Shown here one piece after another: positions 1 through 64,000 of a stretch of DNA of 64,000 nucleotides; positions within the stretch are counted from its first letter, which is position 1, and every line of letters starts with the position of its first letter. The position numbers and the translations under genes are program-made. Below the pieces are notes generated by a model. That model saw only the letters and a program-made list of their open reading frames with translations, ran no database searches and was not told the origin of the DNA. This DNA is from Haliotis rufescens (lineage: Eukaryota), in assembly GCF_023055435.1 (NCBI RefSeq), contig NW_025963779.1, positions 70,246,001 through 70,310,000 on the forward strand, given 5' to 3'.

Positions 1-598
1 GCCACCTGCCCTCTCTCCCTTATCAGCAGATCCCAAATCTCCTGTCTACTTATCACATATATCTTGATAAACCAGTGTCAACAACTTGAAGCAAATTTCA
101 CCGTTGTTGGTCTTGTTAACCTGCCTTTTTCCTTAGTATCCACTTTTTCTCAATGACGGATTATGTCCGATTTTACAAATCAAAACAGATCGGGGGCGTG
201 TTTAACAAAACGCGGTCCTAAATAGAGAGTATTATTTTGACTCTCTGCTATACATTGATAATTAAAGCGCTAAGATCGCTTTGTGGGCCGTGGTTCTCAC
301 AGTCTCGCAAGAAGAAGTACGGACAAAATAACTAGACTGGCTTCTACCTGTTGTGTGTGTCTGATAAAGAAAGTAGGTCAGGTACTTGTTCGCCTTACCG
401 ATCAACTGTCGATCTCAACCAGTTCATGCCCTGTGCTATATCAAGAGAAGGGGTCAGCCGAAATACGTTATACTATTTCATCATTCCATTAGCGTTTATA
501 TATCACTCTCCGTGCAACACCGACTACTGATGATGTAGCTGTCTCTACCGCGACCGCTGCTTGTTTGAGGTCACAAGTGTACACCACACGTAACTATA

Positions 599-1002
599 AT
601 GTTGTCGCGAGTCGCGTTCATCCATGTCCGACCCGGACATTCCACATCAGCCGTGTCTGTTTTGTGTCGATACAAGGGGACGTCTGCTCAAACTGACGAT
701 CATGCAGCAGACGTCAAACCGTTCTCGGCGCTGCCCGGGCCGAAGGGCTTGCCTGTTGTCGGTACCCTGTTCGACATCATGAAGAATTCCGCCCGGCTGA
801 ATGAAATGATTCAGAAACGTCACGAGACGTATGGACCTATCTACCGGGAAAAGATGGGGAGGATAGATGCCGTGTTTCTGACGGATGTGGAGGCGGTAGA
901 GCAGCTGTTCCGACAAGAAGCAAAGTACCCAGTTCGAATCCAACTGGAACACTGGATTAAGTACAGGGAGGACAGGGGTTTCAATAAAGGCCTTGTCATG
1001 TC
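599..1002 (+). CDS. CYP450 exon 1
   Basis: MLSRVAF...PGPKGLPVVG...GLVM; donor GTACGT at 1003, phase 2. Confidence 0.9.
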
Positions 1003-4000
1003 GTACGTATATTCATATATTCATCTTCGTTGTTGGGTATTGTATCTGTATATTGGGTATGAATTTCAAATTGTATGCCGCCTCTAATTTGTCATGTCAT
1101 TAGCAAATTTTGGTAGTGATAAATGTCCTCTGATGTAAGTACCCGAGAGAGTTTACTTTGCCCAGAACACAATCTCATTAAAATCAGATGTTTACTCGAT
1201 CTGACAAAAACACCTTTGAGGTCACGTCAGATGAACTTTCTAATCAGGCAATCAGCGAATATCTTATTTCTGTATTTCCAAAAATAGCGTAAATCGGCAT
1301 ATTCGAATTGGGAGTGATACAGGCTGCGTTTTATAAATTTATGTTTTGGATAATAAAATAACCTTATCGTTTCTGAGCGCCATGGCGTCTACACTCGAAG
1401 GATGTACGACCGAGGGAACTGCGTGTTCTATGTGGAATTTCTTTTTCTTCTGATTTTGAAATTTTCGATTGGTTGTGGTAGAGAAATTCAACCAAAAAGT
1501 TTTAGAAAGCTGACATGTAATTTAATTGGTTCAAAATTCCGTGTAATGTTCATCTTGATTGGGCTTTTAAACGTTGATCAGGTTCGTCTGACGTCAAATG
1601 ACAATAATGATTTAATGATGACGGAGAGATGTATCGATTCGGAGTATAGCACTTTAAAAGGGACAAACCAAGAATCATACTCAGGGCCAATGTGGGATTC
1701 GAACCAAGACAGAATTCTGGGATGCCAAAGGGACATAAACGCTTGAGGCGACTGGCTCCATCTCTCGGCCCCTTTAATGTAAGAATTTTCTCTGTAATTT
1801 ATTATAATATTATAATGATACAATACTGCTAATATGTGAGCTTAAGATTTCGGCCATACTCGTATGGTAACACATGTTCTACATTTCCTACGTTTCCAAG
1901 AAACACCGCAATGTGTTGGGTCCGATATTTACACTGCAGATCAGGTGAAGCTTGGCATTCCTTGAGGCGAGTGGTCGACCAGCATATGATGAAGATCAAG
2001 ACAGTCGAGTCCTACACTGGAGAATTTAACAAGGTTGTTGTAGAGTTCTTGGACCGAGTGGGAAGAATTCGAACCTCGGACAAAGAGTTGCCTGCATTGA
2101 ATAAGGAGCTATTCAACTGGTCTCTGGAATGTGAGTATTTGTATAACGTGTTCTGAGTAATGTAAATGTGTTCTGGAGCAAGAGTATTCTGACCATTTGG
2201 TTAGGTTTGAGAATACATTTGATTCTAAAGAAACGGATGCTTCATTGCCCAGAATGTACCTAAAAGGGACTATAGATGTGATTAGTTTAGAGAAATCAAG
2301 AAAACGAGTTAGTTCAGTTGGGTTGTCTATCGATAGATTACACAGTCTGTCATGGGTGGGACAAATCATTTCCCGATTCCACTGAAGATCCGGGGTAGAA
2401 TAGGTCTTCAGCAACCCATGCTTGCCGTAAAAGGCGACTATGCTTGTCGTAAGAGGCGACAAACGGGATCGGCTGGTCAGACTCGCTGACTTGGCTGATG
2501 CATGTCATCGCATCCCAATTGCGTGGATCGATGCTTATGGTGTCAATCAATGGATTGTCTGGTCTAGACTCGATTATTTACAGACCGCCGTCATGTAGCT
2601 GGAATATTGCTGACTGCGTCGTAACACAACAAACTAACCAACCAACCAACCAACCCAATTCCACTGAACTTGTGTCCCATTGGTCATAACTGAACAGAGC
2701 AATTTCTTAATGTAGACAAGCGCGTCTCTTTCCCTTGATGATCGTCGATAATAATAGGACCCCACGTCTCCAGTGGGTGCGCAGAGGATGCACCCCGATA
2801 ATGTTTAACAGCCGTGCTCGTGGTAAACGTCTGAGACCTGCATCACTTCGGGCTTTCCTCCCACATCAAGATGACACGCCGTGATGTAACGGGAATACTG
2901 TTCAAAGGGGCTCACTCACTGACTCATTCCTTATTGTGTCCACTATTTCCTAGATATCACTAGACCTTAAATTTGGTTTTAAAATAACCCCGATTCTGTT
3001 TCTAGGTTTAACAGCACCATACCCGAGTTCGTGGGTTTCACCAAAGTCTGAGACCTGCATCACTTCGGCTTTTCCTCCCACATCGAGATTACACGCTGTG
3101 ATATTACTCACACGACTCATTCCCGTGTCCACTATTTCCTAGATATCCTTAGACCTTATATTTTGTTTAAAATTAACAAGAACAAGAAATATCCAGTTAT
3201 TTCTCCAGCAGACCGATTTGCGTAACATTGCTGATCCGCCTCTCAATCGCGACATTTTCGCGTTTGTTTTCACGTGACGCGAGGATACATTGCTAAACTA
3301 ATGACTCTTTGTGCACAGCTATCGCCCGTATCCTGTACGAGAAGAGACTGGGATGTCTGTCAGACAACAGGAGTGAGGATACCCAGGCTTTCATCCAGAG
3401 CTCTCATGACATCTTTGAGACAACCAGGAAAATATTCTTCCTTCCACCCAAACTGGCCCGGATCTTCATGCCGCGCACCTACAAACAGCATGACGCAGCG
3501 TGGGACGAGGGCTTCCGTGTTGGTAGGTCGCCAGCGACGCTTCCAAAATAAGCAGAGACCATCTGATAGATGGTCTCAGATAATAAGCAAGTCATATAGT
3601 CTTGACAAATATGGTTGCATCGATTTTATATACCTGCTATTTGTGCAGGTATACTATCCATGCGTCGTACTGCACACGGCACGTTGATTTGCATCGTTCA
3701 TTAATTGGTTTGTGGACAATGTAAATGCAAAACTGACAGGTAGCATCGGTTTCGTCCAAATATTAATGCGCTGGCTGGATGCATTATAATATTTCTTAAA
3801 CGTTAGAAATTATATGTGTCAAGTTCATATACTTGATGAAAATTTCATAAGAATTTGGGGATAGAGAAAGAATGTTCGGAAAGTGTATATTGTTTTTGCT
3901 AATGATTTCAATTCCATATCACAAGGCATGCATGTCTTGTTTACTTTTGGATTCCTTCTTATTAAAGTCACTCGATGTTTTCACTGTAAACTCTATATTT

Positions 4001-6757
4001 GTGTTTGTTTTTGTTTTTCTAGCCCACAAGATCATTGACGAGAGAATCAGGGAAATCAGGGAGACAAAGGAGGAAGGAGAACACGTGGGTTTCATCACCC
4101 ACTTCCTGAAAGAGGACAGCATGTCGCTTAAGGATGTCTACGCCAACATCTCCGAACTCATGGGGGCAGCTGTAGACACGGTGAGTGGGTGAGTGAGTGG
4201 CATCTCAGAACCCATGGGATCTCTAGACACGGTGAGTGGGTGAGTGAGTGGCATCTCAGAACCCATGGGATCTCTAGACACAGTGAGTGTCATGAAAACC
4301 ATGTGAGCTTATGGTGGGATCTGTTGTTTGTTGTCCGTAATGCGTCGTAAATATCTTCTGGGAATCCACTGGGCCAATGAAGCTGAACTTTCAAATGCTT
4401 GTTCCCACCAATAATGACATCCCAGTTTTGTCAAGAGGGTCAAATTCGATTTTTAATACAGCCGCCATATTCCAAACATATATGAATATCAATACTGTTG
4501 ACATTGACATTGTTGACTATGTCTGTGGACTATATATCCAGATGGGTAACAGTGTTCTTGACTATTTTGGTATGTTATTCTTTACAGACGTCAAACACCG
4601 CTCAGATGTTGTTGTATGAGTTATCGAGACATCCACACGCACAGGAGGCCATCTTAGAGGAAATCACAAGAGTTGTCCCCCCTGGCGAGCAGCCAACTGC
4701 AGATCACCTGAAGGATATGCGTTACATCAAGGCGGCCATTAAGGAGACGCTCAGGTCTGTATCAATTACACACGCTTGTCATAGATTGCGTATGCAACCC
4801 TTGTGTGACTGTTGATATGCAGTGATGTGTGATGTTGGGGTGTGTGAATGCCATAACGAGGGTTACATCCATGATTTATACTGTTATGTATGGAATGCTG
4901 TAAAGGGTATGATTCCTTTATCGTCTGTCAGTTTTAGTTTTATTTGACTCATTTGTCTTGAACATACCCCAGACTAAGGCGAACCTTTTCTTGGAGTATC
5001 GCTTGTTGCGGGCGTTGGCTGGTGTTCAAGCTTTACACAACATCCCAGTCCCTTCTGTTTGTGTCATTTGACACACTAGGATGTGTCCCACCGCCACCTA
5101 ACTGTTCTTTGAAACCCGCCTTGTTGTCTAGGTTGTACCCGACCGGAAGTGTGGTGATTCGAGTATTGCAACAGGACGCTGTCCTACTCGGCTATCGCGT
5201 GCCCAAGGAGGTAAGTGCGACAAACACTGTACGTTCGTTATATCGAAATTATGCTTAACACGAAGATACTTATTGATCTATATAATTATCATCTTCCCGA
5301 GGCAAAGGATTTGACTGACTCTAAAAGTCCAGTTACCACCCTTGCCGAATTAGGCTGGAATTCTTGGCTCGATCGTATTACGAGTTATGTCCATTCTATG
5401 CCCCTCCTATTGGCCAATCAGATTCCACCTCTCATATCACTTGCATTTGCTTCAAACAAATGGCGGCTCCCAGTCAAGACGATCTGGTCGATAGCAATAG
5501 CATGAAAAGATTTGGAGCATATCTGCCGACGCCCAGTTGACGGTATACATCCTTTGCAAATCCTGCAGTCGACCGAAATCTGCACGTTGAAATCCATGTT
5601 GTTCCCGAACCGAATGTCGATTTCGTTTTGCGATTTTGATTGGACTATGCATAGACTCGTTAGTCCAGCAAAAATATAACTTCATAATTTTATCCTAGTT
5701 CGGCAATTAAAACTGGACTTAAACATCGAGCGTTGTCCATGTAATCAAAGTATACCTTTCGTCCTGCATACAGTAATGGCGTTCTGGGCAGTTAAATATA
5801 TACACTTCGATTTGAAGATATTGATTTTGTTCATATTTACAGACTGTGATGTGGATTGACCTCTACGGCTTCGGACGTCTACGACGTCACTACGAGGACC
5901 CCGACACATTCCGCCCTGAACGCTGGCTCCGAGCTACCAGGACAGTAAGCCCACAGCCTTTTTCCTGGCTGCCGTTTGGGTTCGGACCCAGGATGTGTGT
6001 CGGTGGGTAGTACTCTTTCTTTCTTACCTAGATCTATATCGGGTGTCAATTCAACATGCGTATGGACTTTTTCTTCAGGTATCAGTTTCACATTCTCACC
6101 GATTATTTCGGCAGATGTCAGTACCACGTGCGCGTTGGCCGTTTGGGTACATGTCAGTACCACGTGAACATTGACTATTTGGGCAGATGTCAGTACCACG
6201 TGCACATTGGTCATTTGGGTAGACGTCAGTACCACGCGAACATTGTCTATTTGGGCAGATGTCAGTACCACGTGCACATTGACTATTTGGGCAGGTATCA
6301 GTTCCACCTGCACATTGACTATTTCAGCTGGCGTTTATTGGCTATTTAATCAGTATAGTACAAATGAATAACCTGGTAACTCTATTACAGGCCGGCGAGT
6401 GGCAGAGCTCGAGATGCAGCTGTTGATATCCCAGGTGAGTTGGGAGGATCGGCGCCGTCAAACCTCAACTGCATTATTTGATAAAATGACAATATGTCTT
6501 TAGAACCAAGTACAACCATACTTCACCTCTATTAACTCTTCCAGCTGAGATGTGTCTTACTTACGTTCACGTTCACATTAATTTTCTGTCAAATATCTGA
6601 AGGTCTACTGTAACAATCTCTCATTTAGTCATTTTTGTTTCAGCTCGTTCGCAAATTCCAGATAGAGCCTGTATCAATGGAACCAGTCGAAATGAAGACG
6701 GACCTCCTACTATTGGCCAAAGATCCAATCAAAATCCGTCTTCACGAGAGAGACTAG
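599..6757 (+). CDS. Mitochondrial-clan cytochrome P450 (CYP27/CYP24/CYP49/CYP10-like), 9 exons, 506 aa
   Basis: Exons 599-1002, 1940-2130, 3319-3522, 4023-4180, 4588-4754, 5132-5210, 5843-6002, 6391-6434, 6644-6757. All are GT-AG and phase-consistent; total 1521 nt. Arg/Ser-rich N-terminal presequence with no TM anchor, PGPKGLP, C-helix WxxxR (WHSLR), I-helix GAAVDTT, K-helix YIKAAIKETLR, FRPERW, heme motif PFGFGPRMCVGRR. Confidence 0.95.
1940..2130 (+). CDS. CYP450 exon 2
   Basis: SGEAWHSLRR...LFNWSLE; acceptor TGCAG, donor GTGAGT. Confidence 0.9.
2383..2657 (+). mobile_element. SINE-like family A (structured non-tRNA head, (CAA/CAAA)n tail)
   Basis: Homologous copies at ~10373-10554(-), 12934-13172(+), 15500-15722(-), 38370-38594(-), 48522-48766(-), 53520-53716(-), 62625-62805(+, decayed). 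Shared 3' end GCTGGAATATTGCTGAGTGCGGCGTTAAAC plus simple-repeat tail. Confidence 0.8.
2810..3177 (+). repeat. Tandem ~220-bp duplication containing family C SINE 3' fragments
   Basis: TCTGAGACCTGCATCACTTCGG...GTGTCCACTATTTCCTAGATATC occurs at ~2830-2975 and again at ~3047-3177. Confidence 0.7.
3319..3522 (+). CDS. CYP450 exon 3
   Basis: IARILYEKRLGCL...AWDEGFRV; donor GTAGGT. Confidence 0.9.
4023..4180 (+). CDS. CYP450 exon 4
   Basis: HKIIDERI...ELMGAAVDT; donor GTGAGT. Confidence 0.9.
4173..4290 (+). repeat. 51-bp tandem repeat (~2.3 copies) including the exon-4 splice donor
   Basis: TAGACACGGTGAGTGGGTGAGTGAGTGGCATCTCAGAACCCATGGGATCTC repeated. Confidence 0.9.
4588..4754 (+). CDS. CYP450 exon 5
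   Basis: TSNTAQMLLYELSRHP...IKETLR; donor GTCTGT. Confidence 0.9.
5132..5210 (+). CDS. CYP450 exon 6
   Basis: LYPTGSVVIRVLQQDAVLLGYRVPKE; donor GTAAGT. Confidence 0.9.
5290..5720 (-). mobile_element. Non-autonomous DNA transposon (CATCTTCCCG-TIR family), one end decayed
   Basis: Reverse-orientation homologue of 21677-22175 (shared GTCGACCGAAATCTGCAC, GATTTTGATTGGACTATGCATAGACTCGTTA). Confidence 0.75.
5843..6002 (+). CDS. CYP450 exon 7
   Basis: TVMWIDLY...FRPERWLR...LPFGFGPRMCV; not in the supplied ORF track, translated manually. Confidence 0.9.
6045..6332 (+). repeat. 36-bp minisatellite (~8 copies), CYP intron 7
   Basis: Unit GGCAGATGTCAGTACCACGTGCACATTGACTATTTG. Confidence 0.9.
6391..6434 (+). 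CDS. CYP450 exon 8
   Basis: (G)RRVAELEMQLLISQ; acceptor TACAG, donor GTGAGT. Confidence 0.9.
6644..6757 (+). CDS. CYP450 exon 9 (terminal)
   Basis: LVRKFQIEP...PIKIRLHERD*; acceptor TTTCAG. Confidence 0.9.
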   Translation, partial: LVRKFQIEPVSMEPVEMKTDLLLLAKDPIKIRLHERD

Positions 6758-7390
6758 ACTCTAATTCTCCATAGTGCACGTCATACGAACACTTTGCAGT
6801 CTGGTGTAAGCACATGCACAGTGACGCTGGGGACTTTTTTGAAAAAACACGTCACTGAAAAAATCACCTATATACGTTGCAAATTCAGGAGTTATACTTT
6901 TGTTTTGTTATTGTATTGTTACTGACATGTATTAAGAGAAATCGTTGATATTAATTACATAGTTGAGTTACATTTATATTGTGGACAAGTAGCTCTATTT
7001 CACTGTAATATCCATTTATACTTTCTTATACATGTATTTGCCAAGGACCAACATGTTTGTTATAATGGTGCTCAATGCGTACGTGCACATATGAGGTGTT
7101 AACCACAAGACTCTTCGCGATATGACGCAACATGGATCACTAGGTAAAAAAAATCATGTAGATGACTTCACGATTTCATTGTTTGTAAATGTATTTCAAT
7201 GTGGAAATTTATTATAATTTCGTTTTATCCTTTATATGCATAAATGCTTGAAAGACATTCTCATTGAAATTAGCATAAATATTCTGCATGACAAGCATAT
7301 CTGATCACAATAGATTTTACTTCCTCTATCTTACTTTCCTCCAATAAATGCCTACCTCTAACAAAAGCCTGGTGTTGGCATTATATAGTA

Positions 7391-9406
7391 AAGTACTGTC
7401 GGAAATGCTAGAAAACTGCTTTTTGCTTGTTAAAAAGGGATATAATTTTTCAATGACTGTTGTTATTGAAATATCGAGTAACTACCGATCGACCTACCTG
7501 TGGTTTGAAGTATTTCAGTCACAAGGAGTCCTATCGACAAGTTTACAGGAGACAAATTCGAACGAAAACAGGAATTTATATGGCAATGATGACAGTCTGA
7601 AACGGACTATAGAAATATGCGCACATGACTCCGTTATATTGATAATAATGTAGTCTACATAAAACATCTAATCCACACACAAAAATAATTTTGAGAAAAT
7701 TCCAGATGTGCATCTTCTAAAATGACAAAATAACGCTGCATTTGTATTGTTAACATTGCTCCCATGACGCACATTACATTACACTTGCATAGCCATAACC
7801 GCGGTACACGATATGGAGTCTGTACTGGGAAATGTATACAAGTTCTTTACACTTTAGAGAGATAGAGGGGAAACATTTATTAATTTAGATAGGGTGAATT
7901 ACCGAACTGCCCAAGCTATATGGTTTTCAATTCATACCATCAAGTCTACGGTATAATAAATAAAACAAAACAGGTATTAGGGTGGTCTCAAAAACAAAAC
8001 TGGGACGTAAAAGGATATTAGACAGCTTTGATACAGGGTAATTAGGCGTAAAGTGTACAAGCTTTATGAGCAGAAGGTAACCCTGGCTTGTAGTAGAATT
8101 TGGGAGGAAATTAACGATACAATTAATGTTTCCCGGACTGCACGAACTATTGCTCTCCAAGAGATGGGATTTCGATACACTACGTGTGGCGATGACCGAG
8201 CACTTTTCAGGGGGAAATATTCCATCCTGTCTAAGAGGTCACATTATCTCCGAACCATTCATAACTATCACAGTCAGGGCGTCCAGATAATTTACCTTGA
8301 TGAATCATTCTACTCACTACATGTGGTTATCGGCAGATGGACAAAAAGAACCAATAGACCATCAGGTAAAGGTAATCGTGTAATTGTTTTGCACGCTGCA
8401 ACACATGATATGGGGCTTATTGATGGATGTGTGCTAGTTTTCGAGGCGAAAAAGAAAACTGGTGATTTTCATAAGGAAATTATAGGAGGTGATGTGTTCA
8501 TAGACTGGTTGGAACTTCAGCTATTGCCAACTTTAAACAACATCAGTGTCATTGTAATATATAACGCCAGTTAATATAACGTCCGGGAATCAGACACTGT
8601 CGCCCAAACCATGAGTAGTCTGAAGGCGACCATACAGGAATATTTGACATTGTCGACTTCAGACCATATGAAACGAATGTTCAACTGATAGAGAAAATTT
8701 GGCTGAATAAGAACCCTGTAAAGTACAGGACATATGTGCTGGCGGCACAACACGGTCACGTTGTCATACGTACGCCAGTCAGACATTGTGAGCTCAACCC
8801 TGTTGTGCCCATCTAAGCTAAGTGTAAAGGGTTCGTGGCAAGACATAACACAACATTCAAAAGTACAGATTCATATACGTCACCGGCGGAGATAAATGCA
8901 ACCTCAAGAAATCAGCTGTAGAACAACAAATACTTCTGGAGTCCAAAACCGCAACCTTCCATTACTCATCCCATTTCATAGCTCTTAACTATTCCATCGT
9001 GTTTCCAAACAAATATAATGCAGTTCATATCCTTAATTGCTACCCCATCAACGCACATGTCAATTAAGTACAATAACAGCAATATTTTGAGACCACCCCA
9101 ACTCGGTGACATTTGGACCTGTGAAAATGCACGGGACGGTGTGAGGTCATCACCTCGGGACAGGTGTTAGGTAATTGCCTCAGGTTATATGCCATTTTAT
9201 ACATGCATGACAACACGCGAATATTTTCTAAGTTGATAATCATTTTACCTGTAAAAGTACATTTTTAGGGTAATCACAGAGTCAATTAGGACAGGCTAGA
9301 TTAGGGCAATTTGCGTTATTTTGATGTATGTTTTTTCAAAGTCCTATGACTCGTATTTATTAAATAAGGCCAGAAAAGCAGTTTTCTAGCATTTCCGACA
9401 GTACTT
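7391..9406 (+). mobile_element. Decayed IS630-Tc1-mariner transposon, DD~82E (Sailor-like), with intact TIRs
   Basis: Perfect 33-bp TIR AAGTACTGTCGGAAATGCTAGAAAACTGCTTTT (7391-7423; inverse 9374-9406), TA on both sides. Transposase relics IIYLDES, GKGNRVIVLHA, GDFHKE, SVIVI[Y]NAS*, HGHVVIR..HCELNPV. Confidence 0.88.
7990..8865 (+). pseudogene. DDE transposase pseudogene
   Basis: ORF 8053-8574 plus frameshifted continuation ...KYRTYVLAAQHGHVVIRTPVRHCELNPVVPI*AKCKGFVARHNTTFK; stops, and second D and E mutated. Confidence 0.85.
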
Positions 9407-10009
9407 TAGCATTTTGTGTATACTGTTTTTGACCAGGTGATGAACAGGCATGAGGTAGCCCTGAAAAGTCGGAACAAACAAAGAAGAAGTCATCCAATCA
9501 ATGGCTAGAACAGGTATAGCCTGTGGAAGTGCACAGATTCCACTTTCAACGCAGGCCTGGTGTGACCAACTGCGCCTTTTTAAAGACTACTCGTGTTTGT
9601 TCCAAAGTTCACGATAACAACTACTGGAGTTACTTTTGTAGCGTTGCTCCAATGCTGTGCTGTATTAACAGTCCATGGATGTAAAGCTATTATATCTCTA
9701 TAATGGCACGTCTAGATAAGCGGTTAGTGCATCTAAGGGCGCCAGTCTTTTATAGAGACAACTGATTCGTATTATTTTCTATGATAGTCCAGAATTACTA
9801 TTTAAACTACCAATAATTGTCGAAGAGACTTGTGCAAGTCTAGTACTTTCGCAATACAAATGTGGACTTGCACAAGAGTATGTAGGTCAAGATCATCCCG
9901 ATACGTGTCAGCAATCCAGTGAGGTCAACCCAACTGTATTGACCCACATTGACTGCTGTGAACAGAGCGCCAGCCCACATTCAGATCATTAAAGGTTATC
10001 GTATCATTT

Positions 10010-10620
10010 TCGGTGCAACACCGGCTATTGATGATGTAGCTGTCTCTATCGCATCCGCTGCTGGTCCAGTCAGCACACAAGTGTGCACCACACAAACTGG
10101 TATGTTGTTTCGAGGTGTTGTAGAGGTGAGCATCGGCCGTATCTGTTTTGCGTCGATACAAGGCGACGACGACGTCTACGCAAACTGACAAAGATGTTGC
10201 AGACGTCAAACCGTTCCCGGCGCTGCCCGAAATGCTTGCCTGTTGTTGGCATCCCCGGTCGACATCATCAAGAATTCCGCCAAGCTGAATGGAATGATTC
10301 AGAATCGTCACGAAACGCATGGACCTATCTACCGGGAAAAGATGGGGAGGATAGATGCCGTGTTTCCGACGGTTGTTTGTTTGTTTACTGTTTAACACCG
10401 CACTCAGCAATATTCCAACTATATGACGGCGGTCCCGATCTGTAAATATTCAAGTCACGAGCCTGACCATCCGATCCCGTTAGTCGCCTCTTACGACAAG
10501 CATTGTCACCTTTAGCGTAAGCATGGGTTGCTGGAGACCAGGTATCTGACCAGGTATCTGACGGATGTGGAGGCGGTAGAGCAGCTGTTCCGACAGGATG
10601 CGAAGTTCGCAGTTCGAACT
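10010..10620 (+). pseudogene. Decayed duplicate of CYP450 upstream region plus exon 1, interrupted by a family A SINE
   Basis: Aligns by eye to 509-940 (e.g. GGACCTATCTACCGGGAAAAGATGGGGAGGATAGATGCCGTGTTT identical); frameshifts; SINE at 10373-10554 with degenerate TSD TTTCCGACGG/TATCTGACGG. Confidence 0.88.
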
Positions 10621-11321
10621 GTTCGATGGTCGCGGTTCATGATGTCAGTTACTGGTCTGCATGTTCCAACAAGAATATTCACACGATGTTGTGATATCAC
10701 TGGATATTTGAGGTGGGAGGAACTCAGACGGTTACCAAGTAAAGATACATTCTCAAAATCTAAGGCTAAAAACAAATTACAGCTACATTCTCAATAGTTT
10801 CGCTGTTGTGTTTGCTTCGCAGAAAGTGGTAAGGATAGGGAATCGGACTATGATGACCCCAGTCACTAGGGGGTGATGATCATCCGACATGAACCATCAC
10901 GACAAAACATGACCATTGTCTGGTATGTTTTTTTAATAATCAAAATAGAATCTTCGGGCACGTGGTAGGCAAGCGAGGCTCGGACACATTCTCATAGCTA
11001 AGCGATTCTGTGGTCGAAGCTCGACCACCTCCATTTGTCCATTCTTACACGAGCCTGTCCAGTTGGTTGTGAAGTCAGTGGCTTACTGAAATACAGTAAA
11101 ACGTATTTGAGTATGTTACTTTGTGTAAACAGTACAGTACATGAATGTCTAATGTAACTAGGAGCTACGGTTCTCGAACCCATCGCTTCTTGACTGCTGG
11201 AGAATCCCTCACTGCCAGGCGAGTTGCAGGGTAGGTCGCAGACGCAAACGGGCGACACCCAATTCCTGTTGATTCCCAGATTGAAACGCCAATGTTAACC
11301 CAGAAAACGGCGCGTAGTTCA

Positions 11322-11604
11322 GAGTGAATGAGTGAGTTGGGTTGAACGCCGCTTTTAATAGTATTACAGTTATATCGCGGCGTGTCAGCTTAATGTGGGA
11401 GGAAAGTCCTAAGTGATGCAGGTCTCAGACGTTTACCACTTCGGTGAAACCCACGAGCACGGGTATGGTGCTCACAAACCTGGAAACATACACGGGGCGA
11501 ATCGGGATTCGAACCCACAATCATAGGTTTCTGGCATGTCCGAAGGGATGCAACTCTGCACAGCGAATCGCGACGCCTTAGACGACTGGGCCACCCGTGC
11601 CCCA
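11322..11604 (-). mobile_element. tRNA-derived SINE family C (Leu/Ser-like long-arm head, (ACTC)n tail)
   Basis: A-box GGCCCAGTCGTCTAAGG, B-box GGGTTCGAATCCC; near-identical copy at 46863-47140(-); others at ~21290-21555(+), 27310-27585(-), 16370-16520(+), 53780-53890(-), 62995-63140(+). Confidence 0.85.
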
Positions 11605-11784
11605 TGCACCTGGTTCAGAACTAAAATGTGAAATAACTACACAAGATCAATGAACAATCAACACTTGCCATTGAAATACTCAGGATGAGCTTTACAACCA
11701 TAAAAAGAAATACAGTGGGTCAAATATGTGGCAGCAGCAGTTTATAATAGGCCATATTACAAAAGTCAGTGCACTCACGAATTG

Positions 11785-11891
11785 TCTCGTCCCACAAAGT
11801 CATCTTCGCCCTGTGACTGTCGTAATCCATTTACTTTAACATAGCGAGAAGATAGTCGTAGCGCTGAGATCGCATTGTGTAACTTGGCCCT
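11785..11891. mobile_element. ~110-bp palindromic MITE family E
   Basis: Consensus-like CCGTTCCACAAAGCGATCTTAGCGCT...ACTTTAACATAGACTTACGAC...GCTAAGATCGCTTTGTGGAACGG; copies at ~20958-21063, 26803-27310, 56241-56353, partial at 266-290. Confidence 0.65.
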
Positions 11892-12667
11892 TGGTGCTGT
11901 CCGCGTTAGCTATAAACAAGTCAAACTTGGGGCTTGTCCTTAACCTGTAGTTTCAACCCCATCACGGGTAACCAATTATAGTACGGACAGAGTTAGGTCC
12001 CTTACTCCTTCACATCGCTGCAAGTTTGGGGTGCGCTATGCTACATGAAGCGAACCTACAATCTAAAATTGATGCTTGTTTCATCCAATATCATTCGGAT
12101 TTGGGGATTATTACAATGACAATGCATACGGCTGGCACAGTTACCTGTGTTTGTTTGTTGTTTGATGGAATTATCTCGCTATACCACTCCAGGTTACAGA
12201 TAAAATGAAACTTTTTGGAACGAGGCCCGTGAGATGGGACAGGTGCCCCTGGTGATTCATAGACTGTAATGGGGAGAAGGTATACATGTAACCTGGCTGA
12301 ATGTGTCGGGGATACACTCGTCCTACAACCACTGGCCTGCGTGATAAACTTGAATATATACAGACCGCCGTCGTGTAACTGTAATAACGTTGACTGCGGC
12401 CGACCACAGTTACTCGCTTGTGTGCAGACCAATCCAAGACAATATAACGTTGGTTGGTTGGTTCATTGAGCCGCTTTGAGCAATATTCCAGCAATATCAC
12501 AGCGGGAGCCTCCAGAAATGGGTTTCACACATTGTACTCATGTGGGGAATCGAACCCGGGCTTTCGGCGTGACGAGCGGTCACTAGACAACCCCACCAAT
12601 CCTTGTCGGTATGGAGAAATATTAAGCAGTTTGAAACAAATATTTGTTTTTCATTTAATTGGTCATT

Positions 12668-12922
12668 GGCGGTGGGGTAGCCTGGTGGTTAAAGCGTTAG
12701 CTTGTATTGCCGAAGACCCGAGTTCGATTCCGACATTGCCATAATATGTGAGGCCCATACCTGGTATCATCTTGCCGCGGCAGAGGTGTTAACTGACTTT
12801 ATAAAAGTCACTTTTATAGTCAGTTAACACCTTTGCTGCGGGAAGATGACCTGGTATATCATCCGCTGTCACCTGGCATGATTGCTAAAAGCGGCGTAAA
12901 ACATCCTCACTCAACTCACTCA
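12668..12922 (+). mobile_element. tRNA(Asp-like)-derived SINE family B with a nested foldback element
   Basis: A-box TAGCCTGGTGG, B-box AGTTCGATTCC, tail TGCTAAAAGCGGCGTAAAA(CACT)n; adjacent opposite copy at ~12465-12597(-). Confidence 0.8.
12768..12848. mobile_element. 81-bp foldback element made only of two TIRs, 9-bp TSD
   Basis: Near-perfect palindrome CATCTTGCCGCGGCAGAGGTGTTAACTGACT...AGTCAGTTAACACCTTTGCTGCGGGAAGATG flanked by ACCTGGTAT (12759-12767, 12849-12857). Confidence 0.85.
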
Positions 12923-13709
12923 ACTAAACTCCTGCCCGTGAAGAAGCGGGTTAGAATAGTCGTGAGAGGCGACTATGCTGGTCTTAAGAGGCATCTAACG
13001 GGATCGGGCGGTCAGACTCGTTGACTTGATTGATGCATGTTATCGTATCCCAATTGCCCAGATCGATGCTCATGATACTCACTGGATTGTCTGGTCCAGA
13101 CTCGATTATTTACAGACCGCCGTCATAGAGCTGAAATATTGCTGAGTGCGGCGTTGATCAACAAACAAACAAATAAAACGGCTCACATGGTGAGATTACA
13201 CTGTAAGAGTGTCCATTACTTCTAAGGACTGATTAATGAGCGCTCGTTGCCCCTGTACCCACCACACCTGTTCTGCCACCGCATCACGCTCAGCTGCCGG
13301 CGTGCTGGAAACAAACAGCTCCTGTGTTTGTCTGAAGTTTCTCACATGCAGGCCAGACTGACGTCACGTGACCACTGCCTATCATCTGATCGTTCAACTG
13401 TCAAATACACGTTAAAAGTAAAAAGAGGTAAGTAGATTTCAAGCGACATTTAACTGCTTAGAAGTTGCAGATGTTGCTGAAAAAGTTGTCTTTCTAGTTC
13501 ACGCCCACTTACGTACCCATGACAACGAATGAGCTTGAGGATAGGTTAAATCTCCTCATGGATCTTGACTGTGTTCGTTTAATGAAGCCCAATGTTTATA
13601 CTCCTGCCATTTCCGAGTGTATGAAGGCAGCGATGTACGATAACCAGGGGCTGGAGATGGAGGGGGGAGGGGGTGATATAACACCTGTGGAGTGATCCTG
13701 TGGAGAGTC

Positions 13710-14866
13710 TGTGATAGTCTTAATTGTCACCTGTAGTTGCAACCCAGTGGGGGTCCATGATAGTCTTTGTGTCCATATGCCACCTGAAGACCGAACCCCC
13801 TAGGGGTTCCCGTGTTTTTCAGGTTAACTTTGACTTGCCTTTGCATGTGTTTGTGACGGGTGCAAACGGTGGGACAGGATACGCTTTCGCGAACTGCTAT
13901 TTGATAGTGATTCATAAACACATGCCCATGATATGGTCGGAATTGTACAATCGTCTGCCATTAGCAGATATTTCCTATGGAAAAGGTTAGAGTTTGTGCC
14001 TTTTATTTGTTCCATGCATGTAGAGTGAATTCCGTTGGGGTCCATGATAATCTTTGTTTTAATATGCCACCTGTAGATCGAACCCCGTGGGGATCCATAA
14101 TAATCTTAGTGTCCATATGCCACATGTAGATCGAACCCCGTGAGAGTCCATGATAGTCTTAATGTCCATATGCCATCTGTAGATCGAACCCCAAGGGGGT
14201 CTATGATAATCTTAATGTCCATATGCCACCTGTAGATCGAACCCCGTGAGAGTCCATGATAGTCTTAATGTCCATATGCCACCTGTAGATCGAACCCCGT
14301 GGCGGTCCATGATAATCTTAATGTCCATATGCCACCTGTAGATCGAACCCCGTGGCGGTCCATGATAATCTTCATGTCCATATGCCACCTGTAGATCGAA
14401 CACCGTTGGGGTCCATGATAATCTTGATGTCCGCATGCAATCTATAGATCGAACCCCGTGAGAGTCCATGATAGTCTTAATGTCCACATGCCATATCTAG
14501 ATCGAACCCCGTGAGAGTCCATGATAATCTTAATGTCCACATGCCATCTCTAGATCGAACCCCAAGGGGGTCCATGATAATTCTAATGTCCATATGCAAC
14601 CTGTAGATCGAACCCTGTGGTGTCCATGATAGTCTTTGTGTCCATATGCCACCTGTAGATCGAACCCCGTGGGGGTCAATGATAATCTTCATGTCCATAT
14701 GCAACCTGTAGATCGAACCCCTTTTGAGGTCCATGATAATTCTAATATCCATATGCAACCTGTAGATCGAACCCCGTGGTGTCCATGATGGTCTTTATGT
14801 CCATATGCCACCTGTAGATCGAACCCTTTTGGGGTCCATGATAGTCTTTATGTCCATATTGCACCT
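13710..14866 (+). repeat. 53-bp minisatellite (~16 copies at 14020-14866, plus ~2 degenerate at 13710-13810)
   Basis: Unit TGTCCATATGCCACCTGTAGATCGAACCCCGTGAGAGTCCATGATAGTCTTAA. Confidence 0.92.
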
Positions 14867-15923
14867 TGGCGGTCTTGGCTTAAGTGTGAAGATTGTGTGA
14901 TAGCTATTCTTGTTTCTATATCAATACATGTAGTTTGTAGTTTTCCGTCACAGTGACGGTGTAGGTGTCCAAAGTGGAATGTTAGTGCAGTACATTATCT
15001 TAGCTTATCTAACACATGTCCCTCAGAATTGTAAGAAATCACTTTCAAAAAACGCAATCATGACAAAATGTTGCCGCCTAATCATTATTAAGAAAGTAGG
15101 TGTAGTACAATATCTAAAACTTATCGTGTTCGGCTATTTCAAAGGATATATGGTATGCTGTCACTGCGTTTCTGGCAAACCGTCATATTCTTCACATCCT
15201 CTTACGATAAAACAACCAGGGCGTGTCTAACTTACAAAGCACATTGCCTCGTGTCAATTAGAGGTGTTAACACAGGAGCGTCAACGCCGAATGTGTTTGT
15301 TATAGATAACAAATCTGCAGCAGTACAGGTCGAGGAAGAACATTTGTACCCATTCGAGGCCATCACACAGATTCACATTATTTAAGGGGGTACGGCTGGC
15401 ACAGTTACCTGTGTGTTTGTTTGTTGTTTGATGGAATTATCTCGCTATACCACTCAAAGGAAGTTTTTACTGTAGTTAATCGTTGTATGACAGAATATTT
15501 GTTTGTGTGTTTGTTGTTGGTTGTTTAACGCCGCACTCGGCAATATACCAGCTGTATGACGGCGGTCTGTAAATAATCGTGTCTGGACCAGACAATCCAG
15601 TGACGGATATTATGATAATCGATCTACGTAATTGGGATACGATAACATGCATCAACCAAGTCAGCGGGCCTGACCACCCGATCCCTTAAGTCGCCTCTTA
15701 CGATAAGCATGGGTTGCTGAAGTAATATGTTAACATGGCTTAACAGATTAACTATAATAATATTATGAAAGAATCGGGTGTCGACACCTCACAACTGCCC
15801 CGAGATTGATCCCAACAACACAAATGAATCTGAAAATGATAGAACATCTACAGGATAGTTACAGTGAGAGAATGATGTTTAACGCCACGAGCAGTAGTAT
15901 TGTAATGCCATACTGGCCTGTAT

Positions 15924-15958
15924 CAGAGACCATATAATAGAGTATTATATGGTCTCTG
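15924..15958. mobile_element. 35-bp palindrome with 7-bp TSD; putative P-superfamily excision footprint
   Basis: CAGAGACCATATAATAG-AG-TATTATATGGTCTCTG flanked by CCTGTAT on both sides. Confidence 0.75.
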
Positions 15959-16027
15959 CCTGTATACAATCGAGTCAGGCCAACAACCATGTCATTGAGT
16001 CCAATTTAGTTTTTAGTAACCTCTTTG

Positions 16028-16362
16028 CTCTCGTTGGCTGAGGGTGGATGGGTAGTCTTGGGATAAAGCGTTCTCTCGTTGGCTGACGGTGGATGGGTAG
16101 TCTTGGGATAAAGCGTTCTCTCGTTGGCTGAGGGCGAATGGGTATAGTCTTGGGATAAAGCGTCGTCTCGTTGGCTGAGGGTGAATGGGTTGTCTTGGGA
16201 TAAAGCGTTCTCTCGTTGGCTGAGGGCGAATGGGTAGTCTTGGGATAAAGCGTTCTCTCGTTTCGCCGAAGGCCCGGGTCCGACCCTAACATTGTAACAA
16301 TGTGTCCCCCGACGCTCTACTGCAGGAATATTGCTAAAAGCGGCGTAAGACCAAACTCACTG
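16028..16362 (+). repeat. ~45-bp minisatellite (5 copies) running into a family B SINE
   Basis: Unit CTCTCGTTGGCTGAGGGTGGATGGGTAGTCTTGGGATAAAGCGTT; the last unit continues as SINE B (CGCCGAAGGCCCGGGTCCGA...GCTAAAAGCGGCGTAA). Confidence 0.85.
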
Positions 16363-16959
16363 CTCGTTGATTCACATGCCAGATTCACCCCGATTAGGAA
16401 TTTTGATCTCTGTAAGCACAATACATGCACTCGTGGGTTCCGCAAAAGTAGTAAAACGCCTCACTTCCCCCCACAGCTGACACGCCTTGATAAGTTGAAA
16501 TACTATTCAAAGTGGCTTTTATCTTACTCTACTTTGTCGTTAAACATTTCAGAGTACTTGTTCCTTTTTAACGGGTTCCGCCTCCTCTATTTTGAAAATG
16601 AAGCCAACGCCTCCACAGAACCCGGATGTGCAGCGGCATAGCTGATACTGTAAACCATCCACGTACACATATATTTTCGTGAAATTGCATGAAATCACTG
16701 TGTATACTTTGGACCACGTTGTATATTACGTAAACAGGACGAAGATCTACATTTACTATGTGCAGTGTGCTGTGGTGTAGAGGACATGCTGCATTAAGTA
16801 TTGCTTATATATATAATTGCCTCAGTAACATTTCCACATGTCATTTTGCCATTTAACTGAGGTCTTTGTATAATTTTATAGAGTACTTTTCTCACGACCT
16901 CGCCTATGTTTGCTAATACGTCTCCGATTTGCCGGTCAAATGGAAATTCATATGTCCAA

Positions 16960-17123
16960 AAAAATAGTAAATGTCCCGTTTCCGGTTCTCTAATCTAATC
17001 TCCGGCATGGAATTAAAAGATAGAGTCACTGTACACAAACAGCAGATTAGAGACCCTGATGTTTAATGCTTAGGTGTCAGCAAACACATTGATGATTGCG
17101 GAAACGGGACATTTAGTATTTTT
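16960..17123. mobile_element. Short element with 25-bp inverted repeats (putative MITE)
   Basis: AAAAATAGTAAATGTCCCGTTTCCG ... CGGAAACGGGACATTTAGTATTTTT (24/25 match). Confidence 0.55.
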
Positions 17124-19261
17124 CCGTTTTATAAATTGAATACCAGTAGAGACTGGAAAAAGAACAAATGTTGATCCAATTGATGAAACCCAAATTGAAC
17201 TCTAGAATGTATTAATAGATTTGTCATTTCAATCGTAAATGTTACACTGTTACTTTACAAATACTGATATATGTATCAACACAAATGACATTTTTAAAAA
17301 CGCAGAATTCAAAATCTAAGTCCATGTGCGTTCTCGGACTAAATATCACAACCTGCTGTCTATCTAACTTGTTCGGAATGGCTGTCGCCTAGATAGCGCC
17401 GTATAGCGGGGAGGGGCACTGGTGTTATCACTTGCTGCTGAGGAGGGGGAACCTGCTCTCTTACTGACTGTCGTGTATGTTTCAGACTTCCCCAGATTCC
17501 TCAAATTCCCTGCCGTCAGCTCGTGTGGAGAGATATATTGTGTATCCGATATAGGCCTGTCATGAATGCTAAACGGCGCCGAGAGATAACTTCTTCTGGT
17601 TATCTGGCAAAATGATGCTATAAATCGCTTAGGTACCACCATATTCTGGCGTGAACAAAAGAACAGCTTACTCTGGCTCTCTTGATGGAGAGAGGTTCAT
17701 TAACACTTAAGATACATCAACGCTTTCGGCCAATAAAATTTGAAAAGGTGTTTGATAATGGAACCGTTACCTTCTCTCATAACCTTGATTAGGACGTACA
17801 AGCAACTTGTTCACTTTCAACACGCAGATAAGAATGTATTCAACAAGTAGCCATTTGATACACAAACAATACGTTTTGCGGACCTTGGAGTGAAAACAGT
17901 TGAGTTTTTTCATTTGAAAAATAACCAGTACATCAACGAACCTCTTAAATCTTAAGACACTTTCTAGAAAAACAAATACAATTTTGAAAACACAAACATA
18001 TATTCGGAATTGTGGTTTATTATGGTATACCTGTGACCAAGAATGACAATAAAGTATTAGGTAAATGCTGAGATATTTGCATTAACATTGGACGGCTGAC
18101 GCAAGACAGCTTCACTGTCCGTTTGTATCGCAGGGGTCCCGACAGTTCTCTAGTTTAAATACAGTATTGATATTGATCAATACCGATTTGTTTCGCTATA
18201 GCCAATATCGATATGTTTAAGATGTGTTGCGTGGTTGTCAACACCATGCAGCGAAACGAATACCACAGAGTCCATTTATTCGTGTGAATCACAGTTTGGA
18301 AGATTATTTTCTATTGATTTGTAGACTAATGGGGATGTGAGAGGAATAGTAACGAGCATTTGCCGAAATGCAGTTGCAAACAAATGCGAATGAAACAAAT
18401 TCATACAGGAAAAAGATATTGATCACGTTTCAATATAAATGCGCCCACTTGAACGCATGTAGCAAAATGGTTGCTAGATTTCACAGGAAAGACTCGATAC
18501 GCACTCTTCATATGTCTTCCGCCGCGACATTGCTGGAATACTGCTAAAGTCGGCGTAGTAAACAAACTCATTTACTCATATTTTATCAATTCTTACGACA
18601 AACCGCAGAAACTCAGTGCACGGTGTAAGGCGCTGGAATTCCCGCTAGAGTTACTTCCCGTAGCCATACCAGGAACCACTGGTTGTCTCTTCGCGTTCTT
18701 GGTTTGGCCCGAATATGATCCTTGGTTTGTCAGCACCACATCTGTGTTCCTGGGTTTCATCGAAATAGTAAACGTCTACGAGTTGCTTTGGTTCATCCGG
18801 CCGCCTAACAGGCTGTGCTATATAATAACAGAAATACTGTGTTAGCTCACGCGTCCTTTACACTTGACTGTCAGTGCCCCACGCCTTGAGATTCCGAAGA
18901 TATCCACTGTACGTCATGCCTAATTGGTCTTCAGCAACCCATGCATGTTTTTCGTAAGAATCGAAAAACGGGGTCGGTTTAATCTGTCTCACAATCCCTG
19001 AACCATATTATTTTCCCTTCCGCTGAGCCCTTAATTAATGCTCTAGCCCTAAATTAAGCATTTTTAACAGGTCCACCCGTTTTGGGGGGTCAGGCTCGCT
19101 GCCCTGGTTGTATACTAACGCTTTGTCTCCGAAAATATATAATTTGGATAAAAACAAGCAACTGCAATTAAAGTAAGAAGGAGCTCCTGGCAGTGTGATT
19201 GGAGATTCAGAACCTGTGGAAAAACTGGATTTTTTGCATTTAGAGGTACTGAGTTACAGTA

Positions 19262-19423
19262 GTGAGTGAGTATAGTTTGACGCCGCTTTTAGCAATATTC
19301 CAGCAATATCACGGCGGGGAACACTACAAATTGGCTTCACACATTGTACCCATGTGGAGAATCTAATCCGGATCTTCGGCGTGACGAGCGAACGCTTTAA
19401 CCACTGGGCTACCCCACCGCCCC
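19262..19423 (-). mobile_element. SINE family B
   Basis: Near-identical to 53980-54142. Confidence 0.85.
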
Positions 19424-19795
19424 AGCGTTACAGTAAGGGCTGGGCGGAAGGGAAAATAATGTGGCGGAGGCACTGTGAGACAGACTAACTTGTTTGATGC
19501 ATGACACCGTATCCCTATTGCGTTGATCGATGCTGAGTTTAACAACAAACAAAACAACTCATGCTTGGTTGTGTCCCATCGTCCTACGACGGCGTGTATC
19601 GTCGTGACCATTATCGCTTTATATGGGAAGCACATATGATCAAGAACAAACAACGAGCCGAAGGGTTGAAAACTTTGCATGCTTTATAACAGGAATTGGG
19701 TACTGAGAACCTAGTACCGATGTCAGTGTATGGTATAATCACTTAATATCAGGATATTACAACATGTTTGCTTGTAATACTTTAAACCAACAGCC

Positions 19796-20024
19796 NNNNN
19801 NNNNNNNNNNNNNNNNNNNNNNNNNNNNNNNNNNNNNNNNNNNNNNNNNNNNNNNNNNNNNNNNNNNNNNNNNNNNNNNNNNNNNNNNNNNNNNNNNNNN
19901 NNNNNNNNNNNNNNNNNNNNNNNNNNNNNNNNNNNNNNNNNNNNNNNNNNNNNNNNNNNNNNNNNNNNNNNNNNNNNNNNNNNNNNNNNNNNNNNNNNNN
20001 NNNNNNNNNNNNNNNNNNNNNNNN
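19796..20024. other. Assembly gap
   Basis: Run of N. Confidence 1.
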
Positions 20025-20569
20025 ATAATATGATGTGTGTATAACTTGTGAATCACACTGCACGCTTGTTGATTACCCACTCTGTGGAAGGTCGGAGTTA
20101 TGCCATGTTAATGTATTACAGATGAATGCATAGTCCGTGATTTGAGGCAATTACCAAACGTGTGGTCCTAATGACCGCGGGGGGGGGGGAATGTTCAATC
20201 TCTGCTGCTGTTTGGAAATGTCAGAGTGCCGTGATATGCGAAAGCCTTGTTCCACATGAACCGTTTCCACTCAGTAGCAAAGCCAGCCATATGTTGATCA
20301 GTCACTGATCACAGCCAACATGTTTTGGGATGATCTTGTAAAGTTTTGATTGATTCACTTCTTTATGAGATTAAATCTGCACTCATCCATGGTGTAGATT
20401 GAAATCGGGACATAACGTAAATTTGTTACCCATGTTTCATTGCTAAGCTGTCAAACTCCGACAAGTATTGCTGAGAAGATTGCCCACATGGTGGGAACAA
20501 TGTGTGAAGCCCTATCTTTGTATTCCACATCGTGATTTGGCTGGAATATTGCTAAAAGTGCATACTACC

Positions 20570-20656
20570 TAGTCTGTCTCACAGTACCAGAACCATATTA
20601 TTTTACCTTCTCCCAGCTGTTACGGTAACGCTATAGCCCTAAATGAAGCAAGGCTA
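20570..20656 (+). mobile_element. Short dispersed repeat with TAG...CTA ends
   Basis: TAGTCTGTCTCACAGT...ATTATTTT.CCTTC...GCCCTAAAT.AAGCA; related copies at ~18983-19060(+) and ~19423-19487(-); no TSD recognised. Confidence 0.5.
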
Positions 20657-21219
20657 GATTTTCCTCAGGTTCATGTCTGAATCTACCATCTCAGTGGGGC
20701 TCCTTTTCAATGTATATGTAGTTGCTTGTTTTTGTCAAAACCACATTTCAGCGACTAAGCGTTAGTCTAACATGGTGAGTTCAACGTGTAAAGCCCATTC
20801 TTGGTGTTCTATATAGCGATATGGCTGGAGTATTGCTAATATCGGCATAGATCATTTACATATTTCTCAGAGAGAAATGGGTTTTATACCATTCCGCGCT
20901 TTCACAGATATATCATTCATGATTGCGATTTACAGTCGGGCCTGGACACTGGGATCTTGGGGGCCGTTCCAAAAAGCGGTCGTAGTACAATGGTGATCGT
21001 AGCTACCATACTTTAACAGACTTACGACTGCCGTAGTGCTACGGTCGCTTTGTAGAACGGGACTCAAGGAACGATAAACCACCCCTAGACCACATGCAGA
21101 CATGCAATCACGCACGCACCCACGAGCACACACATACAGACAGACAGTCTGAGAGACAACGGTACATGTCTATTGAATATTTATATGATTAGATACCACT
21201 CACTTTACGGCGTGTATGG

Positions 21220-21221
<2 letters not shown>

Positions 21222-21286
<65 letters not shown>
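21222..21286. repeat. (GT)n microsatellite
   Basis: About 32 GT units. Confidence 0.97.
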
Positions 21287-21287
<1 letters not shown>

Positions 21288-21676
21288 ACGAGCGTCCTTG
21301 TGTCGTCTAAGGAGCAGCAATTGTGCAAAGTTGCGTCCCTTGGAAAAGCCAGACAAATATGATCATGGGTTCGAATCCCGGTTTGCCCCGATTGTGTTTG
21401 TCAGCACAATGCCCGTGCTCAGTTCTTCTTACCAAAGTGGTAAACGTCTGAGATATGCATAACTTCGGGCTTTCCTCACACATTAAACTGACACGACGTC
21501 ATATGACTGGAACATTGTTGAAAGCGGCGTTAAACTCAACTCACTCACTCACTCAATCTTATTTTCGGTAATCATTTGAACGCTCAATTACACATGAATA
21601 AATAGGCGGGCTATCTTAGACCATCGGAACAGGGGTTACGGGTAGTGATATACGCAACATACACTACCCAGGTTAC

Positions 21677-22175
21677 CAACTTCCCGAGGCATGAAAGTTA
21701 ACTGACTATATAAGTTCAGTTTCCACCCGTGCCGAACTAGGCTGCAGTTATGTCTGGATTAACGAGTCTATGCATAGTCCAATCAAAATCGCTGAACGAA
21801 CAAGACATCCGGTTCCTAAACAAAATGGATTTCAAGTGCAGATTTCGGTCGACTGCAGGATTTGCATGTTGCTTCATGCTTTAAATCAAGGTGCTCACGT
21901 GATTTGATGCACTTCGCGGGGTAAGACCCGTTTTATAACAATATAGATCTTGATTTTTTAGCAGATCGTCTTGACTGGGCGCCGCCATTTTGTTTGAAGC
22001 AAATGCAAGTGATATGAGATATGGAATCTGATTGGTCAACTGGAGGAACATAGAAGGGACTTAACTCGTAATAGCCACTGCTGGCGCTACGATCGAGCCT
22101 GGAAATTCCAGCCTAGTTCAGCAAGGGTGGAAACTGGAGTCTTTAGTCAGTTAACGCCCTTGCCTCGGGAAGATG
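21677..22175 (+). mobile_element. ~500-bp MITE with ~65-bp imperfect TIRs (CATCTTCCCG family)
   Basis: Left CTTCCCGAGGCA..GTTAACTGACTA..CAGTTTCCACCCGTGCCGAACTAGGCTG; right end is its inverse, ending CCTCGGGAAGATG. Confidence 0.8.
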
Positions 22176-25100
22176 CTTATATTCTGGACTGGCTCAAAAT
22201 AATGATTTAAATACAAAAAGACTAATTAGTAAAAAAGAAGTGAACAAATTCCCCACACACCTGAGTTTCGAACGTGACCACTGTGCAGCAAACTGAACCT
22301 TTAAAACGGCCTGCGAGTACTGGGGAGTAAAGACACAAGTATAAATATACTGCGCGTTGACCCGAGAGAGGGCAATCGCTCCTGGACAGCCGGGGAATAC
22401 AACAGACTGAGGCGCCCAGCCAACGTGTGTTTCTAAACATGGGGAAAACACGAAAAGCAAACTAACTACTATATCCATACTGAAGATGCAAGTATCAGAA
22501 TAAAGCATTGATTATGAGCTATCCAACGATAACATTAAAGATTTACAACAAGCTATGTACAATTATTGAGGCAAAATGATCATATACACATTAGAAATAT
22601 CTGAGTGTACCTTTAAATTCCTCTGTTTGAAAATCATGGTTACAAAAACATTTTCAACACATGAATAAGGTAGCGAACATATAGGAGATCAAACATCAAG
22701 TCAATAAATGGTATGAGCGTGCCTTTAAATCCAACGAGAATAAAAAAGTCGGGCCACTAATTCCCAAACACAGAATGTAATGACACCGAAGAACGACGAC
22801 CGCCGGACGTTGCCGAGCGGTGTCGGAAATAAAGCCGGGGAGCGTCGAGGTCACTGGACTGTGACACGAGCTGATTCGATCTACGGTGACAGACTTTATA
22901 AAGTCATTTTCTGACATCCTTTTATGGGATTTTACTTAATTGTCCCTGTTCTAAAATATATTTCATCATTTTTTATAAGCTGACAAAGTGCTTATGAAAT
23001 GTACCAGTATGGGATAACAACATCGGATAATGTTCCGTTATCGAACGCATTCAGTTCTAATTGATTATCAGCAGCCATATATGCATCAATGTGAAGTCTA
23101 TCGATAGACGTATTCACGCAAGGTTTTTGTCTTAAACGTCTTAAGTTTTTAGATAGCTTATTTGAATCTTATTTTAGCCAATCAGAATCGAGCATTCTTC
23201 AGTGCCATTAAGGTGATAGGTCTGTTTTATTCATGTAGTCGGTTAATATCTTATACGAATAAGAACGATTTTACTCTCTTATATATTTAGCCTAGTTGTC
23301 ACAGATATAATCAACCGTAAATAGATGAGAAAGAAATTTCACGCGGGTAATTGAATTAGTGAATCCGAATGCGCTACCGACTCACAATCCTCACAATCCT
23401 CCAACGATGCGTTATTAGTGCAACACACTAAAACAGCAGGGACTGGCAGCCCCTCGCGAGGCAAGTAGTTCATGACGTCAAGGCTGCAACATCTGCGTTA
23501 TTACACGAATCAGCGATCAAATCAAACAATCAAATCTCCGAATACACGCCACTGGGGCATGGAACACGAGGGTTGTGTATGTGCTGGGGGCTCCCATCCC
23601 AGGGGCTATCGATCAGCTGGTACAGGAGGAGCGAGAGCAAGGCCTATACTGTTACTGCATCCGCCAGAGACACGTTGATGTCTACACGTCTCAAAGGGGG
23701 ACTGTCATCCGTCTGTGATGGGGTCAGATCTTCCTGTCGTGTTGGTAATAAACAGATTAAATATTGATCTCAAGAAACGCTGCTATACTTAGAACCGCAG
23801 GAAGTCCGACCTGTAGGAAAGATGGATTTCAGTAGGTCTTTCAATAATTTGATTCTTTGTTCCTACATGCAGAGATATTAGAAAAGTGTTCGGGAGATAC
23901 GAAACTATATGAACATACTAAGAATTGGAGTAATCTTAGAGGTACTCGGGAAAATGATACAAAATAAACTACAAAAGAAAGTATAACACTTGAAAACTGG
24001 ATTTGATTAAATAAAATGTAATGTGTTTGGCAACAGTCATCTATTTTCCTATTATTTTCTATTTTCCTCTATTTTATTCTTTCCTAGCTCTATTATAATG
24101 GACCAACTCAAACCAACGCAACATCTCTCAAACAACCCCCCAACTGCACTAACACACACCTCAAAAACCTAAATGTCATAAGCATGAATCACGTCCATAT
24201 TTTACGGAATTAAAGCCTGAAACAAGCTGACGTAAGCATGATACGAAATTCAAGGACACAGACGTGATGTGGGTAATTCTGATAACGCATCGCCAAGCTG
24301 CCTAGTTAAAAACCTGCGTGCATGTAGTTGTCAGACTGCTCAGAAACAAACAAGCCGCTCGTTTCCGATATGAATCCGAGCTCTTGCTGCCAGTGGTCGC
24401 TATGATCGGGCCAGCCTATCCTATGTCCACTCACTTCGATAACGTGGTCAGTATGTACCGGACATCTATCTGACCGGAATATCACACAGTGTAAGTATTC
24501 AGTTTATGCAATGGTTGTAGAATAACAGTGCATGCTATATCAAGCCGTATCGCACACTCGTGGGGCCTTGCGTCAGTGACTGGATGTTAAATTGTGTCAT
24601 ATTTGTAGTTAACGAATGAAAACGACATTATGTTAGTGTGCCTTTCACTTGATAGACAGTGTAGAGTTGCCTATTTACTAAAGTGTATATACTAGAAGCA
24701 ATACATGTATCGTCCCAATGTACCACCACCAACTCGATTATATTAACGTTGGAGTTAAATTCGCTACAGCATCGCGTGCTAATGTTGCAATCACGCAGAA
24801 ATAAATCGTCTCCAGATTCTTATAAAAATGGCAGTTGCTCGTTCCATGACTTTATACGATTTAAAGTCGCTTGTCTCGATAAACTAGTTTTTTTACCGAA
24901 CCAACGCCTAAAGCATGGACGCTCTGATTGTGTATGTCCATATACCTGCATCTACAGGTAAGTTGGTTCGTCTTATTTAAAGAATCTTCAAGGATTAGAG
25001 ATGTCTTATATCGTTTACTATCACATGAAGAGGGTGCCAAAACTGTTTATATACCTCTTTAACCTATTCTCAAATGTTTAGCTCCATAACATATATCGTA

Positions 25101-25511
25101 TGGCAATGTAAACTAACACTCGAGACTGGCCCCGGCCTAGTCTTGTATAGTTAGTTGCAGGTATAGCGCGGTTTCAGTGCCTGCCTATACCGTTGAAACT
25201 AAATATCTCTCGACAGGAGGAAGTGATCTGACAGAAGCAATTGTTGCAATACGTTTCTAAGCTAATCTTTTGTTCCTTTCCAAAAAGGATTTGACTTGAA
25301 ACGTGAGTGCAAATGCTTCATAAATAGGTTGTAGTCATGCGGTAAAAATGGTTCCGCTCTAAAGTCTTCGAGCAGGCTAGTGCTATCACTCAACGCCATA
25401 TGATAACGGCAAGCGTTTGTGGGGAATCTTCCCGCGTGTGAGAGACGATACCTTACCGATGCCAGATATTTTTAGACACGTACAGATAGCAAGTTCTTCT
25501 ACACTCTGACA

Positions 25512-25590
25512 CATTTGTCAGGGCGCAGTGACGTAGCAGCTGTGTCACGTGACCGTGCACCTGCAACAGTCACGTGATACCACATCTGGA
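25512..25590. promoter_or_regulatory. Dense E-box/CRE-like cluster, candidate promoter or enhancer of the GPCR
   Basis: TGACGT, CAGCTG, GTCACGTGAC, CACCTG, GTCACGTGA, CATCTG within 80 bp; donor-like G|GTGAGT at 25850. Confidence 0.35.
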
Positions 25591-25909
25591 TTTACGAATG
25601 TTGTGTTTATCGTAAGGTGATGTCAGATCATTTGCACATTTGGTTTTGCTTGTATAATACATGCTTGGTTTTGAGACGAGGAGATTGACCCTGTTACGGG
25701 GTTTTGTTTGCTGTTTTTGTCGGAGACCTCGGTTGTTGAAAAATACGGGAGTTCGGATGAATAAGGATTGAAATAACACGTGTCTTTGGAAATATCCTGA
25801 AGTTGAATACAACCTAGTGTAGTCTTCAACTCAACCCCGGGTGTTGCTGGTGAGTAGGTTCAGTTAAAGACTATGTTTATAACCTAGACTGATATCTAGT
25901 CTCCGAAAT

Positions 25910-25951
25910 CAGAGACCATATAATATATATATATATATAATATGGTCTCTA
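25910..25951. mobile_element. Putative P-superfamily footprint, copy 2
   Basis: CAGAGACCATATAATA(TA)nATATGGTCTCTA flanked by CCGAAAT/CCGAGAT. Confidence 0.65.
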
Positions 25952-26129
25952 CCGAGATGAACTGTTTTACAGAGAGAAAAAAACCGTTGTTAAATTAAAC
26001 TTCTAAAATATGATAAAAAGGAGCCCAGAGACTTTCTTCGTTATCAGATACTGCTGTAATCAAGACTCTATATTATAGACTTGCATGGGCTGTATTGGAT
26101 ATATTTGTTTCAGGATCTGTATGACAGAC

Positions 26130-26175
26130 CAGAGACCATAGACCATATAATATAAAATCTATTATATGGTCTCTG
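26130..26175. mobile_element. Putative P-superfamily footprint, copy 3
   Basis: CAGAGACCATA[GACCATA]TAATA-TAAAAT-CTATTATATGGTCTCTG flanked by exact GACAGAC. Confidence 0.72.
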
Positions 26176-26884
26176 GACAGACTATCTATAACCGTATGTA
26201 CAGCTTGCAATATATTCCCATATAAAGTGTCGTAGTCTATGTTAAGTTACGCACGAAAACACATTTGCTCCTCTCACATTGTTCCATACTCATATTGAAA
26301 TGCCGAGACCGACATCGACTTTTGTAACTTCCGTGCCAATAGTTGTTTCAGTATCCTTTCAATTGCTTCCTCTTCATCTTCACATGATGACGTTAATCTA
26401 CATCTACAATAACAGTGTTCGGTTACCAATTTTTCATCAGATATTGGTGGTATTTTAGACCTTTATGAAAATGAGATCAGTGTCATATGCAAATGTTTCC
26501 AAACTGTACATGGGCGTTCTGGGTATGTGAAAATACAGAAGGTTTGATACTTAGCTTTTTACGAGGCGTATATTTGCAATCATTTCCGGTCGGGCAAGTA
26601 GTACCACAGATGCATACCTACCGCGAAAAATATTATTTAAACTTTACATTTTAAATAGCATTAGAGACTTCACTTTCTTACACATGATTATGTAAACTTT
26701 GCTCTTCACTGAATTAAAGGCCAAGTTAGGACGCGACCTTATTAGTAACTGTTTATGAATCAAAGTTGGATGTATTCCCAACTTCCAAACATGCTGTCCT
26801 GACCCCTGTTCCACACATATAAAGCCGTCTTAGTACTAAGACTCTCGTAAGAATCTGCTACAGATCGCGGTCATCTTAGCACTA

Positions 26885-27232
26885 GGTGAGGTGAAATGGG
26901 GTTTAACGTCGCGTCCAAGATTATTGCACTTATATAGCGACGTGCATGTACGTGTGTGTGTGTTTGTGTGGCTGCATGTACTAGTCAGGACTGATGCCGA
27001 TTTATAGTGCTAGCTCACTGAGATACCATGCCGCAGTTTAACATGAATACCCCACTCAGACACAGTATACTGACTCCGAGCCGACCAGTCCTTGTTTTAG
27101 CCCCTTAATGCCGAGCGCCAGACAGGGTAACAACATATACCATCTTTTAACGTCTTTTGGTATGACGCGGCCGGGGATCGAACCCCGGACCTTCCGCTCT
27201 CCGGGCGGACGCTCTACCACTAGACAACGGAG
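26885..27232 (-). mobile_element. Full-length tRNA-derived SINE family D (RUDI/V-SINE-like), 13-bp TSD
   Basis: A-box TGTCTAGTGGT, B-box GGTTCGATCCC, body GACTGGTCGGCTCGGAGTCAG...CAGTGAGCTAGCACTATAAA (resembles molluscan RUDI, from memory); TSD CATCTTAGCACTA. Other copies at ~39470-39630, 40340-40605, 40940-41090, 49855-49918 (all -) and 51740-52046(+). Confidence 0.85.
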
Positions 27233-27992
27233 CATCTTAGCACTAAGACTCTCGTAAGAATCTGTTACAGATCGCGATCATCTTGGCGCTCTAATCGCTT
27301 TGTGGACAGAGTGAGCGAGTGAGTTTGGTGTAACGCCTCTTTGAACAGTGTTTCCGTTATATCAAGGTGTGTCAGTGGGATGTGGAAAGAAAGCCCGAAG
27401 TGGTCTCTGAAGTTTACAATTTTGGTGAAAGCCACGAGCACGGGTATGGAGCGGACAAACCTAGATACCTAAATATGGGTAATTTGGGATTCGTACTCAC
27501 GATCAAAGGTCTCTGACACGTTGGTGGTAGGCAACACTCTGCTCAACGAGTCCCGAGGCAGTTGACTCCTGGGCCACCCGTGCCCTCTAACCGGGACAAA
27601 GGCAGCCAAAATACATGTTTGTGGCCAACCCAATTTTACATGGAGCCAAATTCAGATAATGAAGTTAATGTTTCGCTCATACTGGTGAAGTAACATTAAT
27701 ACATATAAAAATTCAATGCGTCCTCGACGTATCCGAGTTTTGAAGACCGAACCCAAAAATGTAGAAATTGTGATCGATACTTGATGTTTGATCAGGTTTG
27801 GATACAATGCATAGTCTGTAGGCGACTGCAAAATAAATTATGAGCGCCAAACTAAAATCGGTCGCTAAATTGAGGGCTGCGAAATATATATGTATTATTT
27901 ATCAACTATTCAATGCATGATTGCGATCTATACTAATGCTGGCATGAACCTATTTATAAAAAACATTGTTAATAATGTGTTTCTCCCGCCAG

Positions 27993-28892
27993 ATGGAGCT
28001 GTTGCTGGGAGGTATCCAGGTGACGCTGAGGCACAACCTAGGCGTCCTCCTGTTATGCGACGTCCTCATCCTCATCCTCAACCTCATGGTCATCCTGATC
28101 ATCCTCATGTCGGAGAGGTTCAGGAGCTCCACCAAGCACCTGCTAATTGTCAATCTAGCCTTTGCCGACCTCCTAATAGGGGCTATAGTGATACCTCTTT
28201 ATGCAGACTATGGGGAGAAGGGAGAGTGGCAGTTCCCCTGCGCTTTGAGGAACGCACTGACTCTGCTCCAGATAAACATCCTTCCGTCTATAACTACATT
28301 ATGTGTGTTTGTCATCAATATGGATTACGTGTTCAGGATGGGGTGCTATTTGTACACAAACGGTAAGACAAAGTACGTGATGTCTGGTTCAATGGGTATT
28401 TTACCCTGGTTGATATCCGGGGCGCTCCTGGTACCACTATATTTCATGGCCACAGAGCCGGGTCGTCCATATGACGTACTTCCGTGCGTCAGGAGGTACA
28501 AGGAAGACGTCACGGCACTGCTACTCATAGCCTTCTCGTTCTTTCCCCAAAGTTTCGTCATCATGGTCACTGGAATTGCTTCTGTCATCGGATACCTCAT
28601 CAAACGGCGCTCCACGGGGCTGGACATGTTTGGCGAGAGAATACACTCACCAGTGGACATAAGCATGGTCAGTTTTGTCACCATCCTTTTCTATACCCCG
28701 TACTTCTGTCTGGCTGTCCCCGTTAACCGAATAAGCTGCAGCACATCCTCAGAGTGTGAAGTCCTTCATACCATTGGCATTATGGCCAGCTGGTTGTTTG
28801 TCATCAAGTCCTTTGTCGTGCCCTTGTGTTGGTTCTGTTCTAGAGACTTCAGAGCCGCGTTCAGGAATATTTGCTGTTGGTGTTGCTGCTAG
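27993..28892 (+). CDS. Atypical rhodopsin-like (class A) GPCR, intronless CDS, 299 aa
   Basis: Seven hydrophobic segments; TM1 N, TM2 NLAFADLL, ECL1 W, TM4 W, TM5 P, TM6 FYTP, helix 8 SRDFRAAF, Cys-rich tail. ATG directly follows acceptor TTTCTCCCGCCAG; AATAAA at ~29565. Confidence 0.88.
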   Translation: MELLLGGIQVTLRHNLGVLLLCDVLILILNLMVILIILMSERFRSSTKHLLIVNLAFADLLIGAIVIPLYADYGEKGEWQFPCALRNALTLLQINILPSITTLCVFVINMDYVFRMGCYLYTNGKTKYVMSGSMGILPWLISGALLVPLYFMATEPGRPYDVLPCVRRYKEDVTALLLIAFSFFPQSFVIMVTGIASVIGYLIKRRSTGLDMFGERIHSPVDISMVSFVTILFYTPYFCLAVPVNRISCSTSSECEVLHTIGIMASWLFVIKSFVVPLCWFCSRDFRAAFRNICCWCCC

Positions 28893-31800
28893 TGACATCG
28901 TTGTCGACATCTGAGTTTGGTAGCATCGGTTACTGCTATTGACCGCATCTTTGTCGACGAGTTTGGTATCATCTGCTGCTGGCGATACCACATCATGTTT
29001 GACGATTTCAGATCTGGTTACGAAGGCCGACAACACAGCATTTTGCGAATAGCTTCAGATTGTGCAGCTAGAACGAAGTCACGGAACAATCCCCTGAATG
29101 TGTGAACATCACGTTGGTACTGAGAAATGATAAACCCATGTTGTGTCCTAACTGTGTAGGCCTTATGTACGATGGACCTGTGTTGTATCGCCTGCTGACA
29201 ATATAGGTGTTCGAAGGTTACCATATTGAACTGATACTAGACCAGCGGTCCCGGTTTGACGAACGCACTGAAGCAGATCCACATGTATTTCTTCAACTGG
29301 TAGAACTGACCTAAAGTAACCAACATCCATTGCCTGCTGCAATGCAAGGAACGGTAAACAAGCATTCACACAACGTGACACGTAACTTGTTCTGCATGAC
29401 GCAAGGACTGTACTGTTCTCTCACACTGATGGACATCGAGGAACAGTGTGTGTGTGCAGGGTGAAAGTGGGGGCGGGGGTACCTTGAGGAGGTTTGCACA
29501 AAAAGACCAAGACCATAACATCGCAGACAAGCCAGGTCTTGTTTGTTTCACTCAACCTGGATTAGAATAAATACTTGTATTGAATGCCCGTTGCCTTATG
29601 TAAGATGTTTGTTGTGAGTATGTACTTAGGAACTACCCTTGCTGCGTGTATCATATGTGACGAAGTGCTACAATGTCTGCGGTAATGTGAAACGTTGTTT
29701 GACCAATCCACGTACAATTCAATGACCAGCGTATTGAATTTGTTTTTAGTAAAAACTGAGCTAATATTATACTTTTCAATTTATTTTCGGGACAAATTTG
29801 GTTTTCGGTCCCTCATACAGTCAAGGCAATTCCTAACAACATATGAGAAATCAGGCGTTTGCAGACCTAAGTAGTTCACTACTGATTGTACATAGTGAGT
29901 TGTGTCACTACTGATTGCACACAGTGAGTTGTGTCACTACAGGCTGTGTAATGCTGACGGGCGAGGCACTCCACTCGTCTGGCTCCTGGAGTTGGACGCT
30001 GATTGATGGAACCAGGCGGGACAGTTGTGACAAGCGATATACACCTAACGTCCTCTGTGTTATTTGTGGTTTATGGATTGTGGTGATGTTTTAGGAACGG
30101 GACAAGTCTCAGAGAACAGACGAGACAGCACAGATGTGATGGAGAAAGTCTTAAGACTCCTTTACAAGGAGCAAGTTACAGAACACAATTTGTTGGACTG
30201 ACTGATGGTACCTTTCATCGAATATGCATGCTTAATGGTCGTGACTTAGACCACATGGACTTAAATTACTGCTATGTCCACAGAAAAACTATGCGTTCTG
30301 TATAAGAATTCACTTGTATTGGTGTCTAACTAATATTAATGTTACTATTGACACATAAACTGTCAGACAAAAGAAAGTAAACACTTTAAAATTGGAAGTG
30401 ACAAAAAAAATACAAACGTTATGAAACTACACAAATAGTCGCCGAAACATTGCAGACTTAGGTCCAAAACACAACTGTGATATCCGTATCAAATAATTCC
30501 CATCGAATAACCATTTATTTTTTCTTTTCTTTTCTATATTGTTTATTTGATAACGAAATCGTGAATTCTTCTGTATGGTGACGGATAGCATAGTTTCTGT
30601 TAGACCATGTATAATAACTTGGTTGACGGATTTGTGGAATACAAACATAGATGATCGAAGTGTAATTGCAGTAATCTATTTAACGTAATTTTTTTTTATC
30701 AAGAAAAAGGTTGACATAAAGATAATGAAATTGAAGAAACGGGCTACACGAGGAGTTCAAGGGTTACCTCCCTTTTCCTATATATCGGCTTTGGATTAAT
30801 TTTATTCATGAAGGTTGTTCTCTCGGCGGGACGATGTTTTCTTTTCCTTTAACATTTTTTATATATTTAGGATAGCGGATCCGTAAACTAAGTAATAATA
30901 AATGGCGGTACATATAGCGCCGTGTGTAATTCACACATAGCATCACGTACAGTCGGCACTGGAAGTAAGACAACATAATAAAATTAGGCGTTGTGAGTCA
31001 TGCTCTATCTTAGCCTGTAGCGGAAGAGAATAATGTAGAAAAGTTTAAACATGAATGTTGGTGTCAAGAATACGGTAGTAACGCATCTATGCTGCACAGA
31101 GTGTGATAGGGATACTGGGCTGTTCATTTTGTGCAAGGCGTATGCCAAGGATGCGCATGATTCCTTGATGAGAATCGACCCTAGTGGTTGTGTGACGAGC
31201 TCACGCACACACCACCGTGCCACCGCGCATAACCAACTCTCTAGGACTGTCAACCTCTGATTGGAGTGAAAACGTTAAGAAAACAGTTTAAGCAGATCAT
31301 AATCATCGACAGTTTATATGTCTGAAAAACCTGCATGTATCCATGGTAGCAAAACGATTATTTATTTACCAATGCATGTAACAATTATGAAGAAACATAA
31401 TGAATTGTAAACACAGCTAACCGATACTCTTTACTTGCAACATAAGAAACGTCGTTTATCAGTAACATTTGAAATGCTATCCAGTGCTTATTTTGTCAAG
31501 ATCAGCTCCTCCTAAGAAATGTTCCCTTAACTACTTAAACGAGCATCGTTCAGGTTAATGAAGATCTTGGCTGATATTGATGTTCTGGTTATAGCTCGAA
31601 TATGTATCGCTGGTGTTTAAAATCATTCGTTACGTTTTTTGTAAGCGGAATGGAGGCACAATCCTTAGCTTGTGGCACCGTGTACTCACATCTTGAAGTA
31701 GTTTTTACCCTGCAACTGCCCATAGTTGGAATGAGAACAATTTGTTGGTGCCAAGCCTTTCATGTCAGTCAGGCTTGCTGTCTCCATCTAATTCCCGGCT

Positions 31801-32339
31801 TTTAAAGCGATATAACGACCCGTGTGTTAAAACATAGGAAAGTGTAAATTCCGTGAGACGTTGACAAATGGATCTGACATTTTTATTTCACGGCACGATC
31901 GTATTCGCTTGGGTGATATTTTGGAAAATATTTATCATTTGAAGAGGGTTTAACTTGTCGACGTTGAAAGTGCTCAGTATGGTCCCAGTTAAGAAAGGTC
32001 ACAAGTTTTTGAATTTTTTTTTGTGATTCATATGTGTTGAAAATAAATCTTTCCAACCTAGCATTCTGATGTTCGGCAATAGTGCGCATCTACTGATACT
32101 GCAGACATTTCAGTTACTAGACAAGGGAGATAACATAACTGAGTTTTCTTGTTTGTCTTTTCACTCTTATGACCACGCATCTGAATCCAGAATAGAAATA
32201 GCAATATCGTCAATAAATCATGAAAACATCCATAAAATTCAAATTCATAAACATATCTCAGATTCACTAAAGACTCGTCATAATATGTGTCTTTTAGCAT
32301 CTTACACGATAACATCGTTTACCCCTCAAAGTCCACTGG

Positions 32340-32662
32340 AAATACATCGAGCTATATCGTTATACATACTTCGAGTGTACCGAACACATACCGTAGTGTC
32401 GATGTAGGATTATTTCGGGACCATGAATTGACATCCTCCTTAGCGACACTTGGAGTTAAAGGAGTTCGAGTTACGAGGTTGCTCGCTCGATTAATTTGGT
32501 CTATAATTTACAGGAACCGGGACCATCGAAAATACATCGAGTTATGCGTACTTCGAGAGTACCGAACATCTACCATAGTGGCGGCATAGCAGGGTCGGGA
32601 CCATGAAGTTTGTTCTCTAAGTCATATACTAGTTTAAATGAGTCGAGATAGCAAGGTTGCTT
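32340..32662 (+). repeat. Degenerate ~190-bp tandem duplication
   Basis: AAATACATCGAG...TACTTCGAG.GTACCGAACA...CGGGACCATGAA...AGGTTGCT occurs twice. Confidence 0.6.
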
Positions 32663-33849
32663 TCTATTTGATCATGGTCGACAATTCACAGCAATCGGAA
32701 TACCTTCAGTGGCGGTCTGGAAAGTTATGGTCACACTACAAGTCACTGATGTTCCCATTTCTTTCTGACAATGCACCCCATCCTTCTGACTTTTATATGT
32801 TTGAATAAAGATAAAACTTCATGCAGTAAACTTCATGACCAGATCGTTTTACACGTGCATCTAAATACATTTTGCCAGGGCTACGGTCAAACGTTTCCAA
32901 ATCTGACAGTTTGTACCTATCTCAAAATATCTACAACGGGTGCCCAGGTAGGGTCGGGTAATAGGGTGGTGGGTACCCGGGTAGTAAATCTGGACTCGTC
33001 CCAGCCCTATAATCTATATCAAGTGGCGAAACAATAAATGTCAATGCTGACCTAACAACAGAAAACTGACCCGAAAAGGTTTAGCCCCTGACCTCGAATG
33101 GTGTCACCTGTCACGTGATCAATATTGACTTTGTCTGCTAGGAAACAACATGGCGTCTGTGAGTGGCAATACATGCGGTTAACGGTTCGACGAATTTCTG
33201 AAGATTTCTTGAAAAAGCTTGAAAACAGGGACAAAAACTGTGAATTAAATAAAATTTGGTACAACCAAACAATTGATTATATAGGCTTATATAGGGACCA
33301 AACATTAAGATTCATGTATATGGCTGTATTCATGGATTGCAGTGAACATATCTGACTAAATAACAATGAAATGGCTGGCCACCAGACATTGACCACTTGA
33401 ACATTCTCCAGGCATATTATTCAGCATCTCATTTGTGAAGTGCCAAGTAAATGGAGAAGATATACCATTATTGTTACACTCATTTATCTTGACGAAACCA
33501 TGGACCCGCCCATTGTGCATGGACATATAGCATGACACGTGACCGCAGCATAATTCCCATAATACACCCGAGTCTTTTCGTCATTGTAACTTACTTACGT
33601 ATATACATATGTAGACATAATATTCATGTAACATACTTATACTGTAGATATCAACTGTATATTTGTTTGTAAGTTTTGTACTACTTGAAATTAATAAAAC
33701 TACTTATTCTTATTGTGTTGCATTTTTGTAAATTGGACATTGTGAGGCGAAACCGTGATGGACCAACACTGCAGCATGTCCACCGACGCGATAGTGAGCT
33801 CCGCACCGTCTCACCACTGGCCACCATCAACGAGCGACTGAGGTTTTCT

Positions 33850-34110
33850 TCAATTGCCTTATTACAGCACTATCGGCGATATCAGTGAGCCTTGTCACAG
33901 CAATATCGTCAATTTCAATAAGCCTTATCACAGCAATATCAATGAACCTTAGAAAAAATAATATTAAAGCAATACCAAAGGACCTTATATTACAGTAATA
34001 TCAATGAGCCTTATTACAGCAATTTCGGCAATATTACTGAGCAGGCTCACTACGGCAATATCAATAAACGTTATTACAGCAATATCAATTGGCCTTTCTA
34101 CGGCAATATC
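33850..34110 (+). repeat. Degenerate 24-33-bp tandem repeat
   Basis: Recurrent ATTACAGCAATATC..AATGAGCCTT. Confidence 0.6.
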
Positions 34111-35474
34111 TTGATCCTTGTTGCTTCCTTCCTCTCGTCTTACTGTAAATATTTGCGACCTAACCATCATCTAAAAGACAACAGATGATGCCTTGACAGA
34201 CTTTATTTCTAAAAAAAGACACCAATACATGTATCCTAATATTTGCATTGTTTATTTTTGCACAAACCCCAGTACATTCAGAAATATTCAAGGGGTTAAA
34301 TGACATTAGCATCAATGTATCCATTTTAATACATACCAGTGTTGCTGAGAAACACAAACAAATTTTACATAACTTTGACGATAATATGATTTATATTCCA
34401 TTTCTGCTCATATATACAATTATATATAATCTTGAGACATAATGCTTTTGTATAGAATCATATAAGCACCAAGCTGTCTTGCAACTGTCCTTGGATATTA
34501 CACAGTGACATACTCCTCTTGCAAACTGTCAGTTGATTCCGCCTTTGGAGTCTATGTTGCAGATTGTAAATTAGAGGTGAAAATCAATTGGTATAAAACA
34601 ATCAGTTATAATCAGTAAATAAACCTTTTGTATAGTTTCCTATGAGGTATCATTCTATGTAATTGCCCATTCTTTCATTATCAAAATATATTGCAGACTC
34701 TAGGCTTTTGAGACGACATTGACCAAAGTGAAACCAGTAAATTCATATAATAATAAATCAGAACATACCAAGTAAACAAACATTAATAGTTTGGTCACAT
34801 GCTCCAAAAAGATCATTGCATTTTTGGTCATTTTCTAAAACATATTACAAGTGTATTCATATTTTGGGTGTCCGCATGATGTTCATTAAATAAACTTTGG
34901 ACATGGGTTGCTATTATATAGTGAAATCAGTACCGAAGCCCCCGCTTGTATTGTTTCACATTTCCCAGAATGAGTAGGATCCACAAATGTATCCTATTAT
35001 TGATGAGACTGCAATATATTGGGTCATCAATGAACAATGACAGGAACCTTCTGTATGCTTCACTTGTAGTACAACTTAGTATGACTTTAAAGGAACGAGT
35101 AGAGGTTGTCAGATTAGATTAGTGACTTTGGACATGTTTCTATCTAAGGCTTTCCATCTTTAACACATCCTTACATTTTAAGTCAATCATCATTGGAATG
35201 TTTGCCACAAAAAGACATATTTATTTTTATTTTCTCAAAATTAATTTGATTGCACAAAAAGCAAAATGTATACTTTAACCCTTCAAATTCAATCCACAGA
35301 GCATATCCTTGAGTTCAACATCATGTTTTACCACTTTCTTAACTGATGATAAAATGTCTGCTAAACTATCCTTGTAAAAACAGTTTCCTTGGCAACATAC
35401 TATTCTTAAGGATGCTACAAGAAACACTGAGAAGAAAAGAAATCTACAACATCCATACTTGAAGGTCATGGATA

Positions 35475-36905
35475 CACTGTGAACCTAGTGTATACACGAT
35501 CATGAAGTATAGGCGCTGTGTTCCTGGAGGAACGTTGTGTATAGAAGACTGTGAAGTATAGACGATGTGTTCCTGAAGGGACATCGTGTATACTGTGAAG
35601 TACAGTGATCCCTCGCTACAACCCTACTTTTGGGGTCAAAATAATTGATGAGCGTTATAGACGATCAGCGGTTTAACCGAGGTGGAGTTGTAGGTGGTTG
35701 TTGACCAACAAAACAGTACATGCTCTACCTACCTAACACGATCTACGCTGCATGGTTAAAAAAAGATTAGAAAAGTAGTTGTTTATGATTCACAGTGTAA
35801 AAAAAGATTTATTGAGTGTTATGCGTTTTAAAAAAACCAGGGGTATAACAAACTTGATCAATAAAAAAATGAAATTTGATATAAAACATCACTAGACATG
35901 ATGATTTACCATTTAAATTGTATTTCCTGCTCTCAAAGGCACAATAGCGAGGGAACACTGTATAGATGATGAGCTCCTAAAGGGATGTCGTGTATACAAG
36001 ACTGTGAAGTATAGACGATGTGTTCCTGAAGGGATGTCGTGTATACAAGACAGTGAAGTATAGCCGATGTGTTCCTAAAGGGATGTCGTGTATACAAGAC
36101 TGTGAAGTATAGACGATGTGTTCCTAAAGGGATGTCGTGTATACAAGACTGTGAAGTATAGCCGATGTGTTCCTAAAGGGATGTCGTGCATACAAGACTG
36201 TGAAGTATAGCCGATGTGTTCCTAAAGGGATGTCGTGTATACAAGACTGTGAAGTATAGACGATGTGTTCCTAAAGGGATGTCGTGTATACAAGACTGTG
36301 AAGTATAGACGATGTGTTCCTGAAGGGATGTCGTGCATACAAGACTGTGAAGTATAGACGATGTGTTCCTAAAGGGATGTCGTGTATACAAGACTGTGAA
36401 GTATAGCCGATGTGTTCCTAAAGGGATGTCGTGTATACAAGACTGTGAAGTATAGACGATGTGTTCCTGAAGGGATGTCGTGCATACAAGACAGTGAAGT
36501 ATAGCCGATGTGTTCCTAAAGGGATGTCGTGTATACAAGACTGTGAAGTATAGCCGATGTGTTCCTAAAGGGATGTCGTGCATACAAGACTGTGAAGTAT
36601 AGACGATGTGTTCCTGAAGGGATGTCGTGTATACAAGACTGTGAAGTATAGACGATGTGTTCCTGGAGGAACGTCGTGCATACAAGACAGTGAAGTATAG
36701 AGGATGAGCTCCTAAAGGGATGTCGTGTATACAAGACTGTGAAGTATAGACGATGTGTTCCTGGAGGAACGTCGTGCATACAAGACTGAAGTATAGACGA
36801 TGTGTTCCTAAAGGGATGTCGTGTATACAAGACTGTGAAGTATAGACGATGTGTTCCTGGAGGAACGTCGTGCATACAAGACAGTGAAGTACGGTTGTGT
36901 ACACT
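35475..36905 (+). repeat. 49-bp minisatellite (~21 copies) split by a MITE
   Basis: Unit GTATAGACGATGTGTTCCTAAAGGGATGTCGTGTATACAAGACTGTGAA. Confidence 0.93.
35603..35960. mobile_element. pogo/Tc1-type MITE, TA TSD
   Basis: TA|CAGTGATCCCTCGCTA ... TAGCGAGGGAACACTG|TA. Confidence 0.85.
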
Positions 36906-37531
36906 TCACATATGAAGGAAGATGTGCAGGGTTTTCTCCACACAGTCATGTCTCATGATTAAGTAAAGTAGAAGCACTTCATGTGCTAAATGAAAGAGAA
37001 ACACTCCTGCAAAATAAATTGTTTTAAGGGCATTTCTTAGTTGACAGATGACAAAGTAGACACAATTCAAGGATAAAAACTTAGACATTTTGATTTGCTA
37101 CATCTTGTGATTACACAACAACGGTTTTAATCATATATTCCAGCATTATCTCAGCCGGGGAGCCAAATATGGGCTTCATATTGTACCCATGCTGGGGATC
37201 GAACCCAGGCCTTCAACGAGAAGAACGAACACTTTAACCACAAGGCTACCCCAAGACCCCTATTACTCAGATGAGTGATGGGATGTGAGCACTGGATAAC
37301 AGTATCTGTAAGATGAAAAGCCAGAGCACTCAATCATAATTTCTGATTATCAAATCACAAATCAATATATCCTACAATTCTATGACAAAAGATAAAATGA
37401 ACTGGTGAGTAGGGTTTACACCTCTTTTAGCAACATTCCATATGGATGGTTATAACCCCCCACCCCCCGCCAAACCTGTCCTTACAAATTGCAATATACA
37501 TTGAAGGATGAACTCCTTTCACACCAGGCAT

Positions 37532-37695
37532 GAGTGAGTGAGTAGGGTTTTAGGCCACTTTCAGCAATATTACAGCAATATCACGGCAGGGGACACCAGA
37601 AATGGGCTTCACACTGTACCCATGTGGGGTATGAAACCCAGGCCTTCGGCATGATGAGCTAATGCTTCAAACACTAGGCAACCCCACTACCCTTC
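37532..37695 (-). mobile_element. SINE family B (another copy at ~37120-37258)
   Basis: Homology to 53980-54142. Confidence 0.75.
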
Positions 37696-37873
37696 CCAGA
37701 AGTAAATAAATCACAAGTGAAGGTTCGTTGCAATCACCATGGTGTTTGACACAAGTTCAAGAGTCATATAAATGAAGAGAATCGGCATGATACAGATTTT
37801 CATCTTACAGACTAAATTACTTTAAAATTAAGTTGAAATAAATAAATAAATGTTTTGTTCTAATCCATCAAGG

Positions 37874-38163
37874 CTACTTTTTGCCAAGAGAGCTCTTTAT
37901 ATCTTTGAGCAGCATTGTCCCAATCACCATCTTCTCGCAATTGACAGTCAGAGTTGCTTTGGATTCCTTAACTTTCACAGTCACCAACACAAGCGTGCCA
38001 TCACCTAATGTTTTGGCGGAAAATCTGTAGGTGTTTTCTTCTGACGACGGTACTTGTAACACATTCGCAGCTGTATGAACACAGGAACAAATAGCCTTCG
38101 GTGACTGGTTCGTTTCAGGAAGCTCTGTACTTCCAGAATTTTCATTCATTCCTCCAAGTTTAC
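37874..38163 (-). CDS. AP3B1: AP3B terminal exon
   Basis: KLGGMNE...YRFSAKT...[23 protein letters not shown]. Confidence 0.92.
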
Positions 38164-41100
38164 CTGCAGCACACAAGAAGGGAACTTTCTCAAGTGTGTC
38201 CATCATGCATTATTACATGTATTCACTGATATAAATGATTATGCAAACTGCAAAGATCTAGGTTTCACTGAGTGAGATTCTACTCAACTGTATGTAAGAA
38301 CAGATTTCCCCTGCATCTGGCTAACTATTTAGAGAATAACCAACACGCTACAAGGAATAATGGATTGTTATTTGTTTGGTGTTTAACGCCGCACTCAGCA
38401 ATATTCCAGCTATATGATGGTGGTCTGGAAATAATCGAGTCTGCACCAGGCAGTCCAGTGACTGACATTATGAGCATCAATCTGCACAACTGGCATATGA
38501 TGACATGCATCACCCAATTCAGTGAGCCTGACCACCCTATCCCATTAGTTACCTCTTACAACGAGCATGGGTTGCTGAAGACCCGGATCTTCATGTTGGA
38601 ATTTTGGACTGACTGTCCCGAGAGAATGAATGGTGTTAAGGCAAGAGACATTCATTTACCAGGTGCAGATATATCACAATTCCGAGATTCAAGTAGGTTA
38701 TTCTGCATATTTCTCATTGACATTTCAAGAAAAAAATGAAGGAAAAAAAGCATGAAATATCAACCCTACAGAGAAACTTCACTGAAGACAGCCTTTTGTT
38801 CAGATGACATAATTCAATATATCTGTGACGTCATGAACAATGGATGATGTCATGTTGCAATTTTCTCAACAATGAAGCACTGTGACATCATGTGGCTTCA
38901 ACTGACCAGTCCATAATGAGAATCAGTAAAATGCACATGTGCAAATATTGGGAAGTTATTACACACAATCATTCTACCCTTTAGGTACAATACATAACAG
39001 TTATATGCACTTCCAGACAAATGCTGCCTCTGCCGTTTTGAAAAGCACATGTTCCAAAAGAATTCATTAAATTATTGCAAAGTAGGATTCACTTGACAAA
39101 ACAGTCTCTTTGATGTCCCAAAACTTACAGAATAAAGTTAATAATACATTTAACATTCAAAACTGCCCCTTTGTGGAACAGATTTGAAACAAGGAAGCAC
39201 CAGTTTTAATTCCAATGATGTGAAATGTTACCTTGTTGACTTCGAAAGTCGCCTTCATTCATTGTGTAGGGCTGCACCAGCTCTCCAACAGGGGCGGAGA
39301 TATTAACACTATATTTCTGTTCTTGTGTACAAAGGTCAAACGTTGCTGGCTGTGTCGTGTCGTTGTAGTTGATGCCAAAGAGAACCGATGTGGACGACCC
39401 TGCACCGAGTGTAGCTGTAATGCAAACAGGAATTGCTGTCAACATGGAACTTCACAATTACTGCACTCTTATAGCGTGTGCATGTGTGTCTGCTTGTACT
39501 TGTCAGGACTAAAGCCGGTTTTATAGAGCTAGGCCACTGAGATACCATGCCATAATTTGACATGCCCCATTCAGACACGGTATACTGACTTCAAGTCAAC
39601 CAGTCCTTGAATTATTCCTGTAATGCAGGTTTAGAACTAATCTCAAAAGCTTTACTACCCCGGGTAAAGATATAATGCCCCTGTAATGTTAAAACAATGG
39701 GATTTGTACTTGCCCTCAGGAATTTGTACTATCCCCGGTCTAGTGGGCAAGTGTTAAGTTCTAACCCCTAAATAAGGCCTGTACATTATACAATTATTTA
39801 CTGGATTAGCCAATCAATGATGAACAGTCTTGGAAGATATCAGCTGGTACCCTTGGTCTTGCTGTACTGATGGACAATACAGTCGGACACCTGAATACCC
39901 AATAACGCCTGCTTTTCCTTGGGGTTCTGACCCAATATAATACCAGACACATGCTTCCTCATATTACCGTTTCCGTTATACTTACTATCGGCTTTTAACA
40001 ACATTTTCATGAACACTGACAGGTGGCTTACCTATTTCTGGGAATTCCTGTACTTCCATTCCTGGTTGTAGTTTCTGGAAACACCATGTTCAATATCATT
40101 GAAGATTTACAATGAACAGACATGCAAGCCATGCCAACTCACACTCCAGGGGGTACACAAAGTACCTTATCTACACTACCAGTTGTCAGACTGTTGTAAT
40201 CCCAAATATAAGATATGTAATACAACTTACAATGTTACAAACCCCCTAGACAACAGCAAAGCGCTTTAAACCATGAACCAAACACCCTTGACTTGACACA
40301 CGTTCCATACTTCCTGTCAGACACAGCTCACAGGTGTCACCATGTGTGTGTGGCTGCTTGTACTAGTCAGAACTGATGCCGATTTTATAGTGCTCGTCCG
40401 CTGAGATATCATGCTGCAGTTTAACATGAATACTCCACTCCGACACAGTATACTGACTCCAAGCCGACCAGTCCTTGTTTTAGCCCCTTAATGCCAAGCC
40501 AGACAGGGTAACAACAAGTACCATCTTTTAAATTCTTTTGGATTGATGCATCCGGGGATTGAACCCTGGACCTTTCCTTCTCCAGGAAGACACTCTACCA
40601 CTTGACCATGGATGTGGTCTCTGCTCTGGGAGGAAAAAATTGGGGATGAAAATCTACCCTGACAGATTGCATGACAATGGTTATATCCCTACATACCTTA
40701 TCTCCCATGGTGATATTTGCGACAGGCGCATCTCCACTGTTGGTGAGAGTCAGTTCAATGGACACCATCTTTGGTGAGAAGATTGATATGGACCTGGTGA
40801 ACTTGTACTCCACTCCGAGGCCGTTACCTTTGATTCTGTTGAGGAGCTCGTAGGACTTGGAGGGGACTATGACTGGCTGGGGCTGAACGAACATAAGGTG
40901 AGACTCCTATACAGGCTCAATCTCAATGTATTAGCATGGTAGTGATGTGAAATTGGGTTAACGTCATGTTCAAGATGACTGACCTTATATAGCGACATGA
41001 ATGTCTGTTTGTCTGCTTGTAATAGTCCAGACTAATGATGATCCTATGGTGCTAGCTCACTGAGATACCATGTCATAGTTTAACATGGATACTAGGGCTG

Positions 41101-44100
41101 GGACAATACACCAACTGTGTGATCCGATACGTATCACGAAACCTTGCTCACGATCTGATACGTATCATGATACATATACTTGCATGTGCTCTGATCTGTG
41201 GTACGTAAGCCATCATTTTCATAGACAAGATGGCCAAATACCTGGCACACTAACAATTCACATTTGGCAGTGTCAAGTATTGCGCAATGGATGAAAATAT
41301 TTACGTTTTCACAACTCATTTTCACTAGTATTTACTGTCTAAGGTAACATTTATTAAAACCAATCTCGCAACCTCCCCAGCCTATAATAAATGACCAGCC
41401 CTTAATTGCACTGTACATGCTTATCGTCATCATCTTCATAGTTTATTATAGGAATAGTGAATGAATGTTGTCTAATGCTGCAGTTAGCAATATTCCGGCA
41501 GCATCATGGTGCCATCTAAATAAATCAAGAATGGCCTAGGCAAACCACTGACTGAAAGCATGAGCCACTATTCACACTATTGATAAAGTATCAACAAACT
41601 TACTACTTGTTCATCATAATTAAAATTTTCTATAAGAATTTTGAGGTGAAAGTTTAAGTTGCTATACTATGGACAAAAATTCATGAAAGGCTTACAAGAT
41701 CTGCAAAGTTTACTCTCCTAAAATACCCTTATCATCATCTGATTCTTCAAAATATTTGTACATCTGCCAGAACATCTATTTCTAATTTAACATTTTAACA
41801 TAACCACTTAAAACCACCATCTGTGTCACCATGGTGACTGCCTTTATCTTACAACACACATACTTTCTACAAACATGAATGTATAGAACAGATTTATCCA
41901 AAGTTTGAGACATGGAACTAAACTCATGCCACAGCCTTGTTCCCTCAGCTGGTAGTTATTCTCCCGCTACTCACCATAGCAACATTAGTAGGTGAGGCTC
42001 TATCACTGATTGAGAGGTTGCTCATACTGGAGGCCATGGTCGGGGTCAGCATATCACCGGGAGTCACAGGAGTACTGCCTGCACCCATTGACCCCACTGG
42101 AAACAACAGTCACAGTTCATACACATCCAAGCAGAGCTGGCCCTTTCTCCTTAAAGTGTCTGTATGTGTGTTGGTATGTATGTGTGTATGTTGTATATAA
42201 TCATGTGGTTGAAGGCTTGTAAAACAAGGAAAAGCATGGGGTACCATTGTTTGAAATTAAGCTTGATATTCAAGGGGTCCTTGTTATTGCACTAATGTCA
42301 TAATTTAAAGATTTAGCAGGTTCTAGATATAAAAAATTAGTACTATAGTAGCAAACATCAAGAACTCCAGGACCCCCCTTTAATTTCTAACACTATGGAA
42401 TTAAGGTCCTGATCTGCCTTAAGGCCTACATGGGCTTCTCCTAAGAGCATGTCGAGATCTGGCAAATAAACATTATCACAATGTACAATTTCCATCTATA
42501 GACAATAGGTAAACACCAAAGTATGTGATTAAACCATGAGATGCTGTGTGCCACTATGAACTGCTGTGTGCTGCTGTGTGCTACTTTGCGCTACTATGAG
42601 CTGCTGTGTGCTGCTGTGAGCTACTGTGTTAGTATGAGCTGCTGTGTTACTGTGAGCTGCTGTATGCTGCTGCGTGTTACTGTGACCTGCTGTTTTTCTT
42701 TGAGCTGATGTATGTTACTGTAAGCTGCTGTGTGTTACTGTGAACTGCTGTATGCTGCTGTGTGTTACTGTGAGCTGCTGTTTCTTTGAGCTGCTGTGTT
42801 AGTGTGTGCTGTTGTGTTACTGTATGCTGCTGTGTTTCTTTGAGCTGCTGTGTTACTGTGACCTGCTGTATGCTGCTGTGTGTTACTGTGAGTTGCTGTG
42901 TTTCTTTGAGCTGCTGTATGTTACTGTAAGCTGCTGCATGTTACTGTGAACTGCTGTATGCTGCTGCGTGTTACTGTGAGCTGCTGTATGCAGGTGCGTG
43001 TTACTGTGAGCTGCTGTGTGCTGCTGTGTGTTACTGTGAGCTGCTGTATGCTGCTGTGTTTCTTTGAGCTGCTGTGCTACTGTGAGCTGCTGTATGCTGC
43101 TGTGTTTCTTTGAGCTGCGGTGTTACTGTGAGCTGCTGTGTTACTGTGAGCTGCGGTGACTGTGAGCTGCTATATGCTGCTGTGTGTTACTGTGAGCTGC
43201 TGTGTTACTGTGAGCTGCTATATGCTGCTGTGTGTTACTGTGAGCTGCTGTTACTGTGAGCCTCTATATGATGCTGTGTGTTACTGTGAGCTGCTGTATG
43301 TTACTGTGAGCTGCTGTGTTACTGTGAGCTGCTGTTACTGTGAGCTGCTGTGTTACTGTGAGCTGCTGTATGCTGCTGTGTCACTGTGTGCTACTGTATG
43401 TTACTGTGAGCTGCTGTGTTACTGTGAGCTGCTATATGCTGCTGTGTGTTACTGTGAGCTGCTGTGTTACTGTGAGCTGCTGTGTTGCTGTGAGCTGCTA
43501 TATGCTGCTGTGTGTTACTGTGAGCTGCTATGTTACTGTGAGCTGCTGTGTTACTGTGAGCTGCTGTGTTACTGTGAGCTGCTGTATGCTGCTGTGTTAC
43601 TGTGTGCTACTGTGTGTTACTGTGAGCTGCTGTGTTACTGTTAGCTGCGGTATGTTACTGTGAGCTGCTGTATGCTGCTGTGTTTCTTTGAGCTGCTGTG
43701 TTACTGTGAGCTGCTATATGCTGCTGTGTTACTGTGTGCTACTGTGTGTTACTGTGAGCTGCTGTGCTACTGTGAGCTGCTGTGCTACTGTGAGCTGCTG
43801 TATGCTGCTGTGTTACTGTGAGCTGCTGTGAGATGCTGTGTTTCTTTGAGTTGCTGAGTTACTGTGAGCTGCTGTGTTTCTTTGAGCTGCTGTGTTACTG
43901 TGAGCTGCTGTGTTTCTTTGAGCTGCTGTGTTACTGTGAGATGCTGTATGCTGCTGTGTTTCTCTATGAGCTGTTGTGTGCTACTGTGAGCTGCTGTGTT
44001 TCTTTGAGTTGCTGTGTTACTGTGAGTTGCTGTGTTACTGTGAGCTGCTATGTTACTGTGAGCTGCTGTGTTACTGTGAGCTCCTGTGTGTTACTGTGAG

Positions 44101-47100
44101 CTGCTGTATGTTACTGTGAACTGCTGTGTTACTGTGAGCTGCTGTGTGTTAATGTGAGCTGCTGTGTTTCTTTGAGCTGCTGTATTACTGTGAGCTGTTG
44201 TGTGTTACTGTGAGCAGCTGTGTGTTACTGTGAGCTGCTGTATGTTACTGTGAGCTACTGTGTTACTGTGAGCTGCTGTGTGTTACTGTAAGCTGGTGTG
44301 ATTCTTTGAGTTGCTGTGTTACTGTGAGCTGCTGTGTAAGTGAGCTGCTGTGTGTTACTGTGAGCTGCTGTGATTCTTTGAGTTGCTGTGTTACTGTGAG
44401 CTGCTGTGTTACTGCGAGCTGCTGTGTGTTACTGTGAGCTGCTGTGATTCTTTGAGTTGCTGTGTTACTGTCAGCTGCTGTGTTTCTTTGAGCTGCTGTA
44501 TGCTGCTGTATGCTGCTGTGTTTCTCTATGAGCTGTTGTGTGCTACTGTGTGTTACTATGAGCTGCTGAGTGTTACTGTGAACTGCTCTGTTACTGTAAG
44601 CTGCTGTATGCTGCTGTAAGTTACTGTGAACTGCTGTATACTGCTGTAAGTTACTGTGAGCTGCTGTGTGCTACCGATCTATTCAGTGGTGTACTTACAA
44701 TCATCCAGATCAAGCAGTAGATCACCCTCCTTCTTGGAGGATGCTTTGTCTTCTTTAGTCTTTGATTTTTCTGGCTTGGTTTCCTGAAGACAAAGATCAT
44801 ACTTTCGACATGAAGACTACACTTGTATGATGTGTGACTGTGAGTGAGTGAATGGATACCGCTAGCTGTTCATATGCACATTTCAAGATGAAAATACTGA
44901 TGTATGTAGACACCTAATTAAGAAATAGATGACTTGTGGCCATTGTGTTTATGTACAATAAAACACTGCAGGGAGAATCAACCACAAGGGGCACAGCAAC
45001 ATTAAGTGAGTGATTGAGTGAGTGATTGAGTGAGTGAAAGAGTGAGTGAGTGAGTGAGTGTATGGTTTTACGCCGCTTTTAGCAATATTCCATATATCAC
45101 GTTGAGGGGTACCAGAAATAGGCTTCACATATTGTACCCATGTCGGGAATCGAACCCGGGTCTTCGGCGTGACGAGCGAACAATTTAACCACTAGGCTAA
45201 CCGACCACCCTATGCCTCTTTAAGGATGTTGATAAAATGTACAAGCTTTAAAAATATTAACCCAAATTTTAACAAGGATGACTCCCTAAATAGAATCTGA
45301 CCCAGAAATGTCGGACAAGTCCATTTTATGGACAGGTGGGTTAAGTTTGGTATTTCCCGCATATTCTCACAATCCTCACGTCGATTATCTGTACCTTTTC
45401 TCCTAGTGCCGATTGTCATATCTCCTAACACTTCCTGACAATATTTGACAGCACGGACCATGTAATTACACCAATATGTTCTGACCAAGCAGAGACAGAT
45501 AAACTTAGATGGTCAGTTGTTAGTTTCTACAAAGCTGTGCACCACACTGCAGAAGAAATGGCAAAGGTTCTGAAACCAAAGACTTACTATCGTTGTTGAA
45601 AAGTGCCGGGCTGCTTGATGGCTATTTACTGTAAGTAATTATGAGTGACACATTGCAGCCTACATCCTTGATGTGAGTGAGTGAGTGAGTGAGTATGGTT
45701 TTATGCTGCTTTTAGCAATATTCCAGCAATATCATTGCGGGGGACACCAGAAATGGGCTTCACACATTGTACCCAACATCCTTGATGTGAAATGGCCCAG
45801 ATGGGTGTGTGGCTGCTTGTCATGTCGTATAGTGTCATCCAATTACCGGTACGCCAAAACCAATGAGATAGATATGTTATCATTACACTGGTAGAGCTGA
45901 TCACTGACACAAGCACTGGATGTGCGTTACAAAGTGCAGTAGTTCCTGTTCAACTCGGGTAAGGACAAATGTAACCAAAGTCTAGGTGACCATTTATTTC
46001 CTCACCTCTACAAGTGTATGTCAGCCACCTATTTGAACAGTAAGAGCTAGTTCTCAAGCAGAGCTAGCCATTTCCGCTATCAATACACAAAACAATCGCA
46101 GCCATAGTTTCCTACTAATCTTAACAGTTCCTCAAACAGATACTGCTTTAAAATGTATCAATGCCTCAATGTAATGCAAGATGTCTGACATTTACTTACT
46201 GATCATATACTGCCTCATCACTAACCTTCTTAACTGGCTTTTTCTTGACAACAACCTCTTCCTCTGAAGACGATTCCTCCTCCTCACTGTCTTCCTCAGA
46301 GGAGTCCTCTTCTTTGCTGGAGTCCTCGTCCTCACTTTCCTCTTCTTCCTCCTCCTCCTCACTCTCCTCTTCCTCTTCTGACTCCTCCCCAGACTCTTCT
46401 TCCTCCTCCGCCTCCTCCGAGTCCTCTTCCTCACTCTCATCTGACCCGGATTCCGCATCGGAGTCATCTGAACACAAATCACATTTATCACAGGAATCTT
46501 CTGAAGGAATCTGTTATTACATTGATGGTAATTTACGGATAGAGTAAAACCTTTCAACTAAACGTTCTTGGGACCAGTGACAGTATATCAAGTTATGCAA
46601 TAGTTGGAGAAAAGATGACCAATCAGAAACATACATTCACGTCAAATCGAGTTTATGTAGTTCAAGTTTACCAGTATTGAATACATTTTGAAACCAAACA
46701 GTTGTATTTCTTTCAGCCCCAAATTCTGTGAACATCTGTGGAATATTTCAAAAAAGTGTATGTACATTCATGTATTGTATCAGTAGTTTAACATCTCAAC
46801 ATTGTACAACATGGCCTCCAGCAATGGAGTCTTGGTCTTGCATTTAGAAGTTGGAATAACATGAGTGAGTGAGTTGGGTTTAATGCCGTTTTTAACAGTA
46901 TTCCAGTTATATCACGGCGTGTCAGCTTAATGTTGGAGGAAAGCCCGAAGTGATGCAGGTCTCAGATGTTTACCACTTCGGTGAAACCCATGAGCACGGG
47001 TATGGTGCTGACAAACCTAGAAACATAATCGGGGTGAACAGGGATTCGAACCCACAATCATAGGTTTCTGGCGTGACCAAGGGACGCAACTCTGCACAGC

Positions 47101-50100
47101 GAATCGCGGCGCCTTAGACGACTGGGCCCCCTGTGCCCCCAGGAATAACATGAGAACCTGATTAGTTGTTTGTAAAGGCTTTTGGGGCTGCTTCTTCTAC
47201 ACTCATCATCAAGGGAATACTCAGTAAGTCCATGTTAAGTCAATATGCATACAGACTGATGTATGTACACACAGGGCGGGGTACAAAAGTCACAAGATAA
47301 CAGGGGAGCCAATGGAGGTAATGAGCAGGCTATTCCTTTTTCTACTTACACAAGACTGAAAAAATAAAATCATAATTTAAACGTCACAAATTATTTTAAA
47401 ATTATGTTATTGTTCAGAAGTGTAAATGTACTCTACTGGAAGTCAGAATATTTATTTTCTGTCTCAGTAAAGAAACATAATGCTGAAGGGAAAGAACTGA
47501 CCAGGAACCGAACACATAAAACTGTACTACACCACACCTCTTATCCATCCATATACTACCAGGGACGTATCTATATCTGCTCAGAGGCTGATATTTGGCC
47601 CCAAGTCTGCAGCCAATGGCAGGACAAATTCCCATGTTCCAATTCAAGCAGTTATAGTTACAACCAATCATAAGCAATGTTATGGCTATGTAGACGTGAC
47701 CTGTATTTCACTGATAACCGGACCAACAAAGAGGATGGAAAAAGACTTCAATGCTTAGTTTTACACTATGGCATTGAATGTAAAGTTAAATATTCCAGAA
47801 AATAAGAACTTTAACAAAAATCCAAAGTTTGAAAAAAAATGATGACTTATTTCCAGTCTGCCTGCCTGCAGTTAGTTTGGAAACTGAGATAAATCCCTGA
47901 TTATTGGTAACATAGAGTACAGCACAAATACCTTCATCACTAGATTCTGATTCGGAGTAGAATGACTTGAGGTCTGTAGCATTCTTCTTCTTCTTGGTAG
48001 ATGTTTTCTTCTCCGTCCAGATGGGCACCTCCACATTGCGGACAGATGGCTCCGGCGCCTCCTCCGGCCACTCAGGCAGCTCTTGGTACCCATGAGCACG
48101 CGTATTCAGCAGGTGAGACAGCGTGCCTAGCTGGTACTGGTCCCGATCTGGAGAACAATGAGTGAATGAGTGAGTGAGTGAGTGAGTGAGTGAGTGAGTG
48201 AGTGAGTGAGTGAGAGAGAGAGAGCAGACCCAGCCAGTACTGGTCCCGATCTGGGAAACAATGAGTGAACAGAACGGAACAGAACAGCTCTGCTGTTTAC
48301 ACTCAAGGCAATGGTTATTGCTGTTTACAAACAGAAAAAGTTGGAAGAATGAATTTTGATGATAAATAGAATTTCACCCTGGTGTTGGTAGAGTTAATAT
48401 ATTTGATATCAAGAGACATGAGGGTGAGATTCTCTATATTGTCAAATTGTTCTAAAGGAGTGATAGGAGATTTCATTTTCAGCAATTTCCATACATGAAC
48501 AATTTCTGTGTTTGACGCATATTGTTTGTTTTGTTTGTTGTTTAACACAGCACTCAGCAATATTCCAGCTACATAACAGCGGTCTGTACATAATCAAGTC
48601 TGGACCAGACAATCCAGTGATTGACACCATGAGCATCATTCCACACAATTGGGATACGATGACATGCATCAACTAAGTCAGCGAGCCTGACCACCCAATC
48701 CTGTTAGTCGCCTCTTACGACAAGCATGGGTTGCTGAAGACCAATTCTACCCCAGATCTTCACGGGTCTGACACATACTGATTGAGACTGATTGACAACT
48801 GTTACTGCTGGCACCTAAATGACAGAAACTATCCATGATCACTAAAATTCACAGCATACACACGACATAAGAACTTGTTGCTCAATCAACGCGTCACATC
48901 ACAAATAATCAACCAAAAGTGAGACTCACCTTGAAACTTGGAAGCAAGAACTGGAGCAGGTTTAGTCGCAAGGAAGATCTTTTTTGCATATTTGGCTAGT
49001 GCACTTGATTTCTCTCCAGGGAGCACAAGTTGTCGCAGGAAGCGAGATCGGTCACGAATGTCATAGTTCTGATCATACTTGGCCAGATTGAGCACGTACT
49101 GGCACAGGAGCTTGGTCTGCTTTTGGTTGGTGATGCACAGCTTGGCTGCTAGGTTCAGGATCTGCAGCTTCACGATATCCTCCTGTAACACAGGATATGA
49201 ACAAATACACAACATGCCCGAACCTGGCAATCTAGTTCCTACTCCTGTACCATAACCATTATTCAAGAGTAAGGCAATGCTTGTTTGTGTCAGTCACAGA
49301 TGTTCTAGGTACAGTTGGGCTGACTTCAAATACTTGAGTCTGGGCCATGCAAACCAGTGACTGATAGGGACCATCTATGCTTAATCCAGATGGTTCACTT
49401 CCCAGGAAATTAACAATGGATAACAAATGTTCAGGTAAAGAATCACTAATACGGAGTATGTTAATATGTCCATATCAAGATTGTTGGAAAGCATGGTGCC
49501 TGGAGTCAGCTGCGGTATCGGTATCTGCGCTGCTCCCTACAAACTACAGTAAACTACGTTTATAACAAACTCAAAGGGACCACAATTTTAGTTTGTTACA
49601 ACTGTAGTTTGTTATAATTATAAACATGTATACAGCATATATACAGCAAATGGACGGGACCAAAAAACAGTTCGTCATATCTGTCAGTTCATTGTAAGCG
49701 TGTTCGTTATTAACGTAGTTTACTGTATGTTAAACTTGACTTGTCGCTCTCAGAACTACGGGCTGTTCAATGTTTTCCTAATACATTCCCAGTCAGAACA
49801 TACTGTACTAACAACCTTGCCATAATGTACATGAATCATAACACCCCACGAAATGAGGTGAGGTGAGGTGAAATGGGGTTTAACGTCGCGTCCAAGATTA
49901 TTGCACTTATATAGCGACCCTCACGAAATGAAACATGGTTTCCTAAAAACACTTACCTTCAAGTATGTATACTTATATTTCGTTAAAGCAACTCTCTATG
50001 TTCATGTCACTTTGGAATCCGAGAGAGTACTCATTTTGCACCATACACCATAATACAAAACAGCAAAATCATCTTTACTGGTCCGGTTTCCAACTCAGTA

Positions 50101-53100
50101 AGTAACATGAGTAAACATATTGTTGCACAATCTAAACTTATAATACTCATATTTGAGGGAGTGAGTGATTGAGTGTGGTTTTACGCCGCTTTTAGCAATA
50201 TTCCATCAATATCACGGCGGGGGGGGGGGCACCAGAAATGGGCTTCACACATTGTACCCATTTCGGGACTCAAACCAGGGTCTTCGGGTCCATGTTGCTT
50301 TTGTCATTAGAGCTGAAGCATATTAAGTGCAATTACGATTTGGATTGGAGATCTATTGGGGAAACACTATGGGACAGCAAGTAGCTCTGTGTAGCAACAG
50401 GTCAAAATAGAAATCGTTTATAGGGTGCAGCACAGATAGGCTACTGCACCAAGGTGTCTGGACTAACAAGGTTTAATCATTGTACACCATAATCATCTTT
50501 ACGCCATGTTAGAGAATATCAAACAGAACATAATCATAGCTGGAATTTATCTAATAGTCATACGGGAGCTGTCAAAATATTTCTCTCAAATAATTTTACT
50601 ACTGCATGGTTCAACAGAGAAATATGATCAAAATGGCAATCTGACAGTAAAGTAAGTTCCACAATTGCAATTAATGAGTTTCTAAATATGTCCGCCATGC
50701 TATAAATGGATAAAAAATCAAAATATGCCGAAAACAAAATATATGTTATTCTGAGAACCACATACTTGCACTTCTCAATTTTCATAATGATACATTGCTG
50801 AAAATGAAATTTCCAATATTGTTCCCGTGGTGACCATGTGTGAACTTGGATCTGAATTCTGTGAGCAGTCTTTAGAAACACCATAGCAAAGATCATTCAT
50901 GTTTTTTCAAATCTGGTAAAAATATTGAAAGATGTACTATGAAAAGTTGATGACAGCAAGAAAATATCATTATGTCATTCGTCTCGTGCAAATTCACTGA
51001 AAGCACATGTCCTACCTCTTGAATGAAGCTTTTGGCAAACTTCCTCAGTACATCCGGGGCAATCTTGGGCACCCGCTCACTGTACTCGCCAATGAGCCAC
51101 AAGATGCTGGCTCGGGCCATGGGCACCATGATCTTCTCCACCATCTTAGCCATGTGACAAATGATGTCCTTGTGCTCCGATGGCTGAAAAATGTTGATAT
51201 TTTGCAAAACAAACAATTTTCCTGAAGAACATACAAATCTGTTTCTAGAATCATGTACAATCACACCAGAACCTCATTGTTTTTCTAACAACTGTGGAAT
51301 TCTGGCTTGAGCAAAATATGGTAAAATACAGTGTACATTGTAAGTCCAGTTAGTTTTGTATGTGGATCATTAAAAACTAAGCTAGGAGAATAAATTTTGG
51401 AACAGTGTCAAACACATGATACTGATATAATCCTAAGCTAAATGTGTAGTCCTAGTTTATGGTTTTGATTTGGTCAGTCAAACCATCTCACTAGTGTTTG
51501 CAAATTGATCACATAATCCGAGTACACATTCACAACAGTCCAACAAGCCAAGGGTTTACAAAATGTCTCACACAACTTTTAATCATGATCTTTATCTACA
51601 TAAATATCTGACAGTAACACTACTTTATCTCTGTTGCCATCATTAAATTGAGTGAATTTTGTTTAACCCTGCATTCATCAATACATGTATTAGTCACATC
51701 AAAGCCTACATGACAACCCCTTCTAATTTTCTCTGCACCATCTCCGTAGTCTAGCGCATAATGGCAGGTTAGTGGTTCAATCCCTGGCCGCTCATACCAA
51801 CAGATGTTAAAGATAATACTTGTCTTTACCCTGCCTGTGTTCACCATTCAGAGACTAAAACAAGGACTGTTCGTCTCGGAGTCTGATGTGCCTGAGTGTA
51901 GTGTACCATGTCAAACAGCAGCATCTGTCCAGACAAATACAAGCAGACACACGCACGCACGCACGCACGCACGCACGCGCGCATGCACGTCGCTGTGTAA
52001 GTGCAACAGTTTTGAGCGTGACGTTCAACCCCATTTCACCTCACCCACCACCTCTAATCTGCTCTTACAACAAATGTAAGATACTGAGGGCATTCTCTGC
52101 CCCCGACAGGTATGAATAACTTCACCTGATGAAGGAGTAAGCATATACTCAGAAACGTTGTGTTCATTCACCTGATGAAAGATGGCATATACTCCGAAAT
52201 GTGGTGGTCATTCACCTAATGGAGGAGTAAGCATTAATACTCCGAAACATTGTGGTCATTCACCTGATGAAGGAGTAAGCATATACTCCTAAACGTTAGT
52301 TCATTTACCTGATGAAGGAGTAAGCATATACTCCAAAAAGCTGTGTTCATTCACCTGATGAAAGATGGCATATACTCCGAAACGTTGGTTCATTCACCTG
52401 ATGAAGGAGTAAGCATATACTCCGAAACGTGGTGGTCATTCACCTGATGAAGGAATAAGCATATACTCTGAAACGCTGTGTTCATTCACCTGATGAAGGA
52501 GTAACCATATACTCCGAAAAGCTGTGTTCATTCACCTGATGAAAGATGGTATATACTCCGAAACGTTGGTTCATTCACCTGATGAAGGAGTAAGCATATA
52601 CTCCGAAACGTTGTGGTCATTCACCTTATGAAGGAGTAAGCATATACTCCGAAACGTTGGTTCATTCACCAGATGAAGGAGTAAGCATATACTCCGAAAC
52701 ATTGTGTTCATTCACCTGATGAAGGAGTAAGCATATACTCCGAAACATTGGTTCATTCACCTGATGAAGGAGTAAGCATATACTCTGAAACGTTGTGTTC
52801 ATTCACCTGATGAAGGAGTAAGCATATACTCCGAAATGTTGTGTTCATTCACCTGATGAAAGATGGCATATACTCCGAAACGTGGTGGTCACTCACCTGA
52901 TGAAGGAGTAAGCATATACTCCGAAACGTTGGTTCATTCACTTGATGAAAGATGGCATATACTCCGAAACGTGGTGGTCATTCACCTGATGAAGGAGTAA
53001 GCATATACTCCGAAACATTGTGTTCCTCATAATAAAGAAGCTGATATCCATAAATTCTCTTCCTTATGTGAATCACTTCTAACTGCCTTTCAAAGACCTT

Positions 53101-56100
53101 CAGCTATGACAATTCACACAATCCATCAGCGAGTCAGTAAGTGCACTAGACTTTCAACAGTATCTCAACTCATAGAGGGCTTCCCCAACCTGGTCCCCAT
53201 ATTGTGCCTACTTGTGGGCATTGAAATTAACATCAGGTGAGAAACTGGCACATTGTCTGAGTAATTAGAGTCATGATTTAACTGCTAAATTGAGATACAG
53301 TAAACTACGGTTATAACAAACAGAAAACTACGGTTACAACAAAGAGGGACGGCTACTTTTAGTGTGTTATAATCGAAGTTCGTTATAAGCTTATACACAC
53401 CATATATACAGCAAATAGGCAGGACCCAAAAACAGTTTGTTATATCATCAGTTCATTATAAACGTAGTTTACTGTACATCATAAATTTAAACTAGGAGAC
53501 AAAAAAGTGGCGTTAGAGGATTGGTTGGTTTGTTGTTTAACGCCGCACTCAGCAATATTCCAGCTATATGATGGCGGTCTGTAAATAATCGAGTCTGGAC
53601 CACACAATCCAGTGATTGATATCATGAGTAGTGATCCACGCAGTTGGGATACGATGACATGCATATCGCCTTTTACGGCAAGCATGGGTTGCTGAAGACC
53701 TAATCTACCCGGATCTGTTAATCAGCTTGTGAATAACTCTTTAATATTAACATGAAAACATGAAAGTCCAAAGGGACACAAGCTGTAAACGTCTACCACT
53801 TTGGTAAAACCCATGAGCACAGGTAAGGATCTGACCCATAAGGATCATAATCAGGGTGAAACTGGGATTCAAACCCAAGATCAGCGGATCCTGGCATTAC
53901 AAAGTGATGTAACTCTCTCCATAGCACCTTGTCACAGAGCTTTCTCTCGGGCATCTACATTATGTAATCCCCCCATGGATGAGTGAGTGAGTATGGTTTT
54001 ACGCCGCTTTTAGCAATATTCCAGCAATATCACGGCGGGGGACACCAGAAATGGGCTTCACACATTGTACCCATGTCGGGAATCGAACCCGGGTCTTCGG
54101 CGTGACGAGCGAACGCTTTAACCACTAGGCTACCCGACCGCCCCCCCCCCCCCATTGGATGAATTGGTACTGTAATGTAACTCTTATATCATATCACACA
54201 CAATACACATCTTTAACACTGAACCCACTTGTGGAAATTGTAACACAATGAACAAGGCCCTCAGATCTAATGAAAAATAGAAATTGTTCGGATCACATAA
54301 ACATGATAAACTCAAGCATCTGATTTCATCATGTCACTCTGACCTCAAGTGGTATTTCAAATATGCAGTGTGCAGAGAATGAAATAACAACAGAAACTGA
54401 GTTAATTCTGCAAACATGCTGTTGCCATTCCCAGCATGGCAAAGTCTAAACAAAAGGAGCTAAACAAAATGTCTAAACAAATTCTTTGACATGCTGCACC
54501 TACTAATAACTTTTAACTAAAAAATACGATCTAATTCAAGTTCTCAGTATTTCCTGTATTTGAATTACTGATAAAAAATTGATGCAATCCAACGATGAAG
54601 ATGCTGAAGGTAATAAAATATTCCTTGAAACTTTTCAAACACCTTTCCACACATTTGCCGAAGCTGTGCAAACTACGTCTACAAGATGTGCAACCGATCC
54701 CACTACCCATTAGAAACAACTTCTCCACCATGTTCACAACCCATCAAGCATTATGCATATTCAAGTTCAGTATCAAACAAGAGAATGAGAAAAGCGTTTG
54801 CCAGCATCTCAGCAAGAGGTTCTAAATATGGAGGTAATTTCAATTTGTACATATCATGATNNNNNNNNNNNNNNNNNNNNNNNNNNNNNNNNNNNNNNNN
54901 NNNNNNNNNNNNNNNNNNNNNNNNNNNNNNNNNNNNNNNNNNNNNNNNNNNNNNNNNNNNNNNNNNNNNNNNNNNNNNNNNNNNNNNNNNNNNNNNNNNN
55001 NNNNNNNNNNNNNNNNNNNNNNNNNNNNNNNNNNNNNNNNNNNNNNNNNNNNNNNNNNNNNNNNNNNNNNNNNNNNNNNGTTCATACTAGTATGTAACCA
55101 AAACAAACAGTTGAAAGCAAATACACAATGTATACAATCAACCTGGGAAAGGGCCTCCCTACATAAATGTATTCGACTACCGTTGGACTTGGAATATTAA
55201 AGGATTTTATTGGGGGTTTTTCAAAATGGAAATAAAAACGAAACATGCAGCAAACTTTATGATGAGGCGGGCGGTGCCTGAGAACCAAGTCTATTAATTT
55301 TTTTTAGCCTAATATTCTGAAAATACAATTTTGTTTCTGTACAGATCTAAAAGATTTTGACAGGCAATGTGGCAAGAAAAGAAGAGCCTTGGGAGGTCAG
55401 GGGAGGGGCAGGGACAGGGAGGGGAGGGGAGGGGAGGGGAGGGGAGGGGATAGGGTTGGTGTGACTAACATGTTGGTAAAATAAAAATGTGGCGTTATGT
55501 AACAGTGTGTAAGGGAGAAGTGCATTATACTTTGACAACTGTATGTATCATTTTGGTTATCCGGGCAGCAAAACAGACAATTCCAGAGATCAGTGATGTC
55601 CTTTACAACAGTTTTCAGGAAAATGTAACTTCCTTGCCTCAAAGCATTGAAAGGAAGAAATATATTATTTAAATTGGAATAATTTGTTAAGTTTGGATGA
55701 CTGGCAAACGATGTAAAATGAGAGATAGGATGACACATAATGACAGATCCAGCAACAAGATGGGAGATGATGACAAAGGAAAGCCTCAGCCCATATTAGA
55801 TACCCTTTTTTTCTCGCTTGAAGTAGGCTAGAAAGGAAATAACATATTTATGACAGGATGTGCAATATGTACTGCTTAGAAAATGAATTGAGACAGTGCA
55901 GTAGACTTGTTAATGCATGGTTAACTGATAAAAGTAATTCATGTGAAAATTTCATTAAAAAAAGAAATACTTTGTAACTATGGTAACAATGACATGCAAA
56001 GAGCAGAGTGACTCCTTTTAGTAGATTATACAAATGTTGGTAAACTGTCTGTTGGATATGAAGATAACATGTGACAGTGGTATAAAAACTGCTCTGCAAG

Positions 56101-59100
56101 ATGAAATCACTAATTAATCACCAACAAGAACAGTCAGTACTTCACCATCATCATAAGAATCAGAATAATCATAACTACAGGTTTGCAACAGAGAGAGCAA
56201 ACATATAATACCACAGTAGTATTGTATTGGAGTAAAAGATCAGGATGCCGTTGTACAAAGCGATCTTAGCGCTTAGGTGATCGTAACTCCCATACCTTAA
56301 CATAGACTTACGACTGTCGTAGTGTTAAGGTTGTTTTGTACAACAGCACCCTGATCTTAATGAGACTGAACACTACCCATGGCTGTAGCTCACCATAATT
56401 GTGAAATCAATGGAGAGTTGGCTGGGTGTTTACCACCCTAGATCCAAGCCATCCTCTCTTCTCAGTATATTTGTGATTTGTTTCATTCAAGTAATGTTTG
56501 AAATAACCAATGAAGGAAATGAACAATAAAACGCTTCCTCCACACTCTTATGGAACGTTGAGGATTACTTATTCATACCAGCTTTAAGGCAGCATAAAGC
56601 AAACGACACTACTGTCAGTCTTTGTCAGGAGAAACAAAAGCATTTACATGGGCTCCTATTTCTTAAATATTTTTTTGTATCACATCTGTCCCCAATCTGA
56701 CTAATGTTACCCCTTAAAAGACGCTTTCCTTCTTCAACGAAACTGTCCCAACTCTTATTTTCACAACACAAAAGTTGTTTTTAACTTCATCACTTCATCT
56801 GTTTCTAATTACTTTTATAATTTACAGTTACCTTGTCATTACAAACAGTTCTAAATTTATGACTTTCTTCTCTTGCACACTCCTACGCTGTTGATAGAGA
56901 TTGGACATCATGTCAGATAATGGGACCATGATGGCTTCATAACAATACAGGAGATTAGACTACAGATGATGTAATGCCCCTAACATTCAAATAGTTCCTC
57001 ATCTCAACCATACATACAGTGTTAAATATACCAACATTTGACATACCGAAGTGTCCTGTAGCACTGTCGTGTAGAGTCCTGTAAGGAGTGAGTGTAATGT
57101 GTTACAGTGTACTGATGGTGTACTGTGCTGTGATGGTGTACTGTGCTGTGATGGTGTACTATGCTGTGATGGTGTAATGCGCTTTGATGGTGTGTGTACT
57201 GTGCTGTGATGGTGTGTGTACTGTGCTGTGATGGTGTGTTTACTGTGCTGTGATGGTGTGTTTACTGTGCTGTGATGGTGTACTGTGCTGTGATGGTCTA
57301 CTGTGCTGTGATGGTGTACTGTGCTGTGATGGTGTACTGTGCTGTGATGGTCTACTGTGCTGTGATGGTGTACTGTGCTGTGATGGTGTAAGATGTGGTT
57401 GACAGTGACACTGTGAGAGAGCTTCCTTTTTGACGTGGCTGACTGTGACACTGTGAGAGAGTGTTCTGTAAGATGTGGCTGACAGTGACACTGTGAGAAA
57501 GTGACCTGTAAGATGTAGCTGACAGTGACACTGTGAGAGAGTGTCCTGTAAGATGTGACTGACAGTGACACTGTGAGAGAGTGTTCTGTAAGATGTGGCT
57601 GACAGTGACACTGTGAGAGAGTGTCCTGTAAGATGTGGCTGACAGTGACACTGTGAGAGAGTGTTCTGTAAGATGTGGCTGACAGTGACACTGTGAGAGA
57701 GTGTTCTGTAAGATGTGGCTGACAGTGACACTGCGAGAGAGCTTCCAGTAAGACATGGCTGACAGTGACACTGTGAGACTGTGAGAGAGTGTCCTGTAAG
57801 ATGTGGCTGACAGTGACACTGTGAGAGAGTGTTCTGTAAGATGTGGCTGACAGTGACACTGTGAGAGAGTGTTCTGTAAGATGTGGCTGACAGTGACACT
57901 GCGAGAGAGCTTCCAGTAAGACGTGGCTGACTGTGACACTGTGAGACTGTGAGAGAGTGTCCTGTAAGATGTGGCTGACTGTGACACTGTGAGAGAGTGT
58001 TCTGTAAGATGTGGCTGACAGTGACACTGTGAGAGAGTGTCCTGTAAGATGTGGCTGACAGTGACACTGTGAGAGAGTGTTCTGTAAGATGTGGCTGACA
58101 GTGACACTGTGAGAGAGTGTTCTGTAAGATGTGGCTGACAGTGACACTGCGAGAGAGCTTCCAGTAAGACATGGCTGACAGTGACACTGTGAGACTGTGA
58201 GAGAGTGTCCTGTAAGATGTGGCTGACAGTGACACTGTGAGAGAGTGTTCTGTAAGATGTGGCTGACAGTGACACTGTGAGAGAGTGACCTGTAAGATGT
58301 GGCTGACAGTGACACTGTGAGAGAGTGTCCTGTAAGATGTGACTGACAGTGACACTGTGAGAGAGTGTTCTGTAAGATGTGGCTGACAGTGACACTGTGA
58401 GAGAGTGTCCGGTAAGATGTGGCTGACAGTGACACTGTGAGAGAGTGTTCTGTAAGATGTGGCTGACAGTGACACTGTGAGAGAGTGTTCTGTAAGATGT
58501 GGCTGACAGTGACACTGCGAGAGAGCTTCCAGTAAGACATGGCTGACAGTGACACTGTGAGAGAGTGTTCTGTAAGATGTGGCTGACAGTGACACTGTGA
58601 GAGAGTGTCCTGTAAGATGTGACTGACAGTGACACTGTGAGACTGTGAGAGAGTGTCCTGTAAGATGTGGCTGACTGTGACACTGTGAGAGAGTGTCCTG
58701 TAAGATGTGGCTGTTAGTGACACTGTGAGACTGTGAGAGAGTGTCCTGTAAGATGTGGCTGACAGTGACACTGTGAGAGAGTGACCTGTAAGATGTGACT
58801 GACAGTGACACTGTGAGAGAGTGTTCTGTAAGATGTGGCTGACAGTGACACTGCGAGAGAGCTTCCAGTAAGACGTGGCTGACAGTGACACTGTGAGACT
58901 GTGAGAGAATGTCCTGTAAGATGTGACTGACAGTGACACTGTGAGACTGTGAGAGAATGTCCTGTAAGATGTGACTGACAGTGACACTGTGAGACTGTGA
59001 GAGAATGTCCTGTAAGATGTGACTGACAGTGACACTGTGAGACTGTGAGAGAATGTCCTGTAAGATGTGACTGACAGTGACACTGCGAGAGAGCTTCCAG

Positions 59101-62100
59101 TAAGACGTGGCTGACAGTGACACTGTGAGACTGTGAGAGAATGTCCTGTAAGATGTGACTGACAGTGACACTGCGAGAGAGCTTCCAGTAAGACGTGGCT
59201 GACAGTGACACTGTGAGACTGTGAGAGAGTGTCCTGTAAGATGTGGCTGACAGTGACACTGTGAGAGAGTGTCCTGTAAGATGTGGCTGACAGTGACACT
59301 GTGAGACTGTGAGAGAGTGTCCTGTAAGATGTGGCTGACAGTGACACTGTGAGAGACATAACCCATGACATTAGTTAAAGAGTGGGCTATGCCCATCACT
59401 CACCCGCATTTGAAGGAGCTTCTTGATAACCACCACACTTTCAGCCACAACACTTTCTGCAACATTTGAATATTTATGGCTTATTAATCTGGCAATTAAA
59501 CATTTCACATTTCTCAAGAACATAAATAATTAATATTGTTCCAAAAGTTAGGGTAGGTATATCTGTAATACAAGAAGAGATTAAATTAAAGAATACAAAC
59601 ACTTCCGAATTGAGTAATTAGTTGCAGCCGATAGAAGACATAATTACAATATAACAAGGCATTGATGTCTTACCATCCCTGTTGGACATGAGATGCACGA
59701 GACCATTGAGACACGTATCAGTGATCTCGGAAATGTTGCTGGCACATCGTCCAATGGCCTGAATTGTAGCAGCTGCAAATTCCTTGTCAGGGCTTAACAC
59801 ATATGTCTGTGGAGAGATGGCACTAGGATTAGGGGGCACAACTATTACAACAGCATTGTGACAGTTTAATAAATACATTAATTACCCATAGGGTTAGAAA
59901 TAACCGAGTTCACAAATATTGTATGTACACTAGCGCAAATATACATTTTTTCATGCCCCAGTGTATTGTTTCAGTCATCTGAAAGGCACTGTCAATGTCA
60001 TTCGAATCTAACGTAAGGTCGGAATGACATCACATGAAATGATGTCATAGCTGAAGATCGTTGATGTCATTTGACAAATTGAAGTATTCTTGGACAGCAG
60101 TGAGGATCAGTGCATTTTTCAAAATGGGAGCTCAAAAGGATAAGAAATAATGGGTAAATAAACAATTTTTCACACTCACATGTGTGTCATACTGATTTTA
60201 CGAAACTTGTGTAAGAATTCATGTATTACTTCTCTCACGCTCGGGAAATACAAGAATTCTGACACTCATTTCGTAAAATCAGCATGACACACCTGCTCGT
60301 ATAGTAATCTCTATGTTCTGTCCTGTAACTCAGATTCCCTTGCAGTATACCACATGATGACAAACCCTAACATGCCTACCAGGATCTGGATTTAGCAGAT
60401 TACTTTGGAAGTTGTCAGGGAGTAAGTGAAGCACTCCTCATTCTTGTCTGAACATATAAACTTAGTCCAAAGTGTCTCATGTGGGATCAATATTGCATCC
60501 AAGCAAATGGAAGCACGAATGATCATAATGCTTTTTAATCTTTTATCCTATCGATACCATTGATGTACAATGTGATGTTTAGGCCATGGAAAATTGTGAT
60601 GCATCGACAGTTCAATCAGTTGATACACCCCTATATATGATGCATTGACAGTTCAATCAATTGATACACCTCTATATATGATGCATCAACAGTTCAATCA
60701 ATCGATACACCCCTATATATGATGCATTGACAGTTCAATCGATTGATACACCCCTATATATGATGCATTGACAGTTCAATCAATTGATACACCTCTATAT
60801 ATGATGCATCAACAGTTCAATCAATTGATACACCCCTATATATGATGCATTGACAGTTCAATCAATTGATACACCCCTATATATGATGCATTGACAGTTC
60901 AATCAATCGATACACCTCTCTATATGATGCATCAACAGTTCAATCCGTCGATACACCTATCTATATGATGCACTGATAGTTCAATCAGTCGATACACCCC
61001 TATATATGATGCATTGACAGTTCAATCAATCGATACACCTCTCTATATGATGCATTGACAGTTCAATCAATCGATACACCTCTATATGTGATGCATTAAC
61101 AGTTCAATCAATAGATACACCCCTATATATGATGCATTGACAGTTCAATCAATTGATACACCCCTATATATGATGCATTGACAGTTCAATCAGTTGATAC
61201 ACCTCTCTATATGATGCATTGACAGTTCAATCAATCGATACACCTCTATATATGATGCATTGACAGTTCAATCAATAGATACACCCCTATATATGATGCA
61301 TTGACAGTTCAATCAATCGATACACATCTATATATGATGCATTGACAGTTCAATCAATCGATACACCTCTCTATATGATGCATTAAAAGTTCAATCAATG
61401 GATACACCCCTATATATGATGCATTGACAGTTCAATCAGTTGATACGCCTCTATACATGATGTATTGACAGTTCAATCAGTTGATACGCCTCTATACATG
61501 ATGCATTGACAGTTCAATCAGTTGATACGCCTCTATACATGATGCATAGACAGTTCAATCAATTGATACACCCCTATATATGATGCATTGACAGTTCAAT
61601 CAATTGATACACCCCTATATATGATGCATTGACAGTTCAATCAGTTAATTCGCCTCTATACATGATGCATTGACAGTTCAATCAGTTGATACGCCTCTAT
61701 ACATGATGCGTAGAGAGTTCAATCAGTTGATACACACCTATATATGATGCATAGACAGTTCAATCAATTGATACACCCCTATATATGATGCATTGACAGT
61801 TCAATCAGTTGATACGCCTCTTTACATGATGCATTGACAGTTCAATCAGTTGATACGCCTCTATACATGATGCATTGACAGTTCAATCAGTTGATACGCC
61901 TCTATACATGATGCGTAGAGAGTTCAATCAGTTGATACACCCCTATATATGATGCATAGACAGTTCAATCAATTGATACACCCCTATATATGATGCATTG
62001 ACAGTTCAATCAGTTGATACGCCTCTATACATGATGCATTGACAGTTCAATCAGTTGATACGCCTCTATACATGATGCGTAGACAGTTCAGTCAGTTGAT

Positions 62101-63247
62101 TCGCCTCTATACATGATGCGTAGAGAGTTCAATCAGTTGATACGCCTCTATACATGATGCGTAGACAGTTCAATCAATTGATACACCCCTATATATGATG
62201 CATCGACAGTTCAATTAATCGATACACCTCTATATATGATGCATTGGCAGTTCAATCAATTGATACACCTCTATATTTAATGCATTGACAGTTCAATCAA
62301 TTGATACACCTCTATATTTAATGCATTGACATTTCAATCAGTTGATACACTGTACATACTTTCAAAGGAATCGATAAATTTGATGATGCATTTGCCAAAT
62401 CTAAACAAACAAAATGACTCACCTGCAATTCTCTCAGAATTGTGGATATGTTTGTCTCAGTTGCCAAACTGGTCAAAATCTCCAACTGGTTAAAACAAAA
62501 AACAAATCTTAGTGAACAGGATGAATTAACAAAAAAGGCTGTCCATAAGCCAGCATTATACAATCTATTTTAGTGCAATCAACATTATTCTGGAATGGTC
62601 GTCACAGTCCTAAACATTTACGACCCCATGGGGATTCTGGGTAAGAATATACAGTAGGTCACCAGCAACCCATGTTGTCAGGCTCTTGGTTGAAAGTCTG
62701 TCATCATACTCCGAGAGGGTCGATCATTGCTCACAATATCAATCACTGGATGGTCTGGTCCAGACTCAATTAGTTACAGGCTGCGGTCACATAACTGGAA
62801 CACAACTTACAAACCGGAACAATTGTGCACAGATCAGCAGTCACTGATGAAGCCATGGAGTTATCTATTCTAATAAGGAGCATGTATGACTCGGTCATGT
62901 AAAGTGCCGCAGTTTGCTGTGAAGAGTTATGTCTTATAGGCATACCAGGATCCTATGGTCTTGGGTTCTTATCCCAGATGCACCCTTTTATATGCATTGG
63001 TTTGTCAGCACTATGCCCATGATTCACCAAAGACCTACATCACTTCAAGATTTCCTCCCGCTTTCAACGATCAAGGTGTGTCATAACTAAAATACTCTTT
63101 AAATGGGTGTCAAACCAAACCAAACTCACTCACTCACTCACTGCATTAATTTCCTGAATTTTTACTGTTCCTTACCTTTAGAAGTTTGACGTGAAGAGGG
63201 TCACTGGATCGCACATAGAAGCTCTTGAGGTAAGGTTCAAACATTCC
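37874..63247 (-). CDS. AP3B1: AP-3 complex subunit beta (beta-3 adaptin), last 14 coding exons; 5' end outside the window
   Basis: Exons 63176-63247, 62423-62485, 59674-59806, 59404-59456, 51016-51183, 48930-49182, 47932-48147, 46226-46467, 44699-44783, 41975-42096, 40697-40882, 40032-40074, 39232-39414, 37874-38163; GT-AG, phase-consistent, 2109 nt. Peptides [36 protein letters not shown], acidic hinge, clathrin box LLDLD, ear [12 protein letters not shown]. Probably co-orthologous to AP3B1/AP3B2. Confidence 0.96.
39232..39414 (-). CDS. AP3B1: AP3B exon
   Basis: [17 protein letters not shown]...APVGELVQP. Confidence 0.9.
40032..40074 (-). CDS. AP3B1: AP3B exon
   Basis: [14 protein letters not shown]. 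Confidence 0.88.
40697..40882 (-). CDS. AP3B1: AP3B exon (ear)
   Basis: [17 protein letters not shown]...[11 protein letters not shown]...GDK. Confidence 0.9.
41093..41384. mobile_element. TAGGG-ended (hAT-like) MITE
   Basis: Left TAGGGCTGGGAC, right CCCCAGCC-TA; internal GATACGTATC repeats; a matching right end GTCCCAGCCCTA at ~32998-33009. Confidence 0.55.
41975..42096 (-). CDS. AP3B1: AP3B exon
   Basis: [30 protein letters not shown]... Confidence 0.82.
42538..44672 (+). repeat. Complex low-complexity satellite (~18-20-bp CTGTGAGCTGCTGTGTTA motif)
   Basis: 2.1 kb of mosaic 18/20/10-mer variants. Confidence 0.95.
44699..44783 (-). CDS. AP3B1: AP3B exon (clathrin box)
   Basis: ETKPEKSK...GDLLLDLDD. 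Confidence 0.88.
45006..45210 (-). mobile_element. SINE family B with expanded (ACTC)n tail
   Basis: Homology to 53980-54142; partial copies at ~45675-45775 and 50158-50288. Confidence 0.85.
46226..46467 (-). CDS. AP3B1: AP3B exon (Ser/Glu/Asp-rich hinge)
   Basis: [14 protein letters not shown]...KKKPVKK; donor GTTAGT gives the correct phase. Confidence 0.85.
46863..47140 (-). mobile_element. SINE family C, full length
   Basis: Near-identical to 11322-11604; flanks GGAATAACAT on both sides are a likely TSD. Confidence 0.85.
47932..48147 (-). CDS. AP3B1: AP3B exon
   Basis: [15 protein letters not shown]...[15 protein letters not shown]...[10 protein letters not shown]. Confidence 0.9.
48160..48223. 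repeat. (GAGT)n/(GA)n microsatellite
   Basis: Directly visible. Confidence 0.95.
48522..48766 (-). mobile_element. SINE-like family A, full length
   Basis: Begins ACCCGTGAAGATC..GGTAGAAT.GGTCTTCAGCAACCCATGCTTGTCGTAAGAGGCGACTAAC. Confidence 0.85.
48930..49182 (-). CDS. AP3B1: AP3B exon
   Basis: [11 protein letters not shown]...[11 protein letters not shown]...[11 protein letters not shown]. Confidence 0.92.
49547..49725. mobile_element. pogo/Tigger-type MITE, TA TSD
   Basis: TA|CAGTAAACTACGTT...AACGTAGTTTACTG|TA. Confidence 0.88.
51016..51183 (-). CDS. AP3B1: AP3B exon
   Basis: PSEHKDII...[34 protein letters not shown]. Confidence 0.92.
52090..53110 (+). mobile_element. Penelope-like element 3' pseudo-LTR remnant carrying the amplified hammerhead
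   Basis: HHR followed by AATAAA and a tail also found at 63570-63777; short upstream peptide [12 protein letters not shown] resembles the TLxPxGLN end of PLE GIY-YIG ORFs (weak). Confidence 0.6.
52121..53025 (+). ncRNA. Tandem array of 20 minimal hammerhead ribozyme motifs (Penelope-like-element type), ~46-nt unit
   Basis: Unit TTCAC-CTGATGA-A-GGAGTA-AGCATA-TACTCC-GAAACGTT-GTG-TTCA: core CUGAUGA and GAAA, 6-bp stem II, palindromic ACGT stem III, GUU cleavage triplet, CAC/GTG stem I. Confidence 0.85.
53298..53474. mobile_element. Second copy of the pogo/Tigger-type MITE
   Basis: TA|CAGTAAACTACGG...ACGTAGTTTACTG|TA; internal homology to 49547-49725. Confidence 0.88.
53980..54142 (-). mobile_element. 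SINE family B, young full-length copy
   Basis: Head GGGTAGCCTAGTGGTTAAAGCGTTCGCTCGTCACGCCGAAGACCCGGGTTCGATTCCC (tRNA-Asp-like); flanks CCCCCATGGATGA/CCCCCATTGGATGA are TSD-like. Confidence 0.88.
54861..55079. other. Assembly gap
   Basis: Run of N. Confidence 1.
57105..57390 (+). repeat. 18-22-bp minisatellite
   Basis: Unit GATGGTGTACTGTGCTGT. Confidence 0.93.
57388..59356 (+). repeat. 40/48-bp minisatellite (~46 copies)
   Basis: Unit GACAGTGACACTGTGAGAGAGTGTCCTGTAAGATGTGGCT with optional CTGTGAGA insert. Confidence 0.96.
59404..59456 (-). CDS. AP3B1: AP3B exon
   Basis: [18 protein letters not shown]. Confidence 0.92.
59674..59806 (-). CDS. AP3B1: AP3B exon
   Basis: [22 protein letters not shown]...MSNRD. 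Confidence 0.92.
60181..60292. repeat. Inverted repeat inside an unclassified element
   Basis: TGTGTCATACTGATTTTACGAAA...TTTCGTAAAATCAGCATGACACA. Confidence 0.6.
60597..62350 (+). repeat. 41-bp minisatellite (~43 copies)
   Basis: Unit GATGCATTGACAGTTCAATCAATTGATACACCCCTATATAT. Confidence 0.96.
62423..62485 (-). CDS. AP3B1: AP3B exon
   Basis: [21 protein letters not shown]. Confidence 0.92.
63176..63247 (-). CDS. AP3B1: AP3B exon
   Basis: [24 protein letters not shown]. Confidence 0.92.
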
Positions 63248-63569
63248 CTGGTGATATCAATAGTAAAATATATAACCCCAGTACACAATGTAATGATATG
63301 CTTAATAAACAGCCAGGCAAAAGGAAGCATACACTTGAGAATTGGATTGACCCCAAAATTACAAAAGTTATCAAAATGTTACAAGGCTGAAAACAATCGC
63401 TGAAACACTGGAAACCATAAGATCCAAAAATAACTTTGATGCCCACATCAATACATCACTGTTGAATAACCATTTCTTGTTGGTTTCATTTTTACCCGCC
63501 ACTAAACATGGGTCTATAGTTTCTTTTTCCGAGCAGTTTATATTAACCAATATTCAAAGATCAATCTTT

Positions 63570-63777
63570 CAAGTCTATAAAAGCCATTAGAAGTTATACA
63601 CAAAAGGAAGAGAATTTATGGATGTCAACTTCTTTATTATGAGGAACACAACATTTCGGCGTATCTACTTACTCCTTCATCAGGAACAGATAATTCACCT
63701 GATGAAGGAGTAAGTAGATACTCAGAAATATTGTGTTTCACATAATAAAGAAGTAGCCATCCATAAATTCTCTTCCT
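63570..63777. mobile_element. Head-to-head inverted pair of Penelope-like pLTR/hammerhead motifs
   Basis: Arms 63605-63684 and 63698-63777 with a 13-nt spacer; each has CTGATGAAGGAGTAAGTAGATAC...GAAA..TTGTG then ATAATAAAGAAG...ATCCATAAATTCTCTTCCT, same tail as 53026-53064. Confidence 0.8.
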
Positions 63778-64000
63778 CATCAATCTTTTAGTTGTGTCTA
63801 TCAGAAAGATGATAGTAATGTTAAACAGAACTTATTTATTGAATATCACTCGTGATACAACAATTTAAGGTACAGCAATTGTGGACAAGCATATTCCTTG
63901 GCCAGATCAGGATCCGCAACAATAGTCCTTGCCAAACTGCGCAATAGCTAAGATATCATAAGGACTAGTACAAAATTTGCCCTTTTTAAGGGTTTTGCTA

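Follow-up and report, generated by a model that had tools for sequence, protein, structure and literature searches.

The transposase of the Drosophila P element cuts 17 bp inside the 31-bp repeats of its element and binds internal 10-bp sites, according to the available text of its description (PMC7776569). In the accessible parts of the literature, a staggered cut of 17 nt is regarded as unusual and ascribed to Drosophila P transposase. Junctions left by P excision comprise a target-site duplication (TSD), an arm no longer than 17 nt, a stretch of microhomology or an insertion, a second arm and the other TSD copy (PMC2895639). AT-rich templated fillers occur among these junctions and identical joins recur, with 5 and 7 isolates of one join (PMC2895639). 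As far as the available sections indicate, the junction tables derive from repair-mutant spn-A mus308 flies rather than wild type, and the Drosophila P end starts with CA (PMC2895639).

Short palindromes in abalone DNA, found in a single window (the whole 64-kb stretch that was analysed), resemble these junctions. As in the portions of the Drosophila reports at hand, TSD, stub, short filler or microhomology, stub and TSD follow one another over a total of about 25-50 bp (PMC7776569, PMC2895639), trimming is asymmetric, fillers are AT-rich and the ends are CA..TG (PMC2895639). In contrast to the 8-bp TSD and stubs of up to 17 nt of Drosophila P, the abalone palindromes have 7-bp TSDs and stubs of up to 18-19 nt, and their ends differ in sequence past the initial CA. 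The P junctions came from induced excision in flies, whereas the putative scars described here are natural standing variation in a mollusc.

Other elements offer further comparisons. Galileo and 1360 (Hoppel), both of the P superfamily, have 7-bp TSDs as seen here (PMC3698922, PMC4168063, PMC2775673), but the Galileo target consensus GTANTAC is followed by none of the five 7-bp targets in our set, and the available text of these three papers states neither a cleavage geometry nor a footprint for Galileo or 1360. BuT5, a P-associated MITE of Drosophila mojavensis that has been assigned to a divergent P element (PMC3698922), left a natural 27-bp footprint of 12 + 15 bp (PMC3355041). In the part of that report available, this is likewise a remnant of both ends lying between target copies, but it is a single case in an insect with a 9-bp target, whereas the abalone palindromes form a dispersed mollusc family. 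The zebrafish Pdre2/THAP9 system is, like the putative family here, P-like and outside insects, and can be excised; it differs in having a terminal inverted repeat (TIR) of 13 bp and a TSD of 8 bp, larger flanking deletions result when zfTHAP9 excises it in cell assays, and the accessible text of both sources states no cut position for THAP9 (PMC7776569; bioRxiv 10.1101/2024.03.22.586318). The fungal groups hAT7 and Kyakuja also have 7-bp TSDs, in Kyakuja together with CA..TG ends but, unlike the arms here, without TIRs; P membership is therefore not fixed by TSD length, as judged from the portion of PMC12730594 at hand.

Anatomy and dispersal of the palindromes

The original prediction described three palindromes flanked by 7-bp direct repeats, and all three are present (TSD pairs 7/7, 6/7 and 7/7; Table 1). 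When TSD lengths of 4-11 were tried, 7 was the sole length fitting all three copies. Copy 2 ends in A rather than G and its right arm has a second difference, and it is therefore read as a 12-nt arm with a (TA)n filler. The left arm of copy 3 contains a 7-nt tandem duplication, with 26133-26139 repeated at 26140-26146. The first 10 nt of the probable fourth copy are identical to the family, and 17 of its first 19 bases agree with the longest arm; its flanks (3545-3552 and 3580-3587) match at 7/8 positions when 8 bp are taken and at 3/7 when 7 bp are taken, such that this copy suits an 8-bp duplication better than a 7-bp one.

Table 1. Coordinates of the palindromic copies, their flanking duplications and the adjoining dispersed repeat in the window.
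Feature	Length	Coordinates	Strand	Remarks
Copy 1, left TSD	7 bp	15917..15923	.	matches 15959-15965 fully
Copy 1, putative scar	35 bp	15924..15958	.	left arm 18 nt + 1 nt + right arm 16 nt (alternatively 17 + 2 + 16)
Copy 1, right TSD		15959..15965	.	TSD pair 7/7
Copy 2, left TSD		25903..25909	.	6/7 against right TSD
Copy 2, putative scar	42 bp	25910..25951	.	left arm 16 nt, (TA)n filler, right arm ~12 nt with altered final base
Copy 2, right TSD		25952..25958	.	
Copy 3, left TSD		26123..26129	.	TSD pair 7/7
Copy 3, putative scar	46 bp	26130..26175	.	left arm 16 nt, filler 5 nt, right arm 18 nt
Copy 3, right TSD		26176..26182	.	
Probable degenerate fourth scar	27 bp	3553..3579	.	between cytochrome P450 exons
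Member of a dispersed repeat with very high copy number		25968..26129 (start approximate)	.	final bases are the copy 3 target

These features are far from random expectation. A 16-mer of the arm, allowed up to 3 mismatches, has eight matches in the window against 0.95 expected, a count reached in 0 of 100 shuffles; all eight fall in the four small copies, and this search found no longer derivative with these ends in the 64-kb window. A family-blind scan of the window, which required a total of 24-60 bp and tolerated one mismatch in a 10-nt arm and one in a 7-bp TSD, returned exactly copies 1-3; over 30 shuffles the average count was 0.23 and the highest 2. For all three TSDs to match by chance, the joint probability is about 9e-12.

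Two further copies, L043 and L045, were recovered from a metagenome assembly, both picked by a 17-nt match to the arm. L045, from an assembly unrelated to the window, is a clean copy with a TSD of 7/7, and the TSD of L043 matches at 5/7. Together with copies 1 and 3, L045 brings exact 7-bp TSDs to three of the six sequenced copies, which span 27-46 bp. Filler diversity, proposed as a check in the original prediction, was found: the centres differ in all six copies, with no identical pair in this small sample. Arms are variously trimmed to 7-19 nt, often asymmetrically (17+13, 19+7 and 18+16). The claimed upper limit of 17 nt on common arm length is incorrect, since within the window 18 nt are common to the left arm of copy 1 and the right arm of copy 3, and the latter has 19 nt in common with L043. 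Among the 12 arms of the six copies, sharing ends at 18-19 nt and never goes beyond 19 nt, a limit to be read with the proviso that bases 18-19 could be chance filler and that L043 and L045 were preselected for 17 nt. Because arms extend this far, use of the same 17-nt cleavage geometry as Drosophila P, also proposed originally, is not established. The five 7-bp targets yielded no clear target-site consensus.

Most matches in other DNA are single arms. The partner arm is absent from 36 of 38 metagenome hits and from all 7 single-arm hits in viral contigs; in prokaryote genomes the paired-arm pattern gave 0 hits, and 17 of 17 single-arm hits stand without a partner. No long two-ended element was found among any of these metagenome, prokaryote-genome and viral hits. 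A perfect 20-bp palindrome in the viral contigs (L063) was dismissed as chance because it lies inside a 284-aa open reading frame (ORF) and has no TSD. A single arm in animal-like DNA (L029), on a 1.4-kb contig with neither partner nor TSD and no repeat in common with the window, could be the terminus of a longer element and is not counted as evidence.

Copies 2 and 3 in other individuals and at other loci

Contigs of four sequencing runs, carrying three organism labels, were compared with the region of copies 2 and 3. In all four runs the contigs of the copy 3 locus start precisely at 26176 with 12, 18, 23 and 18 unmatched letters, and therefore the right arm of copy 3 is missing from each. 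The dispersed repeat at 25968-26129 has a summed depth of up to ~758,000 against 49 alongside it (run X7), and its paralogues serve as empty sites for copy 3: 302-330 paralogue contigs per run exit the window at 26129 and continue with TA, reading the target once, and the same TA follows the second target copy in the window. Since about 300 paralogues per run show the target once, copy 3 is likely a young, polymorphic insertion with a genuine 7-bp TSD. Its absence from the other individuals examined makes both insertion and excision likely recent. As for the empty-site alleles that the original prediction suggested looking for, alignment stop points indicate a putative empty site in 4/4 runs, with no joint at that position among the joints listed, and no full-element allele was seen at copy 3 in the contigs of the four runs.

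Contigs from X7 and X10 extend across copy 2, with 2 gap letters in 831; in organisms B and C the contig pieces stop at 25910, where 25911-25950 was skipped as repeat. Copy 2 is likely older than copy 3. The proposal that the two arose by local hopping, which for P elements ranges over ~50-150 kb in the available text of PMC7776569, is rejected because copy 2 occurs in two other individuals without copy 3 and carries substitutions absent from copy 3. An insertion hotspot, the other reading offered for their closeness, is possible but weak: the chance of such closeness is 0.02-0.04 in a calculation that is post hoc.

Contigs from other loci also align over copy 3, and their length changes gather at its centre. 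Nine of the 12 indels listed (the best 12 of 54) lie at 26152-26156, the copy 3 filler. Among the matches listed there are at least 37 contig entries in at least six length classes at this filler, with lengths of 35-41 bp against a 39-bp core and 36 bp in 12 of the 37, a distribution biased by an 85% filter. Some centre variants occur on contigs whose depth is about 4-8 times that of single-copy sequence (383.9 and 192.9 against 49.3 in X7; 75.6 against 16 in X10), and because of this depth some of the centres may be repeated at several loci in the manner of a replicating mini-element.

Probable excision scars of a P-like transposon and alternative origins

The palindromes are probably end-joining scars of a cut-and-paste, P-like transposon whose staggered cut is predicted to lie 17-19 nt inside its ends. 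An element with ends CAGAGACCATATAATAG(A) would have inserted with duplication of 7 bp; the duplication is seen, and at copy 3 is backed by the single-target paralogues, whereas the long element is postulated. By analogy with Drosophila P, its transposase would then cut one strand flush and the other deep in the terminal repeat, leaving both chromosome ends with an identical single-stranded 3' tail. Such tails, being non-complementary, would be slightly trimmed before joining, and the join would often take in a few bases, added or templated, of which a TA run is an example. The expected outcome of this putative pathway is the structure observed, a palindrome with arms no longer than the tail and a centre that varies between sites. 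A scar of this type, lacking the internal transposase-binding sites, would be immobile.

The original reading is supported in part. Its scar component is supported by the duplicated target of copy 3, the six different centres and the junction anatomy: the two TSD copies persist and enclose stubs of both ends, and the junctions vary, both among sequenced copies and in the filler indels of other loci. The family probably belongs to the P superfamily, as its 7-bp TSD, CA..TG termini and long stretches of retained arm suggest. A TSD of 7-9 bp, as in that superfamily, is found in copies 1-3 and L045 (5/7 in L043), and the TIRs begin with CA, a weak feature common to other superfamilies. The Repbase rule calls for alignment of the ends with those of a classified family at positions 1-11, one mismatch being allowed (PMC4455052), and against Drosophila P ends the family does not align to this extent. 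Transposases of the P superfamily combine THAP, HTH and RNase H domains with a GTP-binding insertion. None of the 118 ORFs scanned in the window (at least 75 aa, tandem arrays left out) encodes a THAP or P-transposase domain, and no parent element was found in the DNA searched.

Excision scars of this type are already known. In a literature search lying outside most subscription journals and Repbase Reports, no such scars were found in molluscs and the arm motif was absent. If the P-like reading is true, the long overhang of P is used far outside flies and within the 7-bp-TSD branch, and the fillers would document end joining in the mollusc germline. A genome-wide tally of arm lengths would give the cut depth without biochemistry. 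Scars of this kind also supply small insertion polymorphisms and could be mistaken for micro-MITEs. A more far-reaching version, which we put forward tentatively, is that a 7-bp-TSD P-like family might have been active recently in abalones, with a transposase that cuts not 17 but 18-19 nt into the element from its ends, and with scars that segregate as 40-50-bp insertion alleles and accumulate genome-wide. The arm-length cliff would then read out the cleavage geometry of a never-studied transposase, and the long staggered cut of P could be ancestral to protostome P elements, with a family-specific depth.

The palindromes could instead be extreme internal deletions of a terminal-repeat element of any superfamily, formed by aborted gap repair with no deep staggered cut; we regard this as unlikely, including where the source is a deleted 7-bp-TSD hAT element. 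Excision of hAT elements proceeds through hairpins on the flanks and terminal-repeat bases are not kept, so 16-19 nt of each end would not be expected. The inserted bases here are common element-end sequence rather than inverted flank, and the scars are therefore not a hAT-type footprint. Internal deletion draws support from the existence of hAT7 and Kyakuja with the termini noted above (available text of PMC12730594), from the defective copies that gap repair leaves in the P superfamily (available text of PMC4168063) and from the absence of a parent element in the DNA searched. An animal group, 'hATw', has 7-bp TSDs as well. Aborted synthesis, however, has no favoured stop, yet all six copies share at most 19 nt of arm within their narrow size range, and the window holds only the four small copies and no longer derivative.

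Improbable too is a replicating family of micro-MITEs, 30-45-bp elements moved whole by a trans-acting transposase. The elevated depth of several centre variants and the youth of copy 3, with both ends intact, agree with such a family, but depth is also raised by scars within multi-copy repeats and, in the accessible text on P, identical joins recur independently (the 5 and 7 isolates noted above; PMC2895639). Many near-identical copies, interiors included, would be expected of a MITE; the six copies show none, their arms are trimmed asymmetrically and other loci fall into several length classes, leaving a possible minority of repeated centres. Furthermore, P transposase requires internal binding sites past the terminal repeat, as stated in the available portion of PMC7776569. 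Beside excision scars, an origin as chance hairpins, locally evolved palindromes or assembly artefacts is highly improbable: centres are AT-rich, the draft assembly is gapped (two N runs) and a 17-mer does occur by chance, as the many partnerless metagenome and prokaryote hits attest, but the shuffle controls and the joint TSD chance argue otherwise, two independent runs both contain copy 2, and L045 carries its intact duplication in an unrelated assembly.

Palindromes and their target duplications

Three short palindromes (copies 1 to 3) were found in the window sequence at the positions originally given. Their flanking direct repeats were best read as target site duplications (TSDs) of 7 bp, the sole fit when lengths 4-11 were compared across these copies. 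A family-blind scan of the window returned exactly copies 1-3, against an average of 0.23 across 30 shuffles, and the same scan with an 8-bp repeat added one degenerate look-alike, the fourth copy, whose first 10 bases are identical to the arms (the inverted-repeat ends). The 16-nt arm has 8 matches in the window at three or fewer mismatches, with 0.95 expected. The palindromes are a real feature.

Positions and properties of palindromic copies and other features
Feature	Position	Length	Description
Copy 1	15924-15958	35 bp	Perfect 7-bp flanking repeats
Copy 2	25910-25951	42 bp	Flanking repeat 6/7, last base changed; centre (TA)n
Copy 3	26130-26175	46 bp	Perfect 7-bp flanking repeats
Fourth copy	3553-3579		Degenerate
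L045 (metagenome)		32 bp	Arms 17 + 13, filler 2; TSD 7/7
L043 (metagenome)		29 bp	19-nt arm; TSD 5/7
L029 (metagenome)	400-509 (-)		Same 17-nt end; short tandem motif ~40-60 bp inside it
Host repeat	~25968-26129; resumes at 26176-26184		Single window copy
Foldback element	12768-12848	81 bp	Near-perfect, CAT..ATG ends; exact 9-bp direct repeat at 12759-12767 and 12849-12857
Element with inverted ends	16970-17113	144 bp	Ends ~15 bp; 5-bp flanking repeat
Reading frame	8032-8574 (+)	180 aa	No Pfam match at E 0.001
Cytochrome P450 exons	569-4812 (+)
P450 first-exon look-alike	near 9925-10449		Broken
Rhodopsin-type GPCR frame	27960-28889

A partner arm accompanied 2 of the 38 metagenome matches to the arm 17-mer. 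L043 and L045 come from one metagenome assembly, and because its contigs contain the dispersed repeats of the window (up to 94% over 90 bp), their DNA is likely from the same or a related animal. All six sequenced copies differ in their centres. The original limit of 17 nt on shared arm length proved wrong, as the left arm of copy 1 and the right arm of copy 3 have 18 nt in common and the longest sharing between any two of the 12 arms is 19 nt. The same 17-nt end occurs in L029, an animal-like contig with no repeat in common with the window, in which neither partner arm nor TSD was found; this arm may be one terminus of a longer related element.

Insertion of copy 3 and related copies at other loci

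Copy 3 has as its target the terminal bases of a very abundant host repeat, which lends independent support to insertion. From 302 to 330 contigs per run exit the window at 26129 and then read TA, the letters that follow the second target copy in the window; in one consensus row the target stands once, followed by TAT. Because host-repeat contigs read the target once and then TA, copy 3 is an insertion with a 7-bp duplication. The host repeat itself ends in a short hairpin, then TA; it aligned with >3,000 contigs per run, at a summed depth ~15,000 times that of the flank in run X7.

Contigs of four of 24 sequencing runs, X7 and X10 (organism A), X12 (B) and X15 (C), were compared over 25200-26900, a stretch that excludes copies 1 and 4. 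Copy 2 is carried by X7 and X10, whose contigs span 25200-26030 (829 letters vs 831), while pieces from X12 and X15 end at 25910, where a repeat is skipped in alignment. In all four runs the copy 3 locus contig begins at exactly 26176, where the right target copy starts, and beyond this point the contigs hold 12, 18, 23 and 18 extra letters, none matching the copy 3 right arm. The simplest reading of these alignment starts is an empty allele in all four runs; the scar is likely polymorphic and copy 3 likely young. Since two individuals have copy 2 without copy 3, the suggested single hop between the two sites is unlikely; the chance of sites lying this close, estimated post hoc, is 0.02-0.04. 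Differences are densely clustered at 26517-26567 in X7, X10 and partly X12, a shared cluster that is absent in X15, the window here being closer to organism C than to either organism A run.

At 26154 summed depth reaches 25-60 times that of adjacent sequence, an excess that is not a copy number and is read only as many other loci. Of the 12 indel rows listed, with 42 more beyond that listing, 9 lie at 26152-26156, in the copy 3 filler, and comprise 37 contig entries with 1-4 letters omitted or 1-2 added, in which one locus may count in several runs. One X7 contig tracks copy 3 up to 26175 and then joins the host repeat elsewhere, likely a separate insertion.

Comparison with P-element excision junctions

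Drosophila P transposase binds internal 10-bp sites and cuts one strand at the element 3' end and the other strand 17 bp inside; the breaks then undergo homologous recombination or end joining (PMC7776569, in part). The donor ends are left with non-complementary 3' tails of 17 nt, and junctions in repair mutants read TSD, stub of at most 17 nt, microhomology or insertion, stub and TSD; trimmed arms and AT-rich templated fillers are also described, as are identical joins in up to seven isolates (PMC2895639, in part). The abalone elements, inserted with a 7-bp duplication and combining shared stubs with variable centres, match this anatomy at every point and by analogy would behave like P excision scars. 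A long parent element with these ends would have undergone a staggered cut inside them, and end joining would have left an immobile scar. The 7-nt duplication in the copy 3 left arm may reflect templated repair synthesis or later slippage.

Position 17 is G in four arms, position 18 is A in three of these and position 19 is T in two of those three; the fourth copy also has GAT at 17-19. Because two of the arms had been chosen for a 17-nt match and the fillers are AT-rich, a 17-nt cut retains a slight chance by rough estimate, and 17-19 nt is the honest range of cut depth.

The best explanation, and a probable one, is end-joining scars of a P-like transposon. A few centre variants count against it, being on contigs whose depth is 4-8 times that of single-copy sequence. 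Ranked behind it are extreme deletion derivatives of another element, which are improbable, and then a micro-MITE, more improbable still. The elements are likely candidate members of the P superfamily. Their 7-bp TSD agrees with Galileo and 1360 (excerpts of PMC3698922, PMC4168063, PMC2775673), but TSDs of this length are produced by fungal hAT7 and Kyakuja as well (PMC12730594, in part). Repbase assigns families by an end-matching rule (PMC4455052, in part). A natural 27-bp footprint of P-associated BuT5 is on record (PMC3355041, in part), and excision by zebrafish THAP9 has been reported, with no cut position stated in the passages covered (bioRxiv 10.1101/2024.03.22.586318, in part). No such scars in molluscs were found in the literature covered, which excludes most subscription journals. 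The kind of scar is already known, and the abalone elements are a further instance.

Neighbouring genes and elements

None of 118 open reading frames scanned in the window has a THAP or P-transposase domain. The window is animal DNA and contains cytochrome P450, GPCR and AP-3 beta coding sequence, and copy 3 ends ~1.8 kb upstream of the GPCR frame, which has 90% identity to a Haliotis asinina protein and 46% to a Gigantopelta aegis protein (the two named of five matches). From these identities an abalone is very likely the host. The broken first-exon look-alike suggests a local partial P450 duplication. The 180-aa frame, judged by eye, looks like a decayed IS630/Tc1-type transposase fragment. 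The 144-bp element is a probable MITE, and the foldback looks like a small non-autonomous element with a 9-bp TSD, of MULE or P type.

What the first reader, a model, noticed from the sequence alone, without database searches (positions are those of the whole stretch)
52121..53025. Minisatellite whose ~46-nt unit is a hammerhead ribozyme (20 tandem copies); adjacent units can complete each other
Seen: each unit has CAC-CUGAUGA-(extra A)-GGAGUA[AGCAUA]UACUCC-GAAACGUU-GUG. Known: minimal type I hammerheads of Penelope-like elements have a loop-less palindromic stem III and are thought to work as dimers. Inference: head-to-tail repetition supplies the partner in cis. AACGU-U^GUG of unit n, the GUG-UUCAUU-CAC hairpin (stem I) and CUGAUGA/stem II/GAA-ACGUU of unit n+1 form a type III-like fold with up to 5 bp in stem III (e.g. 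52788-52840). A transcript could be cut into ~46-nt multiples, potentially circularisable. Known hammerhead satellites and retrozymes (newt, schistosome, cave cricket) have units of one to several hundred nt, whereas here the unit is essentially only the ribozyme. The array is antisense to the AP3B pre-mRNA, so it would not cut the host transcript. Many units carry inactivating changes.
Basis: partly seen in the sequence, partly recalled or inferred. Interest (0 to 1): 0.9.

Follow-up and report, generated by a model that had tools for sequence, protein, structure and literature searches.

The report
Decayed hammerhead-derived minisatellite in an intron
A 20-copy, 46-base tandem repeat in an AP-3 beta intron was built from the small hammerhead ribozyme motif at the end of a very abundant Penelope-type retroelement, but almost every copy is broken, so it looks like ordinary repeat DNA rather than a working ribozyme array.

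Summary
Window 52121-53025 is a 46-nt x 20 array, and the unit has the anatomy of the Penelope-like-element (PLE) minimal hammerhead: CUGAUGA, a bulged A, a 6-bp helix II, GAAA, palindromic ACGU and a GUU site.

The functional reading is weak:
- Only 2 of 20 units pass a full minimal-hammerhead descriptor.
- At that junction, folding favours a competing helix that sequesters the catalytic core.
- Core positions have mutated at least as often as other positions.

The array is the amplified 5' end of a 5'-truncated copy of a dispersed element with at least 5,000 copies in this genome. Dozens of other loci carry arrays cut from the same region. Each has different unit boundaries (31-89 nt), and many lack essential hammerhead parts, so amplification does not need ribozyme activity. 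The window is 14.6% minisatellite.

Unit junctions show 1-6 nt microhomology and the arrays have higher-order periodicity. Both point to slippage or unequal exchange. PLE-terminus-derived hammerhead tandem repeats down to 51 bp are already described.

First-stage readers of this scan noted related hammerhead/PLE features elsewhere in this genome.

The parts
52121..53025 (+). Minisatellite of 20 units of ~46 nt (43-48). The unit is reference positions -5..+43 of the parent element, i.e. the PLE-type minimal hammerhead plus 6 nt past the cleavage site.
   Evidence: TRF; unit split; unit alignment; mapping to a natural solo copy
52576..52621 (+). Unit 11, one of only two units that pass the full minimal-hammerhead descriptor. 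The next unit has G5->U, so this junction is dead.
52758..52803 (+). Unit 15, the second descriptor-positive unit (G10.1-U11.1 wobble at the base of helix II).
52789..52840 (+). The only complete type III-like hammerhead across a unit junction (15->16). The predicted cut lies between 52794 and 52795.
   Evidence: 1 of 19 junctions complete; active fold -8.6 vs MFE -11.0 kcal/mol
53026..53099 (+). Unamplified 3' tail of the same 5'-truncated parent copy, ending ...TTTCAAAGACCT, the fixed 3' end of the family.
   Evidence: Alignment to natural copy L049; genome hits cover query positions 1-81/95 at 92-96%
51950..51989 (.). (CACG)n microsatellite ~130 nt upstream of the insertion. The stretch 51990-52058 between them is a different dispersed repeat.
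63596..63684 (-). Left arm of a head-to-head pair of the same element family (a diverged solo hammerhead copy).
63696..63779 (+). Right arm of the head-to-head pair, beginning at CACCUGAUGA.
48886..51264 (-). Host adaptin (AP-3 beta-like) coding pieces on the minus strand. The array lies in the intron upstream of them, in gene sense.
   Evidence: Pfam Adaptin_N, E 6e-11 and 1.8e-13

Best explanation
The array is a neutral, decaying minisatellite. A Penelope-type retroelement fragment inserted in this intron, 5'-truncated about 5 nt upstream of its minimal hammerhead and about 122 nt long. Its first ~46 nt were duplicated in tandem at a TTC microhomology. The native sequence reads GCA-TTC-ATTCAC upstream of the motif and GTG-TTC-CTC downstream of the cleavage site. 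The duplicate then grew by replication slippage or unequal exchange, including duplication of 4- and 6-unit blocks.

The ribozyme motif is a passenger. It is amplified because it sits at the end of an element present in thousands of copies, in a genome that turns any sequence into 20-90-nt minisatellites. If the + strand were transcribed, at most one site (52794|52795) could self-cleave, and probably poorly.

Shown here: the anatomy, the origin from the dispersed element, the uniqueness of the junction, the decay of the motif, and amplification of sister arrays without a competent motif. Inferred: the DNA-level mechanism and the lack of function.
For: 1. Parent element.
- The native 32-mer spanning the helix II 3' arm, GAAACGUU and the native downstream sequence occurs 5,009 times (control 0).
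- The native upstream-context 28-mer occurs 1,734 times.
- Solo copies share a fixed 3' end and variable 5' truncation, and often have an inverted head-to-head partner. This is the published PLE insertion pattern (PMC8557442).

2. The window copy.
- The right flank 53022-53099 aligns to the native tail.
- The left flank shows no similarity above shuffles.

3. Mobility. The unit-to-unit junction 23-mer is found only inside this array, so the unit was not mobilised as such.

4. Sister arrays.
- Fifteen other arrays that were fetched have periods of 33-89 nt with different boundaries. Eight have simple junctions with 1-6 nt microhomology. Others contain fillers, internal deletions or inverted pieces.
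- About 17 distinct arrays are visible in four contigs alone, including 31- and 34-nt units.

5. Ribozyme independence. Eight of the 16 arrays have none or only one CUGANGA box, and five more keep the box but have no unit passing the full descriptor with helix I.

6. Decay in the window array.
- 2/20 units and 1/19 junctions are competent.
- There are about 0.75 distinct changes per core column versus about 0.5 per non-core column (read).

7. Higher-order periods of 181 and 272, with the stem-II-broken variant recurring every fourth unit (units 2, 6, 10).

8. Genome context. There are 9 minisatellites covering 14.6% of the 64-kb window.

9. Literature. Local amplification of PLE termini into tandem repeats by duplication plus unequal crossover is proposed in preprint 10.64898/2026.07.22.740005.
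Against: - No read data could be obtained, so transcription, cleavage and copy-number accuracy are untested.
- The rough null expects about 0.5% of copies to be amplified, given one array per ~7 kb. About 2% are seen (roughly 100 arrays extrapolated per ~5,000 copies), so a few-fold local hotspot is not excluded.
- The region is rich in short palindromes (helix II arms, ACGT, TGATGA/TCATCA). Several units contain strand-switch pieces, and 10-11 of 16 arrays sit at the centre of an inverted pair. This is also compatible with an origin during integration.
- Secondary-structure energies ignore tertiary contacts and protein chaperones. Published PLE hammerheads can need protein to cleave (PMC11167929).
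Confidence: 0.75

Rival explanations
1. The arrays are born during retrotransposition. The PLE reverse transcriptase, a relative of telomerase RT, or the repair of the 5' junction switches template repeatedly at the structured hammerhead end of the RNA. This lays down several tandem (and sometimes inverted) copies of the terminal 30-90 nt at insertion, and later DNA-level exchange only reshapes them.
For: - Every array examined abuts the 5' end of a truncated copy or the centre of a head-to-head pair.
- Units in L032, L035 and L039 include inverted pieces of the same region.
- Junction microhomologies are 1-6 nt.
- PLE protein extends both target strands in vitro, which explains the head-to-head pairs (PMC11167929).
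Against: - The clustering of unit boundaries at the hammerhead is largely an ascertainment effect of searching with hammerhead-containing queries.
- Head-to-head partners are about as common among the few solo copies sampled.
- Higher-order periodicity shows post-insertion growth.
- The arm-versus-unit identity comparison was uninformative because only 23-52 sites were available.
- The same window holds eight unrelated minisatellites.
Confidence: 0.13
2. The array is a working ultra-small retrozyme-like locus. The + strand transcripts self-cleave through adjacent units, giving ~46-nt multiples or circles that are biologically used or reverse-transcribed by rolling circle.
For: - The geometry is right: helix III of 5 bp forms between neighbouring units with probability about 0.8.
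- Dimeric and trimeric constructs of a schistosome minimal hammerhead cleave weakly in vitro (PMC4209133).
- Hammerhead tandem repeats are expressed as circular RNAs in several animals (PMC7229834).
Against: - Only 1/19 junctions and 2/20 units are competent.
- Helix I is 3 bp with probability 0.15, and the core is sequestered by a competing helix.
- There is no purifying selection on the core.
- The junction is unique to this locus.
- Sister arrays lack essential parts.
- No Rfam hammerhead model matches at E<=10, although the models also miss intact solo copies.
Confidence: 0.07
3. The copy number is an assembly artefact, i.e. a short repeat over-expanded or mis-joined.
For: Tandem repeats are error-prone in assemblies, and no reads could be laid on the region.
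Against: - All 20 units differ from one another in an ordered higher-order pattern.
- Both flanks are consistent with a single truncated insertion.
- Many comparable arrays exist on other large contigs.
Confidence: 0.03

Closest known systems
Minimal hammerhead ribozymes (min-HHR) of Penelope-like elements (Cervera & de la Pena 2014, PMC4209133; Lunse, Weinberg & Breaker 2017, cited through PMC6765202)
   Same: - CUGAUGA box, an unpaired base 5' of helix II, a long helix II (6 bp) and a very short helix I.
- No helix III, but a palindromic ACGU that can pair with a second copy, and a GUU cleavage triplet.
- Location at the terminus of a dispersed, 5'-truncated, often head-to-head retroelement.
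   Different: - Here the motif is repeated head-to-tail every 46 nt instead of once per pseudo-LTR.
- Most copies are mutated.
- The link of the parent element to an RT/GIY-YIG ORF was not shown, only a lead.
Animal non-LTR retrozymes and hammerhead satellites (newt satellite 2, Schistosoma Sm-alpha, coral, mussel and axolotl repeats; PMC7229834; preprint 10.64898/2026.07.22.740005)
   Same: - Tandem repeats carrying a type I hammerhead in each unit and derived from PLE termini.
- The dimer model for cleavage.
- The preprint proposes local amplification of a PLE terminal sequence followed by unequal crossover.
   Different: - Published units are 150-450 nt (51-972 bp in the preprint). Here they are 46 nt, and 31-89 nt at sister loci.
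- Each locus has its own junction, so there is no evidence of mobilisation.
- Most units lack a competent ribozyme.
- No circular RNA evidence.
Transposable-element-derived minisatellites and satellites in general
   Same: An internal or terminal piece of a dispersed element is duplicated at a short microhomology and expanded, with higher-order periodicity and unit decay.
   Different: The seed happens to be a ribozyme motif, and the same ~35-nt core was seeded independently at dozens of loci.

Membership tests
PLE minimal hammerhead (min-HHR) | Core box C3-U4-G5-A6-N7-G8-A9 | tested here: met
   Intact in 16 of 20 units. Broken in units 3, 12, 13 and 19.
PLE minimal hammerhead (min-HHR) | Unpaired base 5' of a long helix II (6-8 bp) | tested here: met
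   The bulged A is present in all units. Helix II has 6 bp in 13 units, 5 bp in 2, and is broken (3 bp) in the five variant units 2, 6, 10, 17 and 19. A sister family in L045 keeps the helix with different letters on both strands (GGGGC/GCCCU).
PLE minimal hammerhead (min-HHR) | G12-A13-A14, then A15.1...U16.1 around a palindromic segment with no helix III, and N17 not G | tested here: inconclusive
   GAA is present in 18/20 units and ACGU+U in 8/20. N17 is G in 4 units. The segment is ACAU, AUGU, AAGC or ACGC in the rest. The consensus meets the feature but most units do not.
PLE minimal hammerhead (min-HHR) | All features together in one unit | tested here: inconclusive
   Only 2 of 20 units (11 and 15) pass the full descriptor. 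The family assignment holds for the ancestral unit, not for the array as it stands.
PLE minimal hammerhead (min-HHR) | Resides in the terminal repeat of an element encoding RT plus GIY-YIG endonuclease | tested here: inconclusive
   The parent is a dispersed element with at least 5,000 copies and PLE-like insertion anatomy. Twelve GIY-YIG loci had no hammerhead within 1.5 kb. One longer copy (L069) has an upstream decayed ORF with a YRKVDDTF motif. That ORF has no Pfam hit, and the Atlas feature search points to HTH_animal/RVT_1 clusters, which is a lead only.
PLE minimal hammerhead (min-HHR) | Self-cleavage after N17, as a dimer | not testable with these tools
   Needs in vitro transcription or RNA end mapping.
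Rfam hammerhead families (types I, II, III, HH9, HH10) | Covariance-model match | tested here: not met
   No hammerhead hit at gathering threshold on the window or at E<=10 on 52050-53100. The models also miss intact native solo copies in L049 and L066, so the negative says little.
Type III hammerhead topology across unit junctions | Closed helix I and helix II, an open helix III of at least 4 bp, an intact core and N17 not G | tested here: inconclusive
   Met at 1 of 19 junctions (15->16). There the active fold is 2.4 kcal/mol above the MFE and helix I has pairing probability 0.15.
Non-LTR retrozyme | A type I hammerhead in every tandem unit (the preprint's definition of an active retrozyme) | tested here: not met
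   2/20 units are competent.
Non-LTR retrozyme | The same unit present at several loci, i.e. mobilised | tested here: not met
   The junction 23-mer occurs only in this array. The six other hits (2 mismatches each) are isolated single sites, read as native upstream context rather than unit junctions. Sister arrays have different periods and junctions.
Non-LTR retrozyme | Expressed as linear and circular monomer RNA | not testable with these tools

The most novel reading that the evidence does not exclude
The hammerhead end of this Penelope-type element is a genuine hotspot for minisatellite birth. Its nested palindromes (helix II arms, ACGT, TGATGA/TCATCA), sitting at the meeting point of two cDNAs primed from both target strands, would provoke repeated template switching by the telomerase-related PLE reverse transcriptase or by the replication fork. 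A ribozyme motif would then seed roughly 100 independent arrays of 31-89 nt in one genome. A minority of these arrays (for example L037 and L033, which retain many intact cores) might still be transcribed and processed into very small RNAs.
Probability: 0.12. Interest if true: 0.6.

Novelty: new member of a known kind. Interest (0 to 1): 0.3.

Why it matters
If the ordinary reading is right, the value is cautionary. A tandem repeat whose unit reads as a hammerhead is not thereby a retrozyme or a ribozyme array.

In this genome, dozens of arrays were cut from the same retroelement end with different boundaries, and many lack essential ribozyme parts. Amplification therefore does not depend on catalysis. 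That bears on surveys that count hammerhead tandem repeats as active retrozymes.

The locus also offers a clean set of independent minisatellite births from one known ancestral sequence. Such a set is useful for studying junction microhomology, strand switching and higher-order growth.

Units of 31-49 nt extend the published size range (51 bp and up) downward.

Tried and rejected
No expression, RNA-end or copy-number evidence exists.
Solo copies were obtained instead as loci of the genome search.
It was redone by reading TRF output files. over-extended the alignments and is superseded.
- My by-eye impression that the left flank 52059-52122 is diverged upstream element sequence was rejected: alignment score 18 versus shuffles with mean 16 and maximum 27.
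- The comparison of inverted-arm identity with unit identity, meant to date array birth relative to insertion, was uninformative because only 23-52 sites were available.
- Twelve GIY-YIG loci were scanned for the hammerhead family and none was found within 1.5 kb. The autonomous partner therefore remains unidentified, and those loci may belong to other PLE clades.
- The apparent clustering of unit left boundaries at the hammerhead 5' edge, and the frequency of head-to-head arms, were considered as evidence for a junction-specific mechanism. I set this aside because all queries contained the hammerhead (ascertainment) and solo copies show similar arms.
- The paper of Lunse et al. (PMC5785218) is not held and is cited only through a review.
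Full report
**1. What is there**

Tandem Repeats Finder reports one array at window 52121-53025. It has period 46, 20.0 copies and 86% matches, and it is also described by higher-order periods of 181 and 272 nt. Splitting at the CACCTGATGA start gives 20 units of 43-48 nt. The 34-nt core matches 14 times at up to 3 mismatches, against none in 100 shuffles.

The consensus unit reads CAC / CUGAUGA / A / GGAGUA-AGCAUA-UACUCC / GAA / ACGU / U | GUG / UUCAUU.

No Rfam hammerhead model matches, either at gathering threshold on the window or at E<=10 on 52050-53100. Intact native solo copies are missed too, so this negative only shows that the models do not cover minimal variants.

The host gene is an adaptin on the minus strand (Adaptin_N hits for 48886-49266 and 50893-51264). 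The array is intronic, and its hammerhead sense is antisense to the host transcript.

**2. How competent the units are**

A descriptor was applied that requires CUGANGA, a perfect helix II of at least 4 bp, GAAA, A-(palindrome)-U, N17 not G, and a 3-bp helix I. Two units pass it, units 11 and 15.

The failures are of several kinds:
- Core substitutions: G5->A/U, U4->A, C3->U, A9->G, G12->U/A.
- N17 = G in four units.
- A one-base deletion in helix I in six units.
- Loss of the ACGU palindrome.
- A variant with a broken helix II in five units.

Counting distinct changes in the unit alignment gives about 9 in the 12 core and cleavage-site columns and about 17 in the other 34 columns. The core is not protected.

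At the single complete junction, nearest-neighbour folding puts the active fold at -8.6 kcal/mol against an MFE of -11.0. Helix II is certain and helix III is likely (probability ~0.8). Helix I has probability 0.15, because UUCAUU pairs with GAUGAA of the catalytic box (probability 0.55-0.8). Such energies ignore tertiary contacts and proteins, so they are suggestive only.

**3. Where the unit comes from**

The genome (1.33 Gb) holds the native context many times:
- The 32-mer running from the helix II 3' arm through GAAACGUU into GTGTTCCTCATAATAAAG occurs 5,009 times at up to 3 mismatches (control 0).
- The 28-mer with native upstream sequence GCATTCATTCAC occurs 1,734 times.

Aligned solo copies show a fixed 3' end (...TTTCAAAGAC(C/T)T, 117 nt after the CAC), variable 5' truncation, and frequently an inverted 5'-truncated partner head-to-head (another pair lies in the window at 63596-63684 / 63696-63779). 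That is the described PLE insertion pattern, with the hammerhead near the 3' end (PMC8557442).

In the window, the right flank 53022-53099 is the native tail. The left flank is unrelated to native upstream sequence. The insertion was therefore a ~122-nt fragment truncated about 5 nt before the motif.

Mapping the unit on a natural copy gives reference positions -6..43 for a 46-nt period. This means a 3-nt overlap: native GCA-TTC-ATTCAC upstream and GTG-TTC-CTC downstream share TTC. The 'helix I hairpin' is this duplication junction.

I could not tie the parent to an RT/endonuclease ORF:
- Twelve GIY-YIG loci carry no hammerhead within 1.5 kb.
- A longer copy (L069) has an upstream decayed ORF with a YRKVDDTF motif. 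It has no Pfam hit, but Atlas neighbours carry HTH_animal/RVT_1.

**4. The array is one of many, and the others argue against a ribozyme-driven origin**

A search with five units found arrays on many contigs. Fifteen were fetched, with these results:
- Their periods are 33, 41, 43, 44, 44, 44, 45, 47, 49, 55, 55, 61, 84, 87 and 89 nt, with 3-80 copies each.
- Every array has its own boundaries. All share only about reference positions 18-30, and 15 of 16 share positions 7-34.
- Eight arrays have simple one-piece units with 1-6 nt of junction overlap. Others have fillers, an internal deletion (L038) or inverted pieces (L032, L035, L039).
- Eight of the 16 arrays (counting the window array) have none or one CUGANGA box. 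Five more keep the box but have no unit that passes the full descriptor with helix I.

A genome-wide pattern of two helix-II 5' anchors spaced 18-80 nt apart gives 556 pairs. In four contigs alone these resolve into about 17 different arrays. They include 31-nt and 34-nt units that cannot be hammerheads (C1:74087945-74089164, C1:84842882-84843164, C2:3958277-3958423).

The window's own junction 23-mer is found nowhere else as a junction. The arrays are therefore independent local amplifications, not copies of a mobile 46-nt element, and they do not require catalysis.

**5. Is the hammerhead a hotspot?**

The window holds nine minisatellites (period 15-200, at least 3 copies) covering 14.6% of 64 kb. 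The flanks of the fetched loci are full of unrelated ones, and other first-stage notes describe further arrays in the same gene.

With about one array per 7 kb and units of about 45 nt, roughly 0.5% of any given short site should have been caught in a unit. About 100 arrays (extrapolated) for about 5,000 copies is about 2%. This is the same order of magnitude. A few-fold excess is possible but cannot be established with these numbers.

Ten or eleven of the 16 arrays sit between an inverted arm and the direct arm, and unit left ends cluster at the hammerhead. Both features are expected from hammerhead-based ascertainment and from the high base rate of head-to-head pairs. A test comparing arm identity with unit identity had too few sites.

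**6. Comparison with what is known**

- The dimer-in-tandem fold is drawn in Fig. 1A of Cervera & de la Pena 2014, and dimeric and trimeric constructs cleaved weakly.
- Animal hammerhead tandem repeats ('non-LTR retrozymes') have units of 150-450 nt and give circular RNAs (PMC7229834).
- A 2026 preprint finds vertebrate families of 51-972 bp derived from PLE pseudo-LTRs. It proposes local amplification of a PLE terminus by duplication and unequal crossover.

The present array fits that picture at the extreme small end. It fails the retrozyme criteria that could be tested: a hammerhead in every unit, and the same unit at several loci.

**7. Verdict**

The structural reading of the consensus unit is right, but the concept is not new. 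The functional proposal is unlikely. The best explanation (0.75) is a neutral, decaying minisatellite seeded at a microhomology in a truncated PLE-type fragment.

The rivals are:
- Birth during integration by template switching (0.13).
- A working ribozyme or retrozyme array (0.07).
- An assembly artefact (0.03).

Noticed in passing
window 6104-6324, 14032-14866, 16028-16262, 35960-36891, 42592-44674, 46323-46432, 57113-59356, 60597-62350: Eight further minisatellites (periods 18-53 nt) besides the hammerhead array. Together the nine arrays cover 14.6% of the window. The 790-aa and 719-aa 'ORFs' at 56999-59399 are read-throughs of one of them.
   Followed up: partly
window 54068-54139 (-): tRNA-like sequence scoring 30.1 bits, just above the Rfam tRNA gathering score of 29, with several non-standard pairs. 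It may be a tRNA-derived SINE head or a pseudogene. Weak tRNA-like hits also occur in L049 and L066.
   Followed up: no
window about 54860-55090: A run of N (448 in the window), seen as X-runs in the ORFs at 54798-55200.
   Followed up: no
native element, e.g. L049:1497-1520, and every array unit: The native upstream UUCAUU is complementary to GAUGAA of the catalytic box. This 6-bp helix, with a 5-nt loop, would sequester G5-A9. It may be an inactive conformer built into the parent element.
   Followed up: partly
G000 C1:13882167, 13884157, 13886231 (+): Three perfect copies of the native hammerhead context are spaced about 2.0 kb apart on one strand. This could be a tandem of longer elements and a route to the full-length parent.
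   Followed up: no
L069:549-1250 (+), about 300 nt upstream of the 3'-terminal repeat that elsewhere carries the hammerhead: A 233-aa ORF with a YRKVDDTF motif, 85% identical at DNA level to L072 over about 800 nt. It has no Pfam hit. Atlas feature neighbours carry HTH_animal and sometimes RVT_1. It is probably a decayed retroelement ORF.
   Followed up: partly
G000, 44 GIY-YIG (PF01541) matches, loci L053-L064: Many GIY-YIG endonuclease matches, some in open frames of 300-460 aa, with no minimal hammerhead within 1.5 kb. They may belong to hammerhead-less PLE clades or to other elements.
   Followed up: partly
L031 (G000 C46:29659500-29665500), locus positions 1439-1764 and 2302-2450: Arrays of 148 and 74 nt lie next to the 49-nt hammerhead array. 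Their units contain the downstream tail of the same element without the hammerhead core, so other parts of the element amplify too.
   Followed up: partly
L045 (G000 C1:56605000-56611000), locus positions 2703-3433: A 44-nt array from a different hammerhead subfamily. Its helix II reads GGGGC/GCCCU instead of GGAGUA/UACUCC, i.e. changes on both strands that keep the pairing.
   Followed up: partly
window 51990-52058: The stretch between the (CACG)n microsatellite and the insertion belongs to another dispersed repeat, with 431 first-look candidates and 83-92% identity over about 60 nt.
   Followed up: no
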